Below, one piece after another: positions 1 through 64,000 of a stretch of 64,000 bases of DNA. Numbering within the stretch: the first letter of the stretch is position 1; the number at the start of each line of letters is the position of its first letter. Both the position numbers and the translations under genes were made by a program. The notes below the pieces were generated by a model that was not told the DNA's origin, did no database searches, and saw nothing but the letters and a program-made list of their open reading frames with translations. Source of the DNA: Psammoneis japonica (taxonomy: Eukaryota); the NCBI GenBank assembly GCA_008632985.1, contig QPGO01000016.1, positions 592,840 through 656,839 on the forward strand. Direction: 5' to 3'.

Positions 1-2179
1 CAGAAAAGATTTCTCGCATGCTCCCTGAAAACGTGTGGGTGGGAATGGGATTTGGATGGGATGCAGTCCCATGCAAACATCACTTCAGACAAAGTTGTTG
101 ACATGATCATCGACAAGATTCAAACCACCTCTGCAAGTGCTCAACTTGTGTTGACCATTGCTGCGTGCTCTGGCCTGGCAAGGTTTGACATTGACACGTT
201 GTTTTCAATGACACAAGCAATCGCCGACGTCCACAAGGAGGAAGCCATTGAAAGCATGGGGAGACTCCATTCTGTTTTGGAGACTGCCGCTCAAGATGGA
301 CTTCTTGAGGAACTCACACCTGGTGAGTTTAAGTTCGCCCACGACCGGGTGCCAGAAAGTGCAACTTCTCTTCTTCCCAGCGGCCAAAAGAAAGTTTTGC
401 TTCACTGCAAGATTGGGCAACGGCTGCAAAACATGAGTTTGATGGCCAATGACAACAGCCATGTTGGCAAGACCCGGCTCCTCCTGCTTGGTGTTTGCCA
501 GCTGAATCTTGCCAAAGACCTTGCAGTGGATGTAGAGGAAAGAGAAGAGGTTGCACGCCTCAATCTTCAAGCTGCTGAAGTTGCCATTCACAAATCCGCC
601 TTTTTCCCAGCAGTTGAATTTTTGGAAGCAGCTGCAGCTCAGCCAGGAGGGCAAAATGACAGGGATCCTTGGGAGCTGCACTGCAATTTAATGATCAAGC
701 TGTGTGCTTCTCTTGCCAAGATGAAGCTGTGCTGTGGGAAACTGGACGAATCTCGTCCCATTGCCGACACCGTCTTGCAACGGGCACAAAGTTTGAAGGA
801 CAAAGTGGGCGCTTGCAGTGTGTCAATTAATGGCCTTGTCCAGCAAGAGAGAATCGAGGATGCCACAGACCTTGACTTGTTGGCAATGGACCAGCTTGGC
901 CTCCATCTTCCTCAACGAAACTTGCATTTTCATGTTGCTGTCAACCTGATGAAAACAAGAAGGCTTGCAAAGGGCAAGTCAGATGCGGAATTGCTTGTGG
1001 ATGATGAGAGGTTGCAAACAGCGGCGCCTTTCCATTCAGAGGTGGGGGGGATGTGCTTTCCATCTGGCAACAGCCAGTTGTTGGCAACTGCATTCTTGCC
1101 GGGGCACAACAGACATTGTTGCATGGGCCAAATGATGGCTCATGTGTTGCATGTGCCGTGTGTGGGTTCATCCTGGGAAAGACTGGTGACATAAAAGGGG
1201 CCTTTCGGTTCAGCCAATTGTCGCTGCATCTTGCTGAGAGTGCAGAGCTAGTTCCGCAAAAGCCTCGCGCTGTTGCTTTAGCTCACTGTGCATCTCAGCA
1301 CTGGTTTCGGCCGCACCATGAGAGCCTCAACCCCTTTTTCATGCACGTGAACTGACTTTGGAAATCGGAGACATCCATCATTTGTGGTTTTGCATTTTTC
1401 CTTGCTGCATCGCCATGTCTGTTGTGGTCTCCATCTGTCTCTGCTGCAGAGTGACATGAAGAAATTGCAGGAGTCCTTGACGACTGTTCCCCAAGCTTTC
1501 ATGTTGCATTGGCGCAGCCCCTCTGGCAAATGGCATTGAATCTAATGGGAAAATCCCGCAATCCATTGGTTCTCAGTGGAGAAGCTGTGGAAGAAGGTCC
1601 ATGCATTGAGGAGTGGACCAAGTGCAAGAACGAGTGGCCTTTGAACTCACTGTGGCTGTCTGAGATGTTCCTTGCTTGTTGTTTCAATGATTTGACCCTC
1701 GCCAACAAAATGGCTTCAAATCCAGTCCTCCATCTGAGGAAGTCCCCTCTGCCATTCTCCCTGTCAGAGTGTCATTTGAAGGACTCATTTCCCTTGGTCT
1801 GGCCAAGTCAACTGGCAAAAGATTGCACAGGAAAAAAGGGAAACGGAGAACAAAGCAAATGACGAATTGGGTGAAGAGCGGGGCCGTAAATTGTCGCCAC
1901 ATGCCACTCTTTCTGAGAGCTGAATGGAAGGTGCTCGATACAAGGAGATCCAAAAGAAGTGCAGGATTGTGTGACAACGCCATTGTGACAGCTGCAAAAC
2001 TCGGCATTTTACACCATCAAGCATTGGCCAATGAGAGAGCTGGAATGCATTTCTTAGATGAGGGTGACACCAGTGGGCTGCAACTCCTTGACTCGCCAAG
2101 GGACCTTCACAGATTGGGATGCTCTCGGAAAGTGAAGCAAATGGAAGAGAAGTGGCTTTCTGACCAAGTCGTCAAATGA
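1..2179 (+). pseudogene. Degenerate AAA-ATPase/multi-sensor kinase-like gene (C-terminal helical/TPR-like part)
   Basis: Motifs FKFAHDRV.ESA.SLL, LNLQAAEVAIHKSAFFPAVEFL and QALANERAG are typical of this family. They are split across frames (52-1194, 1053-1355, 1509-1862, 1769-2179) with stops. The 380-aa ORF has no Tyr. 5' part lies outside the window. Confidence 0.7.
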
Positions 2180-4230
2180 GGACAACACGCATCGGTCCTC
2201 TGGGGGGCTTGAGTCACGCACTTGATTGGATGACGTCGATGGGGACCATCACAAGTTGTTGTCTTGTTGGATTGGGGCATGTCTGACTCAGAATGGATGG
2301 TCACTGCAAGACAACAGAGAGTCTCTTGATTCAAGGTTGTAAATGTTGACAGGGATGAAACAAAGTGTGTCTAGAAATTGTGACAACAAGAGCTGAATGT
2401 GAAACGTTCATTCATTTTGAGCAATTTTGACAATTGATTGTGATGCATTGTGACATGATGATGACACTCCCTCTCAACCAGAGTCACCAGCCAAGCAGAC
2501 TCTCATGACCAACTTTAAATTGACAGAAGGTGGTCCTTGAAACTGAGCCGGGGCATTGGCAGTGAGACCCTCAAGGGTGTCAATCATCTTGCCATGGTTT
2601 TGCCCACAGCAGTGCCCCACATTGAAGACAGTGGCTCCATTGAGAGTGCATGCCAGTGGTGCATGGGCTCCTGGTGTGGTGAGCACTCAAGTTTTGCAAA
2701 CCCTCTTGATGCTCACAGAAGGTTGTTGCCAGGGTTTGGTGAGCGCCGCGTGAGCATTCAAGTTGTGCACTTGTTGGAAAAAAGAAAAACATCCAGCATC
2801 GGGGTTTGGGTTGACAATCACTTGACTCACTTGCTGCCAGCTGAACCTTGAGGGTGGGATGAGGCTTCCCACTCCTCTCTCTTGCTGCACTCTCTTGAGT
2901 CCAATCTCACTTTGCTGAATGACTGGCAGGTGCTGCACGCTGTGCCACCAGAAGCTCGTGGTGGCGTCACCTTTTGCGTGAGAAGACATGGGCACACAAG
3001 TGCACACAAATGGTGCAGACACACATGAGCAAGATTCCTGCTGCTGCCTGGCCAGCTCTGTGTCTGATTGCCTCAAGAGACAAAGTCTCAACACACAAGA
3101 TTCTGTGCGTTTGGTGCAAGATGTGATGTGGTGTGACTTTGGAAGGTTCTGTTTGTTGCTGAGCATGAAACAATCAACAAGAAATCTTGGTCACATTCCA
3201 GAAAAAGTTGAACAACAACACACGCAACAATGGTCTTGACAACTTCTCTCAACACATCCACAAAAAAAGTCTGTGACCTGCATTTTTTCCCACATTTTCC
3301 ACAATGTTGTCCCCCCTCCTGTGCAGCATGAGAAAAAATGCTCTGCTCATCATCAACAAAGCCCTTGATGCACAATGTTGCTTGGTTGTGCAAGCTCAGT
3401 CCAGGGTTGTGCACTGCAGCATGGTGTGGCACAAAATGATGTGTGGCGTGTTGGCCATGACAAGAACAGCCCATTGGAAGAAGTCAAAGGAGTTGGATGA
3501 ATCGTTGGATGAAAAAAGGAAGAAACTCCAAGTGCAAGACTGTTGCAGAGCACTGGAAGAGTCTGACAAGTGGATGAAGTGTGGAAGGACACCTCACAGC
3601 CACAAGACCCACTCGTCCGTCGGGAAGCAATTGATGTGGGTCCGTCAATGACTGAGCTCTGCAGGAACAGGGAGCTTGTCTGGACTGTTCTTCATGGAAT
3701 GTCAGACAAGAACAAGAAGGAATTTGAAGAAAAATTGCATGAGCTGTGGGTGGAAAGGCATGATGGTGCTGCAGCGCGGCTCGTGACGTGCTCCAGCAGC
3801 CCTGGGTGACGCACGAAACGACGACATTCCCTTTTGAGCACAATTTGCACAAGCACTTTGTGCATCTCACTCTTTGGAGTGAATCATTTGGTCCAGACAA
3901 TTTTGTTGCTGGCATCAGCAGGCACCTGCTGAGTTGCAAGCTTGAAATTTGTTTCAAAACTTGCTCCAGGCAACTCTCAAAGCTGCTGCAGAAACCAAGG
4001 CAAGTGCGATGAGCAGCACAGGGGAAACCCCTTGCAGGATTCATCCCTTTTGGTGACATTGCTGGTTCAACAAAGAGTGTTGAGAATAATGAGCTTGTGT
4101 TTTTGTGGCGGGGGAGATTTCAACAAGGTCAACACTCCCAATCTCTGTGACACAAAACAACAAACAGCATCAGAAGTCGAATCATTCGATCACACGGTTC
4201 ACACGAGCTGAAGCGCGCGCGCGCGCGAAC
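1..4230. other. TpA-depleted (hypermutated) block 1
   Basis: About 5 TpA counted by eye in 1-1200, versus about 11 in only 240 nt of the DnaJ exon at 5161-5400. ORFs here almost lack Tyr and are Cys/His-rich. TpA returns abruptly at ~4246. Confidence 0.9.
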
Positions 4231-4393
4231 GAACACGTTTCGTCTGTACGTCGTCTATCTCGGGTGCATGAGCTGACGCGACAGCATGCTTTCACAAGAT
4301 CCAATAATACTGCACACACGTAGAAATCTACGACAGACGCCGACCGAAGAATATATCTTTTCCTTCACACCACAAAAACAACAACAAACAACC

Positions 4394-6335
4394 ATGGCGG
4401 GACGACGACAAGAAAAAGCAAGCCGACGCCGAAAAGGCCAAGGCTGAAGCGGAAGCGGAACAAAAGAAAAAAGAAGCAGAAGAAGCAGCGGCACAGCTTC
4501 AAGAAATGTTTGCAGCAAGGTAAGTTGTTGTAGTATGCGTTTATTCCCGGAAAAAATCGTTTCACAGTCATGCTCAATATTCTGTTTTTTTTTTTTTTAA
4601 TTCAGCAAACCCAAAAATGTCGGTGAGGGTCTCACAAGTGGTGTGGGTAACATTTTGGGTGCCGCCGTGGGTGCTTGTGGAATTGTTGTGTTGGCACCAA
4701 CGTTGGGATTGGGTGTTGGAGTCAAACACGGTGGATTGCTTGGTGGTGTCGTGGGTTTGACGGGTGGTGCCGTTGTGGGCGTATTGGGTGGTGCCGCCGT
4801 GGCTGTGGGAGGTGTGTATTTATGAAAAGAGAGAGTGTGTGTAGTATAATATGTGTTTCCTCTAGTTATCATCAACTTACCATACAATTGATTTACTCTC
4901 TCTCTTTTTTCAGGAGCCGTCTCGGGCGTGACGCAGGTGGTTCGTGGTGTCGTGGCGACACCCGCCGCCATTATGGCTCCCCGTCAGGGCAAGTGGTGGA
5001 ATGAGAAAAAGGGCACGTGGGTTTCGACGAGTTTGCCCGAAGACGCCAAGCGCATCTTGGAAAATGCTCCCGACGATGACATGGATATATTGGGTGCCGC
5101 CACGGCTGAAGTGGAAGAGGGTGAAAATGTAGAAATTACCGGAACGGCCGTGGATACCTATTATTACGATGTCCTTGGTGTCGGTCCAACGGCGGAACCG
5201 TCTGCCATTAAACGTAAATATTACGTCCTGGCTCGAAAGTACCATCCCGACAAGGTCGGACCGGACGACAAGGAGGCGGCAGACAAATTCAAGGAAGTTT
5301 CCGAAGCCTACCAAGTGCTGAGTGATCCCGTATTGCGTGCCAAATACGACAAGGAGGGTAAGGACGGATTGTCGGCCGACAAGACGGACATTGCCCAAAC
5401 GGCACCACAACTCGATCCGGCCATTTTATTTGCCTTTTTGTTTGGATCCGACAAATTCCACAATTACGTCGGACGCTTGGCGACGGCCACGTCGGCATCG
5501 ATTGGAGACGCACCCAAAATTTCCAAAGAGGACGCCGAAACGCTTCAAGTGCGTCGTGTGACGCGTCTTGCCGTCTTTTTGGCCGACAAGGTGGATCAGT
5601 ATACGGACGAAACGGCCGAAACGGAACGTGCCAAGTGGGTGGCGGAAGCCAATGAGTTGGCCATGGCGAGTTATGGAATTCAAATGGTGAATCTAATTGG
5701 ACAGGTACGTAGTAGAATGTGCTGTACTATATTATTGTGGTACGGTACGGGACTCTCTGACACTGCTTTTCTCTCTATTTCATTCATAGATTTACACATT
5801 GGCAGCAGAAATGTTTTTGGGTTCCTTGGATTCCCAGATTGGCATGGTGAGTCTCAACAAGTGGGCCAAGAACCGTCACGCCAAAATCAAGAAAAAATCG
5901 GCCGCCAACACCAACAAACTCGACACACTCAAGGCGGGTTTGGAAGCCATGAAGCTTCAACAAAAGGCAGCCAAGGATTTGGAGGGTGCCAAGACGGAAG
6001 AGGAAAAAAAGAAATTACAAGAAGAATTGGAGGGCGTCATGGCGGAGACGCTTTTGAAAATCATGTGGACCACGACCGTGGTGGATGTGACCAATACACT
6101 CCATGAAACGTGTCAAATGGTAATGTTTGATCAAAGCACATCCAAGGAGGAACGCAAACGTCGTGCCGAAGCACTCAAAGCGTTGGGTGAGGTGTTTGAA
6201 GAGTGTCCACCACCTGAGAAGAAGGATGGCGAGGAAGAAGTCAATGCCAAGAAATTATACGAGGAGGCGGCGTTTGCGGCCATGTTGGAAACCATTAAGC
6301 GAAAGGAAGAAGCGGCGGCTCAGAGTGAACTTTAG
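4394..6335 (+). CDS. DnaJ (Hsp40) protein with C-terminal DnaJ-X domain, 4 exons
   Basis: J-domain YYDVLGV...IKRKYYVLARKYHPDK...FKEVSEAYQVLSDP, followed by X-domain-like sequence (FLFGSDKF..YVGRL; MWTTTVVDVTNTL). GT-AG introns at ~4520-4605, ~4813-4913 and ~5705-5789. Exon 1 needs one G removed at ~4400. Confidence 0.85.
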
Positions 6336-6531
6336 GAGAAAAACCAAGTATTGAGGATTTTGTCGAGATGTGTGTTTGTGTCATAGTTTGACTTGTCTGT
6401 AGTTTTAGTCAAACCAAACAGTTTACCAGAACTATCATGTTTCAGAATCATCTTTCGTCGTGGTACCCTGTTGTGATTGTTTTAGCCATTGTGTGAGTTT
6501 AGAGTTTGTTTTATGGCCAAAGTTTTCTATA

Positions 6532-7890
6532 TTATGCAATCTGAAGTCGCTGTCCAGGCGATCGAATAAAGTCTAGGATAGACTCCAGTCCAATATCCGT
6601 TTCCTGACTTTTGTAGTATCCCCCATTGTCGGGAATGTCCAACAATACCATTGTCGGTTCCTCTATTGGCACAAGGCGGAGAGCATGGCGCACGTTGGAT
6701 GCTAGTCCTTTGGATTCGATTGCCCAAAAAAAGAAAACAGCCGTGGCGGTGCATTCGGCGCGGTAGTTTTCGGCCGCCATTTTGATTGCTTCCACGATAT
6801 CTTCTTGTTCGTCATCATCGCATCCTTCGCAAAAAACAACAAGACACCGTGTGTGTTGATGTCGTGTGTCGTGGTGGTCAAGTCACCGTAGGGTTTGGGA
6901 TGGTACGGAAAGTCACTAATGTAATCCGTGTGTTGAATAATACTTACCAAATCCTTGTTGATGACGGCGCGTGTCATGCTCCCATCGCTTTGTCTTTGAA
7001 CCGGACTCAACATGATGAGTGTCGGAAGGGCATTCACACGATAGAGTTTAAACAAGCCCGTCATGGCCTCCTTCTCCGAGTATGGCAGTGCACAAAAGGA
7101 CATGGTTTTATAATAGTCAATGAAATCCTCGAACGTATCGTCCTTGCTTAGAAACAAAAGCTGGTTGATAGTAAGAGACATATTTGAGAGTCAGTTGCTG
7201 TAACACGGAAAACAAACAGCGCTGATTCCTTCATGAATATACGTACTTCGAAATCTTCTCGCATCGCCTTGAGTTTCATGTATGCGCAATTCAATTTCTT
7301 TGTAAATACTTGACACGGCTTACACCAATGAGCTGAAAAGTAAAGCATGAGATATTTTTCGTCTAAACTGGATGTTGACAGACACAAGGTCGGGCTCTTC
7401 ATTAGAGTTTTCGGGAGTAGCTCTGTGATTGGCTTTGGTCTCCACGGAAACTTTATTCCGCTTGGATCCATTGACACTTCTCCGACTCCGTCGGCCACCA
7501 ATATATCGCCCGATGCATCCAAATTACTAAATGAGGAATACCTTGTGCTCCGTATGTTCGTCCCAAGCTTTCAATCACTGGGTTGCCTCTCTCAATGCAC
7601 CACCACGGCATGTTTTTCGTATACGCTTGATACTCGGCATTCGTTCGATCCATGGAACAATAGACAACCTCAAAGTCGTCTTCTTTCTTATTATTTTCTG
7701 CTTTGAGTTTCTTGTACAGTTCAATCAAAACGGGGGTGAATCGTTGACAAGGTCGGCACCAATGGGCGGAAAAGTACAACAAGACCAACCGGTTTGCGAG
7801 AACCTCGGACGCTTTGGCGAGCGTGTTGGTCGATGGAGACCACAGCTCTGTACGTCCAAATTGATGAATCAATTCTTGATAACTACACAT
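6532..7890 (-). CDS. Nucleoredoxin/tryparedoxin-like multi-thioredoxin-domain protein
   Basis: Two LYFSAHWC(R/K)PC active-site motifs, plus GIPHLVI and FPWRPK. One intron at ~7163-7246. Apparent 1-nt frameshifts near 7522 and 6850. Confidence 0.85.
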
Positions 7891-8493
7891 GGTGCTTGCT
7901 TTCTACAGACCGAACGGCCATGCAATGAAGCTTTCCGGTCAATCACGGTTGAATTGTAATCAGAAGAACAGCAAACAGCAACACTGCAAAACGCACGAGC
8001 ACGAAAGCGAATGATGTGAAGAGCGATGGATGCGAGACGTGGTGAACTTCAACACAGATCGCTACAATTTTCCTATTGCCCTCATCCTGACAAAGACATT
8101 AATGTTTAGGGGATAGGTCCTTTCAACGGAAACAACCGAAAACCACACTATGTCCATTTGATGTTAGGGCAATAGACTTTTTGTGAATACTGCTCAGGCA
8201 TTATTCAATATGATGTCTGTGCGTTGTGACATTCAGCATCGCGCGCGAGTCGCGAGCCCTCACAAGCAGAGCGAGACCGCGCGCGATCCCACAGGCTCTG
8301 AGCCTGTGGCGATCCGTCCGCGAATAAGGTTACGCGAAATGAAGATGCTGTTGTATTGTTGATGTGTGAAAGGTATCGGTAGACTAAACGCAAATGCCGG
8401 GGCCTCACGCTTCGTACGCTGCTTTCGACAGTTCATTTAGGAGTATCTTTTAGAGACCAACAAAAATTGGAATGAACGTCAAAATTCGATGAG

Positions 8494-10124
8494 ATGAGTG
8501 AACAGACAAGAGCAAAAGGCGAGAAGCGTCCACCTTCTAGGATGCAGAAGGCGCATGCAACAGGTACAGGTGCGAAGAACAAAACGGATTCGCAAGAGTC
8601 GGATGGGAAGCTGTCTGCCGAAATCAAAGAATCCTCATCCGGACTGCCGGCAGATGTGAGAAGGTCGCAGTCGGCAACCTTTGATCACCACGTTTCAAAG
8701 AATTCTGCCGACCAGCGTTTTCTTTTACGGCAGCAGCTTGTCAAGGAAAAACTTTCCGAAGAAGTCATTGAAGAAATTGTGAGAAACCACCCCAAGACAT
8801 GCAAGTGCCGATATCGCTTTTCCTATCCGAAATTCAAGCGAAGGACGATGGAACTATTCCCTCTTGCTAGAATATGTTGTTTGAATCCATCACTGGATCT
8901 TGTGAGGCTTGTGCACGAGACATATCCTGAAGCTATCGCTGAAAAAGATGACGAAGGCCGTTTACCATTGCACTGTGCCTGTCGTTTTGATGCATCGAAA
9001 TCTGTTGTTGACTACTTGATCCAACACTACGGTAATGCCGTGAAAATTCAAACAAGCAAAGGTGTTCTTCCCTTGCACTACTCGTGTCGAAACCAAAATG
9101 TAGAGGTGGTCCACGATTTGATATCGCTTTATCCGGAATCAGTCGAGGTTACCACCGATCTATCGTGGCTGCCGCTTCACTATGCATGTAATCAAGAAAA
9201 GGAGTCAAGGTCAAACATGCTCGTTTCCTACTTGATATCGTTGTGGCCACATGCCTGCCAGGAAAGACGACAAGTGGTTCACTTCCGCTACACTACGCAG
9301 CGGGCGAGGCTTCCTTTCCAACAATCAAGACTCTTCTCTCTGTGTATCCACATGGTGTCAGGGTAAGAAACAATTCGCAGAGCCTGCCATTACATCATGC
9401 CTGTTACAGACGGGCTCCTATAAAGGTGATCAATTTGATGGTTCAGTTGTACCCAGACAGTGTGACTTGTAGTTCTAGCAAAGGCAGCACTCCGATCCAA
9501 ATTGTCACGGACAATGAGTCGCCACCAGCAGTGCTGCTCTACTTGGCAAGAGTCGAATCGGCATTGGATACACTCAACTCTTTACCATTTGACGCAAGAT
9601 GCAAGATTTTGGACAGCATGATGAATGAAGCCCTTCAGGAGACGCAGACTGGAGATAAATCTGTGTCCAAGGTCGCCAAAGCATCAATTCAAGGCACCAC
9701 TCATACTAGAAACGATGCGACAGAGAATGAAGGGGATGACAGAATTGATCCTGACACGGTGGACACTGCCATAGTATCAGAACAAGTCAATGAGACCATT
9801 CGGCGTGCGAACGCGATAGAAGCAACAAGCGGACAAACTACCACAGCCACAACGACACCTGGAGCTGTGAGAATGCGCGGAGTCCAACTCGATGACACTG
9901 TAGACGACGGTGATGATAGTGACATTTTCACTGATAATCAAGACGAGAGCAAAGAAGAGCTGATTGTCGCGTCCGAGATTGCTCCCCGGGTGACCGAGCT
10001 CGAGTCCGAGCTGGAAGTCTTTCGCCGGCGCTTTAAGGAGGACGTTGTAGTAGCAGATAAGGTTGTGACCGTCCCCACCGACGAGGCATCTCGTGTTGAT
10101 TCCAAGTGCTGCGTCATACTTTAA
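8494..10124 (+). CDS. Ankyrin-repeat protein with C-terminal CaaX (CCVIL)
   Basis: Repeated LPLH(C/Y/H)(A/S)C/A ankyrin cores. ORFs 8494-9366 and 9243-10124 join by a 1-nt frameshift at ~9263 (ggaaag). Confidence 0.8.
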
Positions 10125-10240
10125 AACGTTAACACAAGAGCTGAGGAGCCATATACTTTTTGGGAAATCTATATCGTGTAATGTCTTCTCTAAATTATGT
10201 ACAAACTTTATATGGTAGTCTCTATGTTTGAGACGACACA

Positions 10241-10963
10241 TCATAATTTGGCTCCCATATGCAACGGCAGCATTTGCCATTCAATACGTCCAGTCGAGAC
10301 CTCCATCTCTGCAACTTGCTTCAAAATGGATTGCGGCGAAACTTCGTCTTCCCACGTCTCAAGTGTTTGCGTAGTTGACAGCATTATCACGAAAGCCAAT
10401 AAAGTAATCAAGATGAAGAATAGTGAAACAAACGGTACACTTTGCGGTTCTTCTTCCTTGAAAAGGACCAATGGCACGGAGGTTCGCACCAAATCATGAG
10501 AACCCATGGAGGACTCGTCGTCGCTCGAGAGAGACTGAGTCGGGCTATCTTGAAAGGACACTTCCTTTATGTTGACAATATTCTGTTCTTCAGCTGTAAA
10601 GCTATCATCCAGGGTCACTTGATCTTGTGTTGTTTCAACAGAAACCTCTTCTTGCCCTTGGACGATTGACCTCTGTGCGATGCTAGTACTGGTCTTGGGG
10701 GGCTGTGGTTCTTCTTCAGGAGCAACAGGTTCTTCAGGAACGACAGGCTCTTCAATGGCAGCTGTCGTCTCTTCTTCTGGATTCGTCTCCACTTGCGGCT
10801 CTTCTTCGGAGAGGCGCAACGTACGTTCTTGCAGTGCTTCCTTTTCGACAAGTTCTTCTTTCTTCAAAGCGACAGCCGTTCTTGGCTTGCTCAACGCGAC
10901 TGCTGCAAGGAGCACGGCACAGCCGGTGGTGGTTGCAATGAATGCCGATTGGTTGCCTTTCAT
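10241..10963 (-). CDS. Hypothetical protein with N-terminal hydrophobic segment, acidic low-complexity middle and a C-terminal TM helix
   Basis: Open frame from MKGNQ; hydrophobic CAVLLAAVAL and FVSLFFILITLLAFVIML; E/P-rich linker. Confidence 0.6.
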   Translation of the reverse strand: MKGNQSAFIATTTGCAVLLAAVALSKPRTAVALKKEELVEKEALQERTLRLSEEEPQVETNPEEETTAAIEEPVVPEEPVAPEEEPQPPKTSTSIAQRSIVQGQEEVSVETTQDQVTLDDSFTAEEQNIVNIKEVSFQDSPTQSLSSDDESSMGSHDLVRTSVPLVLFKEEEPQSVPFVSLFFILITLLAFVIMLSTTQTLETWEDEVSPQSILKQVAEMEVSTGRIEWQMLPLHMGAKL

Positions 10964-11090
10964 TTTCTTGTTGATAGAGCGATGAAAAGGAATGGTTGAG
11001 ATAGAAAAATGAGCTAATTTATGGCGGGAAGATTGAAAGATCTGGCGCCCGGTTCGCATTGGCGGGAGGTTCGGTTTTATGAGACCAACC

Positions 11091-11147
11091 ACGTCAGTTT
11101 TTTACACGTCATGATGACGAGATAATATTGCCCTAGGAATGACGTCA
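11091..11147. promoter_or_regulatory. Cluster of three TGACGT (bZIP/aureochrome-type) motifs in a divergent promoter
   Basis: ACGTCA at 11091 and 11106, TGACGTCA at 11140, between divergent starts 10963(-) and 11260(+). Confidence 0.4.
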
Positions 11148-11259
11148 GCCTATCCGATTTTCATGCCTGGCCGCCGGCCGGTGGCAGCCCGCTTGATCTC
11201 GTGCTCGCAGAGCTCGTGAGAAGGAGAAAGATCGCGACGACCAAGATTCAACAAGCAAG

Positions 11260-12330
11260 ATGGGATTCTCAGCGGCAGCGGCTTGTTCTGTGGTGGTGTG
11301 CCGTCCACAAGTGCGTTGCGTTAGATCTACAAAGACAATCGTTGGTTTTATTTTGCTTCTGCAGCTTACTGGTATTTCAAACGCATTTCCTGTGGTAAAG
11401 GAAACCTCTTGCCTGCGAGGACGAACTTGCATTCGAATAAGCACAGACAATACGCCACAATTGCAAGGGCAAATTCCTAAGCTGTCCCATGCCAGCAATG
11501 AACAACTCACCAACAACCAAAGAGATGAATTATCGTTGAACAGAAGAAGCCTCTTGAATGAATTTCTGAGCTTGACTGCAACCGTTTCAGCGCTGTCGTC
11601 AGTCCTCCAGCTTTTGCATTTGAGGGTGGTGTCGGCGGCTTGGGCAAGACCAAGCCAGACGTTGGCGTTACGTTTTTGGATGGAAGCGACCCTATTCAAA
11701 ACAGTCAGGGTATTGTTTCCGCAGAGCTACTGTTGGAGCAAGCAAACAAGGTAGTGCGGGTCCAATTTGAATCGCCGTGGCCGCTCTTGTCCACGTCTTC
11801 TGGCCTGGAAGCACGAAATTTGCAACAACCCGAGTCGGCCTTTGTGCAAGTGATTGAGAATGCTTCTCTCAATGAAAAGCAAATCAAAAGCATTATCGTG
11901 GATAATTTGTTGGGATCACAAGGAAAATATGGTATGCAACATCCACCGGGAATCGTGACTTCATTTTCTTCGTTCATTCTCGCAATTTGCTCAACATAAG
12001 CTTTCACTCTTTCGTTGACTCAGGTGCTTACGGAACTCCGTCAGATATTAAAATCAAGCCCATTCGTGATTTGGACTTGTACAGTGTCACTTTACGGCCT
12101 TGACACCATCCTTGAGAGAATCGGAACGGCAATTGTTGATTCGGTTCGTCGAGATTGGTGGCAAGAATTTAGTATTGTTGGTGACGGGAACGACACGGTT
12201 GCGATACAAAAATCAAAGCGAACTATTGAAACAAGTGGCAGATAGCTTTGTTGCCGTTGAGGCACCACCCTTGAGAAATGAGTTATTAAAGTCGAGAAAG
12301 GATAATCTGAATGAGAGCGCTTGTAAGTAG
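11260..12330 (+). CDS. Plastid thylakoid-lumen protein, PsbP-like
   Basis: Signal peptide ending ISNA-F, twin-arginine RRSLL, and an AFA processing site after a ~11605 frameshift. GKYG|AYG spans intron 11932-12023. C-terminus LLKQVADSF.AV is PsbP-like. Second 1-nt shift near 12092. Confidence 0.6.
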
Positions 12331-13138
12331 TCCCCACAGTGAGTACCTATACCATAGATAGTGTTGCGTATTCGCAGGAATAACGATTCTTGATTTGTCT
12401 TGCTCGGACATGCTCTTGCAGTCGTCAAGCTATGGATGGTGTGGGGTGGGGCTTGAAACGTTTCGCAAGCAGCTATACAGTACTAGCTAGTCTCGACGGA
12501 AACAATCTGTACCGTAAGAAAAATGACGTATTTTTTTGTCTTCTCTTTAATGCCAATCGAAACAACACTTTGTTTGACTGATTCATTCTCTCGCACTTGG
12601 CAGAGGCTCCACCGTCTTCTTTGTCAGGGTCAGTCAGTCGAACAATCGGCATCATTCCATCATATTGAATCCCAACAGATCATCAACAAGCCAATAGTGT
12701 TTCGTGCAATATACGAGCCGGATTCCGGATGCTTGAACCGCATGCAGGCAGCAGAGCTTGGGCCGGGCACTACTAGCAATAAGCGGGGCCGTGAGAAAGA
12801 AGTACTGTAGATAGAAAGGAAAAGCCAAGTTGAGACTACAGTATCAAGCTGTAGTGAGCGCACTAGAGTGTTCACATAATACTCACAGCCTACAGTAGAG
12901 CGTTTTATTTTATTTAGAAGCTGCTGCTCTAGTAGAGCAATAATAGCACTTCTTAATTCTTTTCTGCTCCGACAGGTTCTTATGAAAGTCGCCAACCTGT
13001 CGGGGAGGGGTAAACCGCGACGCATCCGTTGGCTCATGTCTTGTCGGACATTTCGTTTTCACTGGATGGATGATTCGATTAGGGTTTGTTTTCCTCATTC
13101 CAACTGCAACGTTTTGATGCTCCGACATGTTCTCGCTG

Positions 13139-14450
13139 CTATTCCTGTCCAACAGTTTCATCTCGGGCAAGACAAATGGAATTGGGTCCTCGTTCTTCTT
13201 CCAACTCGCCACTGTCGTCGTGGTCGTTGAGCTGCTGCTCTGGCATTGCTACTTGTTCGAGTTGTTCCAACTCCTTGAGTAGTTCCTCTTCATCAACAGC
13301 CTCGTAATCCATCGTGCTCTTGCTTCCCACCACTTCTTGTTGCGCAATCTTCATGCTATCCATTTGCTCCAACAAATCATCCATGACATCGTCCACACCC
13401 TCTACAGTCGTTTCTTGATTGATTTGTTTCAAGACACTTGTGGATTCCTTGAGAGTCGACAAGACTTCTTGGTCATGGTGCGCTCCTTCGAGAGTCAATT
13501 TAACTTGTTCCAACTTCAGCAAGGCGTTTTCGGTTTGCTGTACCGAGTTTAGATAGCGCTTGCGGACATGCATGGCGTGGAGTGCCTGCTTGGTTTGCTT
13601 GGACTTGCTGTATTCCAAGGCACGCTGTGCTTGTAGAGCCGCCTTGTTTTCATACTCGGCAATGAGTCTTCGATTCTTTTCCATTGTACAATCCATTTGG
13701 AATAGAGTAGCTTGAACTTCCAAATCTCGTTGTTGGGGAACCGACGAGTACAGCGCCAATACCTGACGCCCGAATCGAGTGTGACGAATTGAGCCTTGTC
13801 AAGAGCCATCAAGATATATGCCAAGAGCAAAGCCTCCTCGTGCGTCACGTGCTGTAATACAACAGTCTTGTCATTGTCGTGTTGTTGTTGACGACACCAT
13901 GACACGAAATTGGAGTCGCCTTGCTGTTGTTCCAAACTCACAAATGTAATTTCGTCAGACGGCTTTGCGTCAATGGCTGAAATCAACACGTTGCTGCATT
14001 CGAGAATCAAATCGAGATTGACGATCCTGTCGTTCCATCCCACTTGTTCAACGTCGTCATTTTCGTCGTGCATATCGTTATTGTAATCATCAACTGAACC
14101 GTCTAAATCTTCATGATCGTCTGGATATTCTCCCGTCACAATACGAGTGTAAACGCTACTAGCGGCTGCGGTGGCTCGACGAAAGAACGATTTGATTTGG
14201 AAGCCTCCTCTGATTCTTTTTGTTGTTGCTGTAGTTGGGTTGCAATCGTCTGTCCCAATTCTTGAGAATTCTCTCCAGTATAAATCAGGGCATTTCTGGA
14301 GAGCGGCAGAGCAATGAGTTTAGATTTTCCTTGATGTGTAAGAACTTGCTGTGGCGACGCGTACAACTTTTGAGAATGTGTACATGTTTCTAAATGAGCC
14401 TTGGGCCATGGTATGCTTTCTTTCGGTGATGATGCTTCTTGCAATGCCAT
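13139..14450 (-). CDS. ESCRT-III Snf7-domain protein, CHMP7-like (long N-terminal extension)
   Basis: C-terminal Snf7 pattern (K.QALHAM..RKR; LE.AH...EVL..LKES...LK.IN...TVE.VDDVMDDL.EQ; DEEELLKELEQLE). The N-terminal part is in ORFs 14136-14450 and 13549-14139, joined by frameshifts. Confidence 0.7.
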
Positions 14451-14704
14451 GGTGCTAAGTATCGTTTGGCGCTGTTGTTTTCATGTGAATGCCATTGCCG
14501 ATTTTGATGTTTTCAGTGCGAAGACGAATCCTTAGAGCGCACACCCGGAAATGACGACAAACAGACACACACAATAGAGCTTCTTGCGGCGAGGACCAAA
14601 ACAAGCAAACAGGCAATGCACAAAAAAGAACCTCCAACGAAAGTAGCTGCTAGCATCGTAGCACTAGAACAGACCAACAAGGCACTCTTGAGAGACACAT
14701 TCAT

Positions 14705-14915
14705 GTTGCAGTGAATGGCACACTGACGACTGTTGATGGTGTGGCGAATTTGCGCTCTCAGCTCGCGGCGGTGCCGGCGCTGGCTGCTTGTCTGCGAGTC
14801 TTGTGCTCACTTTTTAGCTTCTGCACCTGGTTGAAACAGCAATGGCAGCAACAACATTAGAATTGTGTCTGCAATCTATGCAGTGAAGTCAGGGATTGAT
14901 GAGACCAAGCGCGCC
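14705..14915 (+). repeat. Solo LTR-like fragment related to the repeats at 40.05 and 41.7 kb
   Basis: Shares gttgcagt...cactgacgac...ttgtgctcactttt(t/c)agcttctg...tgagaccaa with 40091-40260 and 41750-41930. Confidence 0.55.
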
Positions 14916-15799
14916 AGTCATGTCAAATGCAGGGGCAAAGAAAAAGAGCGGCTGTGTGAGACATTCATGAGTCCTTGCTCTTCTGAAAAGAACTTGCCAA
15001 GTCAGGTCACTTTTGGCGCGTGACCGAAGAGCGCAAATGATGCTGTGTGCTTTCTCTGACATTCACAAGAGAGCTCAGAACTTCCATGCCAAGGAATTTC
15101 TGAGGAATGAGCACAAGTTCACACCAAGCACTGTGGGGACAGTGTGCGAAACACTTGCTGAGCTTTGAAAAGGCGCTCCTGCTGCTCAAATCATCAAGGA
15201 TTTTTCAAAGAAGGCTCCCCAAGGAACACAAGGAAGAACTCTGTTGCAGTGCAGAACCAATTGTGGCTCAATGAGCATTGGTGGTGCCCAATGGGCCTGC
15301 ACATCATTGGTGGCTTTGAGGGAGGATCAAGAAAGAGGAGAAAGCACTCGCCACAAAGGAGCATGTCTGGAAAATGCACGGCCCAAAAGTGAAAAATTCT
15401 TGCTGCTGACATCACAAAGTTCATGTGCCCAACATCAATGGCCATCAAGACTTCATGGTGAAACATTTTTCAAGACATGTCAAGGCATGCCATTGTCGCG
15501 CATTTGCCCACCCATGTGTGGCCCAACACAATCCAAGAGTTTACGAAAATGGGGGGGGGCACCGACGGAAGAAGAGGGGGGGAGAGGGGGAGCAAAGTGA
15601 CCCCGTTGCTGCTGCAACAACAAGAGAGAAGGAAGGAAGAGAGGAGAAGAACGCAGCAATGGCGGAAGTGAGAGCAAGATGCGACACGTTGTTGCGTTTC
15701 GTGGCGCTGAAGATAGAGTGCATCAGCCCATCGCGCACAAAAAGATACAAAGGTTGATTTTATTTAGGCGGCATCGCCCCCCATTTCCCATCTTCCATC

Positions 15800-18700
15800 T
15801 TGTCCTCAATTTGAGACGCAACATGGGACAGAATCACAGTTGCAACAATGCATCTGCATTTGCAGGCTACTTTGATGAACAATGTTCATCATGTGGCACT
15901 CTTCCTTGAGCAGCCACCCCCAACAAGTTTGTTTTTGAAAGGTGAAAATCTCGTGCTCGGAAACAACAGAATTTTTGAGCAGACCCAGCTGCAGATTCGG
16001 CGGCATCTGCAACGGCGGCAAAAATGTTGGAAAACTTGTCCAAAATGAATTGACGGCAATCGGCAGGCAACATGGAACCATGCATGGTGCAATCGGCACT
16101 GGTGGCGGCTTTCGTGGCAAGACCACCTCCTCTTGCAAATTGCAGGTTTCATTTTTTTGGCACGTGGCTCCTCAGACAGCGGCAGTTGCATTGACTTGGT
16201 TTTCCTTCTGCATGGGTTCTCCACTGTTGGCACTGGATTGGAACGAGTCAAATGTGGATTTTTTGTGCCACACTTGTTGCACATGCACCGGTCAGGATCT
16301 TGTTTGGAGGATGCTGCTGTTGTGCCGGTGCGCGCCTTCCTTGATTTGAGCTCCTCTCTCAAATGCTCAAGTTGCTTTGGGCAAGCTGAAAAATGTCACT
16401 CTCCATTGTCTTGCACCAGCTCTGTGACATTCTCATGCACAGGATGCTGAACTCCGGCTTTTCGTGCCAGCTTGTTGTTGTGGTCGAGACGGCTGTGATT
16501 CAGAAAGGTTGGAATGCGCGCGGAATCTTGGCGCGCTCGTCAGCTGTCATGTCATCAATTCGGTGATGCTCTCTTGTTCCCATGTCATGCTCACAAGTTC
16601 CAGCAAGACAGAGAGCATCAATGAGGGTGCTTCTGGAACTGGTGTTCCCAAAATGCTTGACAACGTGATGACATTTTTCCAACTTCGACTCCGTGCCCGT
16701 GGCAGTGACGCATGCGTCGAGCTTGCACTTCGACCATTTTGAAGGGTGCACAACACGGCACAAGTCTTCACGTGCAAGTGGCTTGTCAAGTCCACAATTT
16801 GACGCTGTTGCATTTTCTACTGCTGGCTCAGCATCTTCGGTGAAAAGCGGCTTGCCAGAGTCAGGGTCGTGTCGTCCGCCGGCTTCAGCCGCTCCAGGAG
16901 ACGCAGTGCACTTGCAGCAGTTGAACCATGCCTCAAGATTTTTGTTTCGAGTTTCTAGAGGGTAAGTCCACCTTCGAATGTACTTTTTGTAGTTCTTCCA
17001 TTTCTGTGTTGCACATGCACCAGTCAGGATCTTGTTTGGAGGATGCTGCTGTTGTGCCGGTGCGCGCCTTCCTTGATTTGAGTTCCTCTCTCAAATGCTC
17101 AAGTTGCTTTGGGCAAGCTGAAAAATGTCACTCTCCATTGTCTTGCACCAGCTCTGTGACATTCTCATGCACAGGATGCTGAACTCCGGCTTTTCGTGCC
17201 AGCTTGTTGTTGTGGTCGAGACGGCTGTGATTCAGAAAGGTTGGAATGCGTGCGGAATCTTGGCATGCTTGTCAGCCGTCATGTCATCAATTCGGAGACG
17301 CTCTCTTGTTCCCATGTCATGCTCACAAGTTCCAGCAAGACAGAGAGCATCAATGAGGGTGCTTCTGGAACTGGTGTTCCCAAAATGCTTGACAACGTGA
17401 TGACATTTTTCCAACTTCGACTCCGTGCCCGTGGCAGTGACGCATGCGTCGAGCTTGCACTTTGACCATTTTGAAGGGTGCACAACATGGCACAAGTCTT
17501 CACGTGCAAGTGGCTTGTCAAGTCCACGATTTGACGCTGTTGCATTTTCTACTGCTGGCTCAGCATCTTCGGTGAAAAGCGGCTTGCCAGAGTCAGGGTC
17601 GCGTCGTCCGCCGGCTTCAGCCGCTCCAGGAGACGCAGTGCACTTGCAGCAGTTGAACCACGCCTCAAGATTTTTGTTTCGAGTTTCTAGAGGGTAAGTC
17701 CACCTTCGAATGCACTTTTTGTAGTTCTTCCATTTCTGTGTTGCACATGCACCAGTCAGGATCTTGTTTGGAGGATGCTGCTGTTGTGCCGGTGCGCGCC
17801 TTCCTTGATTTGAGCTCCTCTCTCAAATGCTCAAGTTGCTTTGGGCAAGCTGAAAAATGTCACTCTCCATTGTCTTGCACCGCTCTGTGACATTCTCATG
17901 CACAGGATGCTGAACTCCGGCTTTTCGTGCCAGCTTGTTGTTGTGGTCGAGACGGCTGTGATTCAGAAAGGTTGGAATGCGTGCGGAATCTTGGCATGCT
18001 TGTCAGCCATCATGTCATCAATTCGGAGATGCTCTCTTGTTCCCATGTTGCACTCACAAGTTCCAGCAAGACAGAGAGCATCAATGAGGGTGCTTCTGGA
18101 ACCGGTGTTCCCAAAATGCTTGACAACGTGATGACATTTTTCCAACTTCGACTCCATGCCCGTGGCAGCGACGCATGCGTCGAGCTTGCACTTCGACCAT
18201 TTTGAAGGGTGCACAACACGGCACAAGTCTTCACGTGCAAGTGGCTTGTCAAGTCCACGATTTGACGCTGTTGCATTTTCTGCTGCTGTCTCAGTTGAAC
18301 CACGCCTCAAGATTTTTGTTTCGAGTTTCTAGAGGGCAAGTCCACCTTCGAATGTACTTTTTGTAGTTCTTCCATTTCTTGCTGTTTTTGACATCTTCAA
18401 TTTCTTCCCGTGCACTCTTCTTCCCGCCAAGTCTGCCAGAGACAAGAGCATCAACTGCACGCGACTCGTCAGATTCATCGTTGCATTGCACACAGTCTTT
18501 CAAATCATGGACTGCATGACAACAATCGACATGGGTGGCCCGCACTGTAAGAACAATTTGATTGGTCCAGTGCCAAAGGCCAAGCCGACAAACAACATCG
18601 TGACCAAAAATTTGCTTCCAGAATTCTTCTTTGTTTGGCCATGTGTCCGAGCAGTGAACATGAGGCTTCACATTTGGACATCGTGCAAATTGCTCTGCGG

Positions 18701-20340
18701 CATGGGTGCAGTCTTTTGTTTCAAGCGTTGGTGCAACTGCCACCACTCCAATCTCCCCCGTCTTGCTTGCCATGGTGGACAGTCCCTTGCCATCCGTTTC
18801 TCTGTAATTTTTCAGTTGATCAAAAGTGTGGTCTGATGCCACACTTACACGACAACTGACCAACTGAATTTCTCTGGTGTGCCGCATGTTGTCGCTGACA
18901 CCAGTCTCGGTAAGATCTGACTCGCGTGCAGCATCACACATGTCTCTCATGTTTTGTCCCGTTGGTCCACATCGACCCATCCAGTCCTCATGTTCTGACA
19001 ATGGAGTTGTTGCATTCCCACCAGCATTGATTGACTGCAAAAAATGCCGCTCTTCCCCATCAAGAAAATTGCGGGCTCGTTGTTGATGCAAGAAGGCGGA
19101 TGTGTCATCACTGTTGCTGTGCTTCTGCATGGCGTGGTCGATGCATCGGGTCGTTGGCAAAGTCAAATGAAAAGATGGATTGGTGTCGGCGCAGCGCAGA
19201 TCAACAGGATGACAAAGTTGGAGATGCCTTGGAAGCTTTTTAAGCAGCTTGGCATTGTTCCCTCTGCACTTGCAACCGCATTTGTTGCATTTGTAGCCCA
19301 CAGACGATCCCCAATCAGTGGCGCCACTTGCATCAAAGATTGGAGTTGGCGAGTGCTCCCTTTTAATGTCGAGCTGCTGATGGATCATCTCACCATCTTC
19401 ACACCCATCAACACACGGCAAGCAGATGCCTGGGCTGTTCAATTCCCATCGGAGGACATGAACAGTCACTCCCTCAATCTCGGCATGCAAAAATCATCAG
19501 GAGCCATGGATGCATCATCCCGAGGCACGGCAAATGACGTGGTGCCGGTGGGAAAGTTCTTCTGATGCCATTTCAGTTTCTTGGCATTCACCTTTCCACC
19601 CATGATCTCATTTGAGTCGGCATGAAACTGAGATGGACACAAGTCCAGAAGACACACAATCAAAGCCTGAATGGGCGCGGGACAAGGAATCTTCTTTTTT
19701 TTGCACGTCTCGACTCGTTTCTGGATCTCTCTCTTTGGCACCGGTGGAGAAAGAAGATCTTCTTCAATGTCATTGTTGGAATGCTCCATGCTGTTTGACA
19801 TGACAGTGCTGATGGTAGCAGCAGCAGCAGCACTTGTGTTCAACATGACAGTGCTGGCAGTGGCAGCATTCGACGAGACGGCGGTTGCAGACGGCGTGTT
19901 TTTTGAAGCCCTGGTGCGAGAGCAAAAGAGTGTCTCCATGCCTTCCTCAGTTGGGGCCTGATGACCCGGTAGCTTTTTTGCATTCTTTCTTGCGTTGCAG
20001 CAATGAAGCGATGGACAGCTGCGTTTCGCTCGGTGCTCATGTTCTTTCCACAGTGGATGGATTTTGGGCAGGTCGTGTCATGACCCTTTTTGTGGGAGGG
20101 CCCTTGTTTGCACCTTTTGCATTCAACAACCTTTTCTTGAGTAGTGTGACTGTTTGGTAGAGTCAGAATTTGCGATTCTGCCTCTGCCGCCGGTGATGTT
20201 GTAAACCGAGGCGCATTTTTCCCCGACAACTTAGCGATTCCAGAAAAAGCTCGCTCCTTTGCTTTTTTCGTGGCTGCCTTTCGAGTCTGAGACTGAACAC
20301 CCATGGTGCTGGGAAGCTTACGGGAGCAACACTTCTCCAT
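15800..20340 (-). mobile_element. Degenerate Kyakuja-Dileera-Zisupton (KDZ)-like DNA transposase
   Basis: Motifs SDHTF, TGEIGVVA, SDTWP and CRLGLWHW (cf. Zisupton RLDIWH), plus GTESKLEKCHH..HFGNT...LAGTCE (cf. RGSTSLESFH...LEG..RWN). Cys/His knuckles at both ends. Broken by frameshifts and an internal triplication. Confidence 0.65.
16275..18380. repeat. Three tandem copies of a 732-bp segment of the transposase
   Basis: Units start with tgttgcacatgcacc at 16275, 17007 and 17739. The third copy lacks ~89 bp between CAG microhomologies. Confidence 0.95.
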
Positions 20341-21021
20341 TCTGCTGCAATTCCTTCTCTCATAACTCTCTTGTACAGGTCGGCACTGATGATGAGTGAG
20401 ATGAAAAAAGACCGGAGGAGTTTGAATTTTGTGTGTGGTGTCTTTGTCAGAGCGCCAGTGCTCAGACTGTGGCGCATCCGTCTGAGATGGATGAACCGAG
20501 GTGGCTGTGTCTGTGTTGCATTGATCGTTAAGTAATGATGATGTGTATTCTTTCAGAAAGCCCTAAATATTGCAACGTGTATTCTTGGAATGAAGCGTTC
20601 TGATTGGTCCAATCTTCCATCGGTAGGGGGCTTTCGTCGGTTTACGTGAAGTCCCGAGGCAGTGCCTTTTGAACCCGGAGGCGCAGATTTTGAAAGCATG
20701 ACATCACAGGAATGTCCCGTTGCAGGCACAAATAAATGACAATGACCGAGACGTTCAGTCCGCATTCCGCGCTCATCACTTTTTGACTTCGATCGATGCT
20801 GAATGCGAATTCCAAATGCATGCGCCTGATGGATCTTGTTTTCACATTTCACATGTCACACGAGTCGTCCAAGTTAAAAAACAGAAGTTGAAAATTGGAA
20901 GAGATCACTCAAGACCCAAGCAAAGAAATTCAACGAAAGAAGAGAGAAAGAGACGACATAACTCCAGAAAAAGCACTTTCAAAGAAGGTGTCAACCCCGA
21001 CTCAAAGGCTGCGTCGCTTTC

Positions 21022-22476
21022 ATGCCAGAACCCGAGTCAAGTATTTCCGATGGTACTGTCCCATCGGATGGCAGTTTAACCCTGTCACCCACGGAGGCAG
21101 AAAATAGGGAGCAACACACGGACCATGCTGCCGCATCAAGCAATCACATCGCCACAAAATGGTGTCGCCGCTTCTACACAAGCGGAATGTGGAGCATTTG
21201 TGTCGCCCTGGGATGTTATGCTTTTGTTGTTCTCTTTCTTTTTCTTCGAGAAAAGAATAGAAATTATGATGAAAGCCGTCCACCACCGCCTCCAACGCCG
21301 CAACCGACTCGAGCACCGACCAGCGGTCTGTGGCAACCCGTCGGACAAGTCTTGCACTTGAACGGGAACCGTCGTGATTCTGGCATTCACGTGTCCTTGT
21401 CGAGAGATGGGAATATCATGGCAGTGGGAGTCACAGGATCCGTGTCCGTCTTTAATTTCAATCGATCAAGTGAGCGTTGGACACCAATCGGCCAACAGTT
21501 GCATGGAACATCCGCCGACAGCTACTTTGGCATTTCCGTGTCTCTCAATGGCGACGGCACAGTTCTAGCTGTTGGAGGGGACAAAACTGCCGTTGGAGTA
21601 CTGCATGTTCGAGTGTTTAAACACGTCTCCGCGAGATGGGTCCAACTTGGCAGTGATGTAAAAGGGGATGGAGACAAACGTGACAGGTTTGGATTCTCAA
21701 TGTCTCTCTCGGGCAAGGGAGACATTCTTGCCGTTGGGGATTACTCAGATGACACTGAAAGCGGGAAGGATTCTGGGTCGCTTCGACTCTTTCAATACAA
21801 CCGTCAAGATTCATCCTGGAAACAACTCGGGCAGACGTTGAATGGTCAAGAGGCAAGAGATCGGTTTGGTAGATCAGTATCCCTGAGTCGATCGGGGTCT
21901 GTTGTCGCTGTCGGAGCAAACTTGAATGATTCTGGCTTGAGCAACGCTGGGCAGGTGTCAATTTTTTAATACAATTCTTCTTCTGAAATGTGGGATCCGT
22001 TGGGTGACCCAATCCATGGAAAGGTATTTCGTGGTTGGTTTGGCTGGTCTCTGTCTCTTGACGACACGGGTCTGGTCGTGGCCGTGGGTGCTCCTGGAAA
22101 ACTCACCGAGAGAGTTTATGTCTACGACCAAGACCGTACAACGTCAACATGGAATCAACGTGGCCAAACGCTCTATACGCGTCAATCCGGCGATGAGTTT
22201 GGTTCTTGCGTGTCGTTGAGTGGAAATGGAAGTACACTGGCTGTCGGAAGTCCTGATTACAACGTCAACGACGAATTGGTTTCTGTAGGTCAAGTTGCAA
22301 TATTTCTCTATGACACCGCCAAAAAGGAATGGAATCAGATGAGCAGTGCTGTAAGTGGCGAGGCTAAATCTGACCGGTTTGGAGGATCCTTGTCCTTGTC
22401 AGCAGATGGGAATGTCCTTGGAGTTGGTGCAATGTATCGACGTAACGCATATTTATTTGCGCTTCCTGATCAATAA
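21022..22476 (+). CDS. Type II membrane protein with FG-GAP-like beta-propeller repeats
   Basis: TM segment ICVALGCYAFVVLFLFL and a Pro-rich stalk, then ~7 repeats of FG.S(V/L/M)SL..DG..LAVG with W.QLG. A 1-nt frameshift lies in the T-run at ~21965. Confidence 0.8.
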
Positions 22477-23346
22477 TGGAGTTGTGTCTTTATATTATAG
22501 ATGTGTGCATCCTTCCTCTGTTCTCTACCTATCGTTCTATTAGTAGGTTTTGTGTTTCTTGTAATATGACTATACTGCTGGATAGCACTACTAGTAATAC
22601 TTTTAAAATGCATTCCCTAGCGTTGTGCTTTTGGTCGTTAGCGATGCTTCAGTTCCAAAACGAAGAACAATCTGCATGTGTTCTCTACTACCCAAGTTTG
22701 AAGAATGACACGTATCCTTGTCGAGACGAGGCCGCACCGATAGCGTCTCGATAGAAATGGTGACGCGCGTTCCAAGCAGGTCGTCCTTACTGTCCCTGCC
22801 TTCGACTTGTCCGAGTCGGGCATAATCGGTGCGGTCAAGGCCGCTACAAAGACTGCACCCCGGTTCTCTTTTGATGACTCTTGTCATTGTCGTCCGTGTG
22901 CAAGAAACGACGAGTACGCGATCCCGTTACAAACGCTGTATTTGACACACCAGAGCAAAACAACGCCATCTCGGTCGCACGATAATCTACGCCAAGAAAA
23001 TGCAACTGGTCTCTTGTGTAGAGATGGGTGCATAAGACAAAAGAGCGAGTTGCACGCAGAAAGGCCGCACGTTTCGGAAAACGACGGGAAAAAAGACGCA
23101 ACGAACAGGTGAAAAGTCTCATGCATATTTGTCACATAGTTCGCTTTGCGTAGATATAACCAAGCGAGAGGCGAGCCAAGAACGCTTTGCTCCAATCCAT
23201 AAAAGAGTTTCACTGATTATAACATTCAAAGTAACGTGACTACCGAAAAACAGCAAACATTCCATTATTTGTTCCCAGGGGGTCTTGTCGTCTTCATGGT
23301 GCAAACTATTTTCAACGCCCATTTTCTCACTCTGTAAGAATCGCTT

Positions 23347-23833
23347 TTACAATCCCAAAATCTTCTCCACAGCTTCCTTTGAATTGACTTTGTTTTTAGA
23401 GGGATAAAAGGGTCCTTCGGCTCCGGTTGCTCTCAGCTCTAGATTCGGTCCCATGGCGCATTCGGCGCATTCGGCTGTACAAAGAATGAAAGAAAACAAA
23501 ACAACCAAGCATGAATGAGAAATGGTGCGACACAAACACACAATCCTTCCCAGTAAACTCACAAACACAATTTTTCGTTTCAATCGTAACATCCTCATTG
23601 TTTTCTGTCAATTCCTTGAAGAGCGCTAGCGTTTTCTTTCCTCCCTTGCGTGTACACGTGGGACCATTGCACACGACAATGGTTCCTTCAAAAGCAGTTG
23701 TTTTTGTTGTTTCGGCGTGTAATTGCATTGGATGAGCATTGTTGTTGTTTGGAAATAGAAATCCATGACAACATGAGCTCATGAAGAGCAAAGTAAGGTA
23801 TAATAGAAAACCGCAAAAAGTCGTTGTCGTCAT
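23347..23833 (-). CDS. Thioredoxin-like [2Fe-2S] ferredoxin with signal/plastid targeting peptide
   Basis: IVVCNGPTCTRKGG and, across intron 23475-23562, NCVSECAECAMGPN. N-terminal signal ends CHG-F. Confidence 0.75.
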
Positions 23834-24031
23834 GGTCGTTTTGTTGGCAAAGTTTTGTTGGATGGAAAAAGAAAAATAATGAGAAAGCGCGCTGACGTCA
23901 TTCATGCGCGTTCGCGCTCGCAATTTTCAAATCTCGCGAGGCGACGGACAGACAGCGCTGTCGCTGTCAATTTTTTGTCGTTGGTCGTTGCACACAGCAT
24001 GAGATTTTGAACGGTACATCGTCCTTCGACC

Positions 24032-27018
24032 ATGACAATGTTCTTGTCGGCATCATCGTACTACTCACCCACACAAATCACCTTGGCGGTATTGATTGCG
24101 CCTTGGTTGTGGTTGCATCTCCGCCGTCAGTTTCAGAATTACCGCCACGCCCGTCGACGACACAAGTATCCACAGCAATACCTCTACGCGACACCGCAAC
24201 TGCGACGAAAACCCAAAACACCCAATCAAGTCTATTGGGACTTTGTATCGAACCGCGTCTGGCCCATTGTGGCATATGTCGTCTATCATTTCTTTTTATT
24301 GTCGCGGTTTCTTGTGGTGCATGCACTGTATCAAGGAGTCCTCGTCAAGTGTATGACTACTTCAAACAACAGCCAAAGCCGTCTGCATTGAGAAACTCTT
24401 CAGAACAGCAACAACACAAGCAGAAGCAAAAGAAAAAGACAACACGAGTTGAATTTGAAGAGCATACGGATGGCCAAGTCTATTGTGAACGACACGAATA
24501 TGATCCGTTGGCACAGCCCAATCCACAAGCAGCAACACCTGAATCTCCGGTTACACCTACTACAGCAACTCCAAGACCCAAAAGCCGTGTACAGGATCGA
24601 GTCGCAACGCCCGCACCCAAAAAACGACCACCACGTCAAGAACCAATCAAACAAGTCAAGAATCGCATTCCTACACCAGCTAGAAAGCGCAAGCCATCCG
24701 CACGAACCGAGTACAACAAGAAAACGCAAATCATGAACAAGTACCATCACCAAGAGACGAGCGTCGTGCTTCTTCGACTGGAGCTTCGACTGCCACTTCT
24801 ACACCTACTGCAGCAAGAGCTCCTACAGCTGCCAGAGTTTCTTTTTCTACTGCATCAGCAGCTACAACTACTCGTCCACAACAACGACAAGACCGTCCCA
24901 TTACGGTACAACCTCCCCAAGCCAAACGGTACAAGCCACTCTTTGCACCCGTCGACACGACGCCATTGGCGGTACGCTATCGCAAAAAGCGCAAGGGACA
25001 ACCCAAAGATGATTCCGAAGAAAAAGAGGAAGAACGCCCCAAGCAACGAGGACGATTGGCTCTCCGTAGTACAGCAACATCGACCGCAGTGCGGCCTCGT
25101 CGACCCCTGAATCGAAAACGGCCCGAACAAGATGCCATTTGGCAAGAAATGGATCAACCCGTCAAGAAAACGCGCAGTGCTGCTGCTGGGAATGGAACTG
25201 CGAGTACAGCTACACCTGCGAGTGGTACTAGTACAGGTGGTGGAACCACATTAAACCTTGGAGGGACGCCAGCCGCTGCCGCGACCACGAATACTCCAGC
25301 CGCGGCAGCGAGTGGACCCAAGATCATCTTTGGAGGGACGCCCGCTTCAGCGACACCTGCTACCACAACTGCTCCAGCTACGACAACCACATTCAACCTT
25401 GGAGGGACGCCAGCCGCTGCGGCGGCACCTGCTGCAACCACGAATGCTCCAGCCGCATCTACTACAACCGCCCCCGCTCCCGGCACGGGTGGGCCCAAGA
25501 TCGTCTTTGGAGGGACTCCCGCTTCAGCTGCAACCACGAATACTCCGGCGCCTGCTACTACGGCAACGCCTGCTGCCGCCACTGGTGGAACTGCACTCAG
25601 TTTTGGAGGGACGCCCGCTGCTGCTCCAGCCGCCGCGACAACAGCACCCACTGCCGGAGCAAACAATCAAGCACCCAACGCTGGAGGCTTTGGTGGTAGT
25701 GCTGCTTCGACCGCAGCACCTACAACGACACCCGCCGCCACTACCAATACATTCTTTGGAGGGACGCCCGCTGCCGCAGCGACGCCCAATCCGACAAGCC
25801 TTGGAGGAACTGCACCTACTGCCAATGGCGGCGGAAACAATCTCAATGTTGGAGGCACACAAGGTTTTGGAGGCGGTACTCCGGCAACCAATTCGGCTTT
25901 TGGCACAAGCACTCAAGCTGCGGCGCCTACCACCACCCCGTCAGGCTTTGGAGGAATCAAGGAGGCGCCCAAGACTACCTTTGGAAGCGCTTCTGCCGCC
26001 ACGACAGGCTTTGGCGTGAACACTCAGACAAATACTGCTGCACCGACCGCCACGACAGGCTTTGGAAACACACAGACGAATGCTGCGGCAGCCGTCACGA
26101 CAGGCTTTGGAGGAGGAAACACTCAGGCGTCCAAGACCACTTTTTGGAAGCGCTCCTGCAGCACCTGCTGCAACGACAGGCTTTGGAGGAACTACTCAGA
26201 CAAATGCTGCTGCACCTGCCACCTCGACAGGCTTTGGAGGAGGAAACACTCAGGCACCCAAGACCACTTTCGGAGTCGCGCCCGCCCCTGCTGCAACGAC
26301 AGGCTTTGGCGGAACTACTCAGACAAATGCTGCTCCCACCAACACGACGGGCTTTGGAGGAGGAACCAATCAGGCTCCCAAGACCACCTTTGGAAGTACT
26401 ACTTTTGCTGCAGCTGCCGCCTCGACAGGCTTTGGCGGAACTTCTCAGACAAATGCTGCTCCCACCACCACGACAGGCTTTGGAGGAGGAAACACTCAGG
26501 GACCCAAGACCACTTTCGGAGCCATGAATGCTACACCTGCTCCTGCTTCAAACCCTTTTGGAACTAGCACGAATCAAACACCGTCCGCCACAACAGGAGG
26601 AACGCCTGGTACTACCACTCCTTCCGCAAATCCCTTTGGTTCCAACACAAATCCAACCACCTTTGGAGGTGCACCGGCTGCTGCGCCTACTCCATCGTTT
26701 GGTTCCAGCACGACAACGGCAGCTACTCAGCCCTTTGGCTCCAATGCAAATCCAGCACCGACCACTACCTTTGGAGGTACCCCGGCTGCTGCTCCATCGT
26801 TTGGTTCTAGCGCAACCAACACTCCTGCTACTACCGGCTTTGCTCCCAATCCGTCATCTGCTACCACCACGACACCCAACTTTGGAGGAACGCCAGCGTT
26901 TGGAACTACTACAGCAGGAGCCACTCCAACTCCATCCTTTAGTATCGGCGCGGCTCCCAAGCAGAGTGCCAGCAGCCGTCGACGTGCCAATCGCAAAAAG
27001 ATGGCGTCAAGAAAGTAA
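24032..27018 (+). CDS. FG-repeat nucleoporin with N-terminal hydrophobic segments (POM121/Nup153-like)
   Basis: Many FG/FGG repeats at 25330-26950 and basic NLS-like clusters (RYRKKRK, RKRP). C-terminus is PSFSIGA...RRRANRKK. The N-terminal ORF 24032-24391 has two hydrophobic stretches. Joining needs frameshifts near 24340, 24740 and 26143. Confidence 0.75.
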
Positions 27019-27246
27019 ACAGACGAAACAACGAAACTGTGGTTTCTACTATGCCAAAGAGTATGAATGCATCTCACACAGAGACTAGATGATGATGATG
27101 ACTGTTGTAGAAATCAAAATGATTTGTAAATTTTAGTAGTAGAGAGACTATATCCTCAACACGCACACACACAATTGTCTAGTGTGGAACCGACGTATTT
27201 TTCTTGCCGTGCATTACAGTTTTACTGCCAAGAGAGGAAAAAAAGT

Positions 27247-28228
27247 TCAATCACAAAGGTATGCGTGTTGACTGACAATGAGTGCTACAATCAAACCACT
27301 AAAAAATAAGAAACGCAGCAAATCGTTAGCAAACAAAACAAAACAATACAACAACACAACAATCCCAATAATCATATACTCACTACAATGCCAACGCTTC
27401 CGAAAAAATCAACATGATGAGCATTCCAATAAAGAGTTTGTTTTGATCATCCGATCCGGAAACATCCTCGACGGGACCAACGTTATCGGTTTCTTCTCCA
27501 TCGGGAATGGTGCTGTATCCTTGCTTTTCGGTGGAGGATGGAAAGAGTGAAATATTGGAGGCACGATATCCCACGGCACGTACACCGTGATCACCCACAA
27601 TGCCAATGCATCCACCCGCCACCAAACCGGATACACCACAACACAAACCGGCAGCGAGCTGAAAATTATTGAAATAGTGAAAACGAAAAATGAAATAGAT
27701 AAGAAAACAACACCAAATCACACACAACAAAACACACACACTCAACAATCATTAATACTCACATGAGCCAATCCTGTATAAATCGAATAGACATTTTGTC
27801 GTTCCAACGATGGTTTGGGTATCGATTCCGATAAAATGACAGCCACGATAAGTCCATAAATTCCAATCACACCCGCCATGACGATTGGAATGACATTTTT
27901 CATGACGGAATTGGGATGACGAATACCCGTATGAACCAAACTCACACCCGCCTTCCAAGTTCCCCACTGTTGAAGAGTAATAACATGGTGATGAGACTAT
28001 GGTGCGGGTAAAAAAAATCCACATGAAAAAAACCGCAAAAAGTACAATTTTTCGGATACATGACGTCACGCTTCCCGTCCAACCGACAGAGGCTGCATCC
28101 ACGACAACTTGATGACTTACCGCACTACCCCAATTACTCAATGCCGCCGAGGCAACCACACCGATATAACCCATTAGTAATGCCCATGATGGACAAAGTG
28201 CATCCGTAAGCTCTTCCGTGTCTTGCAT
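27247..28228 (-). CDS. V-type H+-ATPase proteolipid subunit c (paralog A), 4 exons
   Basis: SNWGSA|WGTWKAG, IPIVMAGVIGIYGLIVAV, LAAGLCCG and LIFSEALALY|GLIVALI; the conserved Glu is present. Confidence 0.9.
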
Positions 28229-28719
28229 TGTCTATTGGTGTAAGTGTTGGCAGCAGTCACGGCACTGCTGCAAAAATAGTGCGGGAAACCAAAACAGTGA
28301 CCCACCCGTAGGATACCACCATGACGAAAATTGATTGGCTACAGGACGTCATGGAGCCAGATGGGGCAATTCTGTGGGAGCTCGAGAAAAAGAGTTCGAA
28401 TTATTCTTGTGATTTTTTGGGCGTGTGTGCTGGAAGAAACATGTATCAATAATTTTCTATAGATCTTAATACAACTTATATATTGAAATATCCCTTTTCA
28501 ATTGCTAGTACATAATATAACGACATATATCAAACTATATCTAATTATGTAGTCTCTATTACAGAAGCATTGGAAAAGAATATATCCATGCTCTCTTACA
28601 TTCAAATCAACGCCTTTCCGAACTCCAAACTTTCCCAGTACCGGCAAACGTACAATTCCACGACAAAGCGTTTGAACGCGGTAGTCGCCAAGCAGTCATT
28701 CACTACAAACACCAACACC

Positions 28720-29730
28720 ATGACGGAAGTTACCGCTGGATACGATGATTGCCCAAGCTATGCTCCCCTCTTGTAAGTGTAATTGTTTTTTATTATTACT
28801 GAACGACGGTGATGGTACAATACGAGAGAGACGCATCTCTCTCGAAACAACAAGTCGTCGTGCATACCGACTGTGTAATTTTTTAGCGGTCCGCGTTGAG
28901 CTGCATGTTGTTGTTATTTGTTGTTATATCACAAACTCACACCACTACTCCACCTCTTTCTATTCATCAGCGGCTATTTAGGAGCCGCCTCGTGTGCCAT
29001 TTTTGCCAATTGGGGTTCAGCTTGGGGAACATGGAAGGCTGGATTGGGTGTATGCAAAATGGGTACGGATTATCCCCAGGGTGTCATTAAGAATATTGTC
29101 CCGATCGTCATGGCGGGTGTCTTGGGTATCTACGGACTCATTGTGGCCGTCATTATTGTTCAAGCCGTGTTGCCACCCGAATCCGGTTCCGCCACCACGA
29201 CGTATTCACTGTACAATGGATATGCTCATGTGAGTAAATTGTTATGAGTGTTGTATGCTGTGTGCTTTTTGTGTATAATTCTCTCAATCTCTCTTTTTCT
29301 TTTTCTTTTTTTCTAGCTCGCCGCTGGTTTGTGCTGTGGTTGTTCGTGTTTGGCGGCGGGCGGGACGATTGGAATTATTGGTGATGTCGGGACGCGTGCC
29401 TTTGGACTCAAGGCCTCCAATGGTAAACGAGCATGGGCGACAGAAGCGGCCGGTGATGACGATGCCGGCGGAGTCGGACGTGACGCCATGTCGGCCGAGG
29501 ATGCCAACAAACTCTATGTCGGTTTGCTAATTATGCTGATTTTTAGTGAAGCGCTGGCATTGTAGTGAGTAGCTCAGTTGTAGTGTGAATGTTTGGTGGT
29601 GTGATGTGTGTTTTTTTTTCACGAGGGTGCTAACCGTTGCTTGTCTTTGTTGCTGCTTTCTATTCCTCAACACAGCGGTCTCATTGTTGCCTTGATTTTG
29701 AGTCAGCACAGCTACGTTTGTGGCAAGTAA
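28720..29730 (+). CDS. V-type H+-ATPase proteolipid subunit c (paralog B), 4 exons
   Basis: ANWGSAWGTWKAG, IVPIVMAGVLGIYGLIVAV and LIFSEALALY|GLIVALILSQ; three GT-AG introns. Confidence 0.9.
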
Positions 29731-30549
29731 AAACGAGAGTATGCGCGGATGCATTCTTGTACTCTTTTGAAAAACACTTTGTTATTCCAATGGCTTGACA
29801 TGTGTATTGGAATCAAAACTAATACAGTTTTAGTAGTACAACTATAACACACAAGAAACTAAAGTTATGGTTGGATCTTTTAGTGTACCGTATGATATAT
29901 GCTGCGGTTGTGTTTTGCGCGTTTCTTTCTCAAAGTTTTTCAATGCTTTCGGAAAAAGCGCGAGAGTGTAATCTATCACAGGGCGTCGCGCACATAAAAA
30001 AACTCTTCAACTATTGCTCTTTAGATGATGATCCCAAAGAGATAGGTATGCCTTCTCAATGCATTCTCAAGTTTTGCAATAGAGTCTAGGGTTCCTACCC
30101 TAAATGAACTGAGGCAATCAACTCTGCAAACAAACTAACCTGCCACTTTCTGTGAGGGGACTAGTGAAGTTCGACGACTTGATGATCCTAGAATTATATG
30201 CTTTCTTTTTTCCACCCTTGCAGAACAACAATGTCGCTTTCATGCTAGAGTTTTGTACTAGTCTAGACTACTTGTACAACTACTACTAGATGTCTGAATA
30301 AAATAATGAGAATAGGGACACTAATGCTAACTCTAGAGTTAGTAATCGTTGTGTTGACTGATCTTGAGGGATGAACACGGCGTGACGTGCGTACGACTTA
30401 CGGACAACTACCCTCCCGCGCTGTTTCGCGCATTTCGCCACGTTGCACTGCGTGGATCGGAAAGAAGTTTCGCGCGCTTGTTGGAGTGAAGTTAGAATAG
30501 TGCTTTCTCACAAAACGACGGCATATATTCTGCAAGAGTTTTGTTGACC

Positions 30550-32042
30550 ATGTTGTCCTTGTTGAGACCCCTCTTTGTCGATAAGCTTCTTGTGGATGAC
30601 CGGGAACCATGTTTGACATTTACGATTGGTGAAAGCACGTATGGTCTGTTGCAGCCGAAACTGGAATTTTGGAAACAGCTAGTCTATGTGAGTTTCAAGG
30701 AGCAAACCCTCGTGTTGTTTTCATATTACCTTTGCATCACTTTTTCTCGCAATTCTCTCATTGTCTCTCTCTCTCTCTTTTAGCTGTTGATACTGGATAC
30801 ATTCATCATGATGTCAATCGGAGCCATAATTTACAAGTTTATTATTGAACGGCGCGGAACAACAACCTCCTATCTCGTGGGGTACGGCCTTGTCATTCCA
30901 CTTGTCCTCTTGCTCCCCTATTATATGCTGGAAGAGTTGGAATTGGAAAATGTTGTTTTGAAAATGTCGGCAGGCATTCCACCGACCGTGTTGTTTTTTC
31001 GTGCCACCGCCGCCATGCACAATACATCCTTGCCCGTTACGGAAGCGTCTCTTGAAAATTATGTTTGGTATTGCAGTTCGGTTGTTAACTTTTGTTGGGA
31101 TGCCAAGACAAAACAACGAATCAAAATTACAACAACAGAATTGTGTACCAATGTGTGGAGAATAATAGCGCAGGGAATCATGCTGAGTTTGCTGGTGTCG
31201 TTGGGGTTGGCGTATGATTTTAAGCCGTTTGAATCGGACGTTGTTCTGGAGGATTATCATTTGAATAGCGATCTGTTTCGATTGGGGCATCTTGCCAATA
31301 ACTACATTTTGGCATGTAAGTGTCATGATATTCGTGTTGTTGTTGATTTGTAGAGAAATTGAGTCTCTCACAGTATTCTGACTGCTCAGGGCTCACCTTT
31401 TTAACCCTTAGTTTTGGTTTTTGCATGGTTGGCATTGGTCATAACTTGCAAGGCTTCAAGACGCCGGATATTTTCAGGAATCCATTGCTGCTATCAACGT
31501 CAATATCAGACTTTTGGAGTAGGCGATGGAATGATCTCATGCAAACCGATCTCAAGGTGAGAAAGGCTTGGAAAAAATGAGTCTTTTGAGTTTGTTGCTG
31601 TGATTCTTTCTTTCGGAAATTCCTCACACTCTTGTTGTTTTTGCAGTACGGAGTCTTTCGACCTCTAAAAAAGGCCATTCCGACAAATTTGGCACTTGTC
31701 ATTACCTTTTTCTCCTCGGGACTCTTGCACGATTACAATTGGACCGTCATGTTTTACCACGCGCATTCCAAACGAATTGTGGACGATGCCGACTTGTTTT
31801 ACCCCGTGGCATGGAAACAAAGCTGCTTCTTTTTGTGGAATGGTATCGTAATGCTTTTGGAAGGGCCAGTCTCAAAACTAGGTCCGTGTCGGTGGATGGC
31901 TGCCAACTTGCCACGACCCATCCTTGCGACACTCTTGTCCATTTCGGTTCTTCCTGTGGTGCATTGGTTCACTGGGGATTGGGTGGTGGGCGGTTTGTAC
32001 GAGTCATACACTGTCGGACTCTTTCGAATTGTGAAGCTATAA
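30550..32042 (+). CDS. MBOAT-family acyltransferase (wax synthase-like), 4 exons
   Basis: FRNPLLLSTSISDFWSRRWN, GVFRP and FFSSGLLHDY (catalytic His); multiple TM segments. Confidence 0.85.
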
Positions 32043-32314
32043 GACAAAAAATGTAGAATGATTGCAACTAGGCTATGCAAAATCTGAAGAATGCTTCGAA
32101 CTCAACTATCGTTTCAAATCCCTCATTATTTTAAAGCTTGCTCTAGGTTTCATACCTCTTTCTCTCATGCACTGTAACTCTTCACTCTTTTCGTTCTGCT
32201 ACTCTCTCGATCCAATCATATATAAAAGCTGCCTTTCCACGTACAATGTCATGAATATCAAATGCAAACATCTCATCTGTCACGATATCAACGTGGACGG
32301 CATGCCTTTTTCTT

Positions 32315-32763
32315 CTAATCACTGAAAAAAGCTACCCAACAGAGATAAAGCATAGGGATACTAAGGACAAGACTGAATCCTGTCATCATGCCCAACTCCA
32401 TATTCATAATCTCTGTAGAAACAAACAGCACACACCGCGAAACACACGTGAGGCCATGAAAAATGAGGTTTCGAATTTTCTAATCCCGCCGTGACATGCT
32501 TTTCTTTTTATCAAAATGCCGCATTCGCAATGTTCATTCTCACCTTCATTTTGCTTGTTGAGATCCATCATTTCTTCCCTCGTCATGTCACGAGACTCAA
32601 TGTACGACAAGTCGTCGTCCTTTTTCCCGAAAAACGCAGGAGCGGCCGCCGAGGCATGAATCATCGCGGTTTGCCGAGGAGCCACAAACGCATCCGACGT
32701 TGGAATCATCATAGAGACTGCCATGAGCATGAGAGTCACAAAGATACCGGTAAGCTTCATCAT
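32315..32763 (-). CDS. Small plastid-targeted single-TM protein
   Basis: Signal peptide ending SDA-FVAP, one intron, and C-terminal hydrophobic MMTGFSLVLSIPMLYLCWVAFFSD*. Confidence 0.65.
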
Positions 32764-33835
32764 CTTCTTGTTGTAGTTGTTGTTGCAATCTTACAATATA
32801 ATGCTAATGACACTTGCTCTGCGTTGTTGCTGTACTCGTTGTTCGAGGTCGATCGTGTCGACACCAACACAAGACACAAGCAAGCTGGGCGGGACCACGA
32901 CACCTCTGTGACGTGTTCAAATTCTCCCGCGCAAAAACAGTCAAAGGAGTCAAAGATTCAAGATACACATCTTATTGTTGTATGATGACATTTGAGTAGA
33001 AAGTACATGCGAGAACTTCACGTTTGGAGCTTCGTATTGACTACCCGCGCCCCATTTTTTTTTTTGGCATCGCTTCGTATTCCTTGAAAAAAATAATGAT
33101 CTCGCGGATCAAAGCGTGATACCCGCCTCTACTATGATAGAGAGGCCAAGCTAGATAGGTAGAGCGTTGCGAATTGTGCGATCAAACTTATGAGAATTTG
33201 CTCCCAAATTTAGTTTTACCGAATGCTCTCCATTGCAACTCACGGTGCGGCATTCCAGCGAGTACAATGTGCTGCATGTTGCCACGGCGTTGTGCACACT
33301 TCCGCGAGCCAACTTGTGCCACGACGACTCGGCATTTTGGCAAAGTCTCCTCCGTCAAAATTCAAAAAAGGGCAATGACCACTGTCACAAAGCGGCTCTT
33401 CCGAGTTTGGGTGTACAGATGGCATTCATTGCAGTCCCCTTGAAGGAGCCGTCGCTCCAGTTCGAGAGAAGAGAACTGCATCCCGGAGTTCCTTCAGATT
33501 GAAAGAACAGTTGAAAGTTTTGGTTACTGTCGCTTGTTTTCGAGAGCTAGAATCTGGGATAAACTCACCCCAATTTCGAGGTCTACGATGTTTTGGCTTT
33601 TAGCAGAAGAGAGTAAGACTCCTCATCAATCTTGCGTTTGGTCCAGTTTCGCATACTTAGTACGTCTGAAGTTGAGTTCCAGGTTCGTTTACTGCAAGGA
33701 TAGAGCATATTTCAAGAAACGGAGGGTGAATTTCCACATACTTGTAGTAGAGTTTACAACATATTCAATACATATAATCTATTTGTGTAATGTTAGTTTC
33801 ATATAGTGCAAGCATACAGCTTGTCCAATCCCTGT

Positions 33836-34960
33836 TTAGTCCGTTTTGTTTTCGTCGTTGTTCTTTTCATCCTTCTTGGGGTCCTTCAAAAAGAGCTGAC
33901 CCTTGCTATCGACATCAAACAAGTCCACCGACGGAATCCTCTGTGAAACCGCATCCGAGATCAAGGGAATCTTGTCGGGAGTTGTGCCAAGCAGGGAACT
34001 GACCGCCGAGTAGGAAATTGCCAAGACAATAGTCAAAAAGACAGCGTCGGAACCAATCTCAACGGCGCCTTGAGGAATCTGCAAGTTGGCGGCATTACCA
34101 ACCAAAGCCACAAGTGTGGCGAGGATGCTCGGGAAGAACTGAGCGATGTCCAAAAAGATTGCTTGCTTGGTGTTGAATCGAATCAGCTTGTTAATGGCAA
34201 GGTTGTCGCCAAGGGTAGATAGCGCAAAGTAGGCAATAAAGGGAGCAAATGGAATGGATCGGTAGGCAACCGATAAGAGACCAAGTCCCTGAACAAGAGG
34301 ATTATCCTGATGCTGCGAAAGCAAGAAGGCTCCAAATTGTACACTGTCCAAAAGCGGAAATAGATAAGGAAGGACGGAAAGAACCTTCTCGGTATTCGTT
34401 GGTTGCTTGTCATTGATCGCATCATTCAACAGGGACAACTGCGCTTCTGCCTCTTTCTGTGCTTGTGTCTTTTTCTGCGCATCCAAAGCCTCCGCTTTTT
34501 CCTGTCGGAACATTTGCTCCAACTGATTCCTAAATTTCTCAATGCCCACAAATTCTTCTTGCTGCAAGACACCGTCGCCATTTGTATCAAACTCTTTCAT
34601 GAGTCTCTGTACCCGTGTCTCTGACAATTCCAATTTGAGAGTCTTTTCGAGTCCGGCCTTGAGTTCGTCCAGGGTAATTGTTCCGTCTTTGTTGCTATCA
34701 AACTTTTGAAATGCCTTTGCAGCAGCTTTCTGCTTTTCTGTGGCTGTGTCTTGTTCCAACATTGCAACTTCGCCTCGAAGCTTGGCCGCCATGGATCGTA
34801 GTCTCTCGACTTCCTCGTCAGTGTTGGTTGCGTATAGGGGTCTCACTTGCGAAATGGTCGAGCGTTGTGCGGTAGACTTGACTCCAAAGCGAGAGACGGG
34901 AGCAAAGGCATCGCTGCTTCCTGCAAGAAGCAATACTAATAGAGCTGCTGTGGTCTTCAT
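33836..34960 (-). CDS. TIC20: Tic20-family plastid import channel fused to two EF-hands
   Basis: Signal ending SDA-FAP; EF loops DSNKDGTITLDE and DTNGDGVLQQEE; Tic20 motifs LPYLFPLLD and IRFN..QAIFLDI. Confidence 0.75.
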   Translation of the reverse strand: MKTTAALLVLLLAGSSDAFAPVSRFGVKSTAQRSTISQVRPLYATNTDEEVERLRSMAAKLRGEVAMLEQDTATEKQKAAAKAFQKFDSNKDGTITLDELKAGLEKTLKLELSETRVQRLMKEFDTNGDGVLQQEEFVGIEKFRNQLEQMFRQEKAEALDAQKKTQAQKEAEAQLSLLNDAINDKQPTNTEKVLSVLPYLFPLLDSVQFGAFLLSQHQDNPLVQGLGLLSVAYRSIPFAPFIAYFALSTLGDNLAINKLIRFNTKQAIFLDIAQFFPSILATLVALVGNAANLQIPQGAVEIGSDAVFLTIVLAISYSAVSSLLGTTPDKIPLISDAVSQRIPSVDLFDVDSKGQLFLKDPKKDEKNNDENKTD

Positions 34961-36084
34961 GTTGTAGCTGATGGTCATGTTTGTGTTGGTGATCGTTTTC
35001 GATTTTGTGAGACTATTCGGTGTACTCTTCGCGATGATTATCGGCATGTTCTGAGAAAATCTTGGCTAGCTCAGCTAAAGATCTGCCACCAACACGTGCC
35101 ACGACAGCAGAATTCGGAATTCATTGACATGATTGTTCTCCACTTGCGTCAACCCATTTGTATTGGATCCAGCGTTGATTCTACGCCAAAAGTTGAGACG
35201 TGTCTTGAGTCCCAAATGCCGTCAATGAATGATGAGTCAGTCCCGTGCGTCAGTCTCAGTCACGGGAGCATCCTGAATCACGCCCATCGAGCGATCCAAC
35301 ACATTGCTTTGCTCTCTACTAGCTCATCAAATCGATGGGTGACAGCTACAAGCGCCGTGCTTGTAGTTGGATTGCATCAGAATCAGCTGCCAACATAGAA
35401 ACTGTTTGCACAGCGGTGGAAAATAAAGAAGGTCTTGCGTAAAGCTGGCTAGCAAAAAGTGATCATAGTGCGGAGTCTGGATGATGAATCTTTTTCAATG
35501 ATAACAAAACTGTAACAAGTTTCAAAACTATGACGCTCAAAGTTGACTAGACGATGAATGCATTAGCACCATTTACTGATACTCCTAGTAGATGGTCGCT
35601 GCTCGCTGCTCCTACCAAGAGCGAGACGGTGGTGAGCACGGGTGAGAGCCCCACCTCATCAGTTTCGTTCAAAGAATACCTTTCTCGCCAATATTTTTTA
35701 TGGTATGAGCTTCCATGAATAAATATGGAACAAAGAAAGCACGTGTGAAACAAGCAATCATTTCTTGCATTTGTCGTCGACGTCTTCTTGCTTTGAACGA
35801 GTCGAGTGGGCAAATGATCCGATGAAGGCCCAACCACCCCTTGGAAAGTTGTATTTGGATGGTAAATGAACAAAAAGGATACACACAGAGAAGTTATCGT
35901 CACTGTAGGTATTCAATTTGGTGATGCCAACGCATATGCGGCAACCGTCGACCCTTGTCCGTGTATCGCTCGGCACGCATACACATCAGGTACAAAGATG
36001 ACCGCCTAATTCCTGCTATGCTTCGGGGCTCCTCCTCGTCATTACGGGGTAGTGGCGATTCCACAGCACGACCGTTCCCTCTTT

Positions 36085-37167
36085 TTACACCAACCATTGA
36101 TGGAGGAATTCACTCAGGTCCCAAGCAATCAAATCAGGATATCCACCCAGTGGTCCCATGCACCGGTGGAGGGCAGTCGCACGATGAGGGCTCGCAAATA
36201 AATCCTCTGGATCGTTGCGATTGATGGAAGCGCCTTCCTCGCCCATTTCCTCGATAAACGTACGAGCTCGGAGACAGGACCGGTCATAGCGGCCAGTGTT
36301 GTCCTGCAAGGCTGTAACCTGTTGACAGTACGTGTCGAATAAATCCGAGTCGGTTGTGGCAAACATGGAGACCAACATGAATGGACCGTCATAGACACGA
36401 GTGACATTGAGAGGACCCGGTCCAGGTGGGTCCAAATCAAACTTCATTGTGTAGCTGTCGGGGAGAGTGGCTGTTTGTTCAATCATTCGATCCAAATAAA
36501 AGCTATCATTTCCCAGGCGGTTGAACATGCCCAGTAGAACAAAATCAAACTCTTTCAGCGGTTTTTGTATTTGTCGCTCCAACAAACTCTGCCACTGCAA
36601 GCTATATGCCACGTATGAGTTGGAAACAATGTATAGAGAGCTTTTATTGCGAAAACGAATGCGCACAGCCACTTGTTCGAAAAAACGAATATCCACAACC
36701 TCTGAATTTCCCATTTGACAGGCCAAGGCCCAACCTTGTTGGCGAGTGTGCGAATTCCCAAAAAACAAGAGGGTCTTGTTTGCGGGTATAACGCTGGCTC
36801 TTCGATGTCCCCATGCAGGTGGTTTCCTCTGGGCCACTTTAGCCACAAAATCATGCAGGCCTTGTCCGAAATCATTGTAGTTTGGTCCTCGACATTGATA
36901 CGAAATATTCGCTCCTTTGCTTTCGTCAAGAGGATCTCCCAAATAGGTTGAATTACAAAAGTTGAATGCATTATCCAGAAGCTTGCTGTCCGATGTTTCA
37001 GTAGGAGCTTCAATAGCAACTCGAGTCAGTCTTTGCTCATCATATACTGCATGTGTCTCAGTCTGACCATCGTGTTGCGCTCTGCTGTTGCTGGCGAAGA
37101 TCAACAATGACAAGATTGGAAGTAATTGGGACAACGCGAGGACACGACATGGCACCACTAGCATCAT
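36085..37167 (-). CDS. Secreted PC-esterase/TBL-like (SGNH-type) acyl esterase/transferase
   Basis: Signal-like N-terminus; LLFFGNSHTRQ (cf. GDS..R) and C-terminal HRCMG..GYPD (cf. HWCLPG.PD). Confidence 0.55.
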   Translation of the reverse strand: MMLVVPCRVLALSQLLPILSLLIFASNSRAQHDGQTETHAVYDEQRLTRVAIEAPTETSDSKLLDNAFNFCNSTYLGDPLDESKGANISYQCRGPNYNDFGQGLHDFVAKVAQRKPPAWGHRRASVIPANKTLLFFGNSHTRQQGWALACQMGNSEVVDIRFFEQVAVRIRFRNKSSLYIVSNSYVAYSLQWQSLLERQIQKPLKEFDFVLLGMFNRLGNDSFYLDRMIEQTATLPDSYTMKFDLDPPGPGPLNVTRVYDGPFMLVSMFATTDSDLFDTYCQQVTALQDNTGRYDRSCLRARTFIEEMGEEGASINRNDPEDLFASPHRATALHRCMGPLGGYPDLIAWDLSEFLHQWLV

Positions 37168-37374
37168 TGTGGTGTGTGATGCTTGCAGCGGAGGTGACCG
37201 GTGACGGGCGTCAAGCACCCGGTGTCATCGTGCTTTGTTCGCCGAAAAATAAAAGGATCGAACAAGGGCGCTCGCACAAATCAGTCATAGACGGTTGTGC
37301 TGCAAAAAATGAATGCATCGGGTGGAGATCGATCGATGGTTGCAAAAAGACTTGAGATGAAAAGATGCAAATAA

Positions 37375-37480
37375 CAGAGTTGTGAGAGAATCCACAGAGG
37401 AGCTGCCCACCAACCAGTGATGAACTGTTTGCTGATCAGTGAGGCCACCCCCCTCCTCTGATGGCAACCTCACATGTCCA
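37375..37480 (+). repeat. Dispersed ~100-bp repeat (also at ~37718, ~39562, ~48030; partial at ~42563)
   Basis: Consensus acagagttgtgagagaatccagaggagg...gtgaggcccc(tc)ctgatggcaacc. Confidence 0.75.
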
Positions 37481-40047
37481 ACGCACCTGGATGATGACAA
37501 ACAGACAAGCGCCGCCACCATGTGCCAAGATCTCATGCTCAGGCAGCTCTCAGATCACTCACATTCTTTGTTCCCCTCTGTGCACATGTGGCTCCCTCTT
37601 TTGTCTCTCTTTGTCAGCCTCCTGGCTGCTGTTGACACTGTGCAAGCAGCGGCAGCTGCAGTGTGCAAGATTGCCCAGCATCAGCCAAAAAACTTGGCAG
37701 AGAAAAGTTGCAGTCAACAGAGTTGTGCAAGAGAGGATCCAGAGAAGGCTTCCATTGACCAGCAGTCTTTGCTGGTTGGTGAGTGGTGAGGCCCCTCCTC
37801 TGATGGCAACCTCACACCACACCCAAGAACAACACACACACTTCTGAGTGCCACACACCATCAAGAAGCAGGTCTGACAAAGAGAGTGCTGGGCTTGTTG
37901 GAATTTTCCAACTGCAGACAGAAAGGTCCAAGGGTCTTTTTGGTGGGCACCAAGTGACACTGCTTTGAGAAACATGGCAGTTAGATGCAGGGCCAAACTC
38001 TTGCCCATGCAGCCCACTCTCACACCTTGTCTTTGGGAGAGAGGAGACTTGAAATTTGATGCTGGCAGAGATGCTGGCAGAGATCAAAATGTGACCCACA
38101 AACCAACAGCTGCAGGCCAAAGGCTCTGAAGGTCTTTGATGGGCACCAAGCATCACTTCAAAAACTGTGGCAGACAGACACAGGTTCAATCTCTTGCCCA
38201 TGAACTGGCCAAAAATTCATTTCCAACAAGGGCTTTGAAAGCATCCCTGCAACCAGCGCCATTCTGCCAATGCAAGTTGGCAACAGCGGCAGCAGCATGG
38301 AGCTGGTGAACATGACAGTTGCAGCCTGGTCAGAATGAAAACTGTCCCACTGGTTTGTGAGCTGAGCAAAGAAGTTGTTTTGCTTGATCCTCAGAGGATT
38401 CAAGCACACAAACCAGCAGCAAGCTCCTTCTTTTCATCTTGGAGAGGTTCAAATGATGCAAGAATGATGGCCAAATGCAAAAGAGCTTGTCCAAAGCTGT
38501 TGGGGTGTGGTGGACCACCCAACAGCATGACTCTGCTTCCAGCTGAGATCAAGTCTTGAAAATGCCATCTCAAAATCAAGGCACCCATGAGAACACAGCA
38601 ACGCTCATTTGAGACACCAGTGGAAAGCTCTTGATCTCAGCTTTTCAACAACGTGTGCAACACAAGCTGGCAATGGTGCTTCCTTGACAAGTTGGGAGTG
38701 ACAAGCAGCAGCAGCACCACCACCACCAACAACATCAAGTGCAAAGAAGAAATTTGTGTGCAGGCAAATCACTTCATGTTTTTTTCAGTTCTTCTTTGTC
38801 CACAACACAGCTTTGAAACTCTTTTCTTGCAGAAAACAAAACATCAAAAAACAACATGGCAGCAAAGCCGCCAAAGCTGGTGAAAGACATTGAGAATGAT
38901 GAAGCTGTGGAAAAGTTCCATGTGACTGGCTTTCAAGTCCTGCTGATTTGCCAATGTTCTGCAAGCATTGCACAGATGTGAACAAAAGGAAGCCAACAAA
39001 ATGCAAGTGTCCAAAGAAGCCAAGATTGCAGTTGACAGAGAGCAGCAATGTCCCCACCATCAAAATGCTGAGTGACCACACCTGGTGCACTTTGAAAGAC
39101 CAAGCTGTAAAAACACACTGCTTTTTCATCCTGGATCAAGCACCCCTGTTTTGTCAAGAAACACAATGGCAAAAATGATGCTGTTTTGTTTTGCCACTCT
39201 TGCCATGAACTGTCAATGAGGATGCAGGAAAACAGCAGAGAACAGTCTTGTCTGTTCCCATGCTCTCCTTGCATTTCTCAGCAACAACTTTGAGTTTTGG
39301 AGGAGAGCAAAGCTGGTGTGGTGTGCAGAGAGCAAAACATGCTTCCAGCCGTGCACATGATCTCAATGGGAGGGCAGGTCAATCTGCAAACAAGATGCTG
39401 GCACACACTCAAAATGCACACATCTGTGCACTCCTTTTTTGAGGAAACAAAAGAGCTTTCAAAGCCGTGCACAATGAGGCTATTTAGAGAAGGCTCCAGA
39501 ATCTGCTTGAGAGAGGAAGACAAGTTTGGCTTGCCCCCAACCATGAAAAAAGCATGTTGATCAACAGAGTTGTGAGAGAATCCAGAGGAGGCATCCACTG
39601 GCTGGTGGTGTCACTCTTTGATGATTGGTGAGGCCCCCCTGATGGCAACCCCCAGTGTGGCATGTCCAAAAGAGTGATTGTGCAGCACTTGCAAATGCTG
39701 CTGGCTGACAGCCCCCCAGCAGAGCCACAAACCCATTCTGTCATCAAATGGATGAGAGCAAGATGCGCACAGGCTGGCAGTGTCATGTGCTTGCTCAGCT
39801 CAGATCCTTCACTCTTGCTCCCCTTTGCTGGCATGCAGCTTGCTCTTTTCTGTTTTTGTTGGTGTGCAGGGCTCAAAGTGCAGAGCCACTTGGTTTGACA
39901 GAGGTGTGTGTGTGCTTGCAGGGGGGGGGGGAGCAAGGCGCATGCCACCACAGAGGCTGCTGCTCTGTGTGAGACAATGGCAATGCAAAAAAACCAGTGG
40001 CCAAGAGAGAAAAACAAGATTTGACAACAAAAACTTGTGGTCAACAG

Positions 40048-41980
40048 TGTTGGAACATTGGGGCCAGAGGTGGTTTTTGCAGGACAGAAAGTTGCAGTCA
40101 AAGATGCACTGACGACAGTGGACAATGTGGCAAGTTTGTGTTTGCAACTTGGGCTGAGTTGTGGATCTTGTGCTCACTTTTCAGCTTCTGTGCCAGGTGG
40201 GCATGGCAACAGCAGTCAACAGCAATGATCTCACAGTGAGTTTGAAGATGGTGAGACCAAATGCACAACAGCCTGTGAGCCACGAGGCTCCAACACAGAA
40301 ACTGAAAAGTTGTGGCATGACACTCACAGGAGTGGCACAATTTGATGGCTGGGAAGTCAAGAGGAGTCCAAAGTCAAAGGCTGGGAAGTCAAGAGGAATC
40401 ATTCAAAGATGAGGGCTGGGAAGTCCATGGGATTCCAAAGGTGTGACTCATTTTGGCTGATCACAGCAAACAAAATGGCTGGACAAAGGCAAAGAAACAA
40501 TCTCTGGAGGAACTTGCTGCCAAAGAAGCTGATGAGGGTCTGCTGAAAGAGGGCACAGCAAGGTTGTGTCAGGGTCAGTGAGACACAGTGTGCAACTGTT
40601 GGGGCAGGCCATGACACTCCAATGCAAAGTCCCAGAAAAGATGGGGGCAAGGACACAGCTGAGTGCAGAAGCATGAAAGATTTTTAAAAGAGTGGGTGTG
40701 TGATGCCATTGCCACAAGTTTGGATCACAGGCAGATGGTTGAACAGGAACTGCAATTGAGATTGGTGAGTGTGTCAGAAGAATGTTCAGGTTGGAGATGC
40801 AGGCATTGGTGTCTCTGAGGCAGGAGAGCATGCCAGAAAGAACTGGTGAATCCATTTGGAGTCACCACATCAGAGAAGGACAAGGCAACCTGGGGCAAGC
40901 AATGTGATCACTGTGTGAAACAGAATGTGATCTACAAGATGCAGAAGGCAAAGGCCTTCAATGCAATTGTGCGGCATTGTGCAAAGGCCATTCATCACAA
41001 GCTTGAAGGAGTGATGGAGTTTGTGAGAGTCACAAAGAAGTGAGATGTGGCAGCACTGCTGGATGTTCTCAAGCTGATCTTGTTTGGTGCAAATGAGAAG
41101 ACAACCCCGCATGTCCAGGTGGTCTCAAGGCTTGGAAGCAGTTGACACTCATCTGTCAAGATGAAGGAGAGGCACTTCAATGTCATTGCAGTTGGTTTGT
41201 GAGCATGGTGCAAATGGTGGAAATGTCCTGTGGCAGGATCATTGTAGAAGAAATTGCCAAGAAAGAAGGTGGGTTGAGCAAAAAAAAGGCTGATGAAACC
41301 CAGAATGTAGAAAGGAACAAGTCATCAGTGGTGGTGATGCTGATGGAAGGCACCAAGGACCGTTGGCATGCCTTGAAAAACCTGCATGAGCATGTCACAT
41401 TGGGGGCTGACATTTGTCCCATTTCAGCTGAGGAGGCACTGCAGGTGAGGGTGCAAGTTTTGCACAGAGAACAAGAAGAAGAAAAGATTGCATGCTGGAT
41501 GTGCAACAAGGTTGGACATGATCTGAGGAGGGGTTGTCCTGACAATGACCATTCGTTGGCACAGTCAGATGACGCGGACCATGGGAATTGGCAGAGCACC
41601 CAGTCAGCATGGTGTTGGGTGGCACAGTTTCCAAGTGTCATCCTTCCATGCTTGATGTGCATTGGGTCAACAAATTGACAGCTTGTGTGAAGGAGTGTGT
41701 GTTAAAGTGTCAGGGTTGGAGGCAGTTTTTGCAGGACAGACAGACAAAGTTGCACTGTAAAATGCGCTGACAATTGTGGACAACATGGCAAGTTTGTGTT
41801 CACAACCCAGGTTGAGATGTGGCACTGTGCTCACTTTTTAGCCTCTGCACCCAGTCAACATGGCAATGGTGGTTGACAGCAACAGCAATGAGTTTGCAAG
41901 CCACATGATGAGTTCAGAGATGGCAAAGCCAATCATGCGACAGTTGGCAAGCCATGAAGCTCCAGCAAACAGAGTTGAGT
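40048..41980 (+). mobile_element. Decayed Ty1/copia (CoDi-like) LTR retroelement remnant with gag relic
   Basis: Diverged direct repeats start TGTT at ~40048 and ~41700, the second preceded by PPT-like gaaggagtg. Between them are gag-like KLEG...DVAALL..LK.ILF and a zinc knuckle CWMCNKVGH...CP. Confidence 0.55.
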
Positions 41981-44433
41981 GAGCACGGCCCAGGAAAGTC
42001 ACCCCTGCTGGTCAGTGAATTTGCTCTTTTGTGCTGGTTGGTGAGCTCCCTTTCTCAATGGGGCAGCCAGTTCAAGCATCTCCAATGCGCAGCTCCTGCA
42101 TGTGCACACCACACACCAAAAGGGGCACACACCTGTGTGACACACAGATTGTAGATGAGAGCTGGGCTTGTCCAGATCCTTCAAACAGGCAGAGGTGACA
42201 AAAAAGAGCTGGGGACAAAGCATGAAGAGCAGCATGGTTGGGCAACTCAGGCAACACAGAGAGGCACAACCATCCAGCAAACGAAGCTGCGGCAGCTCCC
42301 GCGCCAAAACAAAGGTGCTTCTTTCCAGAAAGAAAAAAAAACAGATCGTGCAGCAACCTGTGAGAGCAGCTGGCTGTGCCACACAATGCTGGCTCTCTGA
42401 CACCAGGACCTGAAAGACCTGAACAAGGACTCACACAACAAATCAGCCACATGCAGAGGTTGGTTGTGCTGCCTGCTGGTCAGCAGGTGCATGCATGTGT
42501 GCACGCACACAAGATCTGCTCTGCAAGCAAAGCTGAAAAGAGGCATGACAAAAAGCTGCAATCAACAAAATTGTGAGAGAAGAGGAGGCCCAAAGGGAAG
42601 TGCCCAGCAACCAACAATGCTGGTCTGCTCTAACCAGAAAGCCTTGTCCAGCAAAGACAACCTCATGCATTTGTTGCAAACAACTTTTGCACATGCATTG
42701 CTGCCATGCATCAAATGGTGAGCAATGTCACACCTGCAAACAAAAGTGGTGTGCCCTGTCAGGCCCACTGAGCTCACAGAATCTTCACTCTTGTTCCCCA
42801 TTTTGGGCACAAAGTTCACTCTCATGTCTCCTGCTGTCTGTGTGGCTTGAAAAGCAAAGCTGCTCAGTTCTATGGAAATGCAAAGAGAACATGAAGGGAG
42901 CACGCCATGTGTGCTCCTTGCCTGCTCTTTCTCTGTCGGCAGCACAGCGGCACTCTTCACTCAGGACACAAGCTTCTGGTGGTGTGTGCCTTGCTGCTTG
43001 CATTGGTCTTCAATCTGTTGCAGTGCAAGAGGGATGAGACAGAGCCATTCTTTCATTTTGAGGAAACAAAAATGCACTGGCACTCACCTGTCTCAAGCAC
43101 CCCTGTCTAAGATGTGAGGCAAACCATCACCAGCTCACTGAGTTCTTTGAGCCTTGTTGAGGTGGTGTGCATCCTTCTTGCCCAGAGCTGAACATTTGAT
43201 GGTTGTTTGATGCTGCCATCACCAGCCTTTGCAACCAGCTTTGTGGTTGCATTGTCCCACTTGCTCTGCCTCCTTTTTGACTTCCTCATTGCACTCCCAC
43301 TCATGAGAGTGATGAGCTTTGCACTGGCAGACATGAGTTGTGGCAGTCAAGGAGACATGAGCTCTGAGCAAAATGTCTTCCTCTCATCAAGCATGGACCA
43401 GAGACACAACAAATGTGCCCCCAACATCATCATTGCCATTTTTCAGTCAAACAGCCTGCTGGCAAAGGCAAAAATGACTCCAGTTGGTGCCAGTGTGTCC
43501 AACTGCCAATTGTCTCCACTGCCATGGGGTGCATGGGATTGGCTGCTTGCTTTGCTTTCTTGCAGGCAATGAGACAGCACTCTCCAAAAGTGTGATGAAG
43601 AGCATTGCAGCAAAGAGCAAAAGGTCCGGGTGCAAGCCAAGGATGGCTTTGATGCAAGCTCAGTTGAGTGCCACATGTCTGCTGTCAAAGCAGTCATTGA
43701 AGCACATGGCGTTGTTGTCAGTGCCCACATTGAGCCAGTCAAACCAATTTTGAGAATCTTTGCCTGATGGTTTTTGCTTTTTCATGCACCTTGGGGTCTC
43801 AGCATGGCACAGATGGACATCATTTGCAAAATGGGAGCTGCCCTGACCACCTGTTTTTTCTCAAATGATTGCCCCAAAATTGCTGCACTTCTTTGTCAAT
43901 GCCTGGCTGCTGCATTGTTTTTTTTCATGGGTGCTTTGACACAAAGTCAACAGGAAGGGTGACAAAGTGCTTGGTCAATGCCCCACCAACTGGGGCTGCA
44001 CTGTGCTGCCCATTTGTCAACTCCTCACATTCCCTTCACTCTGCTGATTGTCCCCAGCTTGAGAAAAGCCTCTGCCTCTGTGACTTGCACACACTGGTCT
44101 TGATGCTCTCAACTGTGCTGAGGTGTGCTTGGGACAGATCCTGTGATGATGAGCAGCAAACACCCACACAAGGAGCAGCACATCTTCAGCTGGCTGCAGG
44201 TCAAGATTTTTGCTGCTGTCATTTTGTTGTTGTTGTTTTGTTGTTGTTGTTGTTCCAGAAGGTGAGCAATGCTGTTGTCATTGTTGGCCATGTCAACAGC
44301 ACTGGATGGTGTTTGTGTGTGTGTCAACACCTTTTGGTGCAGCACACTGATGAAATGTCATGCAGTGATTTCAATGTTTTCTTTTTGTGTTGTCTCTGCT
44401 GGAGCTAAAACATTTGTTGAATTTGCTCATCTT

Positions 44434-45020
44434 TCAAGTTGCAGGGCAGCAGCTTGACTTGCTGCTGTGTGGCCCCACCACAAGACAAACAAATGAGCCA
44501 TTTGTGCAACCCAGTTGATTTGAAAGACTCACAGTGAAAGCAGCATCAGCTTGCCTCAGCAATGCACTCAAAAGTGTTGTGGATGAACCTTGGGCTGGTG
44601 ATGGAGTTGGCACAGTTGCCAGGAAGATCGTTGGACACTTTGAAGGAGGGGACGTTGACGGCATGCTGGAGGGGGAAGTTGCTGGTGCTTGGTCAGTGCA
44701 CGGAGCCCAAAGGTGGAGATGCCAAAGCTGATGCTGACTTGTTGGCAGCACTGGAGTGGACACAGGTGCAACCAGTGCCGGAGGAAACATTGGTGACTTT
44801 GTGGCAGAAGTGGCACAGGCTCAGTTGTTGGTGAAAGCAAGGGTGCTTTGGATCTGATTTGGAACATGGGTGGGTGGCACATTTGTTGGTGAGTGGACTG
44901 GAGAGATGCATTTGCACAAGGAACAGTTGCAGACTTGCTGGTTGGGGCAATGGCAGTGACCCAGATGCAGGCACAGGCTCAGTTGTTGGCAGAAGTGTGG
45001 GTTCCATTTTGTGTTGCATC
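44434..45020 (-). pseudogene. Relic of a Pro/Thr/Ser mucin-like repeat protein
   Basis: PTTEPVP occurs twice, plus PSSMPSTSPPS and PTPSPA, split over several frames. Confidence 0.4.
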
Positions 45021-45499
45021 TGATGTTTGTGTGTGATTGGGTGCTTTCAATGGCTGGTGCAGGGAGGAAGAGATGCACACTTTTGCATGAGCTGGTTGGC
45101 TTGATCCAAGGACATGCAGATGGATGGTTTGATTTGGCATTGCTTGTCAGCACTGTTGTCAGCAAATGGCTCCAACCACTCAGGGAAAAGAGGGAGATGC
45201 ACTCAAAGGCAAAGGGGTCTCAGAAGGGGGGTGGTGGATGTCAAACTTTGTGCTCAGCAGCCCAGCTCATCAGAGGTCATTTTGTTTTGTTTGTCAGTGT
45301 GCAACAAAGCTTGGCATCATGCTGGGTCTCTCTGCACAGCCTCCATGAGGACAGCCTCCATGAGAACTCAGTCTGTGGCTTCTTGCCATCTCCATTGACA
45401 GACAGATAAAATGCACAGAAAATGCACACACTCCAACACAAAAAAATCCTCACCACAACAATGAACCACTGCTCTGCAGAGAGGCAAAGGCAATCAAGC

Positions 45500-47350
45500 C
45501 CATGGAACAATGAGATGTGCAGGGGAACTGTCTTTGTCAGTGGCATGAACAACAAAGCAGTTTTTCCATTGTTGGCAGTGCACAGAAATGGCTCTCATCT
45601 GTCTGGATCCATCTCCTCCTTGCACAGCAAACAGATGTGGGCAGCCTTTGGTCTTTGCACCACACACCAAGCAGGAATGACCCTGCAAAACACACAATTT
45701 ACAAGCACTCCATGCTTTGTCTTCCTGCACTGGCTTCTTGGCTGGGGTCAATTGAGCATCAATGTCGTGACCCATCGGCAGCCCATCTGCACCAAAAGGC
45801 ACCAAAAAATGGGTTTCAATGAGCTGCTTGCAGCAAGACTGGATGAGCCATGCCATGGCCATCATCAATCAACTCTTTTCTGCAAGAAACTCACAAAGTC
45901 CTTTTCACACTCTGCATGACCACCATTGCAGCCATGGCAGCATCTCTGTGTGCCAATGACAGCCATGCAAAAAGTTGAAAAATTCATGTGGTTGGACCAG
46001 TCCAGAGCGCCCAGATTCCATTTGATCTGGAGGTTGTCTTGCATGCTCCCATTGTGCTGATGAATCTTTCTGCAAGTGTTGCAGAGTGTCTCTGGTGCTT
46101 TGGTTTGGGGGGCAGCAAGCTCCAGCTGCTCAGGGGGTTAAAACTTGTGCTGACATTCTCAACTTGTGGGCAACAAGTCTTGGAGTGTGCTGCTTCTACA
46201 TTCAATGCTGGTGAGGTGTTGGTGGCAAGAAAATGCCTTCAATCATTGTCCATCTAGACAAAAACAAGTTTGTCAGCACTGCAACCATCTCACCCCATTT
46301 TGACAACTTCATTGCATTGCCCACACTCTGTGAGCTAAAAATTTTGCAGATGTGCCACAGGAAACTTTGGCATGGCTGTCTTGTTGACACCAATGACATG
46401 CAATCCAGCCAATGCACTCCATTTTTTCAATTGAACCAAACAATGCAAAGTGTGGACAATTGGCACATGTGATGCAATCTGTGCTGGCCAATGGTTGCAC
46501 AAGTTGTTTCAAAACTGCAGCTCCAAGCTGAGTTCTGCATCTCACATCTGTCCTCAGGCTTGCAGTCAATTGCTGCATGCTGTGGGATGCCAGTGTTGAT
46601 CCAGCACCCACCAAGACCTTGTGCCACTTTGACATTGACTCATCCACCCAAACATCAGTCGACGGTGAAAAGTTGGTTGTCAGGTGTTGGTTGAGCACTG
46701 CCACCAAGTTGTCAACCAATTTCCAACAGCACTCTTGTTCAGAAGACATTCCTTCCAGTTGCTCATCTGGCTGATCACTGGACCAAACTGAAGCACGCAA
46801 AACATCAAATCTGTCTGCCCTTGTCCCAAATGCCAGAGCCAAACAACACTTTGCTGTTTGCTGGGATGCACGTTGCCCACAGATCTGACCTGGCATTGAA
46901 CCTGAACTTGGCTGACAGAGCGCACTGATCCAAAAAAACTTCAACAACTCTCAGAGATTTCTTGTGTTGGCTGCTTGACTCTTCCTCAGCTGCCTGTTGG
47001 CAAGCACAACACTTGCACTGAGATGGTTGGGTGAAAACACCACAAAAAATGTCCAACCAAGAAAGACACCCTGCACAGTTGCTGCCATTTTGCCCCAGCC
47101 ATTCTTCCACTTCAGGAGTCTTCACTGTTCATTGTCCAGCTGGCACTAGATCAAGAGCACCCCATGCACACATCCTGCTTTTGCAAGCGCCATGATGCTC
47201 CATGTGCAGCTTCGGCAGGTTGCTCCCTTGTTGTGGTTGCAGGAGCGGCGCTGGTGCTGGCGATGCTGGTGCTTGTCATTGCCCACATCAGAAGGAGCAA
47301 CAGCAAGAGGAGAAGCTGTTGATGGAGTGTTGCTGGAGGAGGGAAGGTTG
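45500..47350 (-). mobile_element. Decayed piggyBac-like (DDE_Tnp_1_7-type) transposase
   Basis: WKLVDN...NFSPS..VWVDESMSKW(H)-GLGGCWINTGIPQHAAIDCKPE..CEMQN and VLKQLVQP match the protist piggyBac-like pattern (DESMSRWYG.GG.WIN.GLP.YV..DRKPE) with Y>H, V>A and R>C changes. Confidence 0.75.
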
Positions 47351-48129
47351 GCATTGGCCACAAAATCTGTTGGATTGTTGGCAGTCATCACCACTGTGGT
47401 GGCAGCAGCCTGTGTTGGTTGTAGAGCATGTGGGTCACCATGGCTGCATCATGCTGCAGCTGCTGAATTCCTTCCTTTTTATGGTGCTGCCACCAAGCTC
47501 ATGCACTGCAGTGACAAACCATGCACACCTTCTGTTGGCGGGGTTGTTTGGCAGTGTTCTCAGCTCTGCTTGAATGATGATCCCCCACCAATCAGCTTCA
47601 TGTTCTTGTTGGAGCTGCACCTTTGGGTGCACTCAGCCTTGCTTGTCACATGCATGGCTTTGGCATGGACTTGGGCACCAGACAATCTGACACCTTAGAT
47701 CTGGTGCCATTGTTTGAGAGGATGCCTCACAATGGTTGTCAAAGAGCAATGGTGATCACATTGCCCCACTCATCTCAAAACAGCAATCAACTTTTTGTTG
47801 TCACTGACTGAGCACAAATTCATTGCCTCCAATTGCAAAGGTCCATTGAAGCCATTGGATTGGCACTGTGGCAGCCAACTCTTCTTCCGACGAGTTTAAG
47901 AGCATGCAAAACAATGTGATGATGCTGTGCGACGTGTGCTTTTGTGTTTAGCGAAACAGCTGGGGGGTCGAAAATCTACCTCAATTGAGGTCCTTGACAG
48001 ACCAGACACTTGACAAAAGGTTGCAAACTACAGAATTGTGAGAGGATCCAGAGGAGGCACCCAATGACTGGTGATGTTGCTCTTTTTTTTCCCCCGGATT
48101 TGTGAGCCCCCCCACAACAAACCAACCCG

Positions 48130-49452
48130 CCACGTCTGGTGCACACTTGGACACGCCACACACATCTTCGGTTTCGTAAAAGAGGCCAAATGTGCGCTTT
48201 GCTAAACACACATTCTTTGCGCACTGCTGCCGCCACTCTGCTGCTCCTCGTGACAGCATCTTCTCTTCCACGGCCTTGTCACACATCAGCCACAGCATGG
48301 TGCCTCTTGCGGCTCCATCCACCGCATTGTCGCATCATTTTGGTGGAGACCAAGCTCGTCAAGATCAACCAGCCATTCAAGCCGTTTGTTGACAGTGGGT
48401 TTGCCGCCAGCTGCATCCACGGCCTCTCGACAACTTGGGTTTTCATTCATCTGGCATAGGGACACCCAGTGCATTCCGCACAGTTCAGAACCTGGGCACT
48501 TCATCTTGTAGAGAGCTTGGGCGCAGTCCACAATGAGGCAGACCTGAAGGATGTTGGCAACCCTCCTGTCCCTGAGCGTGTCGATGACATCGCGCTCTGT
48601 CACTGAGGGTGGATCATCCACCTTCCATCAATTGCAGAGCATGTGGAGAAGCTCTAGACAGGCTTTGCGTGCCGTGTTCTGTGCCTTGGCTGCAACATCA
48701 TCATCTCGGCGCATGCGCTTTGCCCAATCTTCGGCCCAAACCACAGGATCGGTCCCGCCCTGAGCAGAGTGAAGGGTTTCAAGCATTTCCTGAAAGCCGT
48801 TTGAATCGCACATGGCGACAAACTCTTGAATTTCCTGACATGATCTGATCCTTTCCAGGAGATCATTCTTGGATCTATTCCTTTCTTCATGGATTGCATT
48901 CCGCAAGGCAGGGGTGCGCTTCATGTTGGTTGACGACAGTTCCTTTCGACAGAAAGGACAGTTGCTGTTCACATTGAGCCAATTCGTCAACGAAGACTCA
49001 TCGCAAACCATGCCACAAGCTGGATCAGGGCAATCAGGCAACACAGGAATGTCAACAAGCTCGAGTGAAATGGGGCAAAAGCACCATCTTGCAACATCCT
49101 CGCCCGTTTGATCCCTTCGCCCCAAAGCACCGAGCAGCTGCCTGACAAGTGTTTGGTCTTCAGACTCTCATTCATCTCGCATGCTCTCCAAAATGGCTCT
49201 AGCTTCTTCGTGCTCATCGATCGCAGTCAGTTCTCGAAGCCTTGTTCTTCTAAGTTCCTCCTCAAGCATCACAAAGTCTTCATTTGCAGCATCGCTCAGC
49301 CTTTGACTGTTGACAGTTGCAGCATCGCTCAGCCTGTTGGCAGTTTGTGCGAAACCAACGCAACTGAGGTGGAAGTGAATGATGCTTCTGCTTTTGGATG
49401 TCGACTTTGAGAAGCCTTTGGCTTGGGATGCAGCAGGGGCCCTGGCGAACAT
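48130..49452 (-). pseudogene. U-box/RING E3-ligase-like pseudogene
   Basis: CPISLEL..IPV...CG...D..SL.NWL..NS.CPFCR. The frame is interrupted by in-frame TGA at ~49168 and ~48628, compatible with CGA>TGA. Confidence 0.65.
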
Positions 49453-49481
49453 GGCTCATGCCCACAGGGCGATCCAGGAAA

Positions 49482-50581
49482 CTTCGAAGACTTCGAATGA
49501 TTCCATGTTCCATGACATTTCTGCAAATTATTCTACGTGCAGAGCTCGTAGGTTGTTGGTACTTTATAAACAAGGGGCAATAGATAAAAGTTCGAACAAA
49601 TATGTTGTGTGTTCGAAGCTTTCGAACATTGTTCGAAGTGTTCGAATTTTTGTCGCAAACATATTGCCCTCCAAAGATTTTGATTTGAGTCACTTATTGT
49701 TCGAACTTTTCATATTGCCCTTTTGGTCACTTCGAACTTATTCGAACAAAGTTCGAACTCATTCGAACAAGTTCGAAGTGTTCGAACAAGTTGAATTTTA
49801 ATTATTTATTTAGTCATTTATATATCATTACGAATTGACAACCACCGATTTTTGGCACGCGACACCACCACGATGACACGTTCCGTCGAACGAGTTCGGG
49901 CCCACCCGGAACAGTTACCAAGCCATTTGGGTACAGCTATGTCAATGAGGTACTTGCGGATCATATATGTCTCATTGGACTGGTAATTCTTCGTGGTTGA
50001 CAAATGAACGACGGCAAAGGATTCACGTGTTGTTTTGTCGTGCTTTGGCGTAGAAAACCTGCGCAGGCCTGCTCTGAGCCACAAGCGCACGTGGTGAGCT
50101 TGCAGCACATCTCGCAGCTGCCTGCACTTGTCGCTTTGATTGTACATGCCGCATCTCATCATCTCATTGATGCCGGTAGATGCTCGAGACTCGAGCAGCA
50201 GAAGAGAGCACAAAACAACAACGTGAGACATCACACCTGCCGGCACCGCATCGCGCGTGTGCCACCAGCAGCACCGGCACCTGCACCTGCGCACATCATT
50301 CGGCTGTGGATGTCATCGTGACATCATCATTCATCTCCCTGCCTTGCTTTTATTTGTGAATTATAAACTTCGAAAGTGTTCGAAGTGCTTCGAAGTGTTC
50401 GAAGCATTCGAACAACTTCGAACACTTCGAACTTTCTTTGGGGCAGCACAAAGGGCAATGGGCCCTAGAGAAAGAAATTTTACAATGTTCGAAGCTTTTG
50501 TCCATCCTGCACGAGGTCCACGTAGAGACATGTTGACAGGAATTGGGAATCTCTCAACAAATGTTTTTCGAAACTTCGAAG
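49482..50581. repeat. Two clusters of TTCGAA palindromic repeats (~24 copies, often spaced 9-11 bp)
   Basis: About 14 copies in 49482-49790 and about 10 in 50368-50581, with an AT-rich tract at 49793-49842. Confidence 0.9.
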
Positions 50582-53500
50582 TTTCCTGGATCGCCCAGCC
50601 TTTTCAATGACCTTTTTGACATTTCCCATTTTGTTCTTCATGTGGTTCAACATGCCTTCGACGTGTCCCTCCTGAGTGGTAGAGCCTTCGGGGATTGTTC
50701 TCAGAAGTTCTGCGAGATTTCGCATCTCTCGCCCAGCTGCTCGAAAACAGTTCTTCCAGCTTCGGCTGCATCATCGCACACTGTTGCAATGCCGTTTGCA
50801 ATGGTGACGCATGCGCCAACGATGGCCAACACAGTTGCCACTTCCATGGTGGTGCTTTTGAAACGCCGAAGAAATGCCAGGAAGATGATGAAGATGCAGA
50901 TGGACTGCCGGCAGATGCGGCTCGCATCGGCTTTTTTTTTTTACAGTTCAGTTGCTTCACTCTAGAATCCTGCGTGATTTTCTCATTTTTCGACTGAAAT
51001 CAGTGATTTTCCACAGACAATGAAAATCTCCGCCCGCTCACTTTCTGCGTGACCAGGTGCAGCCCAAATTTGCGCAGCTTCAGCAAAGTTTTTACAGACT
51101 TCTCGGAAAAACGTCAAAAAGCTCGTCTGCGCCGTTTCGCAAAAAAAAAAAGAAAATCGTCGAAGACACGTGCAACATCACCTCACAAACGAGACAAAAC
51201 AGCACTTCATCTGCACCGCTGCTGTGAACAACGACACCATCATAAGTCCGCAACCACCATCCACACTTGTGATGTGGGATCCTTCTTTTGAGGAAATCAG
51301 CTTCACACTCACGAAGAAAAGTGTGGATTTTTGTGCACTTTGTTGACATGAAAACACTGGCATGCAAACAAATCGATTGCCTTGTTGTCAGCCAGTGCAC
51401 CGCTTCACTTGTCATTTGCACTAAACCTGTTTTTTGTTGTGTGGAAAGTCCACACACAAGTGCTCAAAGTGCCTCCAAAGAAAAAAAAGCAAGTGCACTG
51501 GCAATCTGACTGAAGCAAAGAGGGGCAGAGTGTGAAGAGAACAAGAAAGTGAGAGGCAGCTGCTTTCAAGAAACGCGAGGCCGGGCCCACATCTTGTTGG
51601 ACAAGCAAAACCAGTTGGCAACATTCCTTTTCACATGACAATGTGATTGACTTGCCTGTGTCCTCTGTTTGCAGCTGGCATTTGACTGACTGGGTGTGTC
51701 ACAAAAGGAAGAGGGCAAGACACAAACATCTCAAACCTCTCGGCACAGCCAGGGCTTGTGTGCCATTCTGCACTTGTGCACACTGGGCTTCTTTGACAAC
51801 AAAGAGCCAAGCTCAAATTTCTCACATGCATTTGTTGCAAAGGCCACTTCTTTTTGCTGGCCACTGACTCAGCACAGTTTGACAAAGTTGCTGACATTGT
51901 CAGAGAAAGTGTTCTCTTTGTCCAAGACAGTTTGTGCTGGCACAAGCATGCGACCACAAAACAGGAAGATCTGAGCTCCAACCCACCGGCAAGTGAGCTG
52001 CAAGGATGGGGGAGGAAAGATTGGGTGTCAGGTGTGCAGATTGTGCACTGCTGACATGACCAGCAGTGTGGCAGAGCTGAGCAGCACACAGCCAACAAAG
52101 ACACTCCTGCCAAGTTCAAAGCAAGGCTGCAAAAAGTTTCACAGCACACAGTGCAAGTCTCTCCTCACTCAGAGAAGCAGTGTGCACTTGTTGCCAAAAC
52201 AAGGCAAGCTCCAGCTGAGAGTTGTTTTCTTGCTGGTGTGCCAAACATTGAGCTGTGCACTCACTGAAGCTGATGCAGCCCAAGAGCCCCCCCTCCTCTC
52301 ACATGGAGGGCAACAGGTGTGCCCAAACCCCTGGGGTGAATCTGCACAGGAAACATTGGTTTCAGCATTTTCTCCAGCAGCATTGTTTTGGCACACTTGG
52401 TGCTGTGTGTCACCTGAAAGAGAGAGGCCACACCAACAAGCCAGAAAGAGCCACACATTGAAGAGAACTTTGCACTGGGTGCATTGTGTGCTTGACAAAG
52501 TGCCCTTGATTGGCACTGAAAAGCAGCCATCTGTGGCAATGCAAAGCATCTCATGGCTTGTGGATGAGCTGTCCTTCTGATTTTTGATGCTGTCACAATG
52601 AGTGCCTCCAAGTCATTGTTGTTGACACTGTTTTTGTGCTTGCTCATTTGATCTTGCTCTTTTTTGTTCTCACTCTTGTTGTTCTCACTTTTGTTGCTCT
52701 TGTTGTTCTTTTTGTTGTTGTTCTCAATGTGATTCTCAATGTTGTTCTTGTTGAAAGAATTGTTGTCAACCCACCAAGTCCCTGACAATGTGACACTCTG
52801 CCTGTGCACAAAGTTCACTTCTGAGTGAGCCAACCTGCAGTCAACTTCCGATGAAAACAAAGAAAAGATCCAGCACTGTCAACAGGGCATGGCAGAGCCT
52901 TTTTCAATGCAATGCCAGAGGATTTGTTGACGCGCCTCTGCTTTCAAGCTGACAAAAAGTGCACAAATCTGTGCCTTTCTTCACAAATTTGGAGCTGTCT
53001 TTCATGAACAACTCTTTGTGAGACTGGGCAGCAGAAGCAGAGTTGAGATGATGCCTGTTGTTAACAGCAGCAGTTTGTTTTATGTGTTGTGGTGTGATTT
53101 GTTGCAGTTTGGCACTCGACAACTGCTTTCTTGTGAAACATCACTGCTGGGCTTTTGGGCATTTTGTCAAAAGTCTGCAGCCTCACAGAAAGAAGTTGGC
53201 AATTTCTTTTCAAAAGATCCCAGTCAAAACAACATGGACAATGGTGTTTTGCCAATTTCAAAATGCTGAAGTGTCTGAGGCACTTTGCAGTGCACTCTCA
53301 ATGGAGCATCTTGCATCAAGGCATGAGACACAAGACCAAGACATGATGCATTCTGTCTTAGAGACAAAATCATGTTCCAAAAACAGAAAAGTGAAGTGGA
53401 GGCAAAAGCAGTTGGAGAGCAAAGAGCAGGTGGTGCGGAGCTCCAAGAAAAAGAAAGCTGCTGAAAAAGATGGGCTCCTTTGGACAGGGATGTGAGTGCA

Positions 53501-54339
53501 GCACAATGGTGACCTGCAAGCTTTGCAACACAGCTGGCAACATTGTCACATGTTTGCACTTAAAATGTGAAAGTTTGAGAGCTTGACAGTGCATGGGTGT
53601 GCCTCTCATTCTCATTTGCAACAAGCAGCTAGGAAAGCACATGCCCTGAACTGAGTTTGTGCTTGCAGCGGCTCTCACACAACATGGCAACACAATCTGG
53701 CTTTCACTCTTTTGCCCAAACAGGCAACATCTGCTGATGACAGTGACAACCAAACGACCAGAGATGCAGGCAGAAAACAAGAGTTTGCTCATCTTGCAAA
53801 CATTGGTGCATTTTCAGAGTGGCTGGAAACCAGTCATGTTTGTTTTCATTTTTCTGCAGCCACAAAACTTGTTGTGTTCTTGGGTGCTGGTTTTAAACTC
53901 TAACTGACACGGCCACTCCCACTGTCACTGCAAGACACTTGGTTGATTTTTGCACAGGAGGCTGCTGCAAGCTGCAACAAGATTGCTCCCACCAACCCTT
54001 GAGACATTGAATCCTTGTTTTGTTTGCATGACACAAGAACACCTCCCAGCAATCATGAGACACACAATCAGACAAGAGCAGCACATTGCTCCGAGGTGCA
54101 CGGCACAGCTGATGACACATTTGGCATCACCCCTCACTGATGCAATGTGCCACACTCCTCCACCACAACAACCTTTTGCTGGATGGCACTTGAATGGAGC
54201 AGCCTCTGGGGAGGACTCTCAACACAACCTGCAGCTGCCTGCTTCCTTTTGTTCATCATCCCCAGGGTGTCAACATTCTGCGCATGGGAAACGAGGGGGG
54301 TGTCACTCTTCTTTTGAACAAAGAGAGACAAAAACACAG

Positions 54340-55200
54340 CTAAGGATGGAAGCTGGAAGCTGGCAACAACTCCACTGTATCCCTCAACACGGAAGAAGGT
54401 GAGGCAGGGCAAGAGAAAAAGGCGAGAAAGGCCTTGTGCTCCTCCTCTCACCCCACAACCCTCACAATCTTGCCTCGTTTTTTGGCACGTTCAAGCACAT
54501 ATTCCACCGCCCATGGGCGGCTTGGAAGAAGTCTTTTGTCTTTTTGCATCTGACAACTCTTTGGTTTACATGTCCACAGACGCCAGCAACAGAATCAATG
54601 GGAATGCGTGTACAAGACCGCAGCTCATCTCGACAGAAATCATTGGCAGCTGCAGCTAGCGTTTTTCGCATTCCACGGTCTGAAGACTTCTGCTGCTGTC
54701 TGTGGTATTGCCGATTGCCGACCCTGTATCAGAAATTAGTTTCGTGGTACGAAAGGTGTTTATCTAACACAACGAATCAAAGAAGAATAGATCAATTGGC
54801 CATGGAAAGAAAAAGAAAACTAATTCAAGGAGTAATGACTGTAATTCAACGGAAGGTTCCCATTTGAGGTTGACAACTTGCTGGTGCGGATTGCATACCA
54901 TCGTTTCTGAAAAGACGCAGCAATGCAACTGACTTTCCTCAGCAGGCACATTTTGTGCATGGATGTGACCTCTACCGGTAGAGTCGAATCCAATTCTCTT
55001 AACTCTTTGCCCTTTTATACCTGCGTTCCGCAGCTGCGCACTATGCGAGACGATCCAGCATCCATGCCATACATTACAAATTGTGGGCACTCGTATTGCT
55101 ATACGTGCTTATGGAATGCCGTCTTGGGTAATCCGCGTTTCAAATGCCGAGAATTTGGACAAGTGGTGCGGAGTAGCAACCCTTTTGTCCCAATACGCAC
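54340..55200 (+). pseudogene. PEX2-like peroxin fragment (Pex2/Pex12 region plus RING)
   Basis: QTPATESMGM-like N-region and C-terminal PASMPYITNCGHSYCYTCL...FKC RING. Stops and frameshifts present and the first CxxC is missing. Confidence 0.5.
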
Positions 55201-55424
55201 ACCAACAGAGTATAGGAAAAGGGTCATGATCAATAGAGCGGAAAAGATACATACGTCGAGACAATTGTTTTGTTCGACGTGGCTCAGCCCTGTCGGATAT
55301 ATCACAAAAAGTCTGTTTACGCTAACCCACAGCGTGTGATGTCTACGGTACCAGCAGTGCTTCAAAATTATGGGATAAGAAAGGATGAAACAGTGTCTTC
55401 GAACCGCGAGGTCCAGCCGCCCCT

Positions 55425-56772
55425 CTACGGATTTGGATTGCTCTTGCCCTTTGGACAGTTTTCGCCGTTTGCGTTCCCAAGATACTCACTAGCGCCTCGA
55501 CCATTTCTATCTCGAGACCCGCCTTTTGGAATAATTGTCATGGACAACAAACTATCACCCTTGACAGCACTGCCGTTTCCTAGTGCTACTTTGCTGCCAG
55601 TATCTCCGTCTTCATTCAGAACTTTGCCAAACAAGTAGCCCGATTCGTCGCAGCGATATCTCTTGGACTTCCGACTCAAGGGATTGCCACAATCAAACAT
55701 GGAAACGTAATCGTCAAAGCCTTCAGGGGGGAGGAAATCACCTTCTTTAACTCCAGGTGCACCGCTATCAAAGCCTTGCGATAATACCATCATATCACCT
55801 TCTTTTCCATACACAGCAGGAAAGACACTGTGTGTTGAGTTATCGTTTCCCGTACCATTCCAGTCTCTGATAGGATCCTTCGTATCAGCACCTTTAAAGA
55901 CGGATAGAAACATCCATGCAGGGTGTTCCCGGCTTTCCCACGGACTCAATACGAACGACAGAGACGTCGAGCCACTCAGTTCATCTGTTCCCGCTTCCTT
56001 ATAGAATATCGATTGTGCCAAGTCTCTACCGCCACCCCCCGTCTTTTTTCCAAGTTGACCGCCTTCGCCAAACTTCTCACAAAAAACGTTCTTCGTTCCA
56101 ATAAGCTTTTCTTTAGGAGCACAAAGCTTGCAGTCAAGATATGTCGAACAAGCGTTTCCATTTCCCGACTTGTAGCATTCACCCGCACGAGTCCATCCAC
56201 TAGAATCGTTTATTTCCAAAGGCAAAAAGTCGTCAGTTCGATGCAGAACCAAGAGAAGCAAATCTCCAGCCTGCGTGCCCTCCGGAATTTTGATTTTTGC
56301 CTTGTACACGTCTGAACCCGTCACGTACGAACTTGTGGTTCCAACGTGCCGGATCTTCTCAACGTGTTCTACCGGGGTGCTATGAGGCTTTCCCTTGCTG
56401 AAACCAGGCATATTTTCAGGAAGAATGCAGAAGTCTCTCCAACCATTGCCAGAGCCGACGCATCCAGGAACATATTTTTGGGTACGATAAAAGCACCTGA
56501 AGATAGAGGAAAAAGAAGATTAATTTATGTGAGCAGATTTCGTTGTAGAAGACCAAGGGACATGATGGTCCCCTTTGCAATTATTGAAAGTGAAAAAAGT
56601 ACCTGAGTGGTGGCTCACAATCCTTGTCCGTATCACAGTCGCCCTCGCAAACGCCGAATTTTTCTCTCGACGGATTTCTCCATCGAAGCCGCGGCTGTGC
56701 ATGAGCGAGTGGTGGAATAAGAACAGCCCAGCTCAGCACGGAGGAGAACGAAATGACCCCGACAGCAAACAT
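55425..56772 (-). CDS. Secreted protein with a frustulin-type acidic Cys-rich (ACR) domain plus an uncharacterised C-terminal domain, 2 exons
   Basis: Signal MFAVGV...AHA-Q; GVCEGDCDTDKDC..L|RCFYR...VPGC.G....DFC spans intron 56497-56602 and is in frame with ORF 55425-56411. Confidence 0.75.
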
Positions 56773-57279
56773 TCTGGTTTCCGGTTCGGTTGCAAAATTG
56801 GAGAGCACAAATGTGACAAAATGAATATGATGTACGACAGGTGCTCTGTAAAGCTGAAAGTCAAAAGCACCGGTTCCGCTACAATCAGCAACTTCGACGG
56901 TCGATTGCGCCTCGCTTCCCTCGTTCTTGTTGGGCGAATATACGGCCAACCGTTCAACCACGAATCAATTCAGTTCAGAAAATGTCCGTAGGACCATTCG
57001 CTTACGATATTTTAGATGAAATCAGAAGACACAACCAGTGAATCAACAACTTTCATAAGTGTTTCAACCACCACATCGGTCTATGATCCCCAAAAAATGT
57101 GACTGCGCAGGGCGCTTCATTTTCGAGTTTTTGTCGAATACCCAAATGTCCGAAAGGCAATACAAAAAAGAAACTTTCTGATAATGTAGGGCCCTAACCG
57201 GGGTGATCAGTCCCGCTTGCGTGGTTCATTCACCGCGTCAAAAAATGCCATGCGACGACAGCACACCGACGTCAATGAC

Positions 57280-60200
57280 TTTTGCTAGTGAGCATGCTCG
57301 TTGCATTTAAAACTCGCATTTGCGCTTCATCTGCATGCTGGCAGTCTAATTCATGCATGGATCAGATGGCACCAAAACAATGCGCGATGCACGATGCACA
57401 TTCAGGAAAGCGACAAAGCCTCGGAGCATGCCGTCTCTTGTTTTTTTGCGTCATTGGGCCAACACTTCCAGCTTGCAAACTCTTGCACAAAAGCTCCAGA
57501 GTGTGCACAACAATGTTGCAACAGTGACACTAATGAACATCAAATTAAAATGGGTGTCATGGGCATGGAGGACCTCATCAACAAGATCTGTGACAGTGCA
57601 CTGGTTCCCAGCAACCAAGAACCAAGTGCAAACCCACACCAAGGACAAGGCAAGGAATGGAGCCACCTGGAAGTCAACAAATGGGGCGATCAAAGAGCAA
57701 ACAATGGCGTGGCTGCAGCAGTTCTCCTCACAAAAAAGAATGGCTGCAATTGAGAGACCCCAAGCCTGGCAGTCGGTGCCAACAATCTGAAATCATGCCG
57801 CCCAAGGTGGGCAGCAGCACACCACAAAGAGCGTGCGACACATTTCTCTCTGAAGCATTGAATGACATTTTCTCTGGCCTGGTTGAAGTTGCTTGCCACC
57901 TGCTGTGTTGAAATGGTGCTTGCTGGCTGACATGAGCAAAAGAGCATGTGGCACACATTTGTTCTGGCATCAAGCTGCTCTTCTTCTTCTTCTTCTGCAT
58001 GGAAAGCTCTCTCTGGTTGCTTTGACCTCACTCAAATGTTTTGTTGTTTGCCGCTTGCTCTTCTGCTCCCTCAATGATTTCTTCTTTGCCACCATGTTCT
58101 TGTTGCTTCTTGTTGTGTGTTGCTCCCTTGGCAAAGAACATTTTTTTGCTTCACATCTGTTTGAGCAATGCAATCTTCTTGTTGCTCGTTGCTTGCTTGT
58201 CATTTTGGATTTTTCAGGCATCAAGCTGCCACCCACCCCACCCACCCATGTCTCTCCACCACAAGGTTGACTTGCCAACACTGGCCAGCAACTCTGACAA
58301 ATTTGTCCACCATGTGAAGCTTGCCAGACACACAAAGCACATTGTCAATGTCATTGTTGGAGTGATTTTTGGGGTGCTTGATTTGATTAGTTGCCACTCT
58401 GTTGTGATGCAAAAATCCAGCTGCAACAGAGTGTGGGGCAGATGTGGGCAGGAAACTGTCACCTGCTGCCCACTCTTTGGGTTTTCACCTTCCTTGCTCA
58501 CAAAGCACCTCTGTGTGTGAGTGATGAAGATGACCAGATCAAAGAAAACAAGCAAGACAAGCAAACAAAACAAATGAGCAGCACAACTCAATCCTGCCAT
58601 TTCCACTCACCTGTGTGCAATGTTGCAGCACATTGTTTCTCATCCTTGGCTGTTTTTGTTAACTTGTCTGAGTTTCAAAAAATGAAGAAAGTGTGAAAGA
58701 ATCAGCTCACTGAATGCTGTGCAAGCTGCCTGCTCCCATGCCACACTTCTGACCTCCTGTTGCCATTCCCATGGCTTTTCTTTGTCAATGTGCACAGAGT
58801 TCTGGGTTTTGTCAGTGCCTTCCTGAAATGTTGTCATTGTTTGTGTGCTGCTTGGATGCATCCTGTTTTTTTGTGTTGTTTTTGTTTGTGGTGGTGGTGT
58901 GCCTTCTTTTTGCCGCTGTGCCAAGCCACCAAGCCAGTCAGCCTGGTGATCAGTGCTTGCATCATTTTGCAGATGGTCAATGTTTTGAAAAGCTTTTTGT
59001 CATGCTCATCTTGAAGTTTTAAGCTGTTTGAATCAACTCAATCAAATGAATCATTTTGTTGGTCTTCACCGCCAATGCATTTTGGTTGTGAGCCCTTGTT
59101 TGTTTGGCAGCTGGGTGTTGTCAAACATTGCTTCAATTGGGTTCAGTGCATCTGTTTTCAAAGAAGATTGATGTCTCAGTTTTTTTCATCTCAAGGCAAC
59201 CAGCTCTTGTCAAGAATGAAATTTTCACATCATTTCTGGTCCACACAGTTTGTTTGTTTGTGTCTGTGGGCCTGCTGTTGCAGCTGATCTTTGCAACCCC
59301 CATCATGGTTGAAACTTGCAGGCTTGAGGTCAGAAGAGGTTGTGGAGTTGGTTGTGCAGGTGGTCATGGATGGAGAGAGGAAGCTGGTTGAGCACAAGGT
59401 TGACTTGGTCAGCACAGCAGCAGTGCTGGATGTGTGCCTGCAAATGGCCAGATCAGCAGCCCCAGCCCCCAGAGACACAGGGGCACTGCAGCTGCAGCAC
59501 CTCCTGCCAATGTTCCCCCTCCCTGATGAGTGGTTGCCCACACCAGTGCAGTCATGTGCTGTTGAGGCCCCATGTTGCCTTGTCACCAGCAGGTCAGTGC
59601 AGACATCAACTTCCTAACTTCAGAGTGAAAAGACCCCATCGTGGCACACCAACCAACCTGACAACTGCAAGCTGTGAGGTTCCCAACAGCAGCAGAGCCA
59701 AGTTTCCAAAAATTGCAATGTGCAAGTGCCCCTGACAGCACCAATGAACCTGATGAGACAGCAAGCTGACGGCATTGGTGGTGTTTGGTGGACCCCAGGT
59801 GAGACTTTGAGAGCTGCGGTTGGGCACTGCAAGGTTGATCTTGGGGTGTTGTGGCCCCATGTCACCTTGTCCCCAACACAGCAACAGGTGACAGACTTGA
59901 CTTTCTCAACTCTGGAGTGCAAGGATCCCATGACAGTGGGTGTGGGTCAGAATTGTGAAATTGAGCTTTGTCAGTTGCTTGCACGTTGTGCAACAGAGTG
60001 CAATGTGCAAGCATGGGCCAAAACAAAATCACAAAATCAAGTCATGTCAGCCCTGACAACTTGGCACCCCAAAAAGTGTTTGCAACACATTTGTTGTCAA
60101 GCAACCACTTTAAAGTGGTGTTGAATTAAGTGAAAATTTGCCCTTGCTGCAGTCTGGGTTGATGTTGGAATTTGCCAAACTGCAGTTCAATGATGTGGTT

Positions 60201-62830
60201 GAACCAGTTGTTGATGAGCATTTGTGGCAACATGAAGCATGAACAATGACAGGGATTGAATGAAACATGGCCACTGCAGGGACTGCTTGACTTTGTGAAT
60301 TGGGCTCTGGAGAGTGCAAGTTGATGCTGGGCAGAAGGAAGGATTCAAGTTTGCAACTGCATTGTCTGTCAAAGGGGGCAGGTTCAATGAGAAGCTGATT
60401 TTGAAAGGAGATTTTTTCATTGTTGCAAGACATGTGACAAGGACACAGTGGGTTGCAACAGAGGTGTGTTGTTGTCACACAATCAGTGGGTCAGCAGCTG
60501 AGTCTTTTGGCATCCCATGCAACAAAGAGATAAATGCAGCAGAAACAATGAAGAAAGAAAGGAAGCAATGGGGGGCAATTGAGCTGAAGCTCTTCCAAAC
60601 AAATGAGTCAACTTCAAACAAAGTGCTGGGCCAGCCACAGAACAACACATTTCAGGTCCATGACCATTGGAAAGGTCAGCTGCCAAAATGATGACTTTGG
60701 CAATGCCAGATTTGTGAGCAGTTGCAGTGACCACCTCCTCCTGGTTGATTCTGAAAAAAAATTGTGACACCTGTGCAGAGTGTGGTCACAGGTGCAAAAT
60801 TTTTGTTTCTTGTCAATTGACTTTCTTGTCAAGCACAAGAAGAAAACATGTTGCAGATGTCAGAGCACCCTCAACAAGAAAATTACAGAACAAAAGAAAA
60901 AAGCACTAAAGGGCCAGGAAAAAAGAACATGGTGGGTGGCTGCTGCACCCATTTGGAAAATGAAAAATGTGTGCCCACCTGGAAGACAAAAAACACAAGT
61001 GTTGTGTGTGGCTCATTGGGGGGTGCAGTGCCGCGCACCGACAAAACAAAGCACACAACTCAGCACAAGCAATCCAACAAAACAGAGGGAAAAAATGGTT
61101 GGAGAAGCACCTCTGCAGTTGAGAGAAAAAACATGAGAAACAAGTGCTCCAAAGTTTTTGTAACAGGAGCACACCAGCACAAAAGCTGCAAAAATGTGCA
61201 GCCAGCAACAAGCTGCTTGTTGGAAAAGCTGGGTTGGCCACCACCATGGCATGGAAGAAAAGAAAAAAGGAAAAAGACAAGAAAAGATCTTTGAGTGTGC
61301 ACTTTGGGGCAGCTGGCTGAGTGGGGATGCCAACAGCTGTTTTTCAAAAGGCTTGACTCACCACACAGATCTGCACTGAGAATTTGGGAGACTCAGTGTG
61401 GGCCCAACTTCTTGCCAGATTAAAAACAGCCCTTGGACAAAAACTGCAGCAGAAGAAATCCCAAGTGGTTGCCGCACCCAGCCACTTCCCCACCAACATG
61501 TCTGAGCATGCCTGGCAAGAACAAAAGCCCAAGTGTGTTGTGCCCCTTTGCATTTTGTGTTGCCAAGTCCAGCGCATCAGGCAAAATGGCTTCTGCTGTT
61601 GGGCGGCAATGGCAGCAGGGCAATGAGACGGGGCTGTTCTTTTGCCCTGGAGAGAAAAAGCACTGCAAGCTCTGGGCAGTTTTTGCTCGTCATTTCCCTG
61701 CTTCAGGTGTGAGGGAAACTGCCATCAATGCAATGAGTTTGTGGAAAATTCTGATGAGGTGTTGCACAATCTTTTTGCTCAGCTTTGCACCCACCCAACA
61801 AAAAAAGGCTTTTCTCCTTTTTTGCATGCCAGGCAGCACGCAAAGAGAGTGCAACAAAGCCCAACTCTCAGAGAATTTTTAACAAGATGATGTGCAATGC
61901 AGGTGAGCCAAGATGTCAAGCCCCTGACAAACAAAAGACTCTTTTTCACAGGGGTGCGACATGTGGCACATCACCTGCACACAACAAAAAGGAGCGCATG
62001 GCTGATTTGACACAACACAACAACACAGAGATGGGCCAAAAGTTTTCACACAAGCTGTCAAACAAAAAAAGCCCCTTTCCCTGCTTCCCATCTTCTCAGC
62101 AACTGTGCTGGTGGGAAACAAGCCCCTCAGGAAGGGGCTGACCATGTGGCTGGTCAGCAAGCATGCAAAAGATGAGAAATGCGCAGGAATGAGGATGGAC
62201 GATCACTGCACGTGCTGACACCATTGCCAAATGTGGTGCTCGCACACATGAAAGATGGCCCACCATCATGGCAGACAGTGCAAAGCTCCATTCTTTCTGC
62301 AGCGGAGCCATTGCATGAGGTCCTGCCCCCCCAGAAATTCACAAATGTGTCGATGCTGAAATTGCCGTGCCTTGTCACATGTGAACTCTGGCCACAATCC
62401 GGGTTTCACACAGTCAACTCTTTTGCACCCTTGCAACCAAACTCAAAGCAACTCACCGACCCACCCACTCACCCACCCACTCTCGTGCACTCACCAGCCA
62501 TGCACTGACTCACAAGCGGGGCTTTGGCATGCCTTGGCTGGGGGGTGGCCAGTGGTCCCAGGCTGCTGCTGCTGTGCCCACCTCCCTTCGGATGTCATGC
62601 CCAACAGGAACAAGAAAATCCCAGGTGTGTGTGTCACACACATGTCAAAAACACCAGTCATTCACACATGTTTTCATGTCGTGTTTCCCGCCAATTTTGG
62701 TGCGTTTTTACGATTAGACCCGCGTTTTGCGCGGGAACCAACAACATGTGTGTCACACCACGAGACGCAGTGTCGTGCAAATGTCTTCCGTTCAGCTCGT
62801 GCATGTCTGACTCGCGCGTTTTTTTCGGTC
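57280..62830. other. TpA/CpG-depleted (hypermutated) block 4, unidentified repeat relic
   Basis: TpA is nearly absent and CpG survives mainly at the edges. Only broken, Tyr-free ORFs remain. Confidence 0.85.
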
Positions 62831-63355
62831 ACATCGTCTCCGCCACAGATATCTTTTATCTTTATGTATGGACATTGGTCATTGACACTCTAAAAGATAC
62901 CTTTGTGGAGTCTGCTATGCAGTTTTGTGTAGAGGACACGTCGCACATTACCAAACCCGGAACCACAACGGAAGTGCGCGCCTTTTTCACAAAGTTGGGA
63001 CGAATTAAATATATATTTAGACCTGAAGTTTGTATTGATTTTCGAAACGATTTGGATGCGATAGTCAAATCTAACTATTATTTAAAAGTCACAATTTTTC
63101 ACACTTTCAAAAATTATCTTCACTAAAATGAATGAATATATAAGATTAGTGTCCTTAAGTGGAAATTTTGGTCTCGAACGGACGGGAACTCCGCTGGCCG
63201 GCCGTCTCGTCCCATGAATTTTTGTGCTCGCGCCAATTTTGTGCTACTTTACACGTAGAAATTGTACGCAATCTCGGCAGTAGCGCATTTGTTTTTTTTC
63301 ACAAAATTTTTTGCGAACGCACTCGCAAAAGTGAGAAGGCTATCAATGTCAAACC

Positions 63356-64000
63356 ATGTCGACCACCATGACAACCACCGCATACTATTACCATGAGGAG
63401 GAACATCCATCGTTTTATAGTGCTAAAGATCATCATTCTAGTATGCATGAATCGTCGATACTGAATTTAACAACAGACGATGATGAAAGCGGAGTAGGCA
63501 CACCTCTCAATCAAAGCATGGAGCAACAACAACAACAACAACAAGTAGTGTATACAGCTACTCCCAATAATAACAATAGTTGTTGTGAAGCAACAACAAC
63601 GACACTTGATACTACAACGAAACATTCCGATTGGAGTTTTAATCTATTGGATACATCCAATTTGTCTCTGGCAAATGTGACGGATTCGATTGTCAACGGT
63701 CTCTGTAGCAGCAACACTACTACGGCAGTCACAGAGCAACAGCCGCAAGAGTCTCGTTGTTTGCCACGAACGCATTCCAATGACTTTTTAAGTCTCTTGG
63801 GATGTGTCGAACCACCCACGGACGATGAATTGGTACACGTATGGCCTCAACAAGTGGTTGTATCTTCTTCTTCAAACAATTTATTTTTTGAAAAGCGTGC
63901 TACACCGCAAGAACGCGCAGAGCGCAAGCAAAAACAATCTCATCATGCCATGCCTCTGTTGAAAACAACACGATCCATGGATGATGCGGCACTCCGAAGT
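63356..64000 (+). CDS. Hypothetical protein, 5' part only (poly-Q/low complexity)
   Basis: Frame is open from ATG 63356 (MSTTMTTTAYYYHEE...) to the window end, with normal TpA content. Confidence 0.6.
   Translation, partial: MSTTMTTTAYYYHEEEHPSFYSAKDHHSSMHESSILNLTTDDDESGVGTPLNQSMEQQQQQQQVVYTATPNNNNSCCEATTTTLDTTTKHSDWSFNLLDTSNLSLANVTDSIVNGLCSSNTTTAVTEQQPQESRCLPRTHSNDFLSLLGCVEPPTDDELVHVWPQQVVVSSSSNNLFFEKRATPQERAERKQKQSHHAMPLLKTTRSMDDAALRS

Follow-up and report, generated by a model that had tools for sequence, protein, structure and literature searches.

Loss of TpA and CpG recorded in an internally triplicated, decayed transposase-like gene and in TA-purged islands of a diatom genome

Within a 64-kb stretch of a diatom nuclear genome (the whole stretch that was analysed, hereinafter the window), we observed five sharply bounded islands from which the TA dinucleotide is nearly erased. 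One of these islands harbors what appears, as read from the assembly, to be an internal tandem triplication within a dead copy of a multi-copy transposase-like gene that would encode a protein of ~1000 amino acids. The three tandem copies can apparently be viewed as independent replicates that recorded two processes after the duplication, namely, the conversion of TA to CA or TG and the conversion of CG to TG or CA. That both processes were active on the copies after the duplication had been proposed in an earlier note on this DNA, and this proposal is borne out by the polarity of the changes, the gene-wide replacement of tyrosine with histidine or cysteine, and the regional purge of TA. Altogether, we consider it quite probable that TpA hypermutation, along with CpG decay, affected the islands and acted on the internally triplicated, dead transposase-like gene.

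The five islands jointly span 30,604 bp and contain 119 TA (observed/expected ratio, o/e, of 0.06), 535 CG (0.29) and 6664 CA+TG (about 1.75), compared with 1273 TA (0.54), 1794 CG (0.98) and 5121 CA+TG (1.23) in the 33,396 bp outside. The total of the pyrimidine-purine (Y-R) steps is nearly constant (23.9% in the islands vs 24.5% outside), which fits conversion of TA and CG into CA/TG. From the outside to the islands, the GC content rises from 46.9% to 48.7%, and among the dinucleotides that consist of A and T only, TA alone collapses; given this selective collapse and the small change in GC, we infer that GC-biased gene conversion is not the cause. The thresholds that define clusters in a preprint on the chlorarachniophyte Bigelowiella natans (1-kb windows with rho TA <= 0.43 and rho CA+TG >= 1.52; Mettrop et al., bioRxiv 10.64898/2026.01.13.699255) are passed by 30 of the 64 1-kb windows, in five runs of 3-12 windows each, and TA o/e is 0.00-0.11 in most of those that qualify.

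The first island (positions 1-4000) shows TA o/e of 0.00-0.10 and CG o/e of 0.28-0.43, and the second one (14900-20300), which includes the focal element, has values of 0.09 for TA, 1.57 for CA/TG and 0.65 for CG. In the largest island (37400-49450), both TA and CG are purged between 37.5 and 48 kb (0-4 TA and 0-7 CG per 500 bp), whereas between 48 and 49.5 kb, TA is purged and CG is normal. Similarly, in the island at 50300-54400, only TA is purged at 50.3-51.5 kb and both dinucleotides are purged at 51.5-54.4 kb; the last island (57450-62500) is purged of both. Full loss of CG is seen only within TA-purged DNA, with CG o/e of 0.03-0.19 in the oldest island windows, whereas TA is purged with CG remaining near normal in three places, namely, 48-49.5 kb, 50.3-51.5 kb and the focal element. 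At saturation, both strands of the islands are equally affected, and no strand-coordinated patches were detected in the island DNA (CA vs TG per kb; heterogeneity of RCAY vs RTGY, p=0.12-0.61). The four islands other than the focal one contain no recognizable transposon or viral gene, with a single Pfam match, to the U-box, among 94 island ORFs of at least 110 amino acids, and no sequence homolog was found for the island ORF at 1-1191; we assume that these islands are repeats or foreign DNA. The window also contains a Tic20/EF-hand gene, the named relatives of which are all from diatoms.

The loss of TA depends on the flanking bases, with R-TA-Y lost far more readily than Y-TA-R, whereas the loss of CG shows no flank preference. 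In particular, the survival of TA in the islands relative to the outside is 0/351 for ATAT, 0.016 for GTAC and 0.55 for TTAA; with the DNA of relatives as the baseline, the counts are 2/1415 for RTAY and 49/1425 for YTAR. By contrast, the survival of CG in the islands is flat across flanks, at 0.26-0.44.

The tandem array consists of three head-to-tail copies, A, B and C, the starts of which are separated by 732 and 731 bp; it was detected by a repeat search and blastn, the 732-bp period being above the limit of 500 in Tandem Repeats Finder. The 732-bp unit corresponds to the C-terminal third of the transposase-like gene, on the minus strand. Copy A (16275-17006), located by the repeat search, blastn and tblastn, is matched in the latter search by residues 656-808 and 801-898 of P0001. 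Copy B (17007-17737, minus strand) is a mosaic as judged by the counts of its differences to the other two copies, and copy C (17738-18380, minus strand), when aligned to A and B, reveals two deletions, one of 1 bp, after 17881, and another one that removed the 89-bp stretch equivalent to 16829-16917 of copy A and is flanked by CAG microhomology. The pairwise divergence among the copies is 2.3-3.4%. In its left ~300 bp, copy B shows 3 differences to C vs 9 to A, whereas in the following ~255 bp, there are 3 differences to A vs 11 to C (site patterns [[7,1],[1,6]], Fisher p=0.010). This mosaic structure of B points to triplication by unequal crossover: a single duplication of the 732-bp segment would have been the first step, and an unequal crossover between the two copies, by then already diverged, would have produced the middle copy by joining the left portion of C to the right portion of A. 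The only run that contains this stretch, X1, includes 56% of the sampled words, in short contigs only; the longest piece listed here is 237 bp, and none of the listed contigs spans the 732-bp unit or shows the junctions.

Alignment of the three copies yields 26 columns with substitutions within the unit, including 16 at CG sites, which agrees with the earlier assertion that the differences remaining beside the TA sites are mostly CG versus TG/CA; 3 more are at TA sites, 4 belong to a CATG/TGCA block, and 3 are located elsewhere (77, 290 and 552). When counted by site, variation among the copies affects 3 of the 5 TA sites and 15 of the 43 CG sites (the latter always as CG versus TG/CA), compared with about 4 of the 633 other positions; in addition, there are two adjacent CA/TG doublets. 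The enrichment test at TA that the earlier note had proposed shows that 3 of the 10 TA-context positions are variable vs 8 of the 637 others, the 8 including the four positions of the block and the junction base (p=4e-4 in Fisher's test).

All three TA sites that had been pointed out in the note are present in the copy alignment, although one of the positions, 18336, was off by one base, the true one being 18337. The direction of the changes was assessed with 55 homologs, which are distant (about 35% identity). At 17713-17714, copy B has CA where A (16981-16982) and C (18355-18356) keep TA, in the GTAC context; this difference replaces tyrosine with cysteine in B, and the respective column of the family is Y32 F11 H4, with no Cys, so that comparison with both the sister copies and the homologs identifies this site as a polarized TA->CA change in B. 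The other two TA sites separate C from A and B, and for these, the copies alone give no polarity. One of them reads ggTAag in A (TA at 16963-16964) and B (17695-17696) but ggCAag in C (CA at 18337-18338), and here the homologs are uninformative on the ancestral state. The other one, tcTAc in A (TA at 16818-16819) and B (17550-17551), is tcTGc in C (TG at 18281-18282), resulting in Val vs Ala; at 16819, the homologs (V20 I10 L8 T7 F4 A4) mildly favor Val (GTA).

The block reads CATG in A (16586-16589) and B (17318-17321) and TGCA in C (18049-18052) on the plus strand, and the minus-strand readings that were reported previously, gagCATGac in A and B and gagTGCAac in C, are indeed found there; the minus-strand codons are His-Asp in A and B vs Cys-Asn in C. 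In the homologs, the first codon corresponds to a column with Y22 H14 R5, and the second one to Asn in 55/55 sequences, the same as in C, whereas A and B have Asp. A CGCG ancestor, which would need Asp, is ruled out by this invariant Asn. The best-supported ancestor is E-Y-N (TATAAC), because of the composition of the first column, although an ancestor with TG or CA would be equal in the number of steps. Of the ancestor gagTATAac that the earlier note had put forward, the Y-N part is favored, and the CG ancestor that it had left open drops out on account of the Asn, but the E cannot be retained as a conserved residue, the preceding column of the homologs being R25 E18.

The replacement of tyrosines extends throughout the gene. 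In the 18 columns with a conserved Tyr, the focal gene has 5 His, 5 Cys and 4 Tyr; the 10/18 fraction of His and Cys compares with 49/989 in the pooled homologs (p=6.7e-9), and the retention of Tyr (4/18 columns) compares with 119/200 for the other consensus residues (p=0.003).

The decayed transposase-like gene (15889-20077, minus strand), delineated using ORFs, tblastn and alignment of homologs, contains a 400-codon ORF (18291-19493), three ORFs in the tandem units and a C-terminal tail with a CxCxxC motif (15889-16395), and carries a frame shift common to A and B, near 16500-16540 and 17232-17250. The proteins of this family are ~1000 amino acids long, with Cys clusters at both ends and invariant D, D, E/N columns (D503, D568, E749/E753, N764 and N784 in the P0001 numbering). 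No Pfam family is matched by the six window ORFs of the gene or by eight homologs. The DUF6729 family (PF20499) is matched by 4 of 30 homologs, with the best E=7.8e-6, and by none of the window's own ORFs; in the Atlas, the clusters nearest to P0001 are those of DUF6729 and then, more weakly, of Mutator/MULE. On these similarities, the family seems to be a relative of DUF6729, possibly a Mutator-like one. The resemblance to KDZ transposases suggested in the note is not upheld: no KDZ transposase model matches the 6 window ORFs, the 8 homologs or the 30 homologs, and the sole KDZ-linked match is a weak one to CxC5, in 1 of the 30 homologs (E=0.038). With respect to the [W/Y]-N motif of KDZ transposases, the family has an invariant Asn (55/55) preceded by Y22/H14/R5, which may or may not be its counterpart. 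A profile search of solved structures with the transposase family gave 0 matches, and a word-index search returned no longer homolog of the unit ORF. We found no convincing terminal inverted repeats, no further copies of the element inside the 64-kb window by blastn and tblastn, and no relatives in viral contigs.

In all 79 related loci from metagenomes, which were retrieved with a Tyr-containing peptide pattern that selects against purged copies, TA o/e is 0.40-0.77, and therefore the low TA content of the focal element appears to be derived rather than a trait of the family. Among the best 150 homologs, there are 4, from independent metagenome assemblies, with at most 0.3% Tyr and with His or Cys at the conserved-Tyr columns. 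The focal element is multi-copy, the summed depth of the X1 contigs reaching 1431 vs about 50 for single listed contigs. Among these contigs, 96 of 296 are at least 99% identical to the TA-poor stretch; of the 109 places where X1 contigs depart from the window, 91 are transitions, and the 33 listed variant events include 16 of the CG class, 6 CA<->TG doublets and 3 of the TA class. At several places, all of the aligned X1 contigs differ from the window, for example, at 18661 and 18857, where the window has TG and the contigs have CG; either X1 is an inexact match or only paralogues are aligned there. Run X2 yielded two partial contigs, and run X3 none.

The pattern of the TA loss, its direction, its confinement to certain regions and its dependence on the flanks are directly evident in the DNA. 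In the scenario we favor, TpA-specific hypermutation would convert TA to TG, or to CA when the other strand is struck, most strongly at R-TA-Y; if adenine is the changed base, the context would be 5'-T-A-[T>C>G>A]. The element would have lost about 90% of its TA by the time of the duplication, and the remainder would still be disappearing. The second process would be ordinary CpG decay, CG->TG/CA, slower and with no flank preference, as would be expected if 5-methylcytosine were deaminated in silenced repeats. We infer that an enzyme drives the TA process and that its targets are silenced or foreign DNA. By analogy with what has been proposed for B. natans, the most likely chemistry would be deamination of adenine in DNA at TpA, a tentative assignment to which we give somewhat less than even credence.

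A different chemistry is conceivable, if rather unlikely, in which T, not A, is the base that changes: a modified T at TpA (5-hydroxymethyluracil or 5-formyluracil, through a TET/JBP-type oxygenase) would mispair with G, causing T->C, and oxygenases of this class could also act on 5-methylcytosine and so lead to the loss of CG. 5-formyluracil can pair with G, and the DNA of dinoflagellates contains 5hmU at TpA. Moreover, TA->CA and TA->TG are one event on opposite strands, such that a change of A and a change of T look the same in the sequence; TA and CG are both self-complementary Y-R steps with a 5-methylpyrimidine, and CG is fully lost only inside TA-purged DNA. What speaks against the modified T is that the two losses are separable, in that the focal element and the segments at 48-49.5 kb and 50.3-51.5 kb have been purged of TA but retain near-normal CG, and that the flank preference of the TA loss is not shared by the CG loss. 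Still less probable is CpG decay as the only process, with the TA sites and the block arising by chance or from a CGCG ancestor; we find this scarcely credible. The preponderance of the CG class (16 of the 26 substitution columns) and a CGCG->CATG change that is directly visible when 16533-16534 is compared with 17265-17266 are what it has in its favor, but Asn, present in 55/55 homologs and in copy C, is incompatible with the Asp that a CGCG ancestor would need, 3 of the 5 TA sites vary (p=4e-4), and CpG decay is unable to strip TA from 30 kb, so that the composition of the islands contradicts it.

Turning to the composition itself, the element and the islands might have been TA-poor from the start, owing to foreign origin or selection against TA, with the differences among the copies being ordinary transitions, possibly CA/TG->TA. 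This appears improbable: His or Cys at 10 of the 18 conserved-Tyr columns is harmful to the protein, not a matter of compositional preference, TA o/e is 0.40-0.77 in 79/79 related loci (subject to the Tyr-containing retrieval pattern), the Y-R total is the same in the islands and the rest, the site at 17713 is polarized as TA->CA, and RIP-like CA->TA changes would enrich TA, in contrast to the island o/e of 0.06. In favor of this reading, only one of the three TA sites is polarized, and should TA be the derived state, three changes among ~130 CA/TG sites would not be unusual beside one other non-CpG transition. We regard as very improbable an artefact, be it an assembly error behind the triplication or systematic long-read base-calling errors at modified bases behind the islands. 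The array has no spanning read, X1 contains only 56% of the sampled words, and at some places all of the aligned X1 contigs contradict the window, 12 times with TG/CA in the window vs CG in the contigs. However, the 2.3-3.4% divergence among the copies is structured (CG/TA transitions and a clean mosaic switch), unlike random errors or homopolymer indels; 96 of the 296 X1 contigs are at least 99% identical to the TA-poor stretch; Tyr-free homologs exist in independent metagenome assemblies; and strand-specific miscalls at the palindromic TA and CG would be expected to mix all four Y-R pairs rather than eliminate TA and CG.

Hypermutation of selfish DNA is not without parallels. Fungal RIP consists in C->T changes, mainly at CpA, and accordingly creates TA and lowers GC. 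The footprint described here resembles that of RIP in that dinucleotide-preferring transitions, presumably in repeated or mobile DNA, stay within sharp bounds and destroy genes, but the flow is reversed: RIP leaves TA enriched and CA/TG depleted, as opposed to TA o/e of 0.06 and CA/TG of about 1.75 in the islands. Methylation-driven CpG decay shares with our case the CG->TG/CA changes (16/26 copy differences), the depletion of CG and the lack of flank preference; it accounts, however, for the CG half only, and in this window it lags behind the TA process, being confined to DNA that has already been stripped of TA. ADAR, which acts on dsRNA, and APOBEC, which acts on retroelement DNA, similarly introduce context-dependent transitions into selfish sequences; in our case, by contrast, the DNA of a cut-and-paste-type gene is targeted in a non-animal host, a 3' pyrimidine is preferred, and both strands are equally affected at saturation. 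ADAR favors a 5' U, according to the Discussion of the B. natans preprint (bioRxiv 10.64898/2026.01.13.699255).

That preprint is the single prior report of TpA-specific DNA hypermutation that we found in the literature searched. According to its text, 230 of the 231 mutations that accumulated in two viral insertions of B. natans were A->G or T->C, all at TpA, and the de novo rate in the mutation-accumulation lines was up about 1000-fold; the long-term footprint, clusters of 1-kb windows that are depleted of TA and enriched in CA+TG, is modest (rho 0.45 in the NCLDV region, the cut-off for clusters being 0.43), DDE and reverse-transcriptase domains are overrepresented among the TA-poor genes, and the enzyme is left unknown (bioRxiv 10.64898/2026.01.13.699255). 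The present case is similar in that TpA->TpG/CpA transitions are confined to certain regions, with CA+TG enriched. The differences are that a diatom (Stramenopiles) takes the place of a chlorarachniophyte (Rhizaria) as the host; that the identifiable target is a DNA-transposon gene, with no viral gene identified in the islands, rather than integrated viruses; that TA is almost completely gone (o/e of 0.00-0.11 in most of the windows that qualify, against the rho of 0.45 given in the preprint's text for the NCLDV region); and that CG is lost as well and the R-TA-Y >> Y-TA-R rule applies, the text of the preprint containing no discussion of CpG, flanking bases or diatoms. Furthermore, de novo mutations were observed in B. 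natans, whereas here the process is known from its footprint alone.

The new aspects of the present case are, then, a near-saturated TpA footprint in a diatom, a member of a major, genetically tractable algal group, a transposon as the target of such a footprint, and a TA process that is separable from CpG decay and faster. The R-TA-Y >> Y-TA-R rule is a constraint on any candidate enzyme. There are also practical implications for genome annotation: with the loss of TA, TAA and TAG stops vanish and long spurious ORFs arise, and the replacement of conserved Tyr with His or Cys hides transposons from domain searches, and annotation must allow for both effects. Conceivably, diatoms possess a targeted DNA-editing defence that erases TpA in transposons and other silenced DNA, strictly at R-TA-Y and faster than CpG decay proceeds, and that is the same system as the TpA hypermutation of chlorarachniophytes; in our judgment, the case for and against this proposal is evenly balanced. 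If it is true, this defence would be ancient within the stramenopile-alveolate-rhizarian (SAR) lineage and, as suggested by the Tyr-free relatives of the transposase in unrelated metagenomes, widespread in nature; it would be parallel to fungal RIP in function and opposite to it in chemistry.

In five sharply bounded stretches of the window, hereafter islands, TpA dinucleotides are nearly absent (positions 1-4000, 14900-20300, 37400-49450, 50300-54400 and 57450-62500; the second holds a decayed transposase-like gene, the focal element). The islands, 30,604 bp in total, contain 119 TA (observed/expected ratio, o/e, 0.06) and 535 CG (0.29), with a CA/TG o/e of approximately 1.75, compared to 1273 TA (0.54), 1794 CG (0.98) and a CA/TG o/e of 1.23 in the remaining 33,396 bp; the longest TA-free gaps are 1640 bp. 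The four pyrimidine-purine steps sum to 23.9% in the islands and 24.5% outside, as expected if TA and CG became CA/TG by transitions. TA is lost but CG is mostly kept in the focal element, at 48-49.5 kb and at 50.3-51.5 kb (2-8 TA and a normal 20-32 CG per 500 bp at 48000-49450 and 50300-51500), and no stretch of the window has lost CG while keeping TA, so the TA process runs ahead of CG decay. The latter two stretches, one of which contains an ORF matching the Pfam U-box (E=1e-5; 48631-49167, minus strand), may represent an island of recent origin or a host-type gene still undergoing the process.

TAA and TAG are nearly gone from all six frames of the islands, leaving TGA as the sole stop, and ORFs of 100-400 codons overlap there on both strands, so that ORF length is no evidence of a gene. 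For the 397-codon ORF of island 1 (1-1191, plus strand), no sequence homolog was found; in the Atlas, the clusters closest to it consist of bacterial hypothetical proteins, in part TPR/MalT-like (score 0.98), a lead to a possible non-eukaryotic origin of this island. Gene-bearing DNA outside the islands (TA o/e 0.54, CA/TG 1.23) resembles metagenome relatives of the transposase in TA (0.40-0.77), and a low-level leak of the TA process into ordinary DNA is possible.

Survival of TA in the islands, with the remainder of the window as reference, depends strongly on the flanking bases, increasing from 0 of 351 for ATAT through 0.016 (GTAC), 0.02 (ATAC/GTAT), 0.04 (ATAG/CTAT), 0.07 (ATAA/TTAT), 0.12 (CTAC/GTAG), 0.135 (GTAA/TTAC), 0.15 (CTAG) and 0.31 (CTAA/TTAG) to 0.55 for TTAA, whereas survival of CG shows no such dependence (0.26-0.44). 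Measured against the DNA of 79 relatives, the islands other than the focal one kept 2/1415 TA in the RTAY context, 37/3171 in mixed contexts and 49/1425 in YTAR. Read per strand, the changed A lies in 5'-T-A-[T>C>G>A], with values approximately multiplicative over the two strands; the fall of AT to 0.77 and the rise of GC to 1.26 in the islands follow from this rule.

The decayed gene consists of a 400-codon ORF (18291-19493), unit ORFs within three head-to-tail copies, A, B and C, and a C-terminal tail with a CxCxxC motif (15889-16395), all on the minus strand. Its ORFs have no match in Pfam. Homology search at E<=0.001 places it in a large family without a name, with 553 representatives that are usually ~1000 aa long (top identity 39%); D, D, E and N columns are invariant in this family, and both protein ends carry Cys clusters. 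The likeness to KDZ transposases proposed in the earlier note was not borne out, as none of 30 family members matched a KDZ transposase model. The DUF6729 model matches 4 of the 30, the protein Atlas neighbours of one member, P0001, are DUF6729 and, more weakly, Mutator/MULE clusters, and a sequence search of solved structures with the family gave no match. In X1, a public sequencing run assembled into short contigs, the family is multi-copy (summed contig depth up to 1431 vs ~50 per single listed contig), and 124 of the 296 contigs compared are 90-95% alike.

Alignment of the decayed gene with 55 full-length homologs reveals the polarity of the changes, and the strongest evidence of direction is the replacement of tyrosine along the whole gene. 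The 18 Tyr-consensus columns contain five His, five Cys, four Tyr and four other residues; His and Cys thus account for 10/18, against 49/989 in the homologs pooled (p=6.7e-9), and the consensus is retained at 4/18 Tyr columns versus 119/200 for other residues (p=0.003). Tyrosine is encoded by TAY, histidine by CAY and cysteine by TGY, and these replacements are a protein-level record of TA->CA/TG. The CG counterpart is seen at 15 conserved-Arg columns, with three Gln and one Cys. Among individual sites, TA is ancestral at 17713, given that the family column is mostly Tyr (Y32 F11 H4) and that A and C have Tyr, with Cys in B only. At 16819, the homologs lean to Val (V20, A4), and at 16963 the column is uninformative on direction. 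Where A and B read CATG and C reads TGCA (plus strand), the second codon is Asn in 55/55 homologs and in C, and Asp in A and B; the first-codon column is Y22 H14 R5 F4. The earlier note derived both forms from gagTATAac but allowed for a CG ancestor. A CGCG ancestor would need Asp and is excluded by Asn in all homologs and in C; TATAAC (Tyr-Asn) is best supported, TATA being a fairly probable ancestor, with TG or CA ancestors requiring equal steps.

Copies A (16275-17006), B (17007-17737) and C (17738-18380, without 1 bp and an 89-bp stretch) of the 732-bp unit, approximately P0001 residues 656-898, lie on the minus strand and are 96.6-97.7% identical pairwise. The copy differences quoted in the earlier note are all present and all but one correctly placed (18336 should read 18337), and the remainder are indeed mostly CG vs TG/CA: of 26 substitution columns, 16 are CG sites, three TA sites, four belong to the CATG/TGCA block and three, at unit columns 77, 290 and 552, are of other kinds. 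Counted as dinucleotide sites, 15/43 CG and 3/5 TA vary, compared to only ~4/633 positions elsewhere (Fisher p=4e-4 for TA-context positions vs all others); the two constant TA sites are cTAGa and gTAGt. A 1-bp deletion marks C at 17881, where accAgct is the sequence of A and B and the sole X1 contig has an extra G; should that G represent the state of another copy, accGgct is implied, with the CG since lost by A and B. A and B have in common a frame shift close to the stop that follows '...FQPF', and the duplicated gene was therefore probably no longer intact.

Copy B is a mosaic of C and A segments, with 3 differences from C and 9 from A in columns 1-300, and 3 from A and 11 from C in columns 300-555 (site patterns [[7,1],[1,6]], p=0.010). 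This is exactly what is predicted for a diverged two-copy array X-Y, in which unequal crossover would yield X-(Y left/X right)-Y. By this history, changes unique to one copy within a sister segment are the youngest, namely, five or six CG decays (272, 457, 482, 522, 655, perhaps 293), one non-CG C/T change at 77, and one TA->CA, in B at 17713; the most recently changed TA of the unit is in the GTAC context. The main inference of the earlier note, that both processes acted after the duplication, is supported.

Both the Tyr->His/Cys replacements and the relatives contradict a native TA-poor composition: 79/79 related metagenome loci have a TA o/e of 0.40-0.77, so the family is not inherently TA-poor, although the retrieval pattern included Tyr, which disfavours purged copies. 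The array is spanned by no read and some X1 contigs differ from the window, but an assembly or base-calling artefact is unlikely because the divergence among the copies is structured, 96/296 X1 contigs are >=99% identical to the window stretch, and erasure of both TA and CG is not what miscalling at palindromic sites would produce. RIP-like CA->TA change is contradicted by composition. Taken as a record in sequence, these observations demonstrate a transition process that is directional, TA-specific, flank-dependent and regionally confined, accompanied by CpG decay, with both at work after the duplication. Such a record is the same whether the changed base is A, deaminated to inosine, or T, oxidised and mispairing with G. 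We tentatively favour the former, in which deamination of A at TpA would convert TA to TG/CA; tRNA adenosine deaminases edit, in their natural substrate, an A preceded by U, a point for this reading. Modification of T seems rather improbable.

The host context fits a diatom. A Tic20/EF-hand gene (33839-34960, minus strand) has named relatives only in diatoms, including Seminavis, Cylindrotheca and Attheya (top identity 64%); in the Tic20-like protein with EF-hands read at 33839-35065 (minus strand), a hydrophobic N-terminus is followed by '...SSDAFAP', which resembles the signal-peptide/Phe motif of proteins targeted to red-type complex plastids of algae. Unrelated to the islands, degenerate direct repeats at 25200-26850 (plus strand; offsets ~120-260 bp, identity 69-83%) fall within long ORFs that overlap one another and are rich in Pro, Arg, Gln and Leu, with a GC of 0.545 and strong GC and AT skew.

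In the literature searched, this kind of TpA process is so far described only in one 2026 preprint, on Bigelowiella natans (bioRxiv 10.64898/2026.01.13.699255, Mettrop et al.). According to its available text, 230/231 mutations in integrated giant-virus and virophage regions of mutation-accumulation lines were A->G or T->C, all at TpA, at a rate ~1000x background; the genome has 124 TA-depleted, CA+TG-enriched clusters, and an ADAT2-like deaminase is proposed. That text makes no mention of CpG, flanking bases or diatoms. By its cluster thresholds, 30/64 1-kb windows qualify here. Unlike the B. natans case, the host here is a diatom and the target a transposon, and the process is near saturation, follows a flank rule, and can be told apart from CpG decay despite being coupled to it.

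Among the 150 best family representatives, with a median Tyr content of 3.7%, four have <=0.3%, and in these four the conserved-Tyr columns are occupied by His or Cys. The Tyr-free or Tyr-poor metagenome relatives P0092, P0101, P0082, P0053 and P0133 show such replacement, which is often one-sided (P0092 C9 H2, P0101 H8 C1, P0082 C8 H1), and the decayed gene has a His-rich run followed by a Cys-rich one (heterogeneity p=0.002). This one-sidedness hints at strand-coordinated runs of hypermutation, as a lead only; no such patches were seen in island DNA. We infer that an enzyme drives the TA process and that silenced mobile DNA is its target, and the Tyr-poor relatives suggest that the same hypermutation may operate in other organisms.

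Follow-up and report, generated by a model that had tools for sequence, protein, structure and literature searches.

The window analyzed here is a 64,000-nt stretch of the genome of the diatom Psammoneis japonica. Two-state segmentation on TpA density finds five TpA-depleted blocks, which sum to 31,636 bases (49% of the window) and match almost exactly the coordinates that an earlier note on this DNA had given for its depleted half. The blocks, the flanking genes, and the relics and repeats are as follows (o/e, observed/expected ratio; alphabet, purine/pyrimidine alphabet):

1–4246: block 1, TA o/e 0.06, CG o/e 0.40 (segmentation and border profile)
1–1191, forward strand: STAND/AAA_16 ATPase relic (region of kinase-ATPase-sensor proteins), an open frame of 397 amino acids without tyrosine
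14666–20141: block 2, TA o/e 0.09, CG o/e 0.64 (segmentation)
14792–14914, forward strand: fragment akin to the terminal repeats of the 40–42 kb element (91% over 115 bases in the alphabet)
16275–18379: tandem repeat, 732-base unit, ~2.9 copies, 97–98% identical
18294–19493, reverse strand: transposase-like relic, an open frame of 400 amino acids from a large family of ~1000-amino-acid proteins
33836–37224, reverse strand: flanking host genes with normal dinucleotides, comprising a TIC20 + EF-hand gene (33836–35065, Pfam) and an unnamed ORF (36085–37224) that adjoins block 3
37160–49528: block 3, TA o/e 0.05, CG o/e 0.18 (segmentation), the core of the finding
40047–41989, forward strand: repeat element with terminal direct repeats of ~270–290 bases (arms 40047–40316 and 41699–41989)
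48631–49167, reverse strand: U-box-like ORF inside block 3 (Pfam PF04564, E = 1e-5), without tyrosine
49467–50596: TIR element, 1,130 bases; its 23-base terminal inverted repeats are perfect, and TTCGAA recurs many times in subterminal position
50524–54566 by segmentation (50597–54566 outside the TIR element): block 4, TA o/e 0.06, CG o/e 0.30
51215–51438 and 52856–53074: diverged inverted repeat pair, 82% over 226 bases in the alphabet
57348–62849: block 5, TA o/e 0.04, CG o/e 0.20 (segmentation)

Relatives of the flanking genes that carry an organism name are from diatoms. A sequencing run, X2, whose type is presumed, covers gene regions only.

Segmentation and border profile show that blocks 3 and 4 are a single ~16.3-kb depleted domain, split by the TIR element. 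TpA occurs 119 times inside the blocks vs. 1,269 times in the remaining 32.4 kb, and its o/e is 0.04–0.09 in the blocks vs. 0.49–0.65 elsewhere (~0.55 in neighboring genes). The borders are as sharp as the earlier note had described: at all seven edges examined the transition takes up no more than one 250-base bin. CpG is also low in the TpA-poor blocks (o/e 0.18–0.64 per block), falling to 0.00–0.15 in the most depleted 1-kb bins (38–47 and 58–61 kb), and TpG and CpA are in ~1.75-fold excess (o/e 1.73 and 1.76, respectively). The dinucleotide balance nearly closes, with a TA+CG deficit of 0.0706 and a TG+CA excess of 0.0663 of all dinucleotides. Given a TpA frequency of 0.0038 vs. 0.218 for TG+CA, equilibrium in the blocks would imply a forward rate at least ~57 times as high as the back rate.

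The bases themselves appear to be real. Contigs of X1, a public run (1.5–11.4 kb, 31-mer depth 60–70), carry the TpA-free sequence with 0–9 differences: the window matches them without a single difference over 36000–40076 and with 9 differences over 41725–49494 (7.8 kb). A sequencing or base-calling artifact of modified DNA in the long-read assembly could draw on those 9 differences, 5 of which involve CpG, and on the possibility that X1 and the assembly share a sample of origin; it is nonetheless scarcely credible, as contigs of this depth require accurate reads and independent metagenome assemblies carry the same signature. Reproduction of the blocks by X1 contigs at depth 60–70 thus effectively excludes the artifact.

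The coding relics record which codons were changed. Alignment of the transposase-like relic (553 homologs, the best at E = 1.7e-77; one relative with a name belongs to the diatom Cylindrotheca closterium) to 110 homologs identified 16 conserved tyrosine columns, of which 4 are kept and 8 are now histidine or cysteine; His (CAY) or Cys (TGY) stands at 8 of the 12 changed tyrosine columns vs. 2 of 56 other changed columns (Fisher p = 2.7e-6), and Val254 is now alanine (GCA). The ATPase relic has 34 homologs (best E = 1.1e-24 at 29% identity), the named ones all bacterial, and a first Atlas match of very high confidence. None of its 7 conserved tyrosines is retained, the residues now being 3 Phe, 2 Leu, 1 Thr and 1 Cys; because the lost tyrosines are mostly Phe/Leu, with one Cys, this relic does not display the tyrosine-to-Cys/His signature. 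Its homologs are only ~29% identical. The proposal that tyrosines had become Cys/His and valines alanine (GTA to GCA) therefore holds for the transposase-like relic and fails for the ATPase relic. As to the identity of the relics, a KDZ label in the earlier note gives way to a DUF6729/Mutator-like lead from Atlas, of high confidence, for which no Pfam match was found in the 7 relatives of the transposase-like relic scanned; the piggyBac relic of the same note could not be verified, as none of the 135 ORFs of at least 100 amino acids matches a transposase Pfam family and the U-box is the sole match.

Ordinary self-BLAST finds almost no repeats in the blocks, and self-BLAST in the purine/pyrimidine alphabet recovers them, including a 160-base relic repeat common to block 5 and 43028–43185. 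The two arms of the 40047–41989 element differ by 75 transitions, 14 transversions and 18 CA/TG steps; ~32 of the 75 transitions lie outside Y-R steps, so ordinary divergence contributes too. The fragment at 14792–14914 differs from the terminal repeats of this element by 32 transitions, with 8 CA/TG steps, and the inverted repeat pair in block 4 by 61 transitions, with 14 CA/TG steps. Over nine pairs of old repeats, CA stands opposite TG at 62 of 264 Y-R steps vs. 15–28 double transitions per 268–326 steps of other types (p = 2.6e-10).

Copies at earlier stages of the change were found in a metagenome, where a locus search with a 5-sequence family alignment yielded 35 copies of the transposase-like relic's family; the metagenome organism is linked to the diatom by the element family alone. 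Reciprocal tracts in the contigs of L002/L005 and L014/L022/L023/L028 may be genuine or may be chimeras of assembly. TA o/e spans 0.10–0.79 among these copies and correlates with their tyrosine content (rho = 0.79) and with their Cys+His content (rho = −0.79); the TA-rich copies, at background level (0.5–0.7) and no higher, match the family profile better than the TA-poor ones do. In two near-identical pairs, TA stands opposite TG or CA in 41 of 80 differences, with 1 reversed, and in 48 of 83 differences, with none reversed, which bears out the excess of TA to TG/CA changes expected among copies. Together with the tyrosine replacements and the CA/TG discordance between old repeats, these comparisons show the direction of change to be from TpA to TpG/CpA. 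A composition brought in by elements that arrived TpA- and CpG-poor, or TpA selected out, in either case with no directed mutation, would suit the long ORFs that persist in the blocks (1–1191 and 18294–19493) and the conservative replacement of tyrosine, mostly by phenylalanine, in the ATPase relic. However, open frames are expected regardless, because a change of TA to TG or CA makes no stop codon; non-coding stretches of the blocks are as TpA-depleted as coding ones; and the His/Cys replacements in the transposase-like relic, the CA/TG discordance between copies, and a graded series whose TA-poor members fit the family profile worse all speak against this explanation, which we regard as very improbable.

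Conversion in the metagenome copies depends strongly on the base 3′ of the A: 55 of 128 sites with C and 33 of 115 with T are converted vs. 7 of 116 with A and 6 of 89 with G (p = 8.6e-14), and the base two positions 3′ of the A has no clear effect on these conversions. The residual TpA of the window sits in the disfavored context, with R-TA-Y surviving at 1.5% of its normal density and Y-TA-R at 31%, in agreement with the T-A-C/T preference of the metagenome conversions. This dependence bears on two explanations. One is decay of a modified adenine, in which symmetric N6-methylation at TpA in silent DNA would be followed by deamination or miscopying to G. The target is palindromic, both strands are equally affected in the blocks (TG 3,469 vs. 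CA 3,418) and the loss follows regions, as a chromatin mark would; but the next-base dependence is strong, one-sided and non-palindromic, so an enzyme reading one strand fits better than a symmetric methylation site, and we consider this decay improbable. The other is that element transcripts undergo ADAR-like A-to-I editing and reverse transcription then carries the edits into DNA. ADAR works on dsRNA and favors G 3′ of the edited A, whereas here C or T is favored at that position, and with editing of transcripts the equality of the strands is hard to reconcile. Among the sequences hit are the relic of a DNA transposase and ORFs that resemble pseudogenes, along with entire intergenic domains whose borders are chromatin-like. 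The 5′ U preference is similar to that of ADAR, according to a preprint on Bigelowiella natans, in which, on the other hand, mutation occurred in situ, within inserts present as single copies (Mettrop et al., bioRxiv 10.64898/2026.01.13.699255); taken together, these observations make editing of this kind extremely unlikely.

TpA and CpG loss co-occur in the same blocks, as they would if repair of deaminated 5-methylcytosine recruited a Pol-eta-like polymerase that writes A-to-G changes at WA in the resynthesized patch, a form of the error-prone repair suggested in the earlier note. Pol eta is known from the somatic-hypermutation literature to produce A-to-G changes at WA motifs, TpA and ApA both. 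For a mechanism of this type the fit is poor: ApA shows no depletion (0.0835 of dinucleotides in the blocks vs. 0.0854 outside) while TpA drops ten-fold. Moreover, the TpA footprint reaches ~250 bases past the CpG footprint at three borders, the near-identical metagenome pairs hold 41–48 TpA conversions vs. merely 7–10 CpG-type differences, and one metagenome copy (L001) combines a TA o/e of 0.13 with a CG o/e of 0.90. Error-prone repair of this kind is accordingly unlikely in our view, although less so than the other alternatives. gBGC was considered separately and rejected, as it would lack TpA specificity and runs opposite to CpG loss.

We propose that a context-specific mutator drove old, silent transposon and foreign-looking DNA near saturation by converting TpA to TpG/CpA, and we hold this to be quite likely; the association with transposons is that of one 64-kb window, and the evidence in this diatom is a historical footprint. 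The distinct mutator of silent transposon and pseudogene DNA that the earlier note had postulated is thereby supported, by the tyrosine replacements, the CA/TG discordance and the near-identical pairs. The comparisons show its action: on either strand, A becomes G where it follows T, which leaves TpG or CpA, with a strong preference for T-A-pyrimidine and in regional tracts that end sharply at neighboring genes. Since TA to TG/CA can never create a stop codon, the frames remain open, and since tyrosine codons (TAY) are the preferred motif and all become Cys or His, proteins are ruined by missense rather than truncation. A second, slower process strips CpG over a slightly narrower footprint. 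The CpG decay is separate from, and slower than, the TpA process, as its narrower footprint and its uncoupling in the related metagenome copies make the two separable, and we infer that 5-methylcytosine decay causes it. A link of the mutator to methylated chromatin, also suggested earlier, is no more than indirect, given that same narrower footprint and uncoupling.

Repetition may not be the trigger. Most of the depleted DNA sits at single-copy depth in X1, where the 40047–41989 element has a summed depth of 1150–1414 vs. ~60–70 for a single copy. The TIR element has a summed depth of 1061–1645, roughly 17–27 times single copy, and normal composition (TA o/e 0.49, CG o/e 1.20; segmentation island 49529–50523), which marks it as a younger, high-copy element inserted into the depleted block. 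Given that this high-depth element is unmutated, the process may have died out, may come in episodes or may not be repeat-triggered, and the description of the hypermutation as repeat-targeted is not supported as it stands; copy number alone does not decide which DNA is targeted.

The earlier note had left open whether such a process was already described. The same hypermutation has in fact been reported in the 2026 B. natans preprint, so the diatom is the second lineage with TpA to TpG/CpA hypermutation and not its first description; in the literature searched, which did not extend to subscription journals or paper supplements, no description of TpA loss from the repeats of diatoms turned up. 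According to the preprint, integrated viral DNA in B. natans undergoes this hypermutation de novo, this type makes up 230 of the 231 mutations seen across two viral inserts, the de novo mutation rate is raised about 1000-fold, and the genome holds TpA-depleted clusters with transposon domains (10.64898/2026.01.13.699255). The two cases are alike in that A changes to G at TpA on either strand, in a regional manner that spares host genes (host-gene TA o/e ~0.55 here), with transposon-type domains in the depleted DNA and a lasting footprint in which TpA is reduced and CpA+TpG raised. They differ in host, the two belonging to separate supergroup branches (a chlorarachniophyte of the Rhizaria vs. 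a diatom, a stramenopile); in degree (o/e 0.45 in the NCLDV insert vs. a near-complete 0.04–0.09); in target (giant-virus inserts vs. transposon relics over half of a 64-kb window, the blocks here containing the transposase-like relic, terminal-repeat elements and the bacterial-like ATPase relic); and in the kind of evidence (de novo laboratory mutation vs. a footprint). CpG, the loss of which is seen here, has no mention in the main text of the preprint, and its Results and Discussion describe no preference for the base 3′ of the A, unlike the T-A-Y preference here.

Directed A-to-G hypermutation of genomic DNA has so far been known from that one preprint and one species. The saturated diatom footprint and the partly mutated metagenome copies suggest that the process is not confined to one species. 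It is possible, if somewhat doubtful, that a chromatin-directed T-A-Y DNA adenine deaminase is a widespread genome defense of marine protists, common to Rhizaria and stramenopiles and independent of cytosine methylation. If so, tyrosine codons and TA-containing signals would be erased without stop codons, and the footprint would be visible in environmental DNA and detectable in any assembly. With two distant hosts, a comparative search for the enzyme is feasible, and three handles are at hand: the T-A-C/T motif, which any candidate enzyme has to reproduce; a TpA process demonstrably separable from CpG methylation decay; and naturally occurring mutated copies with unmutated partners, from which tract structure can be measured. 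Candidate gene families include ADAT2/3 paralogs, the deaminase-SAM-Tudor proteins of stramenopiles (PMC3239186) and DNMT4 (PMC9998398). In practice, TpA-erased regions defeat homology-based transposon annotation, and the purine/pyrimidine alphabet recovers their repeats.

Among other known systems, fungal RIP resembles the diatom process in acting regionally on DNA through transitions alone, in ruining selfish DNA and in the signature that it leaves in the dinucleotides. However, RIP makes TpA and stop codons from CpA, whereas the diatom process removes TpA, toward GC and stop-free; the C-to-T change at CpA is absent here, the TA-rich copies being merely at background. RIP also requires duplication, whereas here the high-copy TIR element has escaped and DNA at single-copy depth is saturated, with the qualification that old copies would diverge beyond recognition. 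Diatom transposons are reported to be CpG-methylated by DNMT5 (PMC9998398). Decay of 5-methylcytosine may well account for the CpG to TpG/CpA half of the pattern, to judge from the low CG o/e of the blocks and from copies 1 and 2 of the tandem repeat, where 12 of 15 differences set CpG against TpG/CpA and 1 sets TpA against CpA; it is narrower in footprint, slower and separable. That neither 5-methylcytosine decay nor RIP removes TpA, as the earlier note argued, holds.

The natural target of TadA/ADAT2 is U33-A34 of tRNA, and evolved TadA acts on DNA. The motif found here, T-A-C > T-A-T >> T-A-R, fits action of this type, and a TadA/ADAT2-type DNA adenine deaminase, recruited to silenced chromatin, would be the enzyme that we favor, tentatively and at a little less than an even chance. 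The two differ in that natural ADATs are tRNA enzymes, the candidate here being suggested by its motif, and in that the base two positions 3′ of the A matters in the UACG on which wild-type TadA is reported to depend; they agree in needing U or T 5′ of the A, as TadA-8e does in its dependence on UA, and in the match of UACG to the preference for T-A-C, then T-A-T (PMC12296453).

Dinucleotide counts in 1-kb bins and a two-state segmentation on TpA density agree on five TpA-depleted blocks in the window, confirming the depletion that the earlier note had read from the sequence:

1-4246, block 1
14666-20141, block 2 (TA observed/expected ratio, o/e, 0.09; CG o/e 0.64)
37160-49528, block 3
50524-54566, block 4
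57348-62849, block 5

The blocks total 31,636 bases (49% of the window) and hold 119 TpA, compared with 1,269 in the other 32.4 kb; TpA o/e is 0.04-0.09 inside and 0.49-0.65 outside, and composition switches within one 250-base bin at all seven borders examined. CpG o/e is 0.18-0.64 per block (0.00-0.15 in the lowest 1-kb bins), TpG and CpA are raised (1.73 and 1.76), and the masses balance: the TG+CA excess (0.0663 of dinucleotides) approximates the TA+CG deficit (0.0706), with ApA frequency unaltered (0.0835 in blocks vs. 0.0854). Positions 20142-22000, which adjoin block 2 over an FG-GAP-repeat ORF, have moderately low TpA (o/e 0.17-0.46) and normal CpG; the process may have spread partway into this stretch, or codon usage alone may account for it.

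A base-calling artefact is rejected, as the blocks are reproduced by contigs of sequencing run X1 (31-mer depth 60-70), which belongs to the one public sample found to contain this stretch and may share its sample with the assembly: no letter differs over 36000-40076, 50570-53261 and 53234-54743, and nine differ over 41725-49494. Contigs reaching kilobases at this depth imply accurate reads, and the nine differences indicate that the window is not a simple copy of X1. Depth over most block DNA is 60-94, i.e. single-copy, with two peaks: 1150-1414 between 40.0 and 42.0 kb, and 1061-1645 between 49.3 and 50.7 kb. The nine differences may be allelic or subculture variation; five are CpG vs. TpG/CpA, and they include an adjoining TG vs. 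CA pair at 46867-46868, the signature of one ancestral step converted differently by two lineages. In the gene-flanking stretch 54700-55400, X1 has a second version, ~5% diverged and with depth divided (~98 of 168), which may stem from another haplotype or from a paralog.

Ordinary self-BLAST of the window detected few repeats in the blocks. Recoding to purines and pyrimidines, which transitions leave unaffected, uncovered old repeats there, including several shorter relics common to different blocks. The repeats and relic ORFs are:

40047-40316 and 41699-41989, terminal direct repeats (270-290 bases) of a 1.9-kb element, from recoded self-BLAST
14792-14914, fragment related to the 1.9-kb element, from recoded self-BLAST
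51215-51438 and 52856-53074, inverted pair, from recoded self-BLAST
18294-19493, minus strand, transposase-like relic, open over 400 codons
1-1191, plus strand, ATPase relic, matching (E 1.1e-24) the stretch that follows AAA_16 in kinase-ATPase-sensor proteins of bacterial type
48631-49167, U-box-like ORF

The transposase-like relic has 553 homologs (best E 1.7e-77) in a family of ~1000-aa proteins, lies near DUF6729/Mutator-like proteins in the Atlas, and has one named relative, from the diatom Cylindrotheca closterium; a Pfam scan of seven relatives gave no match. Among the 135 ORFs of at least 100 aa, Pfam recognised the U-box but no transposase family, which leaves the piggyBac relic of the earlier note unsupported. 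Aligned with 110 homologs, it retains 103 of 171 conserved columns. Among its 16 conserved Tyr columns, four are kept, four are now His (CAY), four Cys (TGY) and four other, whereas of the 56 remaining columns that changed, just 2 now hold Cys or His (Fisher p 2.7e-6). The proposed replacement of Tyr by Cys/His thus holds for this relic (8/16), as does that of Val by Ala (GTA>GCA), seen at Val254 (GCA). The ATPase relic does not display the Tyr signature: none of its seven conserved Tyr is kept (Phe 3, Leu 2, Thr 1, Cys 1), a result made uninformative by bacterial homologs only 29% identical. Arg40 and Arg312 of the transposase-like relic have become Gln (CAG, CAA) and Arg272 Cys (TGT), matching the expectation of CpG decay. 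Nine old repeat pairs within the blocks carry double transitions at 62 of 264 Y-R steps (Y, pyrimidine; R, purine), every one CA vs. TG, compared with 27/268, 28/326 and 15/268 at other step types (p 2.6e-10); such discordance is expected if the copies each converted a shared ancestral TA or CG independently.

Partly converted relatives of the transposase-like relic exist elsewhere. Among the 150 homologs listed, four, all metagenomic, have 0-0.3% Tyr and 9-13% Cys+His, and a locus search recovered 35 family copies from a microbial-mat metagenome (TA o/e 0.10-0.79, CG o/e 0.40-0.90). When the window relic is added to these copies, TA o/e rises with Tyr% (rho 0.79, p 9e-9) and with the per-residue profile score (rho 0.49, p 0.003) and falls as Cys+His% increases (rho -0.79). 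The TA-rich copies are the unmutated state, since their TA is at background level and they score better against the family profile. Copies L002 and L005 are 96.9% identical across 2,586 bases. Of their 80 differences, 41 pair a TA of L002 with TG/CA of L005 and one has the opposite polarity; for L023 vs. L022 the figures are 48 of 83 and none. CpG-type differences number 7 and 10, respectively. Each pair shows conversion at 17-70% of its TA sites, and the conversions lie in tracts: those of L028 are confined to alignment positions 21-455 and those of L014 to 617-1368, which could reflect true patchwise hypermutation or assembly chimeras of mutated and unmutated copies. The proteins P0255 and P0308, of one 90% protein cluster, comprise a 286-aa member without tyrosine and a 708-aa member with 2.4% overall, a contrast that suggests a mutation border within the gene. 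Taken together, the Tyr columns, the CA/TG discordance and the one-way metagenome pairs bear out the reading of the blocks as products of a TpA to TpG/CpA mutator.

With each event in the metagenome pairs assigned to the strand carrying the mutated A, conversion depends on the base 3' of A (C 55/128, T 33/115, A 7/116, G 6/89; p 8.6e-14), and the base two positions after A has no clear effect. The surviving TpA of the window independently follows the same next-base rule: TpA persists at 1.5% of normal density in R-TA-Y, favourable on both strands, at 8.4% where one strand is favourable, and at 31% in Y-TA-R. The favoured motif, T-A-Y, coincides with the tyrosine codon. The genetic code lets no stop codon arise by TA>TG/CA, and among CpG changes CGA>TGA alone yields one; this explains why reading frames remain open over long distances in ruined DNA and why metagenome copies with heavy mutation contain 0-1 stops.

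CpG loss can be separated from TpA loss. TpA is still missing at three block edges where CpG is already normal; block 2 combines TA o/e 0.09 with CG o/e 0.64, and its 732-base tandem copies differ at CpG in 12 of 15 cases; metagenome copy L001 has TA o/e 0.13 yet CG o/e 0.90. CpG loss probably represents slow methylation-type decay; CpG methylation is present on diatom transposons (PMC9998398). The island of normal composition is itself an unmutated element:

49467-50596, 1,130-base element with perfect 23-base terminal inverted repeats (TIRs) and over 15 subterminal repeats that contain TTCGAA

This non-autonomous-looking element has a summed depth of ~1000-1600, against ~60-70 for single-copy DNA, and is also touched by contigs of a second run, X2. 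Since it is unmutated at such depth, copy number alone would not be the trigger; alternatively, the process has been inactive since its insertion.

The normal-composition DNA encodes DnaJ, ankyrin, FG-GAP and TIC20+EF-hand genes. It also includes a GC-rich stretch (24684-27088; 0.55-0.60) with normal TpA, strong GC/AT skew, ~120-base internal repeats (26035-26521) and long ORFs that overlap in several frames and have no Pfam match. Three collinear inverted-repeat arms (27377-27907 and 29082-29571; 66-114 bases, 82-92% identical) enclose ~1.2 kb of normal-composition DNA and could represent a foldback or TIR element spared mutation. All organism-named relatives of the TIC20 protein are diatoms (best, 63% identical); judged by sequence, the organism is a diatom, not Bigelowiella.

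In Bigelowiella natans lines, 231 of 302 new mutations fell in two viral inserts, 230 of the 231 being A>G or T>C and the GC-biased ones all at TpA; 124 TpA-depleted clusters were reported and an ADAT2-like deaminase proposed (2026 preprint, 10.64898/2026.01.13.699255). A TadA/ADAT-type enzyme is our favoured candidate here, as T-A-C is the best motif and wild-type TadA needs UACG, evolved TadA-8e UA (PMC12296453). Our literature search, whose reach stopped short of supplements and most subscription journals, found no account of TpA loss in diatom repeats. The window is therefore a second case of TpA>TpG/CpA hypermutation and not its first description, B. natans having come earlier. Compared with B. 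natans, it is far more saturated and belongs to a distant lineage; it shows CpG loss, whereas the preprint's main text makes no mention of CpG, and diatoms and a next-base preference after A are absent from the preprint's abstract, Results and Discussion. What the window and the metagenome copies add is the motif, the tract structure and the independence from CpG decay.
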